Assembly: GCA_024679065.1 (NCBI GenBank) | Contig: JAGIQG010000016.1 | Coordinates: 5,467,976-5,520,000 of the forward strand | Length of the DNA stretch: 52,025 nucleotides | Direction of reading: 5' to 3' | Origin: Sphyrna mokarran | Lineage: Eukaryota | In this document: positions 1 to 52,025 of the stretch, one piece after another | How positions within the stretch are numbered: the stretch's first letter is position 1 | How the letters are laid out: each line of letters opens with the position of its first letter | Position numbers and translations under genes: made by a program | The notes under the pieces: model-generated | Seen by the model: only the letters and a program-made list of their open reading frames with translations | What the model was told of the DNA's origin: nothing | Database searches by the model: none

Positions 1-240
1 TGCTTATCCAGGTGAGGAGAAATTTCTTCACCCAGAGGGGGGTGAATGTGTGGAATTCACTAACACAGAAGGTAGTTGAGGCCAAAATGTTGTGTGATTT
101 CAGGAAGAAATTAGATGTAGCTTTGGTGTTAAAGGGACTGAGGGATATGGGGAGGGGGGGGGTCAGGATATTGAATTAAATAATCAGCGAATGAAAGGCA
201 GGGCAGGCTCGAAGGGCTGAATGGCCTACTCCTCCTTCTA
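1..240 (+). mobile_element. CR1/HER1-like LINE 3' end
   Basis: Coding remnant resembling FFTQRVVNVWNSL, plus tail ggctcgaagggctgaatggcctactcct. Confidence 0.8.
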
Positions 241-1059
241 TCTATTTATTCCCTTCCAACTTCCTCATTTTTTTTCTGAATAATTGACAATTGCGTGAGT
301 GGATTTTATCCGGTGACTGTTGGTTGAACTCAGCAGAAAACACTGATATAGTCCTGTCTGGAGATTTGTGATTTCCTCAAATAACGATCATCACCGGCTT
401 CGGCAGACACAGTGTAAATAGCCAGCACTCGCCGATCACTACGAACTTAGAAAGCTGCTTATTCTTAATGATAGATCCCAGCCACTTCCCTGGAACCGAC
501 ACAGGTTCCCCAAACTTGATTTGTTTTGCTGTCAATCTTTCAAATGAATTTGGAACGCTGATCTCGCTTTTGCGTTGACCTGCTGTGAAAGCGGATATAA
601 GACATTCATTAACAACTCGACCGCTTCCTTAATCTCTATTATAGTCCACTGCGCAGATGTTCAAACTTGTCTCACATTTTCACCCCCCTGCCCACGAATT
701 ACTATATTTACCCACTGCCCATTTTCAGAGCAGTTTATTCGTAGGCCTTTCTCTGTCCTCTTCTAACTCCATGAGTAACTAAAGTTTTTTTAAAGTTTAT
801 TTATTAGTGTCCATAGATCCCGGAATGCAGGATGATCGGGGAACGTGGAATCTTTTCATTTATTAGCAGTGATACAGAGGAGAGAGATTATGCTGGAATT
901 GTATAAAATATTAGTTAGGCCACAAGATAAATGCTTTGTGCAGTTCTGGTTGCCTTGTCTCAGAAAGGAAACAGTTTGACTCAAAAGAAGATTTATGAGG
1001 ATGTTGCTACCCAGAGCTGGGAAATTGCAGCAATGAGGGAATGCTTGAAGTTGAAGTTT

Positions 1060-1355
1060 ATTTATTAGTGTCACAGGTAGGCTTACACTAACGCTGCAAT
1101 GAAGTTACTGTGAAAATCCCCGAGTTGCCACACTCTGGGGCCTGTTTGGGTTCACTGAGGGAAGAATTTAGCACGGCCAATGCACGTAACCAGCACGTCT
1201 TTCAGACTGGGGGAAGAAACCGGAGCACCCCAGAACACCCACACAGACATGGGGAGAACATGCAGACTCCACACGACAGCAACCCCAACGCCAGAATCAA
1301 ACCCAGGTCCCTATCATTGTGAAACAGCAGTGCCAGCCACAGTGCACAGTGCCAC
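1060..1355 (-). mobile_element. V-SINE, alternative-tail subfamily
   Basis: V core plus tail cagtaacttcattgcagcgttagtgtaagcctac..aataaataaactt. Confidence 0.8.
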
Positions 1356-1394
1356 CCTTTGTTGCTGTTATTTTTAACATGCTGTCACTTTTAA

Positions 1395-2082
1395 GAACGT
1401 AAGAAATCGGAGCAGGAGTCGGCCATCCAGCCCCTCGAGCCTACCCCGCCATTCAATAAGATCATGGCTGATCTGAAGTGGATCAGTTCCATTTTCCCGC
1501 TTTCTCCCCATAACCCTTAATTCCCCTATCAATCAGTAATCTATCTACCTGTGACTTAAATATATTCAACGAGGTAGCCTCCACCACTACAATGGGCAAA
1601 GAATTCCAGAGATTTATTACCCTCTCCGTGAAGAAGTTGCTCCTCAACTCTGTTTGAAACTGCCCCCTCCCCCTCTTAATCTGAGGCTGTGCCCTCCAGT
1701 TCTGGTTTCCTTTCTAAGTAGGAAGAATCTCTTTACTTCTACACTATTGAGCCCTTTCATTATCTTGTACGTCTGTATAAGATCCCCCCTCAGTCTTCTA
1801 CACTCCAATGAGTACAGGCCCAGTCTATTTAATCTCTCCTCATAAGCTAACCCCCTCATCTCCGGTATCAGCCTGGTGAACCTTCTCTGCACTCCCTCCA
1901 AGGCCAATATATCCTTCCGCAAATAAGGGGAGAAAAATTGCACGCAGTACTCCAGTTGCGGCCTCACCAGTGCCCTGTACAGTTGCAGCAAGATCTCCCT
2001 GCTTTTATATTCCATCCCCCTCGTGATAAAGGCCAATGTTCCACTCGCCTTCTTGATCACCTGCTGCACCTGCAGACTGAGT
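1395..2082 (-). mobile_element. CR1-clade LINE, 5'-truncated (ORF2 C-terminus and 3' UTR)
   Basis: ORF 1644-2069: LYRALVRPQLEYCVQF...LEGVQRRFTRLIP...RRLRGDLI. Confidence 0.92.
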
Positions 2083-2507
2083 TTTTTTAATAAGGTTAAC
2101 TTTGGTAAAGTTTCTTCTTATTTAACATTTGAGCACTTTGCATCGGTTGAACTAGCGAGGAAGGGGGTACAACAAAGAGGAACGGAATAACCTGTTTTTA
2201 ACTATCCCTTTCTTGTGATAACGGACAGCGAGAAAGTGGATTTTATAGATTTAATTCCAAATTGAAACTGCACTGGACTACACAGAATCCGAATCCAACT
2301 CTGTAACATACCACGGGCTGAAGTCAGAGAAAGTAATATTGCTGGGTTAGAAAGAACTGTGACGTTAATCAGAGCAATGAGAATGAACATCTTAAAATGC
2401 CAGCAATTTTACAGATTCTATATTAATGTCAGAAGTCAGCTTACATTAACAGTGCAGTGAAGCTACTGTAAAGTTTTCCGTTCTCCTTTCTCTCGAGTTA
2501 AACCGAT

Positions 2508-2820
2508 GGGGCACCACAGAGGCAGAGTGGTTAGCACTTCCGCCTCACGGTGCCAGAGACCTGGGTTCGTTTCCAAGCTTGGGTCACTGCCAGTGTAGAG
2601 TTTGTACATTCTCCCCATGTCTGCGTGGGTGTCATCCTGATGCTCCGGTTTCCTCCTACAGTCCAAAGATGTGTGGGCTCGGTGGATTGGCCATGCTAAA
2701 TTGCGCCTTAGCATCAGAGGGACAAGCTGGGAGAAATGCACGGGGTTATGGGGATAGGACCTGGACGGGATTGCGGTCAGTGCAGACTCAATAGCCTCCT
2801 TCTATCTCGAGGATTCTATG
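2508..2820 (+). mobile_element. HE1-like V-SINE (tRNA head, V core, CR1-type tail)
   Basis: Head agtggttagcac...gggttcg, core ttctccccatgtctgcgtgggt..ctccggtttcctcc, tail ggattctatg. Confidence 0.85.
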
Positions 2821-3089
2821 AAAATCCACACTCCGGTGCCTGTTCAGGTACCCTGAGGGAGAATTTAACACAGTCAATATACCGAACTAACCCATCTTTC
2901 AAACTGTGAGAGGAAAACGCCGCACTCAGAGGAATCCCATGCAGACAACATGCAGACACAGATAGTGAGTCAAGAATCAAACCTGGGTTCCTGGGACTGT
3001 GAGGCAGCAGTGCTAATCACTCCCCAATACACCACTGTGACTAGGTAGGGACAGGAAGGAGCCGTGACTTTGATAATTCAGTTACTTTT

Positions 3090-3430
3090 TTTCAATTAAT
3101 TCCTTGGACATGGGTATCGCGGGCTGGGCCAGCATTTATTGCCCATCCCTAGGTGCCCTTGTGGGCAGTTGAGAATCAATCACATTGCTCTGGAGTCACA
3201 TGTAGGCCAGACCGGGTAAAGATGACAGATTTCCTTCCCGAAAGGATATTAGTGAACCAGATGGCTATTTCTGACAATGGTTTCACTGTCATCAGTAGAT
3301 TCTTAATTCCTGATATTAATTTAGTGAATTCAAATTACACCGTCTGCCATGGTGGGATTTGAACGCGGGTCTCCAGAACATCAGATGAGTTTCTGGAATA
3401 ATAATCCAGTGATAATATTACAAGGCCATT
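3090..3430 (-). mobile_element. Second tRNA-SINE family (core ggaaggaaatctg..cctacatgtgactccag; Meta/SlmI-like, name uncertain); other copies ~13800-14220, 18625-18970, 24660-24800 (minus) and 34510-35010 (plus)
   Basis: The recurrent core and tail gggcaataaatgctggcccagcc are shared with LINE ends at 10370-10570, 41215-41560 and 50045-50330. Confidence 0.7.
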
Positions 3431-3564
3431 ATCACCCCACCTCCCCGCCCTGATGTTGGTTCCAATGCGGCTGAATATTGGGCCCAGCAGGCAACAGGCA
3501 ACCCAGGGGTCTCTGCATGATTAAGTCTGGCCCCAGTGACCAGTACTGACACTGTTTACAGGTT

Positions 3565-3916
3565 NNNNNNNNNNNNNNNNNNNNNNNNNNNNNNNNNNNN
3601 NNNNNNNNNNNNNNNNNNNNNNNNNNNNNNNNNNNNNNNNNNNNNNNNNNNNNNNNNNNNNNNNNNNNNNNNNNNNNNNNNNNNNNNNNNNNNNNNNNNN
3701 NNNNNNNNNNNNNNNNNNNNNNNNNNNNNNNNNNNNNNNNNNNNNNNNNNNNNNNNNNNNNNNNNNNNNNNNNNNNNNNNNNNNNNNNNNNNNNNNNNNN
3801 NNNNNNNNNNNNNNNNNNNNNNNNNNNNNNNNNNNNNNNNNNNNNNNNNNNNNNNNNNNNNNNNNNNNNNNNNNNNNNNNNNNNNNNNNNNNNNNNNNNN
3901 NNNNNNNNNNNNNNNN
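3565..3916. other. Assembly gap (may hide the leader exon of receptor A)
   Basis: Run of N. Confidence 1.
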
Positions 3917-4062
3917 TTAGCTAGGGGCTGCTGAGGTACTTCCTTACTGCTGAGACGTGTCTGCTTGGGATTTGAGCGTTTTGTTGGGAGTTGGATCCAG
4001 ATTAAGAATCAATCAGCTCCCAGTGTATTTCCTAACGGTGTCAATGCTTGTTGTTTGTGCAG

Positions 4063-4404
4063 TTACAGCCGGGAACCAGGTTACAGGTCTGACCCTCACT
4101 GCGTTTGCTGGGGCGGAGGTGACACTCCTATGTCAGGCAACAGGAAAGAACAACACAAGATTGGTACAAATTGCCTGGAAGAAAGATGCTGAAAATATTT
4201 CCTTCATTAGATATCACCATAAGTTTGGGATCAACAATTCAAATCCACATTATTCCAGTCGGACAGTTTTCAGGAACAATTCCCAATTGGATGGATCCAT
4301 TTTATTAAAGTCTTTGCAGATGCAGGATGAGGGAATGTATAAGTGCGAGCTCACTTTATTCCCTGAGGGAAATCATGAAAAAACAATGAATTTGACAATT
4401 GTAG
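4063..4404 (+). CDS. Receptor A exon: V-set Ig domain (nectin-type)
   Basis: Acceptor ctaac...tgtttgtgcag| (alternative in-phase AG at 4067-4068), donor gtag|gtatgt. Encodes EVTLLC...VQIAW...YHHKFG...DGSILLKSLQMQDEGMYKCELTLFPEG...NLTIV, which has the Ig V C/W/DxGxYxC pattern and nectin-like xFPxG. Confidence 0.93.
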
Positions 4405-7400
4405 GTATGTATTTTCCCAGGAGCGTTGTTGCTGTGTGTGGGGGGTTTAAGTGTAATAAAAGAGGGCAGGAAACGGGGACAATGTATTGGACTGTGCGTC
4501 CTGGTGAAAACCTAATGGTTGATATTTTATGCCTGAGGTTTCGCTCGCCCAAGGCCAACAGGGAATGCTGCCCTGCCAGCCTGGCCTGCCCCAGAATAGG
4601 GTGGGCAAGGCAGCAAAATTCCGGCAATTATCTCTGCAATCATCATCGGAATATTGCTGCGTCGTTCTAATGTTTGAATCTGGTTCACATTCCGGCTCAT
4701 CTTGTTATTTTCGGGTTATTAATGGTAAGTGCTTGCTGAGCAGTTGGGAATGGGAGTTGAGAGGGTTATTTTAAAATGGATTGCATCATATTTTGTTCCT
4801 GTAGCAGGAACCCTGTGGTGGACTGTTCTGAGCAATAAATCTCTGGCAATCTCTAACTAACAGAGAGGTGAGGGAAATCCGCAGAGCTGGAGAATTTTGG
4901 GAGACTCCTCGGCACTTAGTCCATGTTACTTTCCAAATCGCTTCACTCGCTCTGTCAAAGGTCTTCCCCTGTCTTCTTCAAACTAATGCAGCTCTGTGAC
5001 ACTCAATCCATCCCTAATTCATTTGTTTCCATAGCCCTGCCTTGCCTTAGATTCATTACTCTGGATTCATTACAGTCCTTTAGCCTGTAGATCATCCTAG
5101 TGTCCTGGTCTGATGTGTGATAGAATCCCTATGGGCAGAAGGAGGCCATTCGTCCCATCGAGTCTGCACCGACAACAATCCCACCCCAGGCCCTATCCCC
5201 ACAAACCGAAGGGCCTGTTTCCCGTGCTGTTTTGTTCTTTGTTCTAAACCCGCACGTTTATCTCACTGATCCTTCTAAATACACAACTCAGGAGACTAAA
5301 GGGCAATTTGGCGTGGTCAATCCATCTGACCTGCACATCTTTGGATTGTGGGAGGAAACCGGAGCAACTGGAAGATACACATCCAGACACGGGGAGAATG
5401 TGCAGACTCCGCACTGACAGTGACCCAAGCCAACAATCGAATCAGTGTCCCTGGTGCTAGGAGATGGCAGTGCTAATCACTGTGCCATTGTGCTGCCCAT
5501 GTCACCTGCCCCTTGCCCACAGCATGGCACCAAAGTTTTTATTTCAGACTAGGACCCAGATCACACCTCCCAGTGTCACAGGCCCACACTACATGTCCCT
5601 TTGCTGCTAACTAGATTAAGTTTCCAACATCGAGACATCTCAGTCTAGACTCTGAAATCGAAATACCATTGCTGCACAGCTCCCTCCCAACACCTATCGA
5701 TGGTTTCAGAAACCCAGCCACACTTTTAATCCACCTCTAGAAACCACGTTGCTCCGAATATTTTCCTCGGTCCTGAAGCACACTCTCCATAGGAAGCATT
5801 CTGCCCAGCAATGGCAAAGCTTGTACGGCTCCTGTTCAGCCCACAGCAAAGGGTCATGGACGAAGCCCAGTCCATCGGGCAAACCGGCCTCCCACCCGTT
5901 GACTCCGTCCACACTTCCCGCAGCCTCGGAAAAGCAGCCAGTATAACCAAAGACCCCTTGCACCCCGAACATACTCTCTTCCGTCGGGAAAAAGGTGCAA
6001 AATCAGAGAAACCCTACAGTGCAGAAGGAGGCCCTTTGGCCCGTTATTGTCTGGCGGTCCAGTTAAGGTAAATGCATGAGGTCATGGGAATAGGGCCTGG
6101 GTGGGGTTGTGGTCGGTGCAGACTCAATGGGCTGAATGGCTTCATTCTGTATTGTAGGGATTCTATGAATGACTGCCATTGCTGGTCAGCCAACGTTTCT
6201 GATTCTCTCCTTTCCCAGTCCATTCCAGTCAGCTCTGTCCACCTTTCTTTGTAATTACACTTCCTGAAGTTTGGCATAGTTGTTTTTGCCCCAAGATCTT
6301 CATCCTCAAACTGAATTCTTCCACGTTATGGTCACTCTTTCCTCTGGGACCCTTTACTCTGAGACTGTTAATGAAACCAGCCTCATTGCACATTACCAGA
6401 TCCCAAACCACCCCTGGGGGTTGCATCCAACACATAAGTGTACTAGGAAACTGTCCCCAATACATTAGCCAGAATTCTCCAGCTGTTCATGTTGATGGGA
6501 TTTTCCAGTCCTGCTGGCAGCACACACACCCCACCCGGTGATTTCCTGTTGGCGTGGGATGATATTAATGTGAATTCCCATTGATGATAGAGAATCCTAC
6601 CGTTAACAAACAACACGGTACCTCCCAGTGGCGGGAAACATGTAGCTCAGAAGCCAGAGAGTCTCTCCTTTTGCATATTTTCTTCCCCACGGCTGCCTCT
6701 GCCAATTAGAGTTTTGCAATTCCCATGAAAATTAAAGTCAGCCACGATTAATGTACATATTTTTTCCATGCCCTCGTTATCTCCTGATTTATTCTCTGCC
6801 CTACCATATTCACTACTATTAGGGGACCTTGTAGACTACTCCCCCCAGCATCTTCTTCCCCTTGTTACTTCTTACCTCCACCCATTCTACACCTTCCAAA
6901 ACCAAGATCCTTTCTTGCTCTCGTACTTACTCCATCTGATACTAACAAAGTGATCCCATTGCTCTTTCCTTCCTGCCTATCATTATGGAGTGTCTTCTAT
7001 CACATTGCTCCCAGCTTTCTCTCCTTGTAACCATGTCTCTATAATGACTCTAAGATCATACCCGTCTCCCTCAATTTCAGTGTTAATTAAGTTAATTTGT
7101 GCTGAAAAATGCCCATATTTATCAAAAGAGCCACTAACTCACGTTTCTGCTCCAGACTAGTTACAAACTGCCGATATGTTTGAAACTGACTTTGAATCCT
7201 CAGGGAGCTGCAGAGACTGGGTCATTGAGTGTGTTCAAGGGTACGATTGACAGATTTTAATCAGTAAGGGTAAAGGATGTTTCCAAATCGAAAACAATCA
7301 CATTACTTATTATATTCCTTCTTATTTCTTAGGTTTTCCAATGTCTTCTTCCTTCTCTTCTCATTTTCCCACTTTGTCTCTCTCTCTTCCGATAACCTAT

Positions 7401-10400
7401 CCACCACACCATTGGGTTATTTGACATTGGGGACATTGATATATTGATCTGTTTCATGTCTCTGTTTTATATTAATGACAAGATTATTGAAACTGGCACT
7501 GAATCGATTTCTTGTTAATCTCCCCCAAGTAAAGCCCAACAACACGGCGGTGACAATTCCCACAACAGTTGGCCTTTCAGAAGTACCTGTGGCAAAATGT
7601 GTTTCAGCTGAAGGGAACCCTCCAGCCGGGATCAGGTGGATTTCCAATCTCCGTGGAAACTATACAACAACGCAGGTTAAAAGCGACAGTGGAACAACAA
7701 CTGTCACCAGCCTGTATAAGATGGTACCCACTCGTTCCACTAATGGTCAAGAAGTGACTTGTGTTGTCTCCCATCCAGCATCGCGTGGCAACATTATATT
7801 CACAAGGAAACTATCCATCCTCTGTAAGTCCCCTGTACAAATATATTTTGTAAAAATATGCAAAATGAAAAAGAGTGGCAAAAGTAAACATTTGTCCTTT
7901 GGAGGACGAGAAGGAGGATGTAATAACTGGAAATGGGAAAATGGCTGAGGCATTAAACAGGTATTTTGTGCCAGTCTTCACAGTGGAAGAGACAAATAAC
8001 ATGCCAAAAATTGATAACAAGAAGGCCATGGCAGGTAAAAACTATCATTATCCCAAAAGAGGTAGTGTTGGGCAAGCTAATGGGGCTAAAGATAGACAAA
8101 GTCTCCTGGTCCAGATGGAAGGCAACCCAGGGTACTAAAAGAGATGGTGGGGGACATAGCAAATGCACTGGTGATAATTTACTGAAATTCGCTGGACTCT
8201 GGTGTGCTTTCCATAGATTGGAAAACAGTAAATCTGACGCCTCCATTTAAAAAAGGAGATAGACAAAAGGCAGGTAACTATAGACTGGTTAGCTTAACTT
8301 CTGTAGTGGGGAAAATGCTTGAATCTATCATCAAGGAGCAAATAGCAAGACATCTGGATATAAATTGTCCCATTGGTAAGATGCAGCATAGATTCAGAAA
8401 GGACAGGTTATGTTTGACTAATTTGGCGGAATGCTTTGAGAACATTACATGTGCAAAGGACAATGGGGAACCTGTGGATGTGGTGTATCTGGATTTGCAG
8501 AAAGCATTTGACAAGGTGCTGTACCAAAGGCTGGTACCTAAGATAAAAGTGTATTGTGTTTCGGGTAATAGCATGGTTAGAAGATTGGTTAACTAACAGA
8601 AAGCAAAGAGTGGGAGTAAATGGGTGTTTTTCTGGTTGTTGATCAGTGACTAGTGATGTGCCTCAGGGATCAGTATTGGGACTGCAGTTTTTTACGATTT
8701 ACGCAGATGATTTGGAGTTGAGGACCAAGCGTAGTGTGTCAAAATTCACAGATAACACTAAGATGAGAGGCAGAGCAAAGTGTGCAGAGGACGATGAAAG
8801 GGATAAAGATAGATTAAGCGAGTGGGCAAGGGTCTGGCAGATGGAGTACAATGTTGGTAAATGTAAGGTCATTCCTTTTGGTAGGAATAACAGCAAAATG
8901 GACTATTATTTAAATGGTAAAAAATCGCAGCATGCTGCTGTGCAGAGGGACCTGGGTGTCCTAATGCAAGAATCTCAAGGAGTTGGTTTGCAGGCGTAGC
9001 AGGTAATTAAGAAGGCAAATGGAATTTTTTCCTTCATTGCTAGAGGGATGGAGTTTAAAAACAGCGAGGTTAGGTTTAGCTGTATAAGGTGCTGCTGAGG
9101 CCACACCTGGAGAACTGTGTACAGTTTTGGTCTCCTTATTTGAGAAAGCATATACTGGCACTGGAGGGGGCGCAGAGGAGATTTAATGGGTTGATTCCAG
9201 AGTTGAGAGGGTTGGCTTATGAGGAGAGACCGAGTAGGTTGGGCTATACTCATTGTAATTTAGACAAATGAGGGGAGATTCTATAAAAATGTAGAAGATT
9301 ATGAAGGGAATAGTTAAGATAGAAACTGGGAAGTTGTTTCCACTGACAGGTAAAACTAGAACTAGCGGACATGGCATCAAAATAAAGGGGAGCAGATTTA
9401 GGACTGAGTTGAGGAGGAACTTCTTCACACAAAGGGTTGTGAATCTGTGGAATTCCCTGCCCAGTTGAGGCGGCCTCATTGAATGTTTTTAAGGCAAAGA
9501 TAGATACATTCTTGAACAGTAAAAGAATTAAGGGTTATGGTGAGCGGGCGGGTAAGTGGAGCTGAGTTCACAAAACGATCAGCCATGATCTTATTGAATG
9601 GCGGGGCAGGTTCAAGGGTCAAATAGTCAAATAGTTCTAATCCAATTAGAGATATACGATAGCAAACTCTTGCTCAATTGGAGTAGGATTAAATTTATCT
9701 CACTGAGTTTCTGGGTATCTGCAATGACAGAGTTTCTGGGAGGTTTGGAACAAGTTTGATTTCACCACGCATCTATCTGCAAACCCCAACTGAATATATT
9801 AAATATGTCAAAGACTAACATATTGTTCCAGAGCACATTGTCTGGTCAACATGCCGTTACTAAATCACTCTTTTTCAGAAATTCGCGGTTATTCTAGTTT
9901 TGGCCAATTTGGTCCCACAATTTGGTGCACAATTGCTACATCAATGCAGCTGGTTGTTGTAGTGCAGATTGGACATTATCCAAGAATCGTAGAATCCGTA
10001 CAGCCCAGAAAGTGGCCATTCTGTCCATCGAACTGCGCTGAGAATGATCCCACCAAGGCCCCATCCCCTCAACCCTATATATTTACCCTGCTATTCTCCC
10101 TGATACTGAGGCCAGAATTTTACTAGCATGCCAGCCCCGATTTGGGGGCTCAGAGACCAGCCATTCTCTCTTGCCCTCGGCAGGGATTGTACGAACCTTG
10201 GGCAGACGTGCTGGTAAAATCCCTCCCAGAGTGTCAATATAGCACGGGCCAATCCACCGAACCGGCACATCCTGGGAGTGTGGGAAGAAAATGGAGCACT
10301 GGGAGGGAGGGGGGAGGTGGGGGATGTTGGTGCGTGAGACTTCAGTTGTCAGAACAAGTTTTTAAAAATGTATTTATGAAATGTGGGCGGATCACCCATC

Positions 10401-13400
10401 CTAATTACCCCTTGAGAAGATGGCAGTGAGCTGCCTTCTTGAACTGCTGAAGTCTCTGAGGTATTGGTACACCCACAGTGCTATTGAGGACGGAGATTTT
10501 GACCCAGCAACAGTGAAGGGATATATTTACCAGTCAGGATGAGAAGTTACTTGGAGGGGAGCCTCCAGTTTTTTTAAGTACTCCAGCCTTTTAAGAAGGC
10601 ATATGGAGTCTTAGCTTTTATTGGTAGGGGGATTGAATTTCGGAGCCGCAACGTCATGTTGCAACTGTACAAAACTCTCGTGCGGCCGCACTTGGAGTAT
10701 TGTGTGCAGTTCTGGTCCCCACATTATAAGAAAGATGTGGAGGCATTGGAGAGGGTACAGAGGAGGTTTACCAGGATGTTGCCTGGTATGGAGGGCAGGT
10801 CTTATGAAGAGAGGCTGAGGGATTTGAGGTTGTTTTCGTTAGAAAGGAGGCGGCTAAGAGGAGACCTTATTGAAACATATAAGATGATTAGAGGTTTAGA
10901 TAGGGTGGACAGTGATAGCCTTTTTCCTAGGATGGAGAAAGCTAGCACGAGGGGACACAGCTTTAAATTAAGGGGTGATAGTTATAGGACGGATATCAGA
11001 GGTAGGTTCTTTACCCAAAGGGTGGTTCGGGAGTGGAATGCCCTGCCTGCAGCAGTTGTAGATGCGCCAAGTTTGGTGGCGTTTAAGAGGTTAGTTGATA
11101 AGTATATGGAAGAGAAGGGAATGGTTTAGTTTGGAGGGGCATTGCTTTTTATATTGGTCGGCGCAACATCAAAGGCCGAAGGGCCTGTTCTGTGCTGTAA
11201 TGTTCTATGTTCTATGTTCTAGTTGGTGTTCTTTCCCAAATTTCTGCTGCCCACTCCCCCCAATGCGGTAATCACACATTCCAGGGGATGTGTTAAACTA
11301 TACATGCTTTCTAGAATCAGACAAACCCTATAGGAGGTCATTCAGCCCATCGAACCTGCACGGGTCACAATCGCATGCAGACCCAATCCCCCGTCACCTC
11401 ACGTGTTTGCCCTGTTAATCCCCCCTGACACCGGGGGACAACTCAGCATGGCCAATCCACCTAATCCGTGCATCCTTGAAGTGTGAGAGGGAACTGGAGC
11501 ATCCAGGGTAAACCCACGCAGACACGGGGAGAACGTGTAAACTCCACACAAACTGTGCAGGGTTATTTACTGGCGTCACAAATGGGCTTATGTTAACATC
11601 GCAAAGGAGTCACCGTGAAAATCCCCGACTCTGCCGCCTGCTTGGGTACGCTGAGGGAGAGTTTAGCATGTCCAATACACCTAGCCAGCACGTCTTTCGG
11701 ATTGTGGGAGGAATCCGGGGTACCCGGAGGAAACCCACACAGACACGGGGAGAATGTGCGAACTCCACACAGAGAGTGACCCGAGAGCAGAATCGAACCT
11801 GGGTCCCTGGCACTGTGAGGCGGCCGTACTAACCCCTGCACCACCATGCCATCTTCTGAGTTCTCCCACATGCTTGTGGTTCATTCAACTTCGAAAGAAA
11901 TCACTTTTTGATATTTTAAGATTGCATAGTTCATCCGGGTGCTCCAGTTTCCTCCCACAGTGCAAAGATGTGCAAGTAAGAAGGATTGGTTAAATTGCCC
12001 CTTAGTGGGACGAGTGGAGTAAATCTGTGGAGTTATGGGGATAAGCCCTGTGTGTGATTGTTGTCAGTGCAAGCTCGATGGGACGAATGGCTTCCTCCTG
12101 CACTGTATGATTCTGCGTTTCTATTGTTAGTTGAGTTTCCTGTTGCTGTGACCACTTTGACACAAATACAACATTGCATTCTTTACTATATGGAGCACTG
12201 ACCACATGAACACAATGATTTCCCCCATAGATCCACCGATAGTGACCATAACACATGAACATGGCAGCAGGAGTATCAACCTCAAATGTGTCGCGGAAGC
12301 CAATCCTCCAGCAACAACCTATTCTTGGCAAGGGTAAATATGTGCTGAATTTATTGAGAATTTCATTGTGTACACTTCCTACCCTGTGGAGATAATGGAT
12401 GGTTCAGAATTGTGATGAGCCTATACACTGCGAAAACAGGTCTATCCCGGCAACTTCTCTCTACGTGTCGTTGTTTCCAGGGCAACATTGTTAAAAATGT
12501 GTTAGGCACACGCGGGAGGCGGAGCTGAATCTTGACTGGGTTGTATGTTCAATGAGAAACCGTGAACTGAGAATCTGGATCCCATGACCAGGTGGATATA
12601 GAGAAGAGTGAGGTCATTTCCTAAACTCATCATCATCTCGGAGCTGCACCTTCAACTCCAGAAACGCCAACTAGATTAAGCGAAAAAACAAATGTAAATA
12701 GAAGTTTGGGTCTCATTATGTGGGCTGTTTGAAAAAAAATGCAACAATCTGAGGTGCCACTTTCAGCCCAGTGAAATGTCACAACCACAAAACACAACCA
12801 AACTCAAAAATAAATTCTTATCTCAGGGTTTATCTGTCCTTTGGCCCCTTAACCGCTTGGTGAGCAGAACCAACATGAATTATTGCTGGTCTAAATGAAC
12901 CATCCCCTCTCCCTCTCACCACAGGGCCATCTGTCACTTTTAGCTTTACTTTCAACAAGCACTGGCCTCTTGTCACATGTTCTGCTATCTTTGTCACTAC
13001 TCACACCTTCTTTAGTCCTTCATGGCACCATTAACACCCACTTTGCCTTGTGCCCATTACATCTTTCAGTAACTCCAACCTATCCCGATTCTGGGGCACA
13101 TTCTCTCACAGTATAATCCAGCACCCCTCGTCAGCTCAGAGGAGACTCACAGAGTCGCGAGATGTTAACTCTGCTTCTCTCTCCACAGACGCTGCTGAGT
13201 TTATCCAGCATTTTCTGTTCTTTATATGAAGAACCAGCATTAAGAATGAATGTGTTCTGCAGGTCAAGGCAGCGGAGAAGGAGAAGGGGAGGATATCCTT
13301 TTGTGTGAGATTGGCATGCCGGCAATACTTCTGAATAAGATGATAGGGTAAACTAATGTGTATTGGAGTTTAATATCGGTCTAAATGTGCCCACGATACA

Positions 13401-16400
13401 AGTGTATCGCTCACTGGGTGGGATTAGGCTGATGTACAACAGATGTTACAGAGAAGCGCAGAGAAATTGTGACAAATAGCAGTTAGGATGGTTTGTTGTG
13501 TGAGATTCTGCGTCAGAAATCTTTGGGACAGATTTCCCTTTTGGGCGATAAGGGGAAACAGGTAATAGAAAATTGGTCTCCCATTGCGTCTTTGCTCATT
13601 GTCACATTCCCCCCAGCAGGGTCATCAACATTGCCTTCCTCCTTCTCTGGGTTTCTACAATCCTCTGACAATCCAATTTCAATAACATTCCCCTGTTCAA
13701 TCCTCCCTCTTTCTCTTTACCCTCACTCCCTCCATCAATTGTTGCCATGGCAACACTCTCAGATCTTCATTTCCAAACTCTACATTTAGTTGTCATGTTT
13801 TTCCTACGTGGGATACGGGCTGGGACAGCATTTAGCCCTCGTTGCCCTAGGTGCAGTTGAGAGTTAACCACATTGCAGTGGCTCTGGACCCACGTGAAGG
13901 TGAGAGGAGGTGAGGACAGCAGATTTCCTTCCCCAGTCAATCAGATGGGTTTTTTTTGACAATCAGCAAAGAGTAGATTCTTAATACCAGATCCTTAAAA
14001 CATTCAAACTCCACCACAGGCTGGAACTGAGGCAAGGGGAGTAAAATTCACCCACACCTGAAAATGACTTGCTTCACAGACTTGCCCCCAAACTTTTAGC
14101 TGGAAAAAGTAAACTTTTGGCAAACTTTATTCCAGCGGTGGGATTCGAACCCAAGGTCCCCAGAACGTTCATTGAGTTTCTGGATTAATTACCCAGCGAC
14201 AATATCACTGGGCCATCGCCTCCTCCGATTTCTGTTCAATTTTTTGAAAACCCTTTTGACTCCTCAACCCTACTCTTGATCTGACCCCCTTGTTTGTCTC
14301 TTTGTCATTCCGACTAATTTGAGGCATCCTCCACTGAAAGCTCATTTCAAAAGCTGTTCTTCACCCAACTTCACCCTTTGGAATCTGATTCTCAGCTCCG
14401 TGGAGTGCAACAATGTACTCCGATGATTGATTTAGACATGTCATTACCCTTATGCTGGTGCTGTTGGACTTACAGAGGTAACTCAGCTCACCTGGGTCAT
14501 TCCTCTGACCTTACCCCAATTGTTTTCATTTGACTTGATTTATTATTGTCACATGTATTGCGATACGGTAAGGAATATTGTTTCTTGGATGCTGTACAGA
14601 CAAAGCATAGCATTCAGAGAGAAGGAAAAGAAAGTAAAGAATGTAGAACTACTGTCACAGGTAAAGAAAGGTCAACTGAGTGCAAGCTAAGACATTCAAA
14701 AGTTTGATGGCAGCAGGGAAGAAGGTGGTCGATACGTGACTTCAGGCTTTTGTATACTTTTCCCAATGGAAAAAGGTGGGAGAAGGAATGCTCGGGGTGC
14801 GTGGGGTCCTTAATTATGCTGGCTGCTTTGCCGAGACAGCGGGAAGTGTAGACAGAGCCATTAGATGGGAGGCTGGCTTGAGTGATGGACTGGGCTTTGT
14901 TCAAGACCCTTTGTAGTTTCTTGCTATCTTGGGCAGAGCAGGAGCCCATACCAAGCTGTGATCCAAGCAGGAAGAATGCTTTCTGTGGTGTATCTGTAAA
15001 AATTGGTGAGAGTCACAGCTGATATGCCAAAGTTCCTTGGTCTTCTGACAAAGTAGCGGCATTGGTGGGCTTTCTTAACCATAGTGTCAGCATGGGGGAA
15101 CCAGAAAAGGTTGTTGGTGATCTGGACAGCATTGTGATTGTGGATGGAAGCTTGATCATTGACACAACACACATGGATTGTTCCTATCTCACTGCTTCCG
15201 ATCCTGATTATTCCATCACCATTTAAACCCAGAACATTTGTCCTTAACTCATTAACATCAATCTGCATCACTTATGCCCCATTATACACCCTTCCTGATG
15301 TCCCTTACCCATCCAGCCAGTGGTAGATACAAGCTGGAGGGGTGCAGAATGGGTTGGCTGCTCCATCTGGAGTTAACATTAATCGCCCAGATTTGGTCAC
15401 CAGGACATTTCTTCAATGCGCATTGTTGGTTTTTCCAAGGTTACCAGAAGAAGTGGAGACAAACACAAGCCAAGCATTCGTAAAGATCAGGATGAAAGGA
15501 AATGTGAGCTGTTTTGCCACCAACTCAATCGGGACAGGGAATAACACAATTGAGATAATATTTGAAGGCTCCAGTGAAGGTATTTATTAACGAATTGTAA
15601 TAGAAAGTGACTAATTCCTTTCATTTTGTTTATGGACGGACTGGTCATAGAGGCTATTCTACAACAAGATATCAGATTAGGTGATTGGAATGATGAGCTC
15701 ACTTTGAGATTGTGAGAGGCACTATAAAAATGCAATTTATTATTTCAGTGATGATTGATTCACAGTACAGACGGAGGCCATTTGGCCCATTGAGCCTGCA
15801 CAGACAGCAATCCCACCCAAGTCTAATCCCCGTAACCCCACATATTTAAATTCCTCGCTCCCCTAACACTAATGTGCGTTTATCAAGGTAAAAAGTCTCA
15901 CAACACCAGGTTAAAGTCCAACCAGTTTATTTGGTGGTGAACCCACAAACTTTCGGAAACACTGCTGCTTCGTCAAGCGTGTGGAAGGTCCACGCACTTC
16001 AGAACCTTCCACACACCGGATGAAGGGACAGTGATTCCGAAAGCTTGTGGGCTTATTATCAAATAAAATGGTTGGACTTGAACCCAGTGTTGTGAGACTT
16101 CTTACTGTGTTTACCCCAGTCCAATGCTGGCATCTTCACGTCACGGCTACCGATTTATCGCGGCCAGTCAACCTACCCTGCACATCTTCGGACCGCCGGA
16201 AGAAAACCACGCAGGAGCAAGGAGAAGATGCAAACTCCAGCTGAGGCTGGAATCAAAAACCTGGGAGCTGTGAGGCAGTAGTGCCAACCACTGTGCCATC
16301 CCGTGGTATATCGGACACCTCCCCGGGCCAGCAAAATGAGGTGTGCCCCCGTCACTGGGTAAAAACCCAGCCAACGAAAGGAAGGGGGTTGACATGAAAC

Positions 16401-19400
16401 ACAGCGGGGATTTATTGGATATCTCTATAGTGTTAATTATTTGTATGTTCACCTTATGCTACTGACATAGGACGCGAAATCATCATCCTCAGTGTGGTAG
16501 TGGCGGTGTTGCTGGTTATTCTTGCCACGATTCTCATCGTCTTCCTCATCAGGAGAAAACGTAAAGCAGTAGGTAAGTTCTCAGGGAATGAAAGGTGAAA
16601 TTAGACACCTGCACAGGTATCTCACCTGGACACAGGTATTCAATACTTCCGCCGTATCATCTTCCAACCTTCTGAGGTTACTGTCCACTCTGATCTCAAT
16701 TTTCTCCCAAAGAGTTGTTCCCTTTCATCATCTCCAATCCTGGGAATAGTCCATTGTCCAAGAATTTACGGAAGAACATAAGGACTAGGAGCAGAAGTAG
16801 GCCTCTGGCCCCCTCGAGCCTGCCCCGCCATTCAATAAGACCATGGCTGGTCTTTTTGTGGACTCGGCTCCACTTACCCGCCTGCTCACCATAACCCTTC
16901 ATTCCTTGACTTGTTCAAAAATGTATCTACCCTTGCCTTAAAAACATTCAAAGAGGTAGCCCCGACTGGGCAGAGAATTCCACAGATTCACAACCCTTTG
17001 CGTGAAGAAATTCGTCCTCAACTCAGTCCAAAATCTGCTCCCCTTTATTTTGTGGCCAATGCCCCCTAATTCGAGTTTCACCCACCAGTGGAAACAACTT
17101 CCCTGCTTCTATCTTGTCTATTCCCTTCATAATCTTATGTATTTCTATAAGGTCCTCAGGTTCTATCCCCATACCCCCATGCATTTACTCCAGCTAGCAC
17201 TCTTGACACTAAGGGATAATTTAGCATGGCAAATCCACCCAACCCACACATCTTTGGACTATGGGACGAGCACCCAGAGGAAACCCCCCTTAGACATGGT
17301 GAGAAGGTGCAAACTGCACACGCACGGTGACCCAAGCCAGGCATTGAACCCGGCTCCCTGGCACTGTGAGACATCCGTGCTAACCAACTGTGCCACTCAT
17401 CTTATGTGCCTTTACATCTCCCACTTCTACCTTTCACCAAATTCCTTTTCATCCTGTAATCTCTCAAATCACTTTAAGATTGTTGCATCCGCTGGCTACA
17501 TGTCCCTAAGTTCTGACGAAAGCAGTATCACCTGAAACATTTACTCCGTTTCTCTCTCCATCTCAGCTACCTGGTCTGTTGAGAATTCCTGGCATTTTCA
17601 GTTTATTAATTTCAGATTTCTGCCATTCCTGTGCTCTCCGTTAGAATCGGGGAGCTGGTTTACACCAGTGTCTTCCTTCAGCAAGGAGAGAAGCAAACTC
17701 GAATATATAATGACACAAATCTCCCATTTCATTCATTCAACAGGATCCTACGTCAACAGTTCATTCCTAAGGAAGAGAATCGAGCAGGTAATTGAACGCG
17801 CTGTGATTATTTGCATCATTTCAGCTTCCTACCAAACATTTCAGCCACACAATTGCGGGTCTGCGCCAAGTTGCACCCAAGAGATAGAAATTGCTGTTAG
17901 GGTTTAACTTCATCTGCTTCACGCTTTGGTGACAATGTTCATCAAGTTAGTGGTGTGGAAATCTGCAAAGATACTCTCCAATATCTCTGGGATATCGTTC
18001 TACCAAAAACTATTGATCCATCGGAGAAGGGCAAAGCTTTTCACCAAATATCATCAATACGAATTTAAGATCATTTGTCACAGATTCCCAGGGAATATTT
18101 TTTGCGTGTCACATTGTTTAGAGCTGGAAGTGTTCGCTGGAAAGGCGCTGGAAGCAAATTCCTGAGTAAATAAGAAGCATTGAAATGATCACTAGAAACA
18201 CGAAAGAATCCAAGCCTAGGGACCGAGAGCTATCACGTGTTGTGAGAATTGATTGATGTTCAATGATTACAGACCAACATGGGATGGGAATGGATAAGTG
18301 CTTGACGGGTGGCAGAGATACGATGGGCCGAAAGGCCTCTTTCATTGCTGTGAAGAACCATACCTGTGACCAATAGTTCAGAAGGAAGAGTGAGCAGAGT
18401 TATTTAGAAATAGCAGGGCAGTGAAACTAATTGGGGAGCTCTATCAAAGATCCTACAATCATGAGTTGCAGAATATACTTCAGAACAGCATGACTTTGTG
18501 ATTCTATGAATTATTCCCATTTACTGTTTGCCGTGCAGAGAAGCTGTGATCTCTTGGTTCATTGATTACACTGAGTTTCCCCCTCTTTCCCCCAGTTTAC
18601 ATCCACGCCTTGTGCCTTCTTGTTTACTCATTCATGGGACACGGGCATCACTGGCTGGGCACCATTTATTGCCCATCCCTAGTTGCCCCAGGGCAGTTGT
18701 GAGTCAACTACATTGCTGTCAATCTGGAGTCACACGTAGGACAGGCCTGATAAGAATAGTTGATTCACTTCCCTGGAGGACATTAGTGAACCAGATGGGA
18801 TTTTCCAGCAATCGGCAATGACTTCATGGTCATCAATAGATTCTTAATTCCAGATATTTTTTATTGAATTCAAATTACACCATCTGCTGTGGTGGGATTC
18901 GAACGTGACCCCAGAACGTTAGCTGAGTTTCTGGATTAATAGTCGAGCAATAATAACCATGAGTCCATCGCCTTGCCTTTCCCTTCCTGTCCAAGATAAC
19001 TTCTGACTGTCCTACCTTGAACTGTATCCAATTTCTGTTCCAGGATTCACCCGAGATGCCTGAAACATACATGGTAAGTGAAACATGGATATATTTTAAA
19101 TGAAACTTTATTTTGTTGAATCAACATGACTGGTTTACTAAAAATTACATGTGTGACACTTTCCCACAGAGTCTGAATTTAGGGGAACAATCGCTATACA
19201 GTGAATTACACAGGTACACCTCGTTCTATATCAATTCTCAGCCAATCCAGCCTCATCAGGTATATTTGTTTTCTTTCTGTCTCGGCACCTGTCTCGCTGT
19301 CTGTCTGTCAGTTTATCACTCTGACCTTCTGTTAGACTGTCTGTGACACAGTCAGTCAGTCCATCTGTCAATCAGTCTGTCAATAGTCTGTCTGCCTGTG

Positions 19401-20581
19401 TGGCTGTCTGTCAGACTGTCAGTTTCTCTGTCAGTCTGTCTATCTGTCAGCGTATCAGTCTGTCTATCTGTCTGTCTGTATGGCTGCCTGTCAGACTGTC
19501 TGCTTCTCTGTTAGTCTGTCTATCTGTCAGCGTATCAGTCTGTCAGTCAGTCTGCCTGTATGACTGTCTGTCAGACTGTCTGCTTCTCTGTTAGTCTGTC
19601 TATCTGTCAGCGTATCAGTCTGTCAGTCAGTCTGCCTGTATGACTGTCTGTCAGACTGTCTATTTCTCTGTCAGTCTGTCTATCTGCCAGCGTATCAGTC
19701 TGTCTGCCTGTATGGCTGTCTGTCAGACTGTCTGCTTCTCTGTTAGTCTGTCTATCTGTCAGCGTATCAGTCTGTCAGCCAGTCTGCCTGTACGACTGTC
19801 AGTCAGACTGTCTGCTTCTCTGTCAGCCTGTCTATCTGTCAGCGTATCAGTCTGTCAATCAGTCTGCCTGTCTTGGCAGTCTTATTGCCCAAGTCTCTGT
19901 CAGTAAAACTGACTGCCAGTCTGACAGTCTGTAAATGTATCAGCCTGTCTGTCAGTCTGACTGTGGGTGGCATGGTGACCCAGTGATTAGCATTGCTGCC
20001 TCACAGCGCCAGAGACCTGGTTTCAATTCCCGGCTTGGGTCACTGTCTGGATGAAGTCTGCACATTCTCCTCGTGTCTGCGTGGGTTTCCTCCAGGAGCT
20101 CCGGTTTCCTCCCACAGTCCAAAGATGTGCGGGTTAGGATGATTGGCAATGCTAAAGTGGCCCTTAGTGTCAGGGAGACTAACTCGGTTAATTGGGTTAT
20201 AGGGATAGGACCTGGATGGGATTGTGGATATTGCAGATTCAATGAACCAAATGGCCTCCTTCTGCACTGTAGGGTTCTATGATTCTATAATTCTAATCTG
20301 TCTGTTAACTAACCAGTTTATTTACACCAGTCAGTCTGTCATTCTGACCGCCAGTCTGCCTGTCAATACGAATGTCAGTCAGTAAGATATCTACCTGTCT
20401 CTATAACTAAGTCTCTCTAACATTCTCCTTCTCCTGAGGTTTTCCATTATCAATAAATATTAGACTCTTCTCTTTTACTTTATAAATACTGCTCCCAGAC
20501 ATCTAACATTCATTTATTTTTTTCAGACAAGGTGAACGCAGCACAAGAAAAAACACCGTTCATCCAGACCTGGGACAGTGA
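4063..20581 (+). CDS. Nectin/PVR(CD155)-like type I Ig receptor with cytoplasmic ITAM (receptor A); join(4063-4404,7530-7823,12231-12333,15440-15579,16471-16572,17744-17787,19044-19073,19170-19213,20527-20581), 5'-partial
   Basis: Nine exons with AG/GT ends and consistent phases (1,1,1,2,1,1,0,0,2) give about 384 aa without the leader: V-set, two C-type Ig domains, hydrophobic TM, RRKRK stop-transfer, and tail GSYVNSSFLRKRIEQ-DSPEMPETYM-SLNLGEQSLYSELHR-QGERSTRKNTVHPDLGQ*. The signal-peptide exon was not found (gap 3565-3916 or upstream). The last exon is less certain. Confidence 0.88.
5120..5500 (-). mobile_element. HE1-like V-SINE
   Basis: Reverse-complement V core and tRNA-like head. Confidence 0.82.
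5785..5995 (+). mobile_element. Rex1/Babar-like LINE fragment
   Basis: AQSIGQTGLPPVDSVHTSRSLGKAASITKDPLHP. Confidence 0.7.
6170..7050 (-). mobile_element. Degenerate CR1 endonuclease-region fragments
   Basis: ORF 6229-6465 contains DLVMCNEAGFINSLRVKGPRGKSDHNVEEF (APE-type SDH motif). Confidence 0.6.
7530..7823 (+). CDS. Receptor A exon: second Ig domain (nectin D2, C1/C2-set)
   Basis: Acceptor tcccccaag|, donor ctct|gtaagt, phase 1-1. Encodes VKPNN...VPVAKCVSAEGNPPAGIRW...GTTTVTSLYKMVPTRSTNGQEVTCVVSHP, typical of nectin D2 (AxCxSxxGxPPAxIxW, GTxTVxS, TCxVxH). Confidence 0.95.
7845..9620 (+). mobile_element. CR1-clade LINE ORF2 (RT) fragment, frameshifted, starting ~20 nt after the D2 exon donor
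   Basis: GNYRLVSLTSVVGKMLE, VDVVYLDLQKAFDKV, VPQGSVLG and RPHLENCVQFWSP across ORFs 8204-9271, followed by a CR1 tail. Confidence 0.95.
10595..11220 (+). mobile_element. CR1-clade LINE 3' end (young, intact C-terminal ORF)
   Basis: ORF 10656-11129 LYKTLVRPHLEYCVQFWSP...FFTQRVV, with a (gttctat)n tail. Confidence 0.93.
11310..12110. mobile_element. Cluster of three V-SINE pieces (two minus, one plus)
   Basis: V cores at ~11490-11550 and ~11700-11850 (minus) and ~11930-12110 (plus). Confidence 0.75.
12231..12333 (+). CDS. Receptor A exon: third Ig domain, N-terminal half
   Basis: Acceptor tttcccccatag|, donor gg|gtaaat. Encodes YPPIVTITHEHGSRSINLKCVAEANPPATTYSWQ (YPP...LxCxAxANPP..Y.W). Not in the ORF track. 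Confidence 0.92.
14530..15125 (-). mobile_element. Rex1/Babar-like LINE 3' fragment
   Basis: KKAHQCRYFVRR...LTNFYRYTTESILPAWITAWYG and KKLQRVL..AQSIT...ASIIKDPTHP..F.LFP.G, with an (aaatc)-type tail. Confidence 0.8.
15440..15579 (+). CDS. Receptor A exon: third Ig domain, C-terminal half
   Basis: Acceptor ggtttttccaag|, donor gaag|gtattt, phase 2-1. Encodes (G)LPEEVETNTSQAFVKIRMKGNVSCFATNSIGTGNNTIEIIFEGSSE (CxAxNxxG motif). Confidence 0.9.
15888..16150. mobile_element. Palindromic element made of two inverted Penelope-like 3' ends
   Basis: agtctcacaacaccaggttaaagtccaac...gttggacttgaacccagtgttgtgagact forms long inverted arms, each with a degenerate ctgatga..gaaa motif. Confidence 0.7.
16471..16572 (+). 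CDS. Receptor A exon: transmembrane segment
   Basis: Acceptor ctgacatag|, donor gtag|gtaagt. Encodes (G)REIIILSVVVAVLLVILATILIVFLIRRKRKAV. Confidence 0.93.
16775..17150 (-). mobile_element. CR1 LINE 3' end
   Basis: Reverse-complement match to the 3' region at 9290-9620. Confidence 0.85.
17165..17400 (-). mobile_element. HE1-like V-SINE
   Basis: gtgctaaccaactgtgccac head end and V core. Confidence 0.78.
17744..17787 (+). CDS. Receptor A cytoplasmic exon 1 (44 nt, YVN motif)
   Basis: ttcattcaacag| GSYVNSSFLRKRIEQ |gtaatt. Same length, phase and GSYVN start as the paralog exon at 47628-47671. Confidence 0.88.
19044..19073 (+). CDS. Receptor A cytoplasmic exon 2 (30 nt, first ITAM tyrosine)
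   Basis: tttctgttccag| DSPEMPETYM |gtaagt, phase 0-0. Confidence 0.9.
19170..19213 (+). CDS. Receptor A cytoplasmic exon 3 (44 nt, rest of ITAM)
   Basis: ctttcccacag| SLNLGEQSLYSELH(R) |gtacac, after a 96-nt intron. The paralog exon reads SLNLNEQSMYRQLH(R). Confidence 0.88.
19300..19960. repeat. GTCT/CTGT-derived minisatellite with ~80-bp higher-order unit
   Basis: Near-identical units start at ~19484, 19564 and 19644. Confidence 0.9.
19965..20290 (+). mobile_element. HE1-like V-SINE, full length
   Basis: A-box/B-box-like head, V core, tail ctgcactgtagggttctatgattcta. Confidence 0.88.
20527..20581 (+). CDS. Receptor A probable terminal coding exon
   Basis: Branch-like ctaac plus T-tract tttcag|. 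In phase 2 it reads (R)QGERSTRKNTVHPDLGQ*. AATAAA at 21543-21548 is a candidate poly(A) signal. Confidence 0.55.
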
Positions 20582-22229
20582 TCCATTCTCCTCTTGGTTC
20601 CAGCCCGTCAATATTACTGTATAAAGTCCCCTGAAGGTGCAAGGCTACAACACGGGGGTCAGGGACAGTTGCCACACCTCGAGCTTTGCTTACTGAGTGC
20701 TGCAGTAAATCTCTGTGCTGATAATCCAGATTGCCATCTGTCTAATGGGATCGCTCTGATACTTGCAACCGTATGTCGCTGTTTCTATTACCCGCATTTA
20801 CCAGTCAGAATCCACTGAGATTTCACGTATGGGTATTTAAAACTGGAAGTGCTGGATACTCTCAGCAGGTCTGGCAGCATTGCTGGAGAGAGAAACAGTT
20901 CACCTTTCGAGGCTCCTTCCTTACTATAATAATATATTTGTCGATGACACCTATTTAATTTCCATTCACCTATTTGCTTTCAATTCATTTTTAATTTTTA
21001 ATGTAATATCTCCCATCCCAGCCACATTCCCGCCAGCCCCCATTCATATCCTTGTTCGTAATTTAGCAGCAATATTTGAGTCACCGAGCAGGATGGATTG
21101 GAACAGTTTGTTTTATGATTATCGGAGCTGTTCTGCCTGCATGCAGCAGCGCTGTGTTGTTACTGCAGCAGTATAATTGACCCCGATTGCTGCAATGTTT
21201 GGTTTAATCTTCACAGTGATATTTTCAGCTGATTTGGAGGAGGCAGAAATGTTGCCTTGCATCCCCAATCCCCATTCATCTCCTGCCTGTGATTTTCCAA
21301 TGTTATTTTAATCAGGGCATAATAGCTTTGGATTGTGGACAACACCCCCCATTATCCGATGGGAGTTTTCCAATGGAGACCTTGTTCTCCGAAGACCCAT
21401 TCCCATATTGTCAGAAGGGTGTGCCACTCTTGTGTGACTGCAGTGACGGTGGGGGGGGGGGAGTTCTTTACATTGAAACCAATGATTCTCAGTGGAATCG
21501 CTTTAGTTTATTATTGCAATAACAGCAGTGGTGTATCATCTCAATAAATAACTCATTCGTGTTGAGTTATATTGACATCTTTTTGAGTAGCCAATTAATC
21601 ATTTCTAACATTGAAGATAGGAGCAGTTGTATCTAATTTGATGGGCCGAATGGCCTCCTTCTACACTGTAAGGTCTCTGTGAATTATTTGAAGTTCTAGT
21701 CCAAAAGCTTTATGGAGGTTGTAAGGTTTCCAGCCTCCCCTACCTTCCCAGGCAGTACATTCCAGATTCCCGCCACCCTCTGGAATATTTTCCTCAAGTC
21801 TCCTCTGAACCATTTGCCCCTTACCTTAAGACTATGGCTCCCCGTGATTAACCCCCCAACCGAGGGGAACCCTATTCAACTTTGTCCTCATAAACTTAGA
21901 CACCTCAATTATGTCCCCCACCCTCACAATTCTATGCGTAAAGGAGAGAATCTATGCCTATTCAGTGTGAGGCAATGAATTTCCAGCTACCAGCATCCTG
22001 CACCCATCTCCCCTCTACTCTTGCTTCAATTATCTACCCCCCCCCCACACTCTGCCACCCTCACATAATACATATATACATCCATATACCTCTATCTATT
22101 ATATACATCTATCAGTAGCTTCCGCATCCCTCCCTCCCCTGCCGCTCACAACCTCTTTTGCTCTTGATCGATTTCACGACCTTATCCAAAAGAAATATTT
22201 CCCTGTCAAAGTTTCACAATTCAACTCAA

Positions 22230-23010
22230 AGAACAAAGAACAGTGCAGCACAGGAACAGACCCTTCGGCCCTCCAAGCCAGCATGCTATCCCATCGTATT
22301 GCCGCCTGTATCCCTCTATTCCCCACCAGTGTCCATCGAGATAGATCTTAAATGTCATTAACGTATCTGCCTCAACCACCTCACTTGGCAGTGAGTTCTA
22401 GACCCCACCACCCTCTTCCCCCAGGTACATCTCCACTGAACATTTCCCCCTTACCTTGAACCTCTGCCCCCTTTGTAATTATCATTTCTGCCGTAGGAAA
22501 AAGCTTCCAACAATCCACCTTATCTACGCCCCTCATAATTTGATGAATTTCTGTCAGGTCGCCCCTCAGTCTCCCTCTTTCCGGGGAGAGCAATCCCAGT
22601 TTATTCAATTTCATGTAGAATCTCCACAGTGCAGATGAAGGCTATTCGGCCCATTGAGTCTGCACTGACCACAATCCCATCCGGGTCCTATTTCCATAAC
22701 CCCGCACATTTACCTTGTTAATCTCTTGACGCTAAGGGGCAAATTAGCACGGCCAATCAACCTAACTTGTGCATCTTCGGAGTGTGGGATGAAGCAGGAG
22801 CACCCAGAAGAAACCCACGCAGACACGGGGAGAATGTGCAGACACACAGACAGTGACCCGAGGCCGGGATTGAACCTAGGTCCCCGGTGCTGTGCTAACC
22901 ACTGTGCCACCATGCCTCCCCACCGTGCCGTCCTCATAGTGAATACCCTCCATACCAGGCAACATCCTGGCAAAGTTTTTCTGCACTTCCTCCAAAGTCT
23001 CCATGTTCTG
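22230..23010 (-). mobile_element. CR1 3' fragment interrupted by an HE1-like SINE (~22617-22928)
   Basis: ORF 22381-22614 LGLLSPERGRLRGDL. LINE sequence resumes after the SINE. Confidence 0.8.
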
Positions 23011-23374
23011 GTGAATCAGCACTGTCCCTTCTACAGAGGCCAATGCACCCATCCTGAGGGACAGTACCCAGAACTAAAGGCGGTTCCTCCATTTTAGGCA
23101 TGCATAAGACTATACCAAAATGAAGCCACATCTCTGTGCCCCAAACACATTGAGACCAAAGTCAATATTCCATTGAATATCTTGATTCGATTTTATACCC
23201 ACAAACACAGACTGTGGATTTGGATTGCAATGACTGTAAGCCAGAGGTGGAGTAAAAGAGGAGGTCCATTGAGCCTTTCTGCCACTTGGTTCACTGTCTA
23301 CGCGGAGTTTGCACATTCTCCCTGTGTCTGTGTGGGTTGCCTCAGGATGCTCCGATTTCCTCTCATGGTTCAAA

Positions 23375-23965
23375 GATATAAAGGTGAGGTGGATTGGCCA
23401 TGCTAAATTGCCCCTAAGTGTCCAAAGATAAGCCGATTAGGTGAATTGGTCATGGTAAATTGCCCCTTAGTGTCCAAAAGTAAGCAGGTTAGGTGCATTG
23501 GCCATGCTAAATTGACCCTTAGTGTCCAAAGATGTGCAGGTTAGCTGGATTGGCCATGCTAAATTGCCCCTTAGCGCTCAAAGATAAGCAGATTAGGTAG
23601 ATTGGCCGTGCTAAATTGCCTCTTAGTGTCACAAAATGAGCAGGTACAGTGGATTGGCCCATGTTAAAATGTGGCTTCATGTCCAAAGATGTGTAGACTG
23701 GGGGGGGCTTAGCCATGCTAAATTGCCCCTCAGTGTCCAAAACTATGTAGCTTAGGCAGAATTTTCAAAGTAATTGCCCTTTAGGGTTCAAAAATGTGTA
23801 GTTTAGATTGATTGGAAATGCTAAATCACCCCTTAATATCCAAAAATGTGCAAGTTGGGTGGATTGGTCATGCTAAATTGACCCTTAGTGTCCAAAGATA
23901 TGTAATTTATATGTATTAGACTTGCTAAATTGCCCCTTCATGGCAAAAGAGGTGCAGGTTAGTGA
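23375..23965 (+). repeat. 52-bp tandem array (~11 copies) amplified from inside an HE1-like SINE (host ~23285-24105)
   Basis: Unit like ggattggccatgctaaattgccccttagtgtccaaagatgtgcaggttaggt, recurring at 23391, 23443, 23495 and onward. Confidence 0.9.
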
Positions 23966-25119
23966 CAAATGATGTTTTGGCTGCGAGATAAGTTCCAGGA
24001 AATCTGTGTGGTCCAGTAGTAGAGAGATGTTGAGTGCCTGGTTATGATATGCTGTGTTGTCTTGATGGGCTGAATGGCCTCTTCTGCACTGTAGGGATTC
24101 TAAGACTCTGTTCGAAGATGGCTGGTACCCATTGACACAGCTTGGCATCATTTCTCAACAAGTATTTATCCACCCTCATCTGGAAAAGGTTGAACTTTGA
24201 AACCATCCTTTGGGCAGAGGATCAAACCTGTTATTTGAAATGGAGAGATTAGGTACTTGAGGTCAACTGTTGACTTAGTTTCTGACCATGGCGCAGGTTT
24301 GTATCTGTAACATGAGGGAGGGGCCTTTTGTAAAGTGAGATAGTGGAGCTCAAAGGGAGGGGAGTTTTCCTGCCCCGGGAATTGTAGTGGGCAGTGGGGT
24401 GGGAGGAGGCAGGCGGAGGGAACAGTCCATTGACCTCAGGTGGGGATTTTCTGTCTTTGGGCCGAGTGTGTTCGGCGATTCCTGCCCTATAGGTACCCCA
24501 AATGGACAGCAGGTCCAAAATAAAATCAAATCACCGTGGATGCTGGAATCTGGAACCAAAAGAGAAAATGCTGGAAAATCTCAGCGGGTCTGGCAACATC
24601 TGTAAGGGGAGAAAAGAGCTGGCGATTCAAATCCAGATTTAAGAAATAATAATTTGTAGGACTGCTGGCCGGGCCAACATTTATTGCCCATCCCTAGTTG
24701 CCTGAGGGTCTTTGAAAGTCAACCACATCGCTGTGACTCTGGAGTCATGTGTAGGCCAGACCAGGCAAGGACGGTAGATTTCCTTCCCTAAATGACCTAA
24801 AGTGGGTCATTATCCTTCCACTGACAATAAATGACTGACACGCAGCGGGGAATGGACTCTTAGCTGCCGACTCGAAGTGGAATGTTCCAAGAATGTGATT
24901 GAAAAACAAAAATGTCTCATTGTTCATGAGCTGTGTTTGCGGGGTTATTGGTCAGACATTGCTCCTTATTCGGCGGGGGGATATATTGATGCTGAGGGGA
25001 TTTGAACTAAAACTCCCTTACCCTTCCGGGGACCATATCCCTCTATTCCCATCCTATTCATGTCTTTATCCAGATACCCCTTAAAATCCATTTCCTCGTT
25101 GTAGAGTCCACGGTGAGTA

Positions 25120-25730
25120 AATGGAAGAAAACCCAGTTAGTTCCAGTGTATTGAACACATTCATTAAGAATATGTCCTTATCACGTTATACATTCCCACA
25201 GCCTCAACATATTCCACATGGAAATGGAACAATGGAGGGAAGCATTCCCAATAGAACAATGCGATGTGTTGTTTTTTTATTCCTTCCCAATACGATTCTT
25301 GCAAAACTGGTGTTGTTTCACTTTGGGTCAACAATTTGGTTCTCATTTTTTCTCTGTGATTGTCTGTGGAGGGGTAAAACCCAGAATGACAAAGAACAAA
25401 GGACAAAACAGTACGGGGAAACAGGCCCTTCGGCCCAACGAGCCCGCGCCACTACCCTGATGTTCCCACCTCTACCTGTGATCCCTGTCTATGTTTATAG
25501 ATCTATGGATTAAAAACCAAATTTGAGACAATTTGGGGAAAATTTGTTTTGCCAATTAGTCTAAGGGCACATCTTTGGGATGTGGGAGGAAACCCGGAGC
25601 ACCCGGAGAAAACCCACGCAAGCACGGGGAGAATGCGCAAACTCCCACAGACACAGGCTCAAATCCACCCTTAGCTTCCTAGAGCATGGGTTTCCAATAA
25701 ATCCAAGATATTAAGTCAGAAAACATATTA
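25120..25730 (-). promoter_or_regulatory. Inverted orphan paralog of the GPCR upstream module (TATA part lost; interrupted by a LINE 3' UTR insertion at ~25391-25665)
   Basis: The reverse complement reads ...ggaatatgttgaggctgtgggaatgtataacgtgataaggacatattcttaatgaatgtgttcaatacactggaactaac, matching 39890-39970. Confidence 0.55.
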
Positions 25731-25739
25731 TTTATTCCA

Positions 25740-26160
25740 CTGATTTGATTTGATCTATTATTAAAACATGTATGAGCATGTAGTAAGAAGCATTGTTTCC
25801 ATCATGCTTTGCAGACAGAGCATACTGTTCATAGGGTACATCGGGGAAAAGGAAAGGAGAGAGTGTGGGATGTCGTGCTACAGAGATAGCGAGGGTGTGA
25901 AGAAAGATCAACTTAATGCAAGTTAGGTCCATTCAAAAGCCTGTTGGCATCAGTCGGTTGGTACATAACCTCAGATTTCTATATCTTTTTCCCAATGGAA
26001 GAAGGTGGAAGAGAGGGCTGTGTGGGGTCCTTAATTATGCTGGCTGCTTTGCTAAGGCAATGGGGAGTGTAGACAGAATCAGTGGATGGGAGGCTGGTTT
26101 GCGTGATGGATTTTGCTACATTCAAGACCTTTTGGAGTTTCTTGTAGTTTTGGGCAGAGC
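25740..26160 (-). mobile_element. Rex1/Babar-like LINE 3' end
   Basis: KKLQKVLNVAKSITQTSLPSTDSVYT..ASIIKDPT. Confidence 0.78.
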
Positions 26161-26164
26161 AGTT

Positions 26165-26550
26165 AGAACATAGAACACTACAGCACAAACAGGCCCTTTG
26201 GCCCACAAGTTGTGCCGATCATATCTATACCTGCCAGGCCATAGAACTATCTGTAACTCCCATTAAATCCCATGTACTTATCCAGAAGTCTCTTAAAAGA
26301 CCCCAGCGAGTTTGCCTCTACCAACACTGACGGTAGCCGATTCCACTCACTCGCTGCCCTCTGAGTGAAAAACTTACCTCTAACATCTCCTCTGTACTTG
26401 TCCCCCAGCACCTTAAGCCTGTGTCCTCTCGTAGCGACCATTTCAGCTCTGGGAAATAGCCTCCGAGAATCTGCTCTATCTATTCCTCTTAACATCTTAT
26501 GAACCTCTATCAGGTCGCCTCTCAATCTTTGTCTCTCCAGGGAGAAGCGA
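26165..26550 (-). mobile_element. CR1 LINE 3' end
   Basis: ORF 26247-26525 RGDLIEVHKMLRG...FFTQR. Confidence 0.88.
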
Positions 26551-27099
26551 CCTAGTTCTGCAAAGTTACAATCTGAGACAGGAGTGACTCAGCCTTTGAC
26601 TTGTGCCACGAACACTCTCACTTGCTGCCACTCATAAAATCGGAAAATAACTTCATATTTCCCTCTGGTATTGAAATTCTCCCTGCAGGCTCGTTTCGAG
26701 CACAGAATACCCTCACCCTTGAATTCCCGTGAAGCCCCACTGCCCCCACCCCCTCTGCTCATGTCTGCCTCACTTACAGGGATGAATTGGAAGCAGTTTG
26801 GTATTTCGGGAGGGCCAATTGAGGAATTTTCTGAATGATAAGACATTAGGATCATACAGCGCAGAAGAGGCCCTTCGGCCCATTAAGTCCGTACTGTAAG
26901 GGGTTCTGTCGCGAGAGTCTGCATTCTCGTGACTCAATCCTCACCCATGGGACGCCCCGAGCATTTTAAGGCACTCCGACCCCTGGTTCTGTACTCAGGA
27001 CTTATTAGCAGACTGTGAGTAAAAATAGGCATGCAGGGCTTTGCGATGCAGAGTCAGTAATCGGGCTGATTTCAAAACAGCATTTATTATGAAAGCATT

Positions 27100-27380
27100 T
27101 ATTCCATCCTTTGCTTGAGCACCAGTCATCTCAAAGCACTTCACATCCTGTGAAATACTTGGTGACAGACAATCCCTGCTGCGAAACTCGGCAGCCCAAT
27201 TGTGCACACAGCAAGATCCCACAACACAGCGGTGTGATAATGAGGCCCTGTTCCTGGGATAGTAACAGATATTGAGCCAGAGGGGAGGAAGAATGTTTCA
27301 GCTCTTCTTTGAGATAGTTCCGCCGGATCATTCCCAGCTCCCCAAGCGGAACGGCAAGGCCGGTTTAGTACCTGATCAAT
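27100..27380 (-). mobile_element. DeuSINE-like (AmnSINE1/SacSINE1-type core) relic; paralogous copy at ~42215-42610
   Basis: Reverse complement cattatcacaccgctgtgttgtgggatcttgctgtgtgcacaattgggctgcc resembles the Deu-domain SINE 3' region. Confidence 0.65.
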
Positions 27381-27399
27381 CCCTTCATCAATAACTATC

Positions 27400-27720
27400 C
27401 TGAATCCGAATTTCCTCAGTGAGAGGTCAATTCGAACAAAATGGGTTGATCCAAAATCGGTGTGAGAGTTCGACTGGGAGGAAAGAAACATACCTCATTG
27501 TTTGTGAATGTTCTTCTGGGGAATGCCGCTCCCCATTCCCAGGAGGGATACGCCGGGGCCGAGGGAATGCGCAATGAGATGAGGATCTACACTTAACGAG
27601 TGTGTTCAATACGTTGGAACTAACAGCGACTGTGTCACTGGGGGGGGGTTACCGTCCTGTATAAATCAGGGACTGATTTCAACTGAAGGATCTGAACCCA
27701 GACCCCAGTCCGGTCTGTCA
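27400..27720 (+). promoter_or_regulatory. GPCR proximal upstream module with TATA box (TATAAA 27660-27665)
   Basis: TATAAA upstream of the exon 1 ATG. The block ttaacgagtgtgttcaatac..ggaactaac..gtcctgtataaatcagg.actgatttcaactga is conserved in a paralogous copy near 39940-40016. Confidence 0.6.
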
Positions 27721-27747
27721 GGGAATGGGATCACCCATCGCTCCACA

Positions 27748-27817
27748 ATGGCAGTAGCAATCATTCTACGTGTCATAAATGTTTTCTACCATTTGCTCGT
27801 GGTGATCTCTATCCCAG
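27748..27817 (+). CDS. GPCR exon 1 (short N-terminus and first half of TM1)
   Basis: ATG in good context (acaATGg) about 85 nt after TATAAA. Strong donor cag|gtaagg. Phase matches exon 2. Confidence 0.85.
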
Positions 27818-30800
27818 GTAAGGAGATCTGTTCCCCCCACCACCCTCCCCTCCCCGGTCAAATGTAATATTTAGAGTTCTGTCTGTATTTTGCGTTAAGG
27901 TATCTGACTGATGAGTGTCAGAGTGACAATGTGGTTGGCTGTCTCATAGCTCCAGTGACCTGAGTTCCATCCCTGGAGTTTGGGTGTCTCACTATGCAGA
28001 GTCTGTGTGTTCTCCCCGTGTCTGCGTGGGTTTCGTCTGGGTGCTCCCTTTTCCTCCCCTGTCCGACAGGATTTGGTGCACTGGCCACGCTAAATTGTCC
28101 TTTAGCATCCTGGGATGCGGAGGATAAAGGGATCAGCAAGGTAAATGTGTGAGGTTACAGGAAAACGGTGTGGGAAGGATGGTGGCCAGTGGAACTCGAT
28201 GGGCTGAATGGCCTCCTTCTGCACTGTAGGGATTTATGATTTGATGGTGATACTCTAACTGAAGTTTTTGTTGCGGTGTTGCGTGCAATGGCATTCAGAA
28301 AGGTGGAGTGGGAGATTGATTGGGAGCGGAGACAGGGATAGCAAACTCCAGCTACATGCGGAGAGATTCAACAAGTTATGCGTTCTCCTTTCACATTACG
28401 GAGAGTATGGATAACCCTCTAGGAAAGCAAACTGATATCAGTGGGAGGGTGACCGAGAGTCGGATGGAGGAGATTTCTGAAGATTGATATTAGATTCTAA
28501 AGGGAAATGAGATTTCAGGGACCTGGGTTCGATTCCCGGCTTGGGTCACTGTCTGAGTGGAGTCTGCACATTCTCCCTGTGTCTGGGGGGTGGGTTTCTC
28601 TGGGTGCCCCAGTTTCACCTCAAAAAGAAAATTGTACTGGTTAGATGCATTATCCATGCTAAATTCTCCCTCAGTGTACCCAATCAGGAATGTGGCAACA
28701 GGGGGAGAAGAGATGTCCAAGTGAAGTCTTGTCTGGCTATGTTTGTGGGTGGGATGCTCCATACTTGAGAGACCATTTACCACCCGGTGTCCTTGCCAAT
28801 GTGTATCGCTTCATCAAATCACAGATACAGATAAATCAAATATGAAATTAATCAAATTAATCAATCCTTGCTGTTGCACAATTGGCTGTGTATTTCTACA
28901 TTCTGACAGTGTTGCGTTGGGTGTAAAGTGATTTGAGATGGTCTGGTAGATCTGAAATCCATGTAAAATCTTCAGGAAGCGTAGCGGAGGACATGTCCCT
29001 GTCTACACCAACAGCGACAAAGTGGAAATGTTTCAGGGCTTTAGGTTTCTGGGTGTCCACATCACCGACAACATGTCCTGGTCCCTCCACATCGATGTTG
29101 TAGTTAAGACAGCCCACCGACTGCCTCTACTTTCTCAGGAGACTGAGGAAATTTGACATATGTACTGCGACCCTCTTCAGTTTTGACAGATGCACGGTAG
29201 AAAGCATCATTTCTGGCTGTATCGCAGCTTAGTGTGGCTCCTGCCTCTTCCCAAGACCACAAGAAGCTTCAAAGGTTTGTGAACACAAGCCAGTCCCCTC
29301 ATCCATTGACACCATCCACACTTCCTGCACCCTCAGCAAATCAGCCAGCATAATCAAGACCTTGAACATTCTTTCACCTTACAAAAGTTTGACTACGTGT
29401 GGCAACCGACTCAAGAACAACTCCTTCCCAGGCTTTGCAATGGATTTATCATGTATTAAGTTATTCTTTCTCTGCGCCTGATTGTCATAAGAACATAAGA
29501 AATAGGAGCAGGAGTCGGCCATCCAGCCCCTCGAGCCTGCCCCGCCATTCAATAAGATCATGGCTGATCTGTAGTGGTTCAGTACCACTTTCCCGCTTTC
29601 TCCCCGGAACCCTTAATTCCCTTCTCAGTTAAAAACCTACCCACTCTTGACTCAAACACATTCAGTGAGGAAGCCTCATCAGGCAGAGAATTCCAAAGAT
29701 TCACCACCCTCTGCGTGAAGAAACCCTTCCTCAACTCCGATCTGAACCCTCCCTCCCCAATCTTGAGGCTGTGCCCTCTAGTCCTGCTATCTTTGTTAAG
29801 CGGGAGGAGTCTCTCAACCTCTACCCTATCCATCCCCTTCATTATCTTATACATCTCTATAAGATCCCCTCTCAGCCTTCTAAACTCCAAAGAGTACAAA
29901 CCTAGCCTGTTCAGTCTCTCCTCATAATCCAACGCCCTCATCTGTGGTATCAGCCGAGTGACCCTTCTCTGCACCCCCTCCAAGGCCAATATATCCTTCC
30001 TCAAATGGGGCAACCAAAACTATATTGACACACTATATTCGATACACTCTCCTTTCCTGCTTCCTTATATATTTTATGAACGGTATGGTTTGTCTGTATG
30101 GCTGTGGTTAGTACTGCTTCCTCAGAGCGCCAGGGACCTAAGTTCGGTTCCCTGCTTGCGGACTGTCTGTGTGGATTAACCCAAATCTGTGTGGGTTTCC
30201 TCCAGTTTTCTCCCACAGCCCAAAGATGTACAGGTAGGTGGATTGGCCATGCTAAATTTCCCTGTAGTATCAGTGGGATTAGCTTGGGTAAATGAATGGG
30301 GGTTAAGGGGATAGGAGCTGGATCGTATTAGAGTCGGTGCAGACTCAATGGTCCACATCATCTCCTTCTGCACTGTAGGATTCCATGATTCTATGAGGAC
30401 ACAAGAAACAATACTTTTCACTGTATCCCAACGAATGTAAATAATAAATCAAATCAAATCATATCAAGCCAAATCAAATCAAAATCAAGTCCAAATCAAA
30501 TCAAATCAAATCCAAATCAAGTCAAATCAAGTCCAAATCAAATCAAGCCCAAATCAAATCAAAATCAAGTCCAAATCAAATCAAATCAAATCAAATCCAA
30601 ATCAAGTCAAATCAAGTCCAAATCAAATCAAGCCCAAATCAAATCAAAATCAAGTCCAAATCAAATCAAATCAAATCCAAATCAAGTCAAATCAAGTCCA
30701 AATCAAATCAAGCCCAAATCAAATCAAAATCAAGTCCAAATCAAATCAAATCAAATCAAATCCAAATCAAATCCAGTCCAAATCAAGTCAAATCAAATCA

Positions 30801-32206
30801 AAACCAAATCAAGTCCAAAAATCCATCTATAAACATAGACAGGGACCATGGGTAGAGGTGGGAACATCGGGGTGGCGGAGCAGGCTCGTTGGGCCGAAGG
30901 GCCGTGCTGTTTTGTTCTTTGTTCTTTGTTCAAATCAATTCAAATCAAATCAAGAATCCAGCTAGATTCTTTGCCTTTATTGATAATACAGCAGCATTGA
31001 TAATTGTTATTTCTGTATCATTACTGAAATTCTCTCGTTCCTGTGTGCTCTGCGAAGAGATAATGAGACCTGACCTTATCTTTTCCAAACCACTGCAGAA
31101 CCAGTCTTTAAATGTGCGTTTCTATATTTGACGCAAATAGAAGTGAACAATAGATATTGTAACTCGTTACTCCTCCACGCGGTCACATCGTAGTAACGTT
31201 GGTGCATCATCACGTTCCACACTTAGCAGTTTCCGATCTCAATTATTTTCTTTTTCCACCCCCCCCCCCCCCCCCCCCCCCCCGTCCCCCCGCAGCGAAC
31301 TTAGTGACGATCGTGATCCTGTCTCGAGGGAAGTGTGGCATCAGTCAAGGTGTTTCTCTCTACCTGGTCTCCATGGCAACGGCAGACCTAATGGTGGTTT
31401 TCTTCTCCCTCATACTCAGCTCACTCAGTTTCCGCTACGTCCCCTTCTCGTTCCTGTTCTACACGGCGGTGTGCAGCAGCATCAGGGTGCTGGGCTACGC
31501 CGCTATCGACTGTTCCATCTGGCTCACCATCGCTTTCACCGTCGACCGTTACGTGGCCATTTGCTGCCACAATCTGAAGGCCAAATACTGCACCCAGAAG
31601 GCAGCGGTGGTGGTGGTCACCACTGTCTCCCTGGTGAGCGTTCTGAGGAACGTCCCTTTTTACTTCAAGTTCCAGCCTTACGGCATATACTACGGTGTGC
31701 CCTGGGGCTGCGACACCAGGCTGGAGTTTTTTACCTTGCCAGGATGGCTGGCATTCTTCTGGCTCCACCACCTTCTGAACCCATTGATCCCCTACCTGCT
31801 GATCCTGTTGTTCAACGCTCTGACCGTCAGGCACATTGTGCTGGCCAATCGTGCCCGCAGGGGTCTCCGGGCTCCCGGTAAAGGGGGGCAGACGGAAGAC
31901 GCAGAGGTGGCCAACAGGCGGAGGTCCATCATGCTCTTGTTTGTTGTGTCGGGCAGTTTTATACTGCTTTGGATGACCAAGATAGTCATTTTCATACTGA
32001 TGGAGATCTCTAACAGCCATGTTTACTTGAGTTACAACGACCCGGTTATCATCGCGGATTACACCGGCACCATGCTGTTCTACCTGAGCTGCTGCACTAA
32101 CACTGCTGTTTATGCGCTGACCCAGAGTAAAGTCAGAGAGCAACTGAAGAGGGCGGTGAAATATCCCTTCATCCTCATCACTGAACAAGTATCTTCACTA
32201 AAGTAA
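27748..32206 (+). CDS. GPR139/GPR142-like class A (rhodopsin-family) orphan GPCR, two exons join(27748-27817,31296-32206), 326 aa
   Basis: Exon 1 MAVAIILRVINVFYHLLVVISIP g|gtaagg joins in phase 1 to cgcag|cg NLVTIVILSRGKCG...YLVSMATADL...IWLTIAFTVDRYVAIC...NVPFY...PLIPYLLILLFNALTV...RRRSIMLLFVVSGSFILLW...SCCTNTAVYALTQSKVREQL. It has seven hydrophobic segments and an open frame to taa at 32204-32206. Confidence 0.92.
27925..28240 (+). mobile_element. HE1-like V-SINE (in GPCR intron)
   Basis: V core and CR1-type tail. Further copies at ~28515-28700 and ~30100-30390. Confidence 0.78.
29005..29440 (+). mobile_element. Rex1/Babar-like LINE fragment
   Basis: Remnants resembling FLGVHIT..LSW...LYFLRRLRKF and ASIIK. 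Confidence 0.7.
29487..30020 (-). mobile_element. CR1 LINE 3' end (in GPCR intron)
   Basis: ORF 29579-30013 LEGVQRRVTRLIP...FFTQRVVNLWNSLP. Confidence 0.92.
30443..30820 (+). repeat. (CAAAT)n-derived compound microsatellite, expanded tail of a Rex1-like 3' end
   Basis: aaatc/aagtc/aagcc variants with higher-order repetition, following aataataaatc. Confidence 0.9.
31296..32206 (+). CDS. GPCR exon 2 (TM1 end to C-terminus)
   Basis: Main part of ORF 31199-32206. The poly-C run before the acceptor is intronic. DRY motif present. Confidence 0.95.
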
Positions 32207-32544
32207 CACTCGTTGTTGGGAATAATTCTTGTGCCACCCGCGCTGCCCACCATTTGGACACGGAGGGAGAATTTAGCGTGGCCAATCCAACTACCCTTTG
32301 GGAAGTGGGAAGAAGCTGGAGCGTTCGGAAAAAACCCAGGAAGAATGGGCAGGAGGAACAGACTCCGCACAAGAGAACATATTGGCCATGCTAAAATCTC
32401 CCACAGTGTAAGCGAACAGTGTGGCGACTAGACATTGCAGTGTTAACGTATGCCTACTTGTGACACAAATAAATAAACTTTAACAATATAAAACTGTCCC
32501 CTTCTCCTCCTGATGATGCACCCGCGAATTAGCCTAGAAGTTTG

Positions 32545-33015
32545 ACTGAAGGGAATAGAGCAGGATGTGGATAGGCTGAAAAATGGGGCGGAGAAGTGGC
32601 AGATGGAATTTAACCCAGACAAATACGAGGATTTTGGTTGATCCAACTCAGTTGGGGGCTATAAAACAAAAGGCAAAACCACCTAGGAGTGTAGACACAC
32701 AGAGATCTGAGTATGCAGGTCCTCAAAAGCGGTAGCACAGGTGGGGAAGGTGGTGAAGAAAACTTACGGCCTACTTGCCTTCATCGGATGCGACTTTGAA
32801 TATAAAAGTTTGCAAATTATGCTGCAGGTGTATAAAAAAAATGGTTAGGCCTCATTTGGAGTACTGAGTCCAATTCTGGTCCCCACGTTGCCAAAAGGAC
32901 GTGGAGGCTTTGGAGAGAGTACAGAAAAAAGATGTTGCCTGGTATGGAGGTCATTAGCTATGAGGAGAGATTGAACCGACAGGGATTGTTCTCCCTGGGA
33001 AGACAGAGGCTGACC
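32545..33015 (+). mobile_element. Degenerate CR1 ORF2 fragment
   Basis: Remnants resembling WQMEFNPDK and VRPHLEY..QFWSP. Confidence 0.75.
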
Positions 33016-33019
33016 CAGA

Positions 33020-33980
33020 ATCATAGAGTAGAATCCCTACACTGTAGAAGGAAGCCATTGGGCCCATCCAGTATGTACTGATAGCAATCTCACCCCAGGC
33101 CGTAACTCCACAATACCATGCATTCACCCGAGCTAAGTCCCTCTGACAGTAAGGGGCAATTTTAGCTTGGCCAAGTGCACCTAACCCGCACATTTTTGAC
33201 TGTGGGAGGAAACCGGAGCCCGCGGAGGAAGCCCATGCAGACATGGAGAGAATGTGCAAACCCCACACAGACAGCGACCCAAGGTGGGAATTGAACCCTG
33301 GCGCTGTGAGGAAGAAGTGCTACTACCGTAAAATAAAGCAGAAAAAACTTCCACTTTGTGCAATCGGTGTGTTTATTTTGAGAGAAATATGGAGGAAGTG
33401 ATAGACGAGGAGGCAAAGTTTAATTTTATTGATTAGCTTCATAAGTAGGCTTATATTAACACTGCAATGAAGTTACTGCGAAAATCTCTGAGTTACCAAA
33501 TCCAGCCCCTGTGCGTATACACTGAGGGAGAAATTGGCATGGCCAATACACTTAATTTGGTGAGTCTTTCAAACTGTTGGAGGAAACCGGAGCACCCAGG
33601 AGAAACAGAAGCAGACACAGGGGGATCACGGTGGCACAGTGGTTAGCACCGCTGCCCCACAGCGCCAAGGACCCTGTGTTCAATTCCGGCCTCAGGTCAC
33701 ACTGTGTGTGCGCAGAGTGCATGTTATCCCCGTGTCTGCATGGGTTTCCTCTGAGTGCTCTCTCTCCCCTTGACGCACCCATAAGATGCGCCGGTTAGTT
33801 GGTTTGGTCATTGGTGTCAGGAAGACAAGTGGGGGTAAATATGTGGGGTTTACGGGAATGGAGTCTGACTCGATGGGCTGAATGGACATCTTTTGCATTC
33901 TGTGAACATGCAGACTCTGCACAGACAGTGACCCAAGCCGCACAGGGTCCCCGACTCTGTGAGGCAGCAGTATAACCACC
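33020..33980. mobile_element. V-SINE cluster, including a + copy (~33622-33903) nested inside a - copy
   Basis: The minus copy breaks at gcagacacagggg (~33620) and resumes at gaacatgcagactc (~33904). Confidence 0.75.
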
Positions 33981-34685
33981 TGAGGTGGAGAAATTTTACC
34001 GTATCTCCTTTACATGTTTCAGAAGATTTGTCACGTTGTGACTTCAGGGAGTACACGAATAGGATGGGAATAGAGGGATATGGTCCCCGGAAGGGTAAGG
34101 GGTTTTATTTGAGATGGACAGCATGGGTGGGGCACGCTTGGAAAGCCAAAGGGCCTGTCCCTGGGGTGTAATTTTCTTTGATCTTTGAAATGGCCCCCTG
34201 GAATATTGGCCAAATATTTATGGGGCATTGGCAAAGCAAACTCTTTGAAATAAATGTTGCCCCCTTCTACATTTACAGCGACAGTCAGTGTGGATAAGGG
34301 TAAACTTTTTTTTCACTTGGTGAAAGCTCCAGGATGAGGGAACACTGTCTAAACATTTAGGCCCAACCGTTCAGGAGAGATGTTGGAAAACATTCCTGGA
34401 GCGTTGGAGAGTTGGAACCCAATCCATCTCGGTGAGTGCTGGTTCAATTGTTACGCTGAAGTCTGAGACGGACAAATCTTATTGAGCGCTGGTGTCATTT
34501 TACTGAACGGGGTTCGAATCCCGCCGCCGCGGATGGTGGAATTTGAGTTCAATTAAAAAAAACAAATCTAAAATTAAGAAAATCACTATGAAAATAATGC
34601 TGATTGTTGTAAAAAAAAAACCCATCTGGTTCACCTTCAGGGAAGGGAATCTGTCATCTTTACTCAGTCTGGCTTACATGTGACA

Positions 34686-34905
34686 CAGTAAGAGTCTCAC
34701 AACACCAGGTTAAAGTCCAACAGGTTTATTTGGTAGCGCAAGTCACGAGTTTTCAGAGCGTCGCTCCTTCGTCAGGTGAGTGGGAGTTCGGTTTCAACTC
34801 CGCTCCGAAAGTTAGTGTTGCCAAATAAACCTGTTGGACTTTAACCTGGTGTTGTGAGGCATCTTTACCGCAGTCCAACACTGGCATCTCCACATCATGG
34901 CTACA
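34686..34905. mobile_element. Second palindromic Penelope-like mini-element, inserted in a SINE
   Basis: ctcacaacaccaggttaaagtccaacaggtttatttgg ... ccaaataaacctgttggactttaacctggtgttgtgag. Confidence 0.72.
34744..34778 (-). ncRNA. Minimal type I hammerhead ribozyme-like motif (Penelope-associated)
   Basis: Minus strand: CAC CUGACGA A GGAGC-GAC-GCUCU GAAA ACUC GUG, with intact CUGANGA and GAAA boxes, stem II and a CAC/GUG stem I. Confidence 0.55.
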
Positions 34906-35367
34906 AGTGACTCCAGGGCCTCAGCAATATGGTGGACTCTCATTGCTCTCGGGCAAGTAGAGATGGGCATTAAATGCTGGCCAGCCAGCGATGCCCGTGG
35001 CCCACAAGTGAATAGAAAACATGACTGGCGCTGAGGCTTTTTATGACTGGTAGCACCACAGTGACCCTGTCACTCCTGGGGACACACGGCAGGATTTTCA
35101 GCCCTTGGTCATCCCAAATCCATTGCAAAGTCAATGTTTGCAAAATTATTTTAAAAATTTTTAAATGTGAAGAGGTGAAAACATTACATTGTCCCTTTAA
35201 AAAGTTCCTTTACTGCTTAGAACACACAAGCACACAAAGCCCCCAGAATGAAACATTTGTATCGAATGGCCAAGCAGCAGGATTTCCTTGGTAACAGGCT
35301 TTCAGATTTTGTTTTGAGTTTTTTAAACTCAACTAATCAGTTTAATAGCAAAGTATTAGGTATAAAT

Positions 35368-35943
35368 TGTTATGGTTTTGGCAACTTGAGTGCAATTCTA
35401 TTGTGGGAGATATTGATATGTCATCATAGGGATAAGAGAAGAGGGCAAGGGGACAATACGGGGAGAAAGAAACTGCCATCTGCCAGATTAACAGCCTCAC
35501 TCATGTCTTAGAGAAAGCTCCATCTTGATGGCAAAGTTAACAAAGAAGACAGAAGTTCCTGACAGAAGAATCAACAGAGAAAGACTAGAATATTCCGGAA
35601 GACACCAAACCTGGTTGTAATTTAGAAAGTGATGAAAATCCCATTTTTTTGTGTGTGAATAAGTGAGAATCGTATTGGTCTGAACATCATTCCATGAGAA
35701 TAGTGTTGGATTCAATTTGTTAATAGTTTAGTCAACTTGTCCACTGTTAATTGGACCAAGAAATTGTTGGTGTTCGGGAGGGTGAGGGAGTTGTTTGTCT
35801 TTAACCACCAAAAGTTACCGAAGCGCAGATTGTCCCACTTCACCCACACTTTTGCAAATTATCAGGGGAGGTAGTTCTCTTTGAGTGGTTCTGTGTTCGT
35901 TTTTGGTGGGCGGAGAGGGGGGGGGCATCTCTGCTCCATAACA
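35368..35943. mobile_element. Probable solo LTR
   Basis: 576 bp bounded by TGTTATGG...CCATAACA (TG..CA with an 8-bp perfect terminal inverted repeat). Target-site duplication is not clean. Confidence 0.5.
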
Positions 35944-36449
35944 AACCCTGCCTGAGGTCAAAGGGACCATCCCATCGCCCACACCTCGCTCTCTCTATTT
36001 CCCACGGAGGACAGGACTATTAAACTCCAGCCACTATTTTCACCTCAGTTGAGATGTTCCCTTTGACCTTTTCATTGATAGTGAATCCATCAGAGACTAT
36101 TAAGTCCCTCACTCTCCCTCCCCCCCCCCCCCCCCCCCCAAACCACCATTTACTTTGTTTCACTTATCATTCTTTTAAGTTGTTCTTGAAAGGGGCAGAT
36201 CGCTGGCAATGACAATGAGGCCACCCGCTTTGTGTTAGCAAGCAAGAGGAATTTCCATCTCAATGATTTAACATCGGGACTGAGCTGCGTCTGTACATAT
36301 TGGATCAACTAACTGTGCATGTGTTTCCGAACTTTGCAGTCACTGCAACTAACACATGTTAGGGAGCAGATCGGCAACCTCAAAACACATTATGAAACAT
36401 GACTAGACTATTTTATTTTGGCACCAATGCGATGTGATTCTGTTATCAC

Positions 36450-36830
36450 AAATTGATTTGATTTAATATTGTCAACTGTATTCGTATACAGTGAAACGTT
36501 TTGCTCTTGCGCGCTATCCTGACAGAGCATACTGTACATAGAGTTGGAAAGGAGAGAGTGCAGAATGTAGTGTTGCACTCATTTCTACAGTGTAGAGAAA
36601 GATCAACTTAATGCAAGGTAGGTCCATTCAAAAGACAGTAGAGAACAGATTGTTCTTCAGTCAGCTGATACTTCAGACTTTTGTACCCCTTAAGCGATGG
36701 AACAGGATCGGACAGAGATTGTCCTGAATGCATGGAGTCCTTAATTATGCTGGCTGCTTTGCAGGGGCAAGTACAGATAGAGTCATTGGATGGGAGGTTC
36801 TTTTGCATGATGGATTGGGGGTTACATTCA
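36450..36830 (-). mobile_element. Rex1/Babar-like LINE 3' end
   Basis: ORF 36608-36808 KAASIIKDSMHSG. Confidence 0.7.
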
Positions 36831-38209
36831 CAGCAATCAGAAGATTTTATGAAAACAAACTTTATTTTAACAAGACAGTCTAAATATAATGAATGGATTA
36901 GCTTAATTTTAATAATTAAGATACCTAATCATGACAAGATGCAATTTTTAACTACTAACCTATTTCTATTTGTTCCAATTTAAGCAATATTACTCATAAT
37001 TTTCAACTCCTCTTCAAAATCCATCAGCAGACAACATAGGCTTAAGTGTTTTAATAGTTGTAGAACGTTTAAACATCTTGATAGGTACAGGGCAAGATCT
37101 TCTGGCCACACTGACCCCAAAACAAGAAAATTTTGCCTGAGGTCAAAGGGCCTTTGCGAGGTTCATGTCCCTGCCTGCTGTAATTCCATGGTGGGTATGA
37201 AGGGGAAGTTCCTTCCACAGAGTATCTTGCCTACAAGCTTTCACTCAGCAGCCTCCAGAGAGAAAGGAAGAGGAGACTCACCTCCTTTCCCTTGCTGACC
37301 CAATTAGGAACTGCATGCTTTTCTCTGTAAGCTTAGCTCTGCCCAGACACATCAATCAAGCTAATTAAACCCTACCCTGAAACCCCAGAGGAAAATCCAA
37401 AAGAAAAAGGCATTTGCGCCGATTGGAAGAAAACACACCATTACCTGGGATAAATTGCTCTTCTGCATTCTCAGTATGGGAGCTGCCCAGAGCAGACAAA
37501 TTGGCACCATGACAAGAGCTGAATTTTGAAACATACCCTTCAAAAGAGCCATGATACAAATCTATTTCTCAGAGGCACAGCATCATCACACAAATGATCT
37601 TTAGTATTAGGAATACTGGGGGTGTTAGAAAATTGCACCCAACTTTTCCGAACTGATTCTATCATGCAAACCAATTGACTCCAAAGAATAAAGAACAGTA
37701 CAGCATAGGAACAGGCTCTTCAGCCCATCAAGCCTGTACTAATCATGATGCCTATCTAAACTAAAACAGTATGCCCTTGCGGAGTCTGTATCCTTCCATT
37801 CCCATTCTATTCGAGTATTCAGTGAGTTGTCCATGCCACGCATAATCTTATAATCCTCTATCAGGTCGCCCCTCAACTTCTGTCATCCCAGTGAGAACAA
37901 ACCAAGTTTATTGCTGACTTCATCTTGTTTTGAAATAAACCTTATTTCTGACAGAAGTCTGGCCTGCCTATTTTTATTCACGGTCCTGCTAATAAGCCCC
38001 GAGTACAGAACCAGAGATTGGAGCACCTCAAATGCGCAGGTCATCCCACAGGCTAAGATTAAACCGTATGAACATAGACACCCATAGAACCGATAGTGCA
38101 GACTCAATGGGCCGAAGGACCTCTTCTGCGTTGTCTGATTCTAATGTCTCACTATTTAGAAAATTTCTCAGTTGGTCCTTCCGACGTACAAACTGCTTCC
38201 AATGTGTAC

Positions 38210-38930
38210 AGAATATAGGGCTAATGGTAGGACTCTTAGTAGTGTAGATGAGCAGAGAGATCTCGGTGTACAGGTGCATAGATCCCTGAAAGTTGGTACT
38301 CAAGTTGATAAGGTTATTAAGAAGGCATACAGTGTGTTAGCTTTTATTGATAGAGGGATTGAATTTCGGAGCCGAGACGTCATGTTGCAACTATACAAAA
38401 CTCTGGTGCACTTGGAGTATTGTGTATAGTTCTGGTCGCCACATTATAAGAAAGATGTGGAGACATTGGAAAGGGTGCAGAGGAGGTTTACCAGGATGTT
38501 GCCTGGTATGATGGGTAGGTCTTATGAGGAAAGGCTAAGGGACTTGAGATTATTTTCATTAGAGAGAAGAAGGCTAAGAGGTGACTTAATTGAGACATAT
38601 AAGATAATCAGAGGATTAGACAGGGTGGATAGTGAGAGCCTTTTTCCTCGGATGGAGATGGATAACACGAGGGGACATAGCTTTAAATTAAGGAGTGGTA
38701 GTTATTGGGCGGATGAAAGAGGTGGGTTCTTTACTCAGAGGGTAGTAAGGGCATGGAATGCCCTGCCTGCTGCAGTTGTGGACTCGTCAAGTTTAAGGGA
38801 GTTCAACTGGTCAGTGGATAGGCATATGGATAGCATTGGAATAGTTTAGGTTAGAGGCTCGTAAGATTGGTTCCATTGGTCGGCTCAACATCGAGGGCCG
38901 AAGGGCCTATACTGTTCTATATTCTACATT
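38210..38930 (+). mobile_element. CR1 LINE 3' end
   Basis: ORFs 38172-38849 QRDLGVQVHRSLK...LERVQRRFTRMLPG. Same subfamily as 10595-11220. Confidence 0.93.
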
Positions 38931-39164
38931 CTAATATTTTCTTCTAAGTGAGGCAGACATGAGTGGAGGTGGTGGGGTGGGGAAGGGGGCGGGGGGGGGG
39001 AAGTTCCTGGGGTTCAGGGGTGAGGGAATTCTGCACTCAAAGCAAGTTTGCTTCTTGGCGGCGAGGAAAACATGAAGTTATTTTCCGATGCTACGAGCAG
39101 TGACAATGAGAGTGGTCATGGCGACAAGCGGGCATCAAAGGCTGAGTCACTCCTGTCTCAGATT

Positions 39165-39607
39165 GCTGCTTTGCAGAACTGCTCTGCCCAAAGTCCGCAA
39201 GAAGCTACAAAAAGCCGGTGAATGTAGCCCAATCCTTCACGCAAAACCAGCCTCCCGTCCATCGACTCTTCCCACACTTCCCGCTGCCTCGGAAAAGCAG
39301 CCAGCATAATCAAGGATCCCGTGCACATTCTCTTTTCCACTTTCTTCCACAGGGAAAAAGAGACAAAATTCTAAGGTCACCTATCAACCGACTCAAGAAC
39401 AACTTCTTCCCTGCTGCCGTCAGACTTTTGAATGAACCTATCTTGCATTGAGGCGACCTCTCTTTACACCCTAGCTACGGCTGTAACACAACACTGTGCA
39501 CTCTCTCCTTTCCTTCTCTATGAACAGTATCCTCTGGCTGCACAGCGCTCAGGAAACAATAATTGTCACCGTACGCTAACACACGCGACAATAATAAATC
39601 AAATCAG
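39165..39607 (+). mobile_element. Rex1/Babar-like LINE 3' end
   Basis: LFHFLPQGKR..RLKNNFFPAAVRLLN, with tail aataataaatcaaatc. Confidence 0.8.
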
Positions 39608-39609
39608 AT

Positions 39610-40030
39610 AAGTAAATAATACATTTCCTGACTTAATATCTTGGATTTATTCAAAACCTGTGCTAAGCATAGTAGTCTGAAGGATGCACATCATTCTGGG
39701 CTTTACCCCTCCCCGGACAATCGCTGAGAATGAACGAGGACAGAGTTGTTGACCCAAAAAGAAAGAATTGGAAGAATCTTATTGGAAAAGGGAGAAAAAA
39801 AACAAATACATGGAATTGGTAATAGAGCAGCTTTCCCCAAAAAAGTATGAGTTGCAGTTGTATGAATTGCTGCTCCCACATTCCCATAAGGAATATGTTG
39901 GGGCTGAGGGAACGTACGATGAAATAAGGACTTATTCTTAACGAGTGTGTTCAATACATGGGAACTAACTGCGTCACTAGAGGGTCCTGTATAAATCAGG
40001 TACTGATTTCAACTGAGCCCAGACTCTGGT
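39610..40030 (+). promoter_or_regulatory. Orphan paralog of the GPCR upstream module (keeps TATA, then runs into a SINE)
   Basis: Direct sequence similarity to 27530-27720 and, inverted, to 25120-25730. Confidence 0.6.
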
Positions 40031-41579
40031 CCCGTCTGTCAGAGCCCCTCACAGTGCCTGGGACCTCAGTTCAATTCCCCAGGGTCGCTGTCTGCGTGTG
40101 TGGAGTTTGTACATTCTCGCCACATCTGCCTGGGGTTACCTCGGGATGCTTTTTGGGTTTCCTCCTGCTCTTCAAAGATCTGCAGGTTAGGTTAATCGGC
40201 CTTGCTAAATTGCACCTTATTGTCAGGAGAAGAGGGAATTAAGGGTTATGGGGATAAAGTGGGGAAGTGGAACCGATCCACTTCAGATTAGCTGTGATCT
40301 TATTGAATGGCGGGGCAGGCTCGAGGGGCTGGATGGCCTACTCCTGCTCCGATTTCTTATGTTCTAAGAATAGGGTGTTCCTGTGGGGTTACGGTGAAAA
40401 TGCCTGGATGGTGTTGTGATGGGTGCAGACTCGATGGGCTGAAAATCCTCCTTCTACACGTGACTCCAGCTCTTATGAAGTTGTAATTAATACAACTGCA
40501 ACTCATATTGCTCCAGGATGAAAGACAGACATACCTTTAGCCAAGTTCTTTGTCAATGTTTGAAAATTTTAGAAATTATTCATCGGGATTTCAATATATT
40601 TGTAGATTTAAAGAATATATTAATTCTGGCAAGCTGGAGTTCCATTTACTGATAGATTGTTGGCAATACATTTTCTGATGGAAAGTTTTTGCCAGTTTGA
40701 TTAATAAAATTTGACTGCATTTTGGAAGTCAGTAACCTGTGTACACCTCAGGGATCTGATTGATGAGATTGTTCTGCTCGCAGTGCAGGCTCCGGCCAGC
40801 AGAAGGCGACAATGCGGCAGAGGGATTGCTCTCCCAGATGCTGCAGCTCTGCCCTCTGTGGGCAGTAGTCTGGCACTGCACATGGTCTTGTGGAAAAGTC
40901 TTGGGTTCATGGTGAGTCAACTCAATACTGTTGAGTTTTGTGTGGAATTTGTCAAGAATTGAGTACAAAAAGGAGCTGAAATCCACAGATGGGACCCCAG
41001 ATATCTGTGCCGGTGGCTCTTAAAGCCTCCTGGGCCCTTTTCAGGATTCAGAATATAGATAGACAGCAGTGAACCAGTGAACTCCAATCATGCTGGAGTC
41101 AAATAATTTTTTCAACATTTTAACCTTTATCCATAGACTATCGGTGACTCTCCTCATTACCCTGAGTGACAACAGTCATCCCCGTTAATATTCTTCACCG
41201 TTTACACTTTATTTTTAATTCATTCTTGGCAGATGGGCTTCATTGGCTGGGCCAGCATTTATTGCCCATCCCTAGCTGCCCCTTGAGAAGGTGGTGGTGG
41301 TGAGCTGCCATCTTGAATCGGTGCAGCCTACACAGCGTAGGTACACCCACAGTGCTGTTAGGGAGGGAGTTCCAGGATTTTGACCCAGACACAGTGAAGA
41401 AACAGTGATATATTTCCAAGTCAGAATGGCAAGTGACTTGGAGGGGAGCTTCCCAAGTGGTTGTGTTCCTAGGTATCTGCTGTCCCTTGCCCTTTTAAAT
41501 GGAAGTAGTCACGGGTTTGGAAGGAGCTAAGGACCATTTTGTGAGCTTCTGCGCTGCATCTTAAAAGATTCAAGCTTTT

Positions 41580-41870
41580 AATTCTTTTTATTAGTCACAA
41601 GTAGGCTTCCATTAACACTGCAATGAAGTTACTGTAAAAATCCCCCTGCCTTCACATTCCGTTGCCTGCTCTGGTACGCTGAGGGAGAAGGGCCAATACA
41701 CTTAATCAGCACGTCTTTCGAACTGGGGGAGGGAATCGCGACATCCAGAGGAAACCAACATAGACACGGGGAGAATGTGCAGACTCTGCAAAGATAGTGA
41801 CCCAAGCTGGGAATTGAACCCACGTCCCGGGCACTGTGAGGCAGCAGTGCTAACCACTGTGCCGCCACGT
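41580..41870 (-). mobile_element. V-SINE, alternative-tail subfamily, nested in a LINE 3' fragment (41215-42090)
   Basis: V core and tRNA-like head. The flanking LINE carries the gcatttattgcccatccc tail. Confidence 0.75.
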
Positions 41871-42649
41871 CACCCATCTGACTTTGGAGAGGGTACAGAA
41901 AAGATTTGCCAGAGTGGTACACACTGCTGCTACCGAATCCCCCGCTGTCAATCCCAAGGATGTTGACAGCGGGGGATTCAGTGACGGTAACACCATGGAA
42001 GCAGTTGTTAGAGTGTCTCTTGTTAATTATGGTCAATGCCTGGCACTTGTGTGGCACTTTGCCACTTGTCAGCCAAAGCCCTGGAGACCTGGGACCAATT
42101 TAAATTGTTTATTCTTCACACAACGGATCCCTGGTGCCAACCTCTCACTTTATACAAGCGGGAGGGACCCTGGTTGGTGAGAAATAATTGCCTCGTATTT
42201 TTTCAGCCCTTTGCCTCGGCACCAATCATCTCAAAGCTCTTCACATTCTGTGAAATACGTGGTGACAGATGGTCCCCACTGCGATGCAGGAAACCCAGGG
42301 GCCAAAGCGTGCACAGCAAAATCCCATGCATACAACAATGTGATAATGAGACCCCGTTCCGGGGGCAGTGACAGATGTTGGGTTCTTGGAGGGGAGGAAG
42401 AATGTTGCAGCTCTCCTTTGAGATAGTTCTGCCGGATCATTCCCAAGTCTCCAAGCGGAACGGCGATGGAGGTTTAATATCTCTCCCGAGATGTGCCGCC
42501 TCCAAACAGTTTCTTGGGTGCTGAATTGGAGAGTCTGCTTTTACATCTCAAGCCCCGTGCTGAACTCCTAACCCTCTGTTTCCGAGGCAGGCTGGCCACC
42601 CAACTGAGCCACGGCAAACCGGCTTCTCTCTCGCGCTTCCAACGCGCTG

Positions 42650-43155
42650 ACGTCTTGCTGAATTCTGCTCGCCACACTGCCAGAGAGACGTGGAGGCTTT
42701 GGAGAGGGTGCAGAAAAGATTTACCAGGATGTTTGCCTGGTACGGAACTACGAGGAGAGGTTGGAGAAACTTGGCTCATTCTCACAGAGGTCAAGGGGGA
42801 GACCTGATAAATTACAAGGGGAATGGACGGAGTCAGAAGCTTTTTCCCCAGGGTGGAAGAGTCAATTACTAGGGGGCATAGGTCCAACATGCGAGGGGCA
42901 AGGTTTAAAGGAGATGTACAGGGCAAAGTTTTCTACAAAGAGGCTGGTGGGTGCCTGGAATTCACACCCGGCGGAGATAGTGAAGCAGACACAGTAGTGA
43001 CATTTAAGGGGTGTCTTGATAAATACACAAATGGGATGGGAATAGAGGGATATGGTCCCAGGAAGGGTGGGGGGTTTTAGTTAAGTCAGACAGCATGATC
43101 GGTACAGACTTGGAGGGCCGAAGGGCCTGTTCCTGTGCTGTAATTTGCTTTGTTC
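42650..43155 (+). mobile_element. CR1 LINE 3' end, degenerate
   Basis: ALERVQKRFTRMF, with tail gggccgaagggcctgttcctgtgctg. Confidence 0.85.
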
Positions 43156-43264
43156 TCTGAATCCATATTCACTGAACATTGATACGGTTTGCGTTGCAAC
43201 GATTCTAACATAAATACTCTTTTTGTTAGCACAGAATTTCAATATTAATGAGAAATAGACACCA

Positions 43265-43405
43265 CAGGGGGGGGGGCTTTTCCCTTCCCACCCTCCACAG
43301 GAATCGTAGCGGTGGGGGGATCAGGGAAGGGGGGTGCAGAGTCCGTGCAAAGTTCCATTGACCTCGGGCAGGATTTTAGTGTGAGGTCGGAAAATCCCAC
43401 CCTTT
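43265..43405. mobile_element. MITE-like ~140-bp element; related copies at ~24357-24488, 37090-37218 and 46697-46858
   Basis: Imperfect terminal inverted repeats (ggg..ttttcc / ggaaaa..ccc) and shared internal ccattgacctc.gg..ggatttt. Confidence 0.5.
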
Positions 43406-43735
43406 CCATCAAAAATTTTCACCTTCCGCTCATCAGGATAGCGGGAAAGGAATTATCGGCTGCAAACAACAATTCGTACTGCTTGGGAAGAGAGTGCTGA
43501 TCGGTGGCGTCTGATTGGTGGAAAACGTCGCCATGGAGAATGCAGCGTGGACCAGTTAACTTCCAAGCGCTTTGTCAAACTGGGCGGGTCCACTCTGATT
43601 GGTCAAGATACGGACCCTGAGGAACGAATCAGCGAATGGCTGACCTGTTGATGTAAAAAAAGACTCAAAGTTTGGGAGTTGAAGAGAAAGACAGAGAGAA
43701 AAGGACTCGGCCGACTGTGTCCCCACCCCCACCCG

Positions 43736-43950
43736 TTTATTCCACCGTGTTCAATCTATCCCCAGTGTCAGAGGGTGCGTCACTCCGCACACAACATGTG
43801 ACTGTCCGTGGGGAAAATCATCCAGGGAGAATTGTTCCCGAGTGTGGGTGTTGAGAATCCCGGTCTCTGACACAGACAGAAAGATTCGCAGGATTTTCAC
43901 TCGATCCCAGGATTCAGTGAGTAACGTCACTCTGTTCAGTAAGGTGTTAT
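43736..43950 (-). other. Receptor B probable terminal exon (R-stop, 3' UTR, AATAAA)
   Basis: Minus strand: atgatttctcccctag|a taa completes AGA and stops. AATAAA lies on the minus strand at 43741-43736. Confidence 0.55.
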
Positions 43951-46900
43951 CTAGGGGAGAAATCATTCACTGTGTAAGATTGAGGAACTCTGCAACAATA
44001 ACTTGCATTTATATAGCAGCCTTGATGTTATAAAACAAACCGATGGCCCTTTACAGGGGAAATTATTGAAGAAAACATCAGCCAGAGACACATGAGGGGA
44101 TATAAAAACCAGGGGAACAGACCGCTGGCAAAAAAGGCGTTGATTTTAAGGTGTGAATTAAAGAAGGAGAGATTGTGAGAAAGAGAGATGTGGAGAGGGA
44201 ATTCCAGAACTCAGTACCCTCTCCTCTCCCCAACCCAGGCAGCTGAAGGCTTGGCCACCAGTGGTGGAGCAATGAGAATCAGGGGATACTCAAAAGGCAG
44301 GAATTGGAGGGGCTGGGGCTGGTTAAAAATATAGGGAGGTTTGTAGGGGCTGGAGGAGGTTGCAGAGATAGGGAGGGTGTGTAGGGGCTGGAGGAGGTTA
44401 CAGAGATAGGGACGGTGTGTAGGGGCTGGAGGAGGTTACAGAGATAGGGACGGTGTGTAGGGGCTGGAGGAGGTTACAGAGATAGGGAGGGTTGTAGGGG
44501 CAGGAGGACGTTACAGAGATAGGGAGGGTTGTAGGGGCAGGAGGACGTTACAGAGATAGGGAAGGTTGTAGGGACTGGAGGAGGTTACAGAGATAGGGAG
44601 GGTTGTAGGGACTGGAGGAGGTTACAGAGATAGGGAGGGTTGTAGGGACTGGAGGAGGTTACAGAGATAGGGAAGGATGTAGGGTCTGGAGGAGGTTACA
44701 GAGATAGGGAAGGATGTAGGGACTGGAGGAGGTTACAGAGATAGGGAGGGTTGTAGGGACTGGAGGAGGTTACAGAGATAGGGAGGGTTGTAGGGACTGG
44801 AGGAGGTTACAGAGATAGGGAGGGTTGTAGGGGCTGGAGGAGGTTACAGAGATAGGGAGGGTTGTAGGGGCTGGAGGAGGTTACAGAGATAGGGAGGGTT
44901 GTAGGGGCTGGAGGAGGTTACAGAGATAGGGAGGGTTGTAGGGGCTGGAGGAGGTTACAGAGATAGGGAGGGTTGTAGGGGCTGGAGGAGGTTACAGAGA
45001 TAGGGAGGGTTGTAGGGACTGGAGGAGGTTACAGAGATAGGGAGGGTTGTACCGGCTGGAGGAGGTTACAGAGGTAGGGAGGGTTGTAGGGGTTGGAGGA
45101 AGTTACAGAGATAGGGAGGGTTGTCAGGGCTGAAGGAGGTTACAAAGATAGGGAAGGTTGTAGGGGCTGGAGAAGGTTACAGAGATAGGGAGGATTTTTG
45201 GGGCTGGAGGAGGTTACAGAGATAGGGAGGGGGGTTGTAGGGCCTGGAGGAGGTTACAGAGATAGGGAGGGATGTAGGGGCTGGAGAAAGTTACACTGAT
45301 AGGGAGGGCTGTAGGGGCTGGAGGAGGTTACAGAGATAGGGAGGGTTGTAGGGGCTGGAGGTGTTAACAGAGATAGGGAGGGTTGTAGGAGCTGGAGGAA
45401 GTTATAGAGATAGGGCGAGTTGTCGGGGCTGTAGGAGGTTACAGAGATAGGGAGAGTTGTCGGGGCTGTAGGAGGTTACAGGGATAGGGAGGGTTGTCGG
45501 GGCTACAGGAGGTTATTGAGCTGTGCTCTTGGAGCCAGAACCTCAGAACTGGAAGGTAAGAGGGTTTAACTCTGAGGAAGGGCTGATGGACAAGTTGAGT
45601 GTGGAAGACTAACCCTCTCTGGAGCTGCGAGTCAGTAACATGGGCAGAAACTGCTTTGGATTGTGAGTGGAGAAGGTGAAACGTGTGGAAAGATTATCGA
45701 GAGAGAGAGAGAGAGAGACACGGAGACAGAGTTTGGGCAGAGTCACTCCCTGATGGTGATGTGAATGAGGCTGTAAACACATGGTTGGTGAATAAACCTT
45801 GCCTGTGAAGTTGTCTGTACATCGACTGCTCGTTCAGATTCAGACTCTGCGGGGGGAGGGGGGAGAAGAACACAAAACCAATTTGGGGGTTTCAAACTGT
45901 GATGAATTTGTGTGAAAGAATTCTGTGTTTCTGGGTGGGATACTCACCGTGTAATTAGACTGTGACTCCGGGGAGATCTGCAATACAACGTTAACACGGT
46001 TAGGGGGGACTCAGAGTAAGTTATTCTGTGAGACGTGTAGAGAGTGAGAGCAAAGTGAGCATAAACTGTAATAACAATGTAATTCCCTGATGATTCTATT
46101 TAATATTCCCTCTCTCATTAACCCCCAGAGACAGCGGGTGGGGGGATTGTGTTAATATTTCCCTTCAAGTGAGGGTTGACACATTTTCCTGTAACAGGGA
46201 CAAAGGAAGATTTGATTCTGATAACACTGGTGGGATGTGTTATTGACTGACACAAAGTGATGATCAAACGTGTATCTAAAAAACACTCAAAGCAGAGCTG
46301 AAGTTTCAATTTTATTTGTCGCAAGTCGGTTTATATTAACATTGCAATGAAGTTACTGTGAAAATCCGCTCTCCGGCACCTGTTCGGGTACACCGAGGGA
46401 GCATTTAGCATGGCCAATGCACCCTAACCAGCACGTCTTTCGGACTGTCAAAGGAAACCCGAGGAAACCCACGCAGACACGGGGAGAATGTGCAGACTGC
46501 ACACAGACAGTGACCCAAGCCAGGAATCGAACCCGGGTCCCTCACGCTGTGAGGCAGCAGAGCTAACCCACTGTGCCGTCCCAATTATCACATGCGTTGG
46601 GATACAATGAAAAAGTGTTGTTTCTTGCAGACAAAGCATGCCATTCATAGAGTACACAGGGGGCGAAGGAAAGGTGAAGGTGCAAAGTGCAGTGTTGGGG
46701 CGAGGTTTTCCCACCGCCCTCACCTCAAAATCGGAAAGTTCCCGCCCGCGGTCAACCGACTTTTGCATGGTCTTTCCCCCCCCCCCAACCTCCCTCGCCA
46801 CCCCCCACATTCCCACTCCAATCCCAATGGTGGACGAGACAGGAAAACTACCCCCCCACCTTTGAAATTTAATATGTGATAGGTTCATTCAAGACCAGCT

Positions 46901-49900
46901 TAATATACAAAAAACAAAACAAAACAGCACGGGGAAACAGGCCCTTCAGCCCAACGAGCCCACGCCGCCACCCCGATGTTCCCACCTCTACCCGTGATCC
47001 CTGTCCATGTTTATAGATCTATGGATTAAAAATCAAATTTGAGACAATTTAGGGAGAATTTGTTTTGCCAATTAGCCTAAGAGCACATCTTTGGGATGTG
47101 GGAGGAAACCGGAGCACCCGGAGAAAAACCCACGCAAGCACGGGGAGAATGCGCAAACTCCCACAGACACAGGCCCAAATCCATGTATCTGCACAGCACA
47201 GCGATAGTCACTGAGCTGTCGTGTTGCCCATCAAATGGTCCAGGTCAAGCGTACACTAACGACGTGAAGCACTAGGATACTCTCGAAAAAAATCCAAGAG
47301 CAGCCCTCTCACGACCCATCGCGTGTATGCCTTGACAAGAAGGTGGACCAAAGCACCTGTAGGATAAAAACAAGTACATCAATATTATCATCTATTTACA
47401 CATTTATGTGACGGGACCGTACAAAAATTCACATTGGTCCACATTGACACGCAATGTCTGCTTTCATTGGGAAGCAATCTCAGATCCAAAAGGATGAACA
47501 CATTGCCCGTGCCAAAGGCTATCTGGAAATCAGATACACTGTGCTGATCAAGTTCATGGTTCCATCACACACAGAGGAAGTCCCCAGTCCCACCCCTCCC
47601 AGAGGAGTTGGTCGGAGTTGTGTTTACCTGGTTAGTATGGTGGATTCGCCGAGGAACATTGACGTAGGACCCTGCCGAGAGTAGAAAACAGCAGTGAGTG
47701 TGGCGGAGGTTGACACCGATACTGTTTTTCTGCGCTCGCTGTGTTACCGCGTTTGGACAATGTGCTAACCCAATCGCCCATTATTACTGTACCTCCCAGA
47801 ATGTCCAATAACAATCTTCCCCTTTACAAAACACCGGCTCAGAGTATTGAGATCCCTTCTGGGTATCACAATTCAGGAAGGCTTTGGAACTGATCCAGAA
47901 AAAGATTGACGGGAACGGTTCCAGCATCGACGATCTTCCATGATGTGGATACGTTGGAGAAGTTGGATCTTCTCTGCTTGGGTTGGGCCTGCACTCATTG
48001 GAGTTTAGAACAATGAGAGACCTTATTGAGACATACAGGATGAAATTTCTTGTCCCGTCCTCCACGGGGATTGTAGCGGGCGAGACAGAATATTTGGTGC
48101 ACCATACAAAGCTTCCTTGACCTTAGGCAGAGGACTTGGGGCAGAAAATCCCACCCATTCGATTCTCACGGAGTCTGACAGGGTGACTTCCCTGTGCAAG
48201 AGTCTAGGATCAGACAGCATCATCTTGGAGTAAGGAGTTGCCCATTGAAAACATAGATGAGGAGAAATATCTCTTCTTAGAGGATAATGAACCTGTGGAA
48301 TTCTTTACCGCTGTGGGATTTAGAGACTGGGTCACACGGTATACTTCCCCAAGCACAAACATTCACTCACCCCACCGCCAACGCACAGGGGCAACTGTGT
48401 GTACCATCTACAAGATGCACTGCACAAACTTACTGTTCTCCGGAGCAGAGTTATTTGGAGAGTGGCTGGAGAGAATCCTGACTTGCAATTTCTGTCTTGT
48501 ACTTTATTTTGTAGCGTGTTTATTTCGGCGCTCCGTAGCGGGAGGTAGGCGCGGGGGGCTGCAGGGGAGGAAGCGCGGGAGTATAAAAGGAAGGCCAAGG
48601 TAAGACAGCGGGCAGCGTCGGGAGCGGGCAGTGGAGTGAGACGGGAATTAGAGTGAGAACAACAAGGGCTTAAGCTCACTGGGCTTGGGCGAGCGCAGGC
48701 TAGGACGCAGTGAGTAACGTGCTTCTTACCTAATCACCTTTAAAGGGGTATATAAAATGCCACGATACTTGGCCAAACGCGTCCACTGTGTACGCTGCCA
48801 TATGTGGACCTTCTTGGAGNNNNNNNNNNNNNNNNNNNNNNNNNNNNNNNNNNNNNNNNNNNNNNNNNNNNNNNNNNNNNNNNNNNNNNNNNNNNNNNNN
48901 NNNNNNNNNNNNNNNNNNNTAGGATAAAAGGTAAAACTATAAGGAGCATAGAGACGCAGAGAGACTTGGGGGTGCAGGTTCACAAGTCTCTGAAGGTGTC
49001 CTCACAGGTGGAGAAGGTGACAAAGAAGGCGTATAGTATGTTAGCTTTCATAGAAAAGGGTATAGAATATAAGAGTAGGAGTTTGATGTTGCAGTTGTAT
49101 ACAACTTTGGTTAGGCCTCACTTGGAATACTGCGCCCAGTTCTGGTCTCCGTACTATCGGAAGGATGTGGAGTCCTTGGAGAGAGTGCAGAGGAGGTTTA
49201 CCAGGATGCTGCCTGGTATGGAAGGACTGTCCTATGAGGAACGATTAGATAGACTGGGGTTGTTTTCCCTTGAAAGACGTCGGCTTAGAGGGGATCTCAT
49301 AGAGGTGTATAAGATTATAAGGGGTATAGATAGAGTAAATGGAGGTAAACTTTTTCCACCTTTAGAAATGGATAGGACGAGAGGTCATGGCCATAGGGTG
49401 AGGGGGGCTATGTATAGGACGAATATTAGAGGGCAGTTTTTCACACAAAGGGTAGTGGGGGTGTGGAATGCACTGCCGAGTAAGGTGGTGGGAGCAGGCA
49501 CGCTGGGGCTGTTTAAGGGTCTCTTGGACAGCCACATGAGCGGTATGCAGATAGAGGGATATATTAGGACTGTTTAACTACGGCTTTTTTCCACAGGTAA
49601 TTCGGTCCATAATTTGAGCACGCATTCGGCAGGTGGTGCGGGTACAGCTCTTGGATGTTGATTCATGGGTTGCCTGGTACCTCATGTCGTATATGAGTGC
49701 TTTATGTGGACCACCTGAAGGGCACCATGACAGCTCAGAGACTATCGATGTGGCTGTGCAGACACTTGGAATTGGGCCGGTGTCTGCGGGAGTTTGCGCG
49801 TTCTCCCCGTGGTTGCGTGGGTTTTCTCCGGGCACTCCGGTTTCCTCCCACAACCCAAAAATTCGCTCTTAGGCTGATTGGGTAACAAATTGTCCCTATG

Positions 49901-51804
49901 GTGAAAATTTTCCAAATTAGGATTAATATATATATTATTATATAGGAATATTAAAATAGGATAATGTATTTGGTATTACGGTGGCGCGGGCTCGTTGGGC
50001 CGAAGGGCCTGTTTCCCGTGCTGTGTTGCTTAAAAAAAAACTTACCAAGTCTCCTGAGGCAGTACCTTCCAAACCCACAACCGCTTCCATCTGGAAGGAC
50101 AAAGGGAGCAGATTCCTGGGAATGCCACCACTTGGAGGTTCCCCTCCGAGTCACTCGCCATCCCGACTTGGGAATATATCAATTTTCCTTCATTGGGTCA
50201 AAATCCTGGAATCCGCTCCCTAACAGCACAGTGGGTGCACCTTCACTCAGGGGTTCAAGGAGGCAGCCCGCCACCACCTTCTCAAGGGGCAGTGAGTGAT
50301 GGGCAATAAATGCTGGCCCACATCCCATGAGTGCTCCCACAGCTTGGACATTTGTCTCTGAAAGGACCAGTTCAGACTGAAACCAAACTGAGTCGGATAG
50401 ACAAGATAACAGCTGACACACACATCTCTTCCTCTCTCAATCTTTCTATCCCTCTCTCCCTCCTCCTATCTCCATCTCTCTCTCTCTTTCTCTAGCCCTC
50501 TCTTTCTTTATCTCCCTCCCTCCTCTCTTTCTTTCTCTTTCTCTCTCTCTCCCCTCCCTCTTTATCCCCCTTTCTCTCTTTATCCACTTTGCACTGCTTG
50601 TCTCTCCCCTTCCCTCTTTGTCCTTCTCTCTCTATGTCTCTCTTTGTTTCTCTCTTTTTCCATCTCTCTTTTTCTCTCTCTCTCTCTCTATCTCTATCTC
50701 TCACTCTCATTCTCTTTCTTTCTCCTTCTCTCCATCCCCCTTTCAATATCCCTCTTGCTGTTTCTCTCCCTCTATCACTTTCTCTATCTCGATCTCTATT
50801 CTCCCTCTATCCCTTTCTCTCTCTTTTTCTATCACTTTACTCCTCATTCTTCCTCTCTCTACCTATCCCTCTCTCCCCTTCTCTATCCCTCTCTCTTTCT
50901 CTCTCTCTCTCTCCTCCTCTCTATCACTCTCTTTTTCTCTCTTTCCCTCTGTCCCTCTCCTTTTTCCTCTGTTCCTTTTACACTCTCACACTCTCTCTCT
51001 CTATCAGTCTATCTCTATTGCTACCTCTCTCTCTATCCCTCTCTAACTCTCCACTCTCTCTCTTTCTAGCACTCTCACTCTCTGTCTATCTCTTTCTGCA
51101 TTTCTCTCTACCATCTCTCTCTCTCTATCCCTCTTAATGTCTCGATCTATCACTCTCTCTATCTCTATCTCTCTATCCCTTTCTGTCTCTCCCTCTCTCT
51201 CTCTCTCTCTCTTTTTATATATATATATATATTCCTTTATCCCTCACTCTCCTCCTCCCTCTCTCTATCCCTCTGTCTCTCTCCCTTTATTGCTTTCTTT
51301 CTCTCTCTCACTCTCTCTATGTCTCTCGCACTCTCTCTATCTCTCTGGCCCTCTCTAACTCTCCTTCTCTCTGTCTCTCCCCTCTCTCTCTCTATATAAA
51401 TATCTCTGGCCCTTCTAACTCTCTCTCTCTCTCTCTCTCTATATGTCTAGCCCTCTCTAACTCTCCCTCTCTCTGTCTCTTCCTTCTCTCTCTCTATATA
51501 TATATATATCTAGCCCTCTCTAACCCTCCCTCTCTCTATCTTTCCTCTTTATCTCTCTCTATCTCTCTAGCCCTTTCTAACTCTCCCTCTCTGTATCTCT
51601 CCCCTTTCTCTCTCTCTCTGTCTATCTCTCTATCTCTCTCTCTCTATCACCAGGATATTTACAGGATATTATGAATCTTACCAGGTTGCTGGTATTGGTT
51701 GGGCGTGGGCCTTCTGTAAATGATTATCACTGTAGTTATGAGACAGGAGACCCCGATTAAAGCCAGGATAACACCCACAATGAGAGGAGCCTGGGAAGAA
51801 GATT
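43947..51804 (-). CDS. Paralogous ITAM-bearing receptor B, 5'-partial (ectodomain beyond window); complement join(51682-51804,47628-47671,45948-45977,45803-45846,43947-43950)
   Basis: Minus-strand exons read (E)SSSQAPLIVGVILALIGVSCLITTVIIIYRRPTPNQYQQP | GSYVNVPRRIHHTNQ | ISPESQSNYT | SLNLNEQSMYRQLH | R*. Tail exon sizes (44/30/44) and phases are identical to receptor A. Confidence 0.88.
43975..44325 (-). mobile_element. L2-like LINE 3' end
   Basis: Reverse complement reads like F.Q......WNSL.......LK remnants, with tail gctatataaatgcaagttatt. Confidence 0.6.
44325..45515 (+). repeat. 37-bp G-rich minisatellite (~32 copies) derived from L2 ORF2 sequence
   Basis: Unit gggagggttgtaggggctggaggaggttacagagata. 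The reverse strand reads PPYLCNLLQP. Confidence 0.93.
45803..45846 (-). CDS. Receptor B cytoplasmic exon 3 (SLNLNEQSMYRQLH)
   Basis: Minus strand: ttctccccctccccccgcag|agt ctg aat ... cac ag|gcaagg (GC donor), after a 101-nt intron. Confidence 0.87.
45948..45977 (-). CDS. Receptor B cytoplasmic exon 2 (ISPESQSNYT)
   Basis: Minus strand: ttgtattgcag|...tac acg|gtgagt, 30 nt, phase 0-0. Confidence 0.9.
46300..46580 (-). mobile_element. V-SINE, alternative-tail subfamily
   Basis: Near-consensus V core gcagacacggggagaatgtgcagactgcacacagacagtgacccaagcc. Confidence 0.85.
46910..47320 (-). mobile_element. 5'-truncated copy of the V-core-containing CR1 3' UTR (related copies at ~25391-25665 minus and ~30820-30930 plus)
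   Basis: The reverse complement aligns colinearly with 49640-50030. Confidence 0.75.
47628..47671 (-). CDS. Receptor B cytoplasmic exon 1 (GSYVNV)
   Basis: Minus strand: ttttctactctcggcag|gg tcc tac gtc aat gtt ... aac cag|gtaaac, 44 nt. Confidence 0.9.
48520..50030 (+). mobile_element. Probably near full-length CR1 LINE collapsed across a gap (5' UTR, ORF1 start at 48757, gap, ORF2 end at 49577, long 3' UTR)
   Basis: CpG-rich leader with tataaaagg. ATG 48757 starts MPRYLAKRVHCVRCHMWTFLE (CxxCxMW, like the CR1 ORF1 zinc finger). After the 100-N gap the ORF2 C-terminus is uninterrupted. Terminal motif gggccgaagggcctgtttcccgtgctg. Confidence 0.8.
48820..48919. other. Assembly gap (100 N) inside a CR1 element
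   Basis: Run of N between the ORF1 start and the ORF2 end. Confidence 1.
50425..51648 (+). repeat. ~1.2-kb CT-rich polypyrimidine low-complexity tract
   Basis: Almost entirely C/T, with (CT)n and (TA)n islands. Confidence 0.95.
51682..51804 (-). CDS. Receptor B transmembrane exon
   Basis: Minus strand: cctcttctttcag| ... cct g|gtaaga, 123 nt, phase 1-1. Hydrophobic stretch LIVGVILALIGVSCLITTVIIIY followed by RR. Confidence 0.88.
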
Positions 51805-52025
51805 CTGAAAGAAGAGGCGAAGGATTATTACTACTGTCAAACTATTATCGAATGAAATCATTTGCTGCCCTGTTCACCTGTTGAATTTAACCTCGGTGTA
51901 ACACAATGATTGTCAGGTTTATTTAGCAACCCTGAGAGAGCTGTGACACGCTGCAATTGGTTACCAGAAACTTTCAACATGTTACATGGTTATCTGATCA
52001 GATTTGCGGTTCTTTTGCAGTCTCC

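What the first reader, a model, noticed from the sequence alone, without database searches (positions are those of the whole stretch)
4063..20581. Nectin/PVR-like receptor with its own ITAM: candidate activating immune receptor family in cartilaginous fish
Seen: the exons splice in phase into a V-C-C nectin-type ectodomain, an uncharged TM, and a tail made of 44-, 30- and 44-nt micro-exons. The tail reads DSPEMPETYMSL-NLGEQSL-YSEL, i.e. acidic residues then YxxL-x7-YxxL. Established: this is the ITAM consensus that binds Syk/ZAP-70 tandem SH2 domains. Classical nectins end in an afadin-binding E/AxYV motif (absent here), CD155/TIGIT/CD96 carry ITIM-type motifs, and CD226 uses an ITT-like YVN motif. 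I know of no mammalian nectin-family member with an intrinsic ITAM. Inference: an adhesion-type ectodomain wired directly to Syk, possibly a phagocytic/decoy pathogen receptor (analogous to CEACAM3) or an NK/myeloid activating receptor. Annotation could easily label it nectin-like and drop the micro-exons.
Basis: partly seen in the sequence, partly recalled or inferred. Interest (0 to 1): 0.92.

Follow-up and report, generated by a model that had tools for sequence, protein, structure and literature searches.

The report
Shark nectin-like receptor with built-in ITAM
This shark gene joins a nectin/poliovirus-receptor-type outer part to its own activating signalling motif (ITAM), and in other sharks it has a near-identical twin with an inhibitory tail, so it looks like an undescribed family of paired immune receptors.

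Summary
Nine exons on the + strand (4063-20581) have AG/GT borders and compatible phases. They encode V, C2-set and split Ig domains, an uncharged transmembrane segment, and 44/30/44-nt tail exons carrying YxN and YxxL-x7-YxxL.

The ectodomain is nectin/PVR-type. No RNA run was listed, so support for the splicing is comparative:
- The exon peptides map in order and without gaps onto automated "nectin-1-like" models from seven other shark species that carry the same tail.
- A second, diverged tail cassette with the same exon sizes lies on the minus strand.

ITAM tyrosines are invariant: the first in 10 of 10 tails, the second in 9 of 9.

New here: three species have a same-species twin whose ectodomain is 92.7-96.0% identical but whose tail is ITIM+ITSM, only 26-30% identical. 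That is a paired activating/inhibitory family. The ITAM is split in its first tyrosine module, as in classical ITAM genes (PMC4536121).

Signalling through Syk/ZAP-70 is inferred, not shown. The leader exon was not found. Eight library searches found no description of the family. The scan had already noted the minus-strand copy and neighbouring nectin-like genes on this genome.

The parts
4063..4404 (+). Gene A, V-set Ig exon (342 nt, phase 1-1)
   Evidence: Splice sites read and translation. Pfam V-set 1.8e-13. Best solved match is nectin-1 D1 at 2.6e-15. 76% identical to Mustelus asterias 'nectin-1-like' P0180.
7530..7823 (+). Gene A, second Ig exon, C2-set (294 nt, phase 1-1)
   Evidence: Pfam C2-set_2 2.1e-20. 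Best solved match is PVR D2 at 3.9e-16.
12231..12333 (+). Gene A, first half of the third Ig domain (103 nt, phase 1-2)
   Evidence: Pfam Ig_3 9.5e-4, below the cut-off. Maps to residues 229-266 of P0173.
15440..15579 (+). Gene A, second half of the third Ig domain plus stalk (140 nt, phase 2-1)
   Evidence: Maps to residues 268-316 of P0173. No Pfam hit on its own.
16471..16572 (+). Gene A, transmembrane exon with a basic stop-transfer stretch (102 nt, phase 1-1)
   Evidence: No charged residue in the hydrophobic core. 25 of 33 residues identical to Mustelus P0004.
17744..17787 (+). Gene A, tail exon 1 (44 nt, phase 1-0) with the YVN motif
   Evidence: Maps to residues 356-369 of P0173, directly before tail exon 2. 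YxN is present in 9 of 10 tails.
19044..19073 (+). Gene A, tail exon 2 (30 nt, phase 0-0), ending with the first ITAM tyrosine plus one residue
   Evidence: Maps to residues 370-379 of P0173. The tyrosine is invariant in 10 of 10 tails.
19170..19213 (+). Gene A, tail exon 3 (44 nt, phase 0-2): rest of the first YxxL, spacer, second YxxL
   Evidence: tblastn of relatives' tails hits this place at E 7.5e-8 to 7e-3. The second tyrosine is invariant in 9 of 9 tails.
20527..20581 (+). Gene A, proposed last coding exon with stop TGA at 20579-20581 (uncertain)
   Evidence: A good acceptor and an in-phase reading frame, but no similarity to the relatives' C-termini. Most relatives stop one residue after the ITAM.
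51682..51804 (-). Gene B, transmembrane exon (123 nt, phase 1-1). Its ectodomain exons would lie beyond the window end.
   Evidence: The only strongly hydrophobic stretch on the minus strand above 47672. AG/GT borders read.
47628..47671 (-). Gene B, tail exon 1 (44 nt) with YVN
   Evidence: Same length and phase as in gene A. Aligned to gene A.
45948..45977 (-). Gene B, tail exon 2 (30 nt), ending in Y plus one residue
   Evidence: Aligned to gene A.
45803..45846 (-). Gene B, tail exon 3 (44 nt) completing YxxL-x7-YxxL. The donor reads GC, not GT.
   Evidence: tblastn E 3.3e-4 to gene A's exon. Sequence read. Aligned.

Best explanation
Gene A encodes a type I membrane receptor of a shark-wide family. 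It has a nectin/PVR-type ectodomain of three Ig domains, an uncharged transmembrane helix, and a short cytoplasmic tail. The tail carries a membrane-proximal YxN motif and one classical ITAM. The receptor therefore needs no charged-helix adaptor such as DAP12 or FcR-gamma.

Proposed mechanism (inferred):
1. The V domain binds a cell-surface ligand, most likely another nectin/PVR-type molecule, or a pathogen protein that targets the inhibitory twin.
2. Binding clusters the receptor.
3. Src-family kinases phosphorylate both ITAM tyrosines.
4. A Syk/ZAP-70-type kinase docks through its tandem SH2 domains and activates the cell. The phosphorylated YxN can add a Grb2-type input.

The gene is the activating member of a paired system. 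In other sharks, a same-species twin has an almost identical ectodomain and an ITIM+ITSM tail. The ectodomain exons are kept alike within each species, most simply by gene conversion or repeated recent duplication. The two tail types stay distinct and old.

Shown: the gene structure, the family, the motif conservation, the twin pattern and the split-ITAM exon structure. Inferred: expression, ligand, phosphorylation, kinase recruitment and cell type.
For: Gene structure. Nine exons with AG/GT borders and compatible phases.

Ectodomain. Pfam V-set 1.8e-13 and C2-set_2 2.1e-20. Nectin-1 and PVR are the best solved relatives. The relative P0173 matches nectin-1 at 4.6e-59, PVR at 1.4e-51, nectin-3 at 1.7e-50 and nectin-2 at 1.2e-42.

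Same tail in protein models of 7 other shark species: Stegostoma, Chiloscyllium, Hemiscyllium, Cetorhinus, Carcharodon, Pristiophorus and Scyliorhinus torazame. These span Galeomorphii and Squalomorphii.

Mapping. The window's exon peptides map in order onto these models. The three tail exons abut without gaps, for example at residues 356-369, 370-379 and 380-392 of P0173.

Conservation in register:
- First tyrosine, 10 of 10.
- Its +3 position, L in 8 of 9 and V in 1 of 9.
- Second tyrosine, 9 of 9.
- Its +3 position, L in 7 of 9 and I in 2 of 9.
- YxN, 9 of 10.

Second copy. Gene B on the minus strand has a diverged tail cassette that keeps the 44/30/44-nt exon sizes, the phases and both YxxL.

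Paired pattern.
- Same-species activating versus inhibitory ectodomains are 96.0, 92.7 and 93.8% identical. Their cytoplasmic parts are 26.1, 29.6 and 29.2% identical.
- Identity drops sharply at the transmembrane exon.
- On the ectodomain tree the twins are sisters, with support 100/99, 99/97 and 100/100.
- A single clade of activating ectodomains is rejected at AU p 1.6e-36. I named that group after seeing the tree.

Exon structure. The ITAM is split in the first tyrosine module. This is what PMC4536121 (passages read) states for all classical ITAMs.
Against: - No RNA evidence. No sequencing run was listed, so none of the junctions is confirmed by reads in this species.
- The relatives are automated gene models.
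- No leader exon was found in the window.
- The Pfam ITAM model scores only 13.6 bits against a cut-off of 22.2 on the one tail tested, Pristiophorus.
- The acidic/N residue at -3 of the first tyrosine, part of the consensus quoted in PMC4536121, is absent in both window genes. Gene A has E at -2.
- One species has V at +3 of the first tyrosine, and one species lacks the YxN tyrosine.
- The distal YxxL also fits the loose ITIM pattern S-x-Y-x-x-L.
- The window itself holds no inhibitory partner. For this genome, that partner rests on an unchecked scan note.
Confidence: 0.7

Rival explanations
1. The two YxxL motifs do not work as an activating ITAM. They might act as tyrosine-based endocytosis or sorting signals. 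Alternatively, the distal S-x-Y-x-x-L might act as an ITIM-like or inhibitory-ITAM site that recruits phosphatases.
For: YxxL also fits the general YxxPhi sorting motif (my own knowledge). The distal module matches the loose ITIM pattern in 6 of the 7 complete relatives' tails; Pristiophorus instead matches it at the proximal module. The Pfam ITAM score on the one tail tested is sub-threshold.
Against: The exact 7-residue spacing, both tyrosines and both +3 aliphatic positions are kept in 9 of 9 tails. Sorting signals do not require that. The intron splits the first tyrosine module as in classical ITAMs. The family already has a separate, clearly inhibitory tail type (ITIM+ITSM) on twin ectodomains, which makes a second inhibitory tail less likely.
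Confidence: 0.12
2. Gene A is an unexpressed or decaying copy in this genome. The family is real, but this locus is not a working gene.
For: No leader exon was found in 1-3564. No RNA run was listed. The last exon has no counterpart in relatives. Multigene receptor clusters commonly hold pseudogenes (my own knowledge).
Against: All eight exons from V to tail exon 3 are open, with canonical splice sites and intact Ig cysteine pairs. The leader may simply lie in the N run 3565-3916, which sits right before the V exon.
Confidence: 0.1
3. The tail is a chance motif produced by picking convenient small ORFs, and the real transcript ends differently.
For: The exons are very short (30-44 nt), and no reads were available.
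Against: The same three tail segments occur contiguously in protein models of 7 other species. They also occur as a second cassette with identical exon sizes in the window. The window hit to the Cetorhinus tail has E 7.5e-8.
Confidence: 0.03

Closest known systems
Nectin-1 / PVR (CD155) and the other nectins
   Same: A V - C2-set - Ig ectodomain with clear sequence homology, and a single transmembrane helix.
   Different: There is no afadin-binding C-terminal motif. The predicted end of gene A and the relatives' ends show none; the motif itself is recalled. The tail is about 55 residues and built of micro-exons with YxN plus an ITAM. Twins with ITIM+ITSM tails exist.
CD226 (DNAM-1), the activating nectin-family receptor of NK and T cells
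   Same: An activating-type receptor with nectin-family V domains. It has a tail tyrosine followed by x-N, a Grb2-type site (CD226's motif is recalled, not tested).
   Different: As recalled, CD226 has two Ig domains and no ITAM. Here there are three Ig domains, or one in the Carcharodon V-only forms P0011 and P0153, plus a full ITAM. Similarity of the V exon to CD226 is weak, at 8.4e-6.
TIGIT / CD96 / PVRIG, the inhibitory nectin-family receptors
   Same: The family's inhibitory twins carry ITIM-type motifs on nectin-type V domains. This is functionally analogous.
   Different: The shark twins share one nearly identical ectodomain per species. They are not separate, anciently diverged genes. 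Homology to CD96 is distant, at 2e-7.
CEACAM3 and Fc-gamma-RIIA (IgSF receptors with an ITAM or ITAM-like motif in their own tail; CEACAM1/CEACAM3 as a pair)
   Same: An adhesion-type Ig ectodomain wired directly to an ITAM without an adaptor. There is an activating copy beside an inhibitory copy with a very similar ligand-binding part. The features of the known receptors are recalled.
   Different: A different Ig subfamily. CEACAM solved chains match the relative P0173 only at 1e-10 to 3e-7. The shark motif has the classical 7-residue spacer.
Classical ITAM signalling subunits (CD3, CD79, FcR-gamma, DAP12)
   Same: [quoted passage not shown] Gene A has a phase-0 intron after Y-x.
   Different: Those subunits have a charged transmembrane residue and little or no ligand-binding ectodomain (PMC4536121 passage). 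Here the helix is uncharged, and the ITAM sits on the ligand-binding chain itself.

Membership tests
Nectin/PVR family (ectodomain) | N-terminal V-set domain homologous to nectin/PVR D1 | tested here: met
   Pfam V-set 1.8e-13. Nectin-1 D1 2.6e-15, nectin-4 9.3e-10, nectin-3 5.2e-9 and PVR 2.9e-6.
Nectin/PVR family (ectodomain) | Second domain of CD80-like C2-set type, followed by a third Ig domain | tested here: met
   C2-set_2 2.1e-20. PVR D2 3.9e-16. The third domain is split over two exons and maps onto relatives. The relative P0173 aligns to nectin-1 over residues 29-312.
Nectins in the strict sense (nectin-1 to -4) | C-terminal afadin-binding PDZ motif (E/A-x-Y-V; recalled) | tested here: not met
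   The proposed last exon ends without it. The relatives' tails end one to a few residues after the ITAM. The locus is therefore nectin-like or PVR-like, not a nectin orthologue.
Classical ITAM | YxxL/I - 7 residues - YxxL/I | tested here: met
   Gene A and gene B both fit. 9 of 9 complete tails fit, counting one V at the first +3 position.
Classical ITAM | D/E/N at -3 of the first tyrosine (consensus as quoted in PMC4536121) | tested here: inconclusive
   N or D stands at -3 in 6 of the 7 complete relatives. It does not in S. torazame, Mustelus, gene A (E at -2) or gene B.
Classical ITAM | [quoted passage not shown] | tested here: met
   A phase-0 intron follows Y-x in gene A (19073/19170) and in gene B. 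The rule is stated in PMC4536121.
Classical ITAM | Match to the Pfam ITAM model PF02189 | tested here: inconclusive
   13.6 bits against a cut-off of 22.2, E 0.099, on the Pristiophorus tail. The window's own tail exons were too short to scan singly and were not joined.
Classical ITAM | Phosphorylation-dependent binding of Syk/ZAP-70 tandem SH2 domains | not testable with these tools
   Needs biochemistry.
Paired activating/inhibitory receptor family | Near-identical ectodomains with opposite signalling tails in one genome | tested here: met
   Met in relatives: Stegostoma 96.0%, Cetorhinus 92.7% and Pristiophorus 93.8% ectodomain identity, against 26-30% in the tail, with a step at the transmembrane exon. 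For the window's own genome the inhibitory partner lies outside the window. No such exons were found, and it is known only from scan note s1-887028.
Paired activating/inhibitory receptor family | Activating member couples through a charged transmembrane residue to an ITAM adaptor (the usual arrangement; recalled) | tested here: not met
   The helix is uncharged and the ITAM is intrinsic. This is the respect in which the family departs from KIR/LILR/SIRP-type pairs.

The most novel reading that the evidence does not exclude
Sharks run a self-contained paired receptor system built on the nectin/PVR fold. One ligand-binding ectodomain per species is kept uniform by gene conversion. It is coupled either to an intrinsic classical ITAM (plus YxN) or to ITIM+ITSM. 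On this reading the system serves as the cartilaginous-fish counterpart of KIR/Ly49/LILR-type or DNAM-1/TIGIT-type surveillance on NK-like, T or myeloid cells. The ITAM cassette would have been captured by exon shuffling from a classical ITAM subunit before the split of galeomorph and squalomorph sharks.
Probability: 0.3. Interest if true: 0.85.

Novelty: new variant of a known kind. Interest (0 to 1): 0.7.

Why it matters
Very little is known about activating and inhibitory innate lymphocyte or myeloid receptors in cartilaginous fish. A 2014 survey (PMC4016189, passages read) reported no FcR-gamma, FcRL, classical FcR or KIR/LILR-type genes in shark data.

This family offers a concrete candidate. 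Its nectin-type ectodomain comes in ITAM and ITIM+ITSM versions, is conserved across the shark orders sampled here, and has twin ectodomains that are homogenised within each species. If the ITAM works, three things follow:
- The nectin/PVR recognition axis, which in mammals feeds DNAM-1, TIGIT and CD96, was already used for balanced activation and inhibition at the base of jawed vertebrates. It did so with a different, adaptor-free wiring.
- Classical ITAM exons can move onto ligand-binding chains.
- There are defined reagents, namely ectodomain-Fc fusions and tail chimeras, for finding ligands and the cells that carry the receptors.

The result also shows that current automated annotation truncates some members by missing the 30-44-nt exons.

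Tried and rejected
- RNA evidence. The look-up of sequencing runs on 11500-21499 listed no run, so read laying could not be used.
- Tail-only homology search. Residues 353-408 of P0155 found only its own cluster among 17 candidates. This is uninformative at that database size.
- Tail against solved structures: 0 matches up to E 10.
- Leader exon. An ATG/phase-1-donor scan and tblastn of seven relatives' leaders found nothing convincing upstream of the V exon.
- Inhibitory-type tail exons in the window. The best hit was E 0.18, inside the GPCR ORF on the other strand, which I took as chance. Alternative activating/inhibitory 3' ends within gene A are therefore not supported.
- A weak minus-strand match to tail exon 1 of orectolobiform relatives at 7470-7426 (E 0.087) has no splice sites. 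I rejected it as chance.
- A transmembrane-like hit next to the N run at 48964-48920 (E 0.88) was rejected in favour of the exon at 51804-51682.
- An ITAM-like pattern in a lamprey multi-Ig protein (P0065) was not pursued.
- Literature. Searches found no paper describing nectin-like receptors with an ITAM in sharks or fish. I saw listings and abstract starts only, except for passages of PMC11507803, PMC13262535, PMC4016189 and PMC4536121. Subscription journals and supplementary files were not searchable, so an earlier description cannot be excluded.
- Rows left out of the tree: the V-only or partial models P0011, P0004, P0181, P0179 and P0027, the near-duplicate P0164, the isoforms P0033, P0154 and P0156, and the first half of the fused model P0007.
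This call repeats it with that field added.


Full report
**What is in the sequence**

On the + strand, nine open segments between 4063 and 20581 have AG acceptors and GT donors, and their phases fit each other:
- V exon, 4063-4404, phase 1-1.
- C2-set exon, 7530-7823, phase 1-1.
- Third Ig domain in two exons, 12231-12333 (phase 1-2) and 15440-15579 (phase 2-1).
- Transmembrane exon, 16471-16572, phase 1-1.
- Three micro-exons of 44, 30 and 44 nt: 17744-17787, 19044-19073 and 19170-19213.
- A possible last exon, 20527-20581, ending in TGA.

The transmembrane core has no charged residue and is followed by a basic stretch. The first micro-exon carries Y-V-N. The second ends with a tyrosine and one more residue. 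The third supplies the rest of that YxxL, a spacer, and a second YxxL. This gives YxxL-x7-YxxL with a phase-0 intron inside the first module.

I never joined the exons for a search or a fold.

**What the ectodomain is**

- The V exon scores Pfam V-set 1.8e-13, and the second exon scores C2-set_2 2.1e-20.
- Against solved structures, the V exon is closest to nectin-1 D1 (2.6e-15). Then come nectin-4, nectin-3, JAML, CD96, nectin-2, PVR and CD226.
- The second exon is closest to PVR D2 (3.9e-16) and nectin-2.
- A full-length relative, Cetorhinus P0173, aligns over all three domains to nectin-1 (4.6e-59), PVR (1.4e-51), nectin-3 (1.7e-50) and nectin-2 (1.2e-42).

It is thus a nectin/PVR-type ectodomain without a clear one-to-one mammalian orthologue. 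The afadin-binding end of true nectins (a recalled feature) is absent from the predicted end and from the relatives.

**Is the tail real?**

The junctions are therefore supported only by comparison.

An exhaustive profile search with the V exon gave 728 proteins at E up to 0.001, of which the best 150 were listed. A word-index search was also run. The closest relatives are all shark proteins that NCBI's pipeline names "nectin-1-like", "nectin-3-like" or "tactile-like".

Seven species have models with the same tail: Stegostoma tigrinum, Chiloscyllium punctatum, Hemiscyllium ocellatum, Cetorhinus maximus, Carcharodon carcharias, Pristiophorus japonicus and Scyliorhinus torazame. The window's exon peptides map onto them in order. 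The three tail exons abut exactly, with no insertion or deletion.

In a common register of ten tails (seven species, one truncated Mustelus model, and the two window genes):
- The first tyrosine is invariant, 10 of 10.
- The second tyrosine is invariant, 9 of 9.
- The first +3 residue is L in 8 of 9 and V in 1 of 9.
- The second +3 residue is L in 7 of 9 and I in 2 of 9.
- An L-x-E-Q stretch in the spacer is invariant.
- YxN is present in 9 of 10. S. torazame lacks the tyrosine.

The species span Galeomorphii and Squalomorphii.

Within the window, a second tail cassette lies on the minus strand:
- Transmembrane exon, 51804-51682.
- Tail exons 47671-47628 (44 nt), 45977-45948 (30 nt) and 45846-45803 (44 nt).

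It has the same exon sizes and phases, YVN, and both YxxL. Otherwise its sequence is diverged, and the last donor is GC.

The closest model, Mustelus P0180 (76% identical over the V exon), stops just after the transmembrane exon. Mustelus P0004 stops at the first ITAM tyrosine.

The same searches returned a second tail type with an ITIM-type module and an ITSM-type module. It occurs in Stegostoma, Hemiscyllium, Rhincodon, Cetorhinus, Carcharodon, Pristiophorus, S. canicula, Heterodontus (two models) and Heptranchias. Two skates carry a degenerate form.

Where one species has both types:
- The ectodomains are 96.0% (Stegostoma), 92.7% (Cetorhinus) and 93.8% (Pristiophorus) identical.
- The cytoplasmic parts are 26-30% identical.
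- Activating forms of different species share only 44.5-53% in the ectodomain but 51-58% in the tail.
- Identity drops abruptly where the transmembrane exon starts. In Stegostoma the leader also differs.

On a maximum-likelihood tree of 19 ectodomains, the twins are sisters, with support 100/99, 99/97 and 100/100. The tree otherwise follows the shark orders, and the activating/inhibitory label changes 5 times. Holding all activating ectodomains together is rejected at AU p 1.6e-36. I named that group after seeing the tree.

This is the signature of paired receptors: two old tail types, and one ectodomain kept alike within each species by gene conversion or repeated duplication.

The window holds no inhibitory-type tail exons. 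Scan notes place such a gene about 75 kb upstream (s1-887028) and further nectin-like genes just before the window (s1-887447). I could not check these.

**How it most likely works**

The motif fits the classical ITAM in spacing and residues. Its gene structure matches what Guselnikov et al. state for all classical ITAMs: two exons, with the border inside the first tyrosine module (PMC4536121, passages read). That argues for a true ITAM cassette, possibly acquired by exon shuffling.

The inferred steps are:
1. Ligand-driven clustering.
2. Src-family phosphorylation of both tyrosines.
3. Docking of a Syk/ZAP-70-type kinase.
4. An added Grb2-type input from phospho-YxN.

No adaptor is needed, because the helix is uncharged. 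The inhibitory twin would counter this through SHP-type phosphatases.

Points against:
- The Pfam ITAM model is sub-threshold on the one tail tested, at 13.6 against 22.2 bits.
- The -3 acidic/N position is not kept in the window genes.
- The distal module also fits a loose ITIM pattern.
- Nothing is known about expression.

**Comparison and novelty**

The family works like CEACAM3 or Fc-gamma-RIIA, which have an intrinsic ITAM on an Ig receptor. It also works like KIR/LILR/SIRP-type pairs. It belongs by descent to the nectin/PVR group, whose mammalian immune members (CD226, TIGIT, CD96, PVRIG) use other motifs. These mammalian features are recalled.

When I ran the motif scan, 179 proteins were stored: the 150 listed representatives and the cluster members fetched by then. 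Only the shark family and one lamprey multi-Ig protein showed an ITAM-like pattern in the last 90 residues.

Eight full-text searches found no description. The library omits most subscription journals, and supplements were closed.

I rate it a new variant of a known kind. The proteins already exist as unnamed automated models, and the concept of paired receptors is old. Two things appear undescribed: a nectin-type pair with an intrinsic, classically split ITAM, and its conservation across sharks. A 2014 survey reported no FcR-gamma, FcRL or LRC-type genes in shark data (PMC4016189, passages read). This makes an adaptor-free activating receptor of added interest, though that survey is old.

**Verdict**

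- Observation: confirmed.
- Interpretation: supported at the sequence and comparative level, and extended to a paired family.
- Function: inferred.
- Weak points: the missing leader exon, the uncertain last exon and the lack of reads.

Noticed in passing
window 31199-32206 (+): An intronless 335-aa ORF lies between the two convergent receptor genes. It is a rhodopsin-family GPCR with a DRY-type motif (Pfam 7tm_1, 5.3e-20).
   Followed up: partly
window 8204-8999 and 10656-11129 (+), 38457-38849 (+), 48804-49577 (+), 29579-30013 (-), 26247-26525 (-): Several fragments of LINE-type retrotransposon ORFs lie in introns and between genes. One scores Pfam RVT_1 at 2.9e-11, and the same C-terminal peptide recurs in the others.
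   Followed up: partly
proteins P0011, P0151, P0153 (Carcharodon carcharias): Some family members are V-only: one nectin-type V domain, a transmembrane helix, and the YxN plus ITAM tail. The architecture is TIGIT- or PVRIG-like but with an activating motif. One of them is named 'tactile-like' by its source.
   Followed up: no
proteins P0156 (Stegostoma) and P0176 (Carcharodon): These isoform models lack the transmembrane exon but keep the reading frame into the tail. The transmembrane exon is phase 1-1, so skipping it is frame-neutral. They may be soluble forms or model artefacts.
   Followed up: no
window 45803 (-), donor of gene B tail exon 3: The donor dinucleotide is GC rather than GT. The frame also stays open into the intron, and the read-through resembles the C-terminal extension of the Cetorhinus model P0173.
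   Followed up: partly
window 7426-7470 (-): A weak match (E 0.087) to the YINVPN part of tail exon 1 of orectolobiform relatives lies in intron 1 of gene A on the opposite strand. No splice sites are evident, so it is probably chance.
   Followed up: partly
window 19290-19910 (+) and 50580-51140 (+): These are long low-complexity stretches, with repeated CTGTC/TCTC-type units that read as S/L/C-rich ORFs. One follows gene A's ITAM exon, and the other lies in gene B's intron.
   Followed up: no
proteins P0164/P0165 (skates): The skate relatives have the ITSM-type module, but the tyrosine of the ITIM-type module is replaced by histidine. No ITAM form from rays or chimaeras appeared in the hits.
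   Followed up: no

What the first reader, a model, noticed from the sequence alone, without database searches (positions are those of the whole stretch)
43947..51804. Hidden second paralog on the minus strand with the same YVN plus ITAM micro-exon cassette
Seen: the reverse strand holds a TM exon (51804-51682) and exons of exactly 44, 30 and 44 nt reading GSYVNVPRRIHHTNQ, ISPESQSNYT and SLNLNEQSMYRQLHR. Phases match receptor A, and the intra-ITAM intron is similarly short (101 vs 96 nt). The TM and linker residues have diverged heavily, while GSYVN, SPE, Yx|SLNLxEQSxYxxLHR and the exon sizes are kept. Inference: this pattern suggests selection on the signalling motifs, supports the ITAM call, and indicates a multigene family. 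The two genes are convergent and flank the GPCR.
Basis: partly seen in the sequence, partly recalled or inferred. Interest (0 to 1): 0.85.

Follow-up and report, generated by a model that had tools for sequence, protein, structure and literature searches.

The report
Second shark receptor tail with ITAM
The minus strand really carries the membrane-spanning and signalling end of a second, much diverged copy of a shark nectin-like immune receptor gene, but its outer part lies beyond the window and no RNA data could be read, so whether it is a working gene stays open.

Summary
Observation confirmed. On the minus strand lie a TM exon (51804-51682, 123 nt) and micro-exons of 44, 30 and 44 nt (47671-47628, 45977-45948, 45846-45803). 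All have AG acceptors, open frames and the phases of receptor A (16471-19213, plus strand). They encode a YVN (Grb2-type) motif and a canonical ITAM, YTSL-x7-YRQL, split Y-x|x-L. Corrections: the last donor is GC, not GT, and the TM exons share no detectable similarity.

The N gap (48820-48919) lies inside the TM-to-YVN intron next to a LINE fragment. No coding frame crosses it, but the TM-to-tail link does span it.

The same cassette ends annotated "nectin-1-like" proteins of 8 shark species: 9 distinct tails, all on nectin/PVR-like ectodomains. They have ITIM+ITSM siblings, so these are paired receptors.

B is the most diverged tail (13-18 of 37 residues shared with others). It keeps 10 of 14 family-conserved columns against 8 of 23 variable ones (p 0.03), and synonymous changes exceed non-synonymous ones (p 0.03).

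No B-like tail was found among 188 retrieved proteins.

Best reading (0.58): 3' half of a real paralogous activating receptor gene. Relic: 0.27.

The scan had noted A and neighbouring nectin-like genes on this DNA before.

The parts
51682..51804 (-). B transmembrane exon, 123 nt, phase 1 at both ends, AG acceptor and GT donor; no charged residue in the hydrophobic span
48820..48919 (.). Assembly gap (N) inside the TM-to-YVN intron; no coding frame crosses it; continuity not shown
48920..49577 (+). LINE 3' (reverse-transcriptase C-terminal) fragment abutting the gap, intronic to B
47628..47671 (-). B micro-exon 1, 44 nt: split Gly codon + SYVNVPRRIHHTNQ (pYxN, Grb2-type motif)
45948..45977 (-). 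B micro-exon 2, 30 nt: ISPESQSNYT, first half of the ITAM (ends Y-x)
45847..45947 (-). 101-nt phase-0 intron that splits the first YxxL module
45803..45846 (-). B micro-exon 3, 44 nt: SLNLNEQSMYRQLH + 2 nt, second half of the ITAM; followed by a GC donor (45802-45801)
44304..45515 (.). 37-bp tandem repeat array (32.6 copies) in the last intron of the model (or in the 3' UTR if the GC donor is not used)
43947..43989 (-). Candidate last coding exon of B (AG acceptor; completes Arg, then VPQSYTVNDFSPR, stop 43949-43947); inferred only
43736..43741 (-). Only AATAAA or ATTAAA on the minus strand of 42500-45802, about 206 nt past the candidate stop
16471..20581 (+). Receptor A TM exon and tail for comparison: TM 16471-16572, YVN 17744-17787, ITAM halves 19044-19073 and 19170-19213, last exon 20527-20581
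31199..32206 (+). Single-exon rhodopsin-type GPCR ORF (335 aa) between the two convergent receptor genes

Best explanation
The stretch holds the 3' half (TM exon, three signalling micro-exons and probably a short last exon) of a second gene, B. B is an old and strongly diverged paralogue of the neighbouring nectin/PVR-like receptor A.

Inferred mechanism: the product is a type I membrane protein with an uncharged TM segment. Its tail signals by itself. Src-family kinases would phosphorylate the YVNV tyrosine, which would then bind the Grb2 SH2 domain as in DNAM-1. They would also phosphorylate the two ITAM tyrosines (YTSL-x7-YRQL), which would recruit a Syk/ZAP-70-type tandem-SH2 kinase. That makes it an activating receptor needing no ITAM adaptor.

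Shown here: the exons, their phases and splice sites, the motifs, the family, and the pattern of conservation.

Inferred: that the TM exon and the tail are joined across the gap, that the ectodomain beyond 52025 is nectin-like, that the gene is expressed, and all of the biochemistry.
For: - Exon anatomy is identical to A in sizes (44, 30, 44 nt), phases and the short intra-ITAM intron. All frames are open, 5 of 5 acceptors are AG and 3 of 4 donors are GT.
- DNA similarity between the A and B regions is confined to exons, mainly the second ITAM exon (52 nt, 73%); a 16-nt match at the start of the YVN exon is not significant. The rest is SINEs and simple repeats. The copy is therefore old, and what is kept is coding.
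- 19 of 38 codons encode the same residue, 7 of these through synonymous differences. pS is 0.63 against pN 0.38, Fisher p 0.026.
- B keeps 10 of 14 columns that are conserved in 9 other tails, but matches the majority in only 8 of 23 variable columns, p 0.033.
- The same cassette ends RefSeq models in Mustelus, Carcharodon, Cetorhinus, Stegostoma, Chiloscyllium, Hemiscyllium, Pristiophorus and Scyliorhinus torazame. Every one has V-set and/or C2-set_2 Ig ectodomain hits.
- A's V exon is V-set and its next exon is C2-set_2. The nearest solved structures are nectin-1, nectin-4, nectin-3, CD96, PVR and CD226.
- pYxN in DNAM-1 binds Grb2 (PMC4647266, passages).
- The only poly(A) signal downstream lies about 206 nt after the candidate stop.
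Against: - No ectodomain exon can be seen: the 221 nt upstream of the TM exon hold no open frame.
- There is no RNA evidence.
- B is the outlier of the family: 13-18 of 37 residues identical to the others, while A shares 19-28.
- B has lost the conserved QRK and D/E linker residues and most of the basic stop-transfer cluster.
- Its last donor is GC.
- Its TM exon has no detectable similarity to A's.
- None of the 188 proteins retrieved has a B-like tail, including 4 Mustelus asterias members of the closest annotated species.
- The TM-to-tail link spans an assembly gap.
- The statistical tests rest on 37-38 codons.
Confidence: 0.58

Rival explanations
1. B is a relic: a partial or dead duplicate (TM plus tail only, or a whole gene now silent) whose exons still look intact by luck or because it died recently.
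For: It is the most diverged tail of the family and has lost the conserved linker residues. It has a GC donor. No B-like tail was among 188 retrieved proteins. There is no RNA evidence. A long intron holds a LINE and an assembly gap. Nothing lies upstream in the window.
Against: Divergence from A is near saturation at synonymous sites (pS 0.63). Even so, four frames, five AG acceptors, the exact exon sizes and every tyrosine-motif residue survive. Conserved columns are kept preferentially (10 of 14 against 8 of 23). The GC donor sits in a strong CAG|GCAAG context, which is what working GC-AG introns usually show (recalled knowledge, from no call). Even read-through leaves the ITAM intact.
Confidence: 0.27
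2. B is a working gene, but the YVN+ITAM cassette sits on a different, non-nectin ectodomain (exon shuffling), or on almost no ectodomain so that it acts like an ITAM adaptor.
For: The TM exon is unrelated in sequence to A's. Searches seeded with nectin-like ectodomains found no B-like tail. A 94-aa Carcharodon isoform (P0152) consists of leader, TM and cassette only. The symmetric phase-1 TM exon and the phase-compatible micro-exons would allow shuffling.
Against: All 9 distinct cassette tails seen sit on nectin-like Ig domains. B lies at the edge of a cluster of nectin-like genes according to unchecked scan notes. TM segments also differ freely among undoubted family members.
Confidence: 0.12
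3. Chance resemblance: unrelated open frames that happen to mimic the cassette.
For: The short patterns alone are common (SY[VI]N 2 observed against 1.47 per shuffle; SPE....Y. 2 against 0.53).
Against: The second ITAM exon pattern occurs 0.0 times per shuffle in 100 shuffles and only in A and B. Order, strand, sizes, phases and splice sites all match. The nucleotide match of that exon has E 4e-4 within the region.
Confidence: 0.01

Closest known systems
Shark RefSeq models named nectin-1-like, nectin-3-like or tactile-like (for example Stegostoma tigrinum XP_059497373, Carcharodon carcharias XP_041032779, Mustelus asterias XP_078092151)
   Same: They end in the same three-part tail: x-Y-[VI]-N ... 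Q | x-S-P-E ... Y-x | x-L-N-L-x-E-Q-S-x-Y-x-x-L. The TM segment is uncharged. There are ITIM+ITSM siblings; the Stegostoma pair is 296 of 319 identical over the ectodomain.
   Different: B's tail is the most diverged (13-18 of 37 identical). It lacks the QRK linker. Its ectodomain is unseen. None of these models is B's orthologue by tail.
DNAM-1 (CD226) of the PVR-like receptor group
   Same: It is a nectin/PVR-family receptor whose tail has a conserved D/E-I-Y-V/M-N motif that binds Grb2 through pYxN (PMC4647266, passages). A's V exon hits CD226, CD96, PVR and nectins among solved structures.
   Different: DNAM-1 has no ITAM. B has G-S before the tyrosine instead of an acidic residue. Orthology was not tested.
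CEACAM paired receptors (CEACAM1 with ITIM/ITSM against ITAM-bearing CEACAM3-like decoys)
   Same: These are paired receptors with near-identical ectodomains and opposite tails. In reptiles the ITAM tails are encoded by three small cytoplasmic exons, with an extra tyrosine motif 17-21 residues before the first ITAM tyrosine (PMC13278318, passages). In B that distance is 21 residues.
   Different: The ectodomain of the shark family is nectin-type (C2-set_2; 0 CEACAM chains among 59 PDB matches). The supplementary figure with the CEACAM intron phases could not be seen.
Classical ITAM subunits (CD3, FcR-gamma, DAP12, CD79)
   Same: [quoted passage not shown]
   Different: Those are adaptors with a charged TM residue and small ectodomains. 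B's TM is uncharged and the ITAM sits on the receptor chain itself. B has Q, not D/E/N, at -3 of the first tyrosine. There was no sequence match of a family tail to any solved chain.

Membership tests
Classical ITAM | YxxL/I, 6-8 residue spacer, YxxL/I | tested here: met
   YTSL, 7 residues, YRQL across exons 45977-45948 and 45846-45803
Classical ITAM | [quoted passage not shown] | tested here: met
   The border falls between Y-T and S-L, phase 0, with a 101-nt intron; the rule is as stated in PMC4536121
Classical ITAM | D/E/N at position -3 of the first tyrosine | tested here: not met
   B reads S-Q-S-N-Y, so Q is at -3. Six of the other 9 tails have N there (…NATY, …NSTY); A, P0181 and P0177 do not
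Classical ITAM | Tyrosines phosphorylated and bound by the tandem SH2 domains of Syk/ZAP-70 | not testable with these tools
   Needs biochemistry
Shark nectin-like YxN+ITAM receptors (auto-annotated nectin-1-like) | Three-exon tail cassette with YxN, SPE..Y and LNL.EQS.Y..L | tested here: met
   B keeps 10 of 14 columns conserved in 9 other tails
Shark nectin-like YxN+ITAM receptors (auto-annotated nectin-1-like) | V-set, C2-set_2 and Ig ectodomain of nectin/PVR type | not testable with these tools
   It lies beyond 52025.
Shark nectin-like YxN+ITAM receptors (auto-annotated nectin-1-like) | Transcribed and spliced as modelled | not testable with these tools
DNAM-1-type ITT-like (Grb2) motif | Y-x-N in the cytoplasmic tail | tested here: met
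   S-Y-V-N-V in exon 47671-47628
DNAM-1-type ITT-like (Grb2) motif | Acidic residue before the tyrosine (D/E-I-Y-V/M-N) | tested here: not met
   B and A read G-S-Y-V-N. Most relatives read E-x-Y-[VI]-N; the motif is as given in PMC4647266.
Paired activating/inhibitory receptors | A sibling with a near-identical ectodomain and an ITIM tail | tested here: inconclusive
   Shown for the family (P0155 against P0163, 296 of 319). For B itself the ectodomain is unknown. No ITIM or ITSM exon lies in the window.
CEACAM family | CEACAM-type IgV N domain | tested here: not met
   For A and the relatives: nectin, PVR, CD96 and CD226 hits and 0 CEACAM among 59 PDB matches. B's ectodomain is unseen.

The most novel reading that the evidence does not exclude
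B is not just one more copy. It would be a deep, separately evolving lineage in which the self-contained YxN+ITAM cassette has been carried by exon shuffling onto a different ectodomain, or onto almost none, giving a shark ITAM signalling chain of a new type. This would show the cassette to be a mobile signalling module. A related bolder point: the ITAM tail and the ITIM+ITSM tail of the family align tyrosine to tyrosine and differ mainly by a 12-15 residue spacer. Activating and inhibitory forms may therefore interconvert by a change of spacer length.
Probability: 0.12. Interest if true: 0.7.

Novelty: new variant of a known kind. Interest (0 to 1): 0.5.

Why it matters
Cartilaginous fish are the oldest living jawed vertebrates with adaptive immunity. 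Their NK-like and co-stimulatory receptors are poorly known.

A nectin/PVR-like family has activating members that carry both a DNAM-1-like Grb2 motif and their own ITAM, paired with ITIM+ITSM siblings. That would be an early, adaptor-free solution to activating and inhibitory pairing in the PVR/DNAM-1/TIGIT axis.

Copy B adds two things. It shows which residues survive near-saturating divergence: the three tyrosine motifs and their spacing, but not the linker. It also shows that the cassette exists in at least two old lineages in one genome.

The four full-text searches found no paper describing such shark receptors. The proteins exist only as automatic annotations named nectin-1-like.

Tried and rejected

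Search with the tail alone. Residues 316-371 of P0033 found only P0033 itself among 17 candidates. A family tail against all solved chains gave only a ribosomal protein at E 0.35, which is meaningless.

B-like tails. None was found in the 150 listed hits of the V-exon search (728 hits at E up to 0.001), the 17 hits of P0155 or the 33 hits of alignment A1. The re-scan covered 188 proteins. These searches were seeded with nectin-like ectodomains and limited by shared words, so a blank is weak evidence.

Scan notes. None covers the DNA beyond 52025. A look-up past the window end was an argument error.

ITIM or ITSM exons in the window: none.

Rejected readings:
- CEACAM membership, because the ectodomain is of nectin type.
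- An extra exon hidden in the gap. This cannot be excluded, but it is not needed, since the TM and YVN exons fit in phase as in A.

Slips:
- One search used A's 30-nt exon one base too far left. This was corrected. The 60 of 118 identity is superseded by 68 of 118.
- One search stopped on an index error and was repeated.
- The first cassette pattern was too narrow and flagged only P0011. One search repeats the scan.

Supplements are closed. Supplementary Figure 9 of PMC13278318 (CEACAM tail alignment with intron phases) could bear on the CEACAM comparison and was not seen.

Papers:
- Passages found by term search only: PMC4536121, PMC4647266, PMC13278318, PMC5112662, PMC4079198.
- All others: search listings only.

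Recalled, from no call: that working GC-AG introns tend to have strong flanking consensus; which signalling partners bind ITAMs; and that RefSeq XP models are automatic predictions often backed by RNA-seq.
Full report
WHAT IS THERE

- TM exon, 51804-51682, 123 nt. After a 2-nt split codon it reads SSSQAPLIVGVILALIGVSCLITTVIIIYRRPTPNQYQQP and ends with one base of a Gly codon.
- Micro-exon 47671-47628, 44 nt: (G)SYVNVPRRIHHTNQ.
- Micro-exon 45977-45948, 30 nt: ISPESQSNYT.
- Micro-exon 45846-45803, 44 nt: SLNLNEQSMYRQLH plus two bases.

All acceptors are AG. The donors are GT, GT, GT and then GC. The GC donor (CAG|GCAAGG) is a correction to the finding.

Read across the 101-nt phase-0 intron, the last two micro-exons give YTSL, seven residues, then YRQL. 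This is a canonical ITAM, split Y-x|x-L.

The plus-strand receptor A has the same layout:
- TM exon 16471-16572, 102 nt, with the same phases.
- 17744-17787, 44 nt: (G)SYVNSSFLRKRIEQ.
- 19044-19073, 30 nt: DSPEMPETYM.
- 19170-19213, 44 nt: SLNLGEQSLYSELH plus two bases.
- An intra-ITAM intron of 96 nt.

I did not build or search a joined spliced model. Every exon was handled apart.

THE ASSEMBLY GAP, TESTED FIRST

The N run 48820-48919 lies inside the intron between the TM exon and the YVN exon. It is 2762 nt from the first and 1148 nt from the second, so no reading frame of the model crosses it.

On the right side a LINE 3' fragment begins 8 nt after the gap. It is colinear with copies at 10593-11047 and 38223-38767. 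The left flank has no comparable match. Continuity is therefore not demonstrated, and the intron length (4010 nt with the 100 N) is only an estimate.

Three things speak for continuity:
- The TM exon is the only good hydrophobic candidate on that strand above the tail.
- It lies in the right order and orientation.
- It ends in phase 1 with a G that completes the same Gly codon as in A.

An extra exon hidden in the gap cannot be excluded, but none is needed.

MORE THAN CHANCE

The short motifs alone are not rare. SY[VI]N occurs 2 times against 1.47 per shuffle. The pattern of the second ITAM exon, however, occurs only in A and B and 0.0 times per shuffle in 100 shuffles.

In a local blastn of A's tail region against B's region, the only significant gene-specific match is that exon (52 nt, 73%, E 4e-4). 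The start of the YVN exon gives a 16-nt match at E 8.8. Everything else is SINE or simple repeat. The introns no longer align, so the duplication is old and what remains similar is coding.

CONSTRAINT

The three micro-exons are 68 of 118 nt identical. 19 of 38 codons give the same residue, 7 of them through synonymous differences. pS is 0.63 and pN is 0.38, with one-sided Fisher p 0.026.

I compared B with nine other tails: A and eight database proteins. B keeps 10 of the 14 columns that are the same in at least 8 of 9. It matches the majority in only 8 of 23 variable columns, p 0.033.

The residues kept are the tyrosine motifs, their spacing and L-N-L-x-E-Q-S. The residues lost are the linker (Q-R-K, the D/E that opens the 30-nt exon, and the T before the first ITAM tyrosine).

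Against this, B is the outlier of the family. It shares 13-18 of 37 residues with every other tail, whereas A shares 19-28, even with a sawshark. The two TM exons give no alignment at all. The tests rest on fewer than 40 codons and are only suggestive.

THE FAMILY

A's exons are V-set (1.8e-13) and C2-set_2 (1.7e-20), plus a split third Ig domain. Its V exon matches nectin-1 D1 best (2.6e-15), then nectin-4, nectin-3, CD96, PVR and CD226. There is no CEACAM among the 59 matches.

A search of 1.84 billion representatives with A's V exon gave 728 hits at E up to 0.001, of which 150 were listed. Two word-limited searches followed: P0155 gave 17 hits and alignment A1 gave 33 hits. Together these retrieved shark RefSeq or UniRef models named nectin-1-like, nectin-3-like or tactile-like.

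Of the 188 proteins held at the end:
- 15 carry the cassette. These make 9 distinct tails counting the truncated P0004, from Mustelus asterias, Carcharodon, Cetorhinus, Stegostoma, Chiloscyllium punctatum, Hemiscyllium, Pristiophorus and Scyliorhinus torazame.
- 13 end instead in an ITIM followed by an ITSM.

In Stegostoma the ITAM form and the ITIM form are 296 of 319 identical over the ectodomain and then diverge completely. This is the hallmark of paired receptors.

All cassette-bearing models have nectin-type Ig hits. A is closest to Mustelus asterias: 76% in V and 79% in the C2 exon.

None of the retrieved proteins has a B-like tail. Unchecked notes of this scan place further nectin-like genes, one with an ITIM/ITSM tail, 10 and 75 kb before the window.

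THE 3' END OF B

If the GC donor is used, a candidate last exon (43989-43947, AG acceptor) completes an Arg codon, adds 13 residues and stops. The only AATAAA or ATTAAA on that strand in 42500-45802 lies about 206 nt further on, at 43741-43736.

If the donor is not used, the frame runs on for 36 codons. In both cases the ITAM is complete.

Relatives also end a few residues after the ITAM, with varied sequences.

HOW IT MOST LIKELY WORKS

Shown: an uncharged TM segment followed by a tail with pYxN and an ITAM.

From the literature:
- The conserved D/E-I-Y-V/M-N of DNAM-1, a PVR-family receptor, binds Grb2 through pYxN and is needed for NK activation (PMC4647266, passages).
- In reptile CEACAMs, ITAM tails are built from three small exons and have an extra tyrosine motif 17-21 residues before the ITAM (PMC13278318, passages). 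In B the distance is 21.

Inferred: B, like A, is an activating receptor chain. It would signal in cis through Grb2 and a Syk-family kinase without an adaptor. It would be the counterpart of ITIM/ITSM siblings.

Membership in the classical ITAM class fails one minor feature: Q, not D/E/N, at -3. The DNAM-1 motif lacks the acidic residue.

WHAT COULD NOT BE DONE

- B's ectodomain lies outside the window. The 221 nt above the TM exon hold no frame.
- Only one run held any of the stretch.
I worked beside it afterwards.
- Four full-text searches found no paper on shark nectin-like receptors with an ITAM. The library is partial, and supplements were closed.

VERDICT

It is only modestly supported on selection. 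It is untested on the central word "paralog", in the sense of a whole working gene.

I put 0.58 on a real paralogous activating receptor gene of the nectin-like family, 0.27 on a relic, 0.12 on a working gene with another or no ectodomain, and about 0.01 on chance.

The shark family (nectin-like ectodomain, cis ITAM plus DNAM-1-like motif, ITIM/ITSM partners) is a new variant of known kinds and worth a specialist's look. B by itself is a useful but incomplete member. Interest 0.5.

Noticed in passing
alignment A1 of database proteins, columns 380-449: The ITAM tails and the ITIM+ITSM tails of the shark family align tyrosine to tyrosine (T-Y-x-S-L-[ND]-L ... V-Y-x-[DE]-[LIV]-K). They differ mainly by a 12-15 residue insert between the two tyrosines. 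The activating and inhibitory tails may therefore derive from one another by a change of spacer length.
   Followed up: partly
window 31199-32206 (+): Single-exon rhodopsin-type GPCR ORF of 335 aa between the two convergent receptor genes. Pfam 7tm_1 5.3e-20; the best solved relative is GPR139 at 4.3e-10. It has a proline run near the N-terminus.
   Followed up: partly
window 45802-45790 (-) against 20527-20539 (+): The bases just after B's last micro-exon (the GC donor region) and the start of A's last exon share CAAGGT at the same offset. Both read R-Q-G after the ITAM. This may be chance, or a hint that B once had or lost the last intron.
   Followed up: no
window 44304-45515: A 37-bp tandem repeat, 32.6 copies, 91% matches, lies downstream of B's ITAM exons. 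An 80-bp-period GTCT-rich array lies at the equivalent place downstream of A's ITAM exons (19328-19871).
   Followed up: no
database proteins P0152 and P0156: Carcharodon isoform X4 (94 aa) is leader plus TM plus cassette with no Ig domain. Stegostoma isoform X3 skips the TM exon in frame, which fits a symmetric phase-1 TM exon as in A and B.
   Followed up: no
database protein P0177, Scyliorhinus torazame: This cassette has lost the tyrosine of the YxN motif (T-Q-A-N-V) but keeps the ITAM. The Grb2-type motif is therefore dispensable in at least one member.
   Followed up: no
window 50432-51645: A 1.2-kb purine-rich (GA on the minus strand) simple repeat fills the start of B's TM-to-YVN intron.
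   Followed up: no
database protein P0065: A 576-aa Ig-domain hit of the V-exon search ends in a different ITAM-like motif (YEPL, seven residues, YDKL). It is not the cassette. Its species was not looked up.
   Followed up: no
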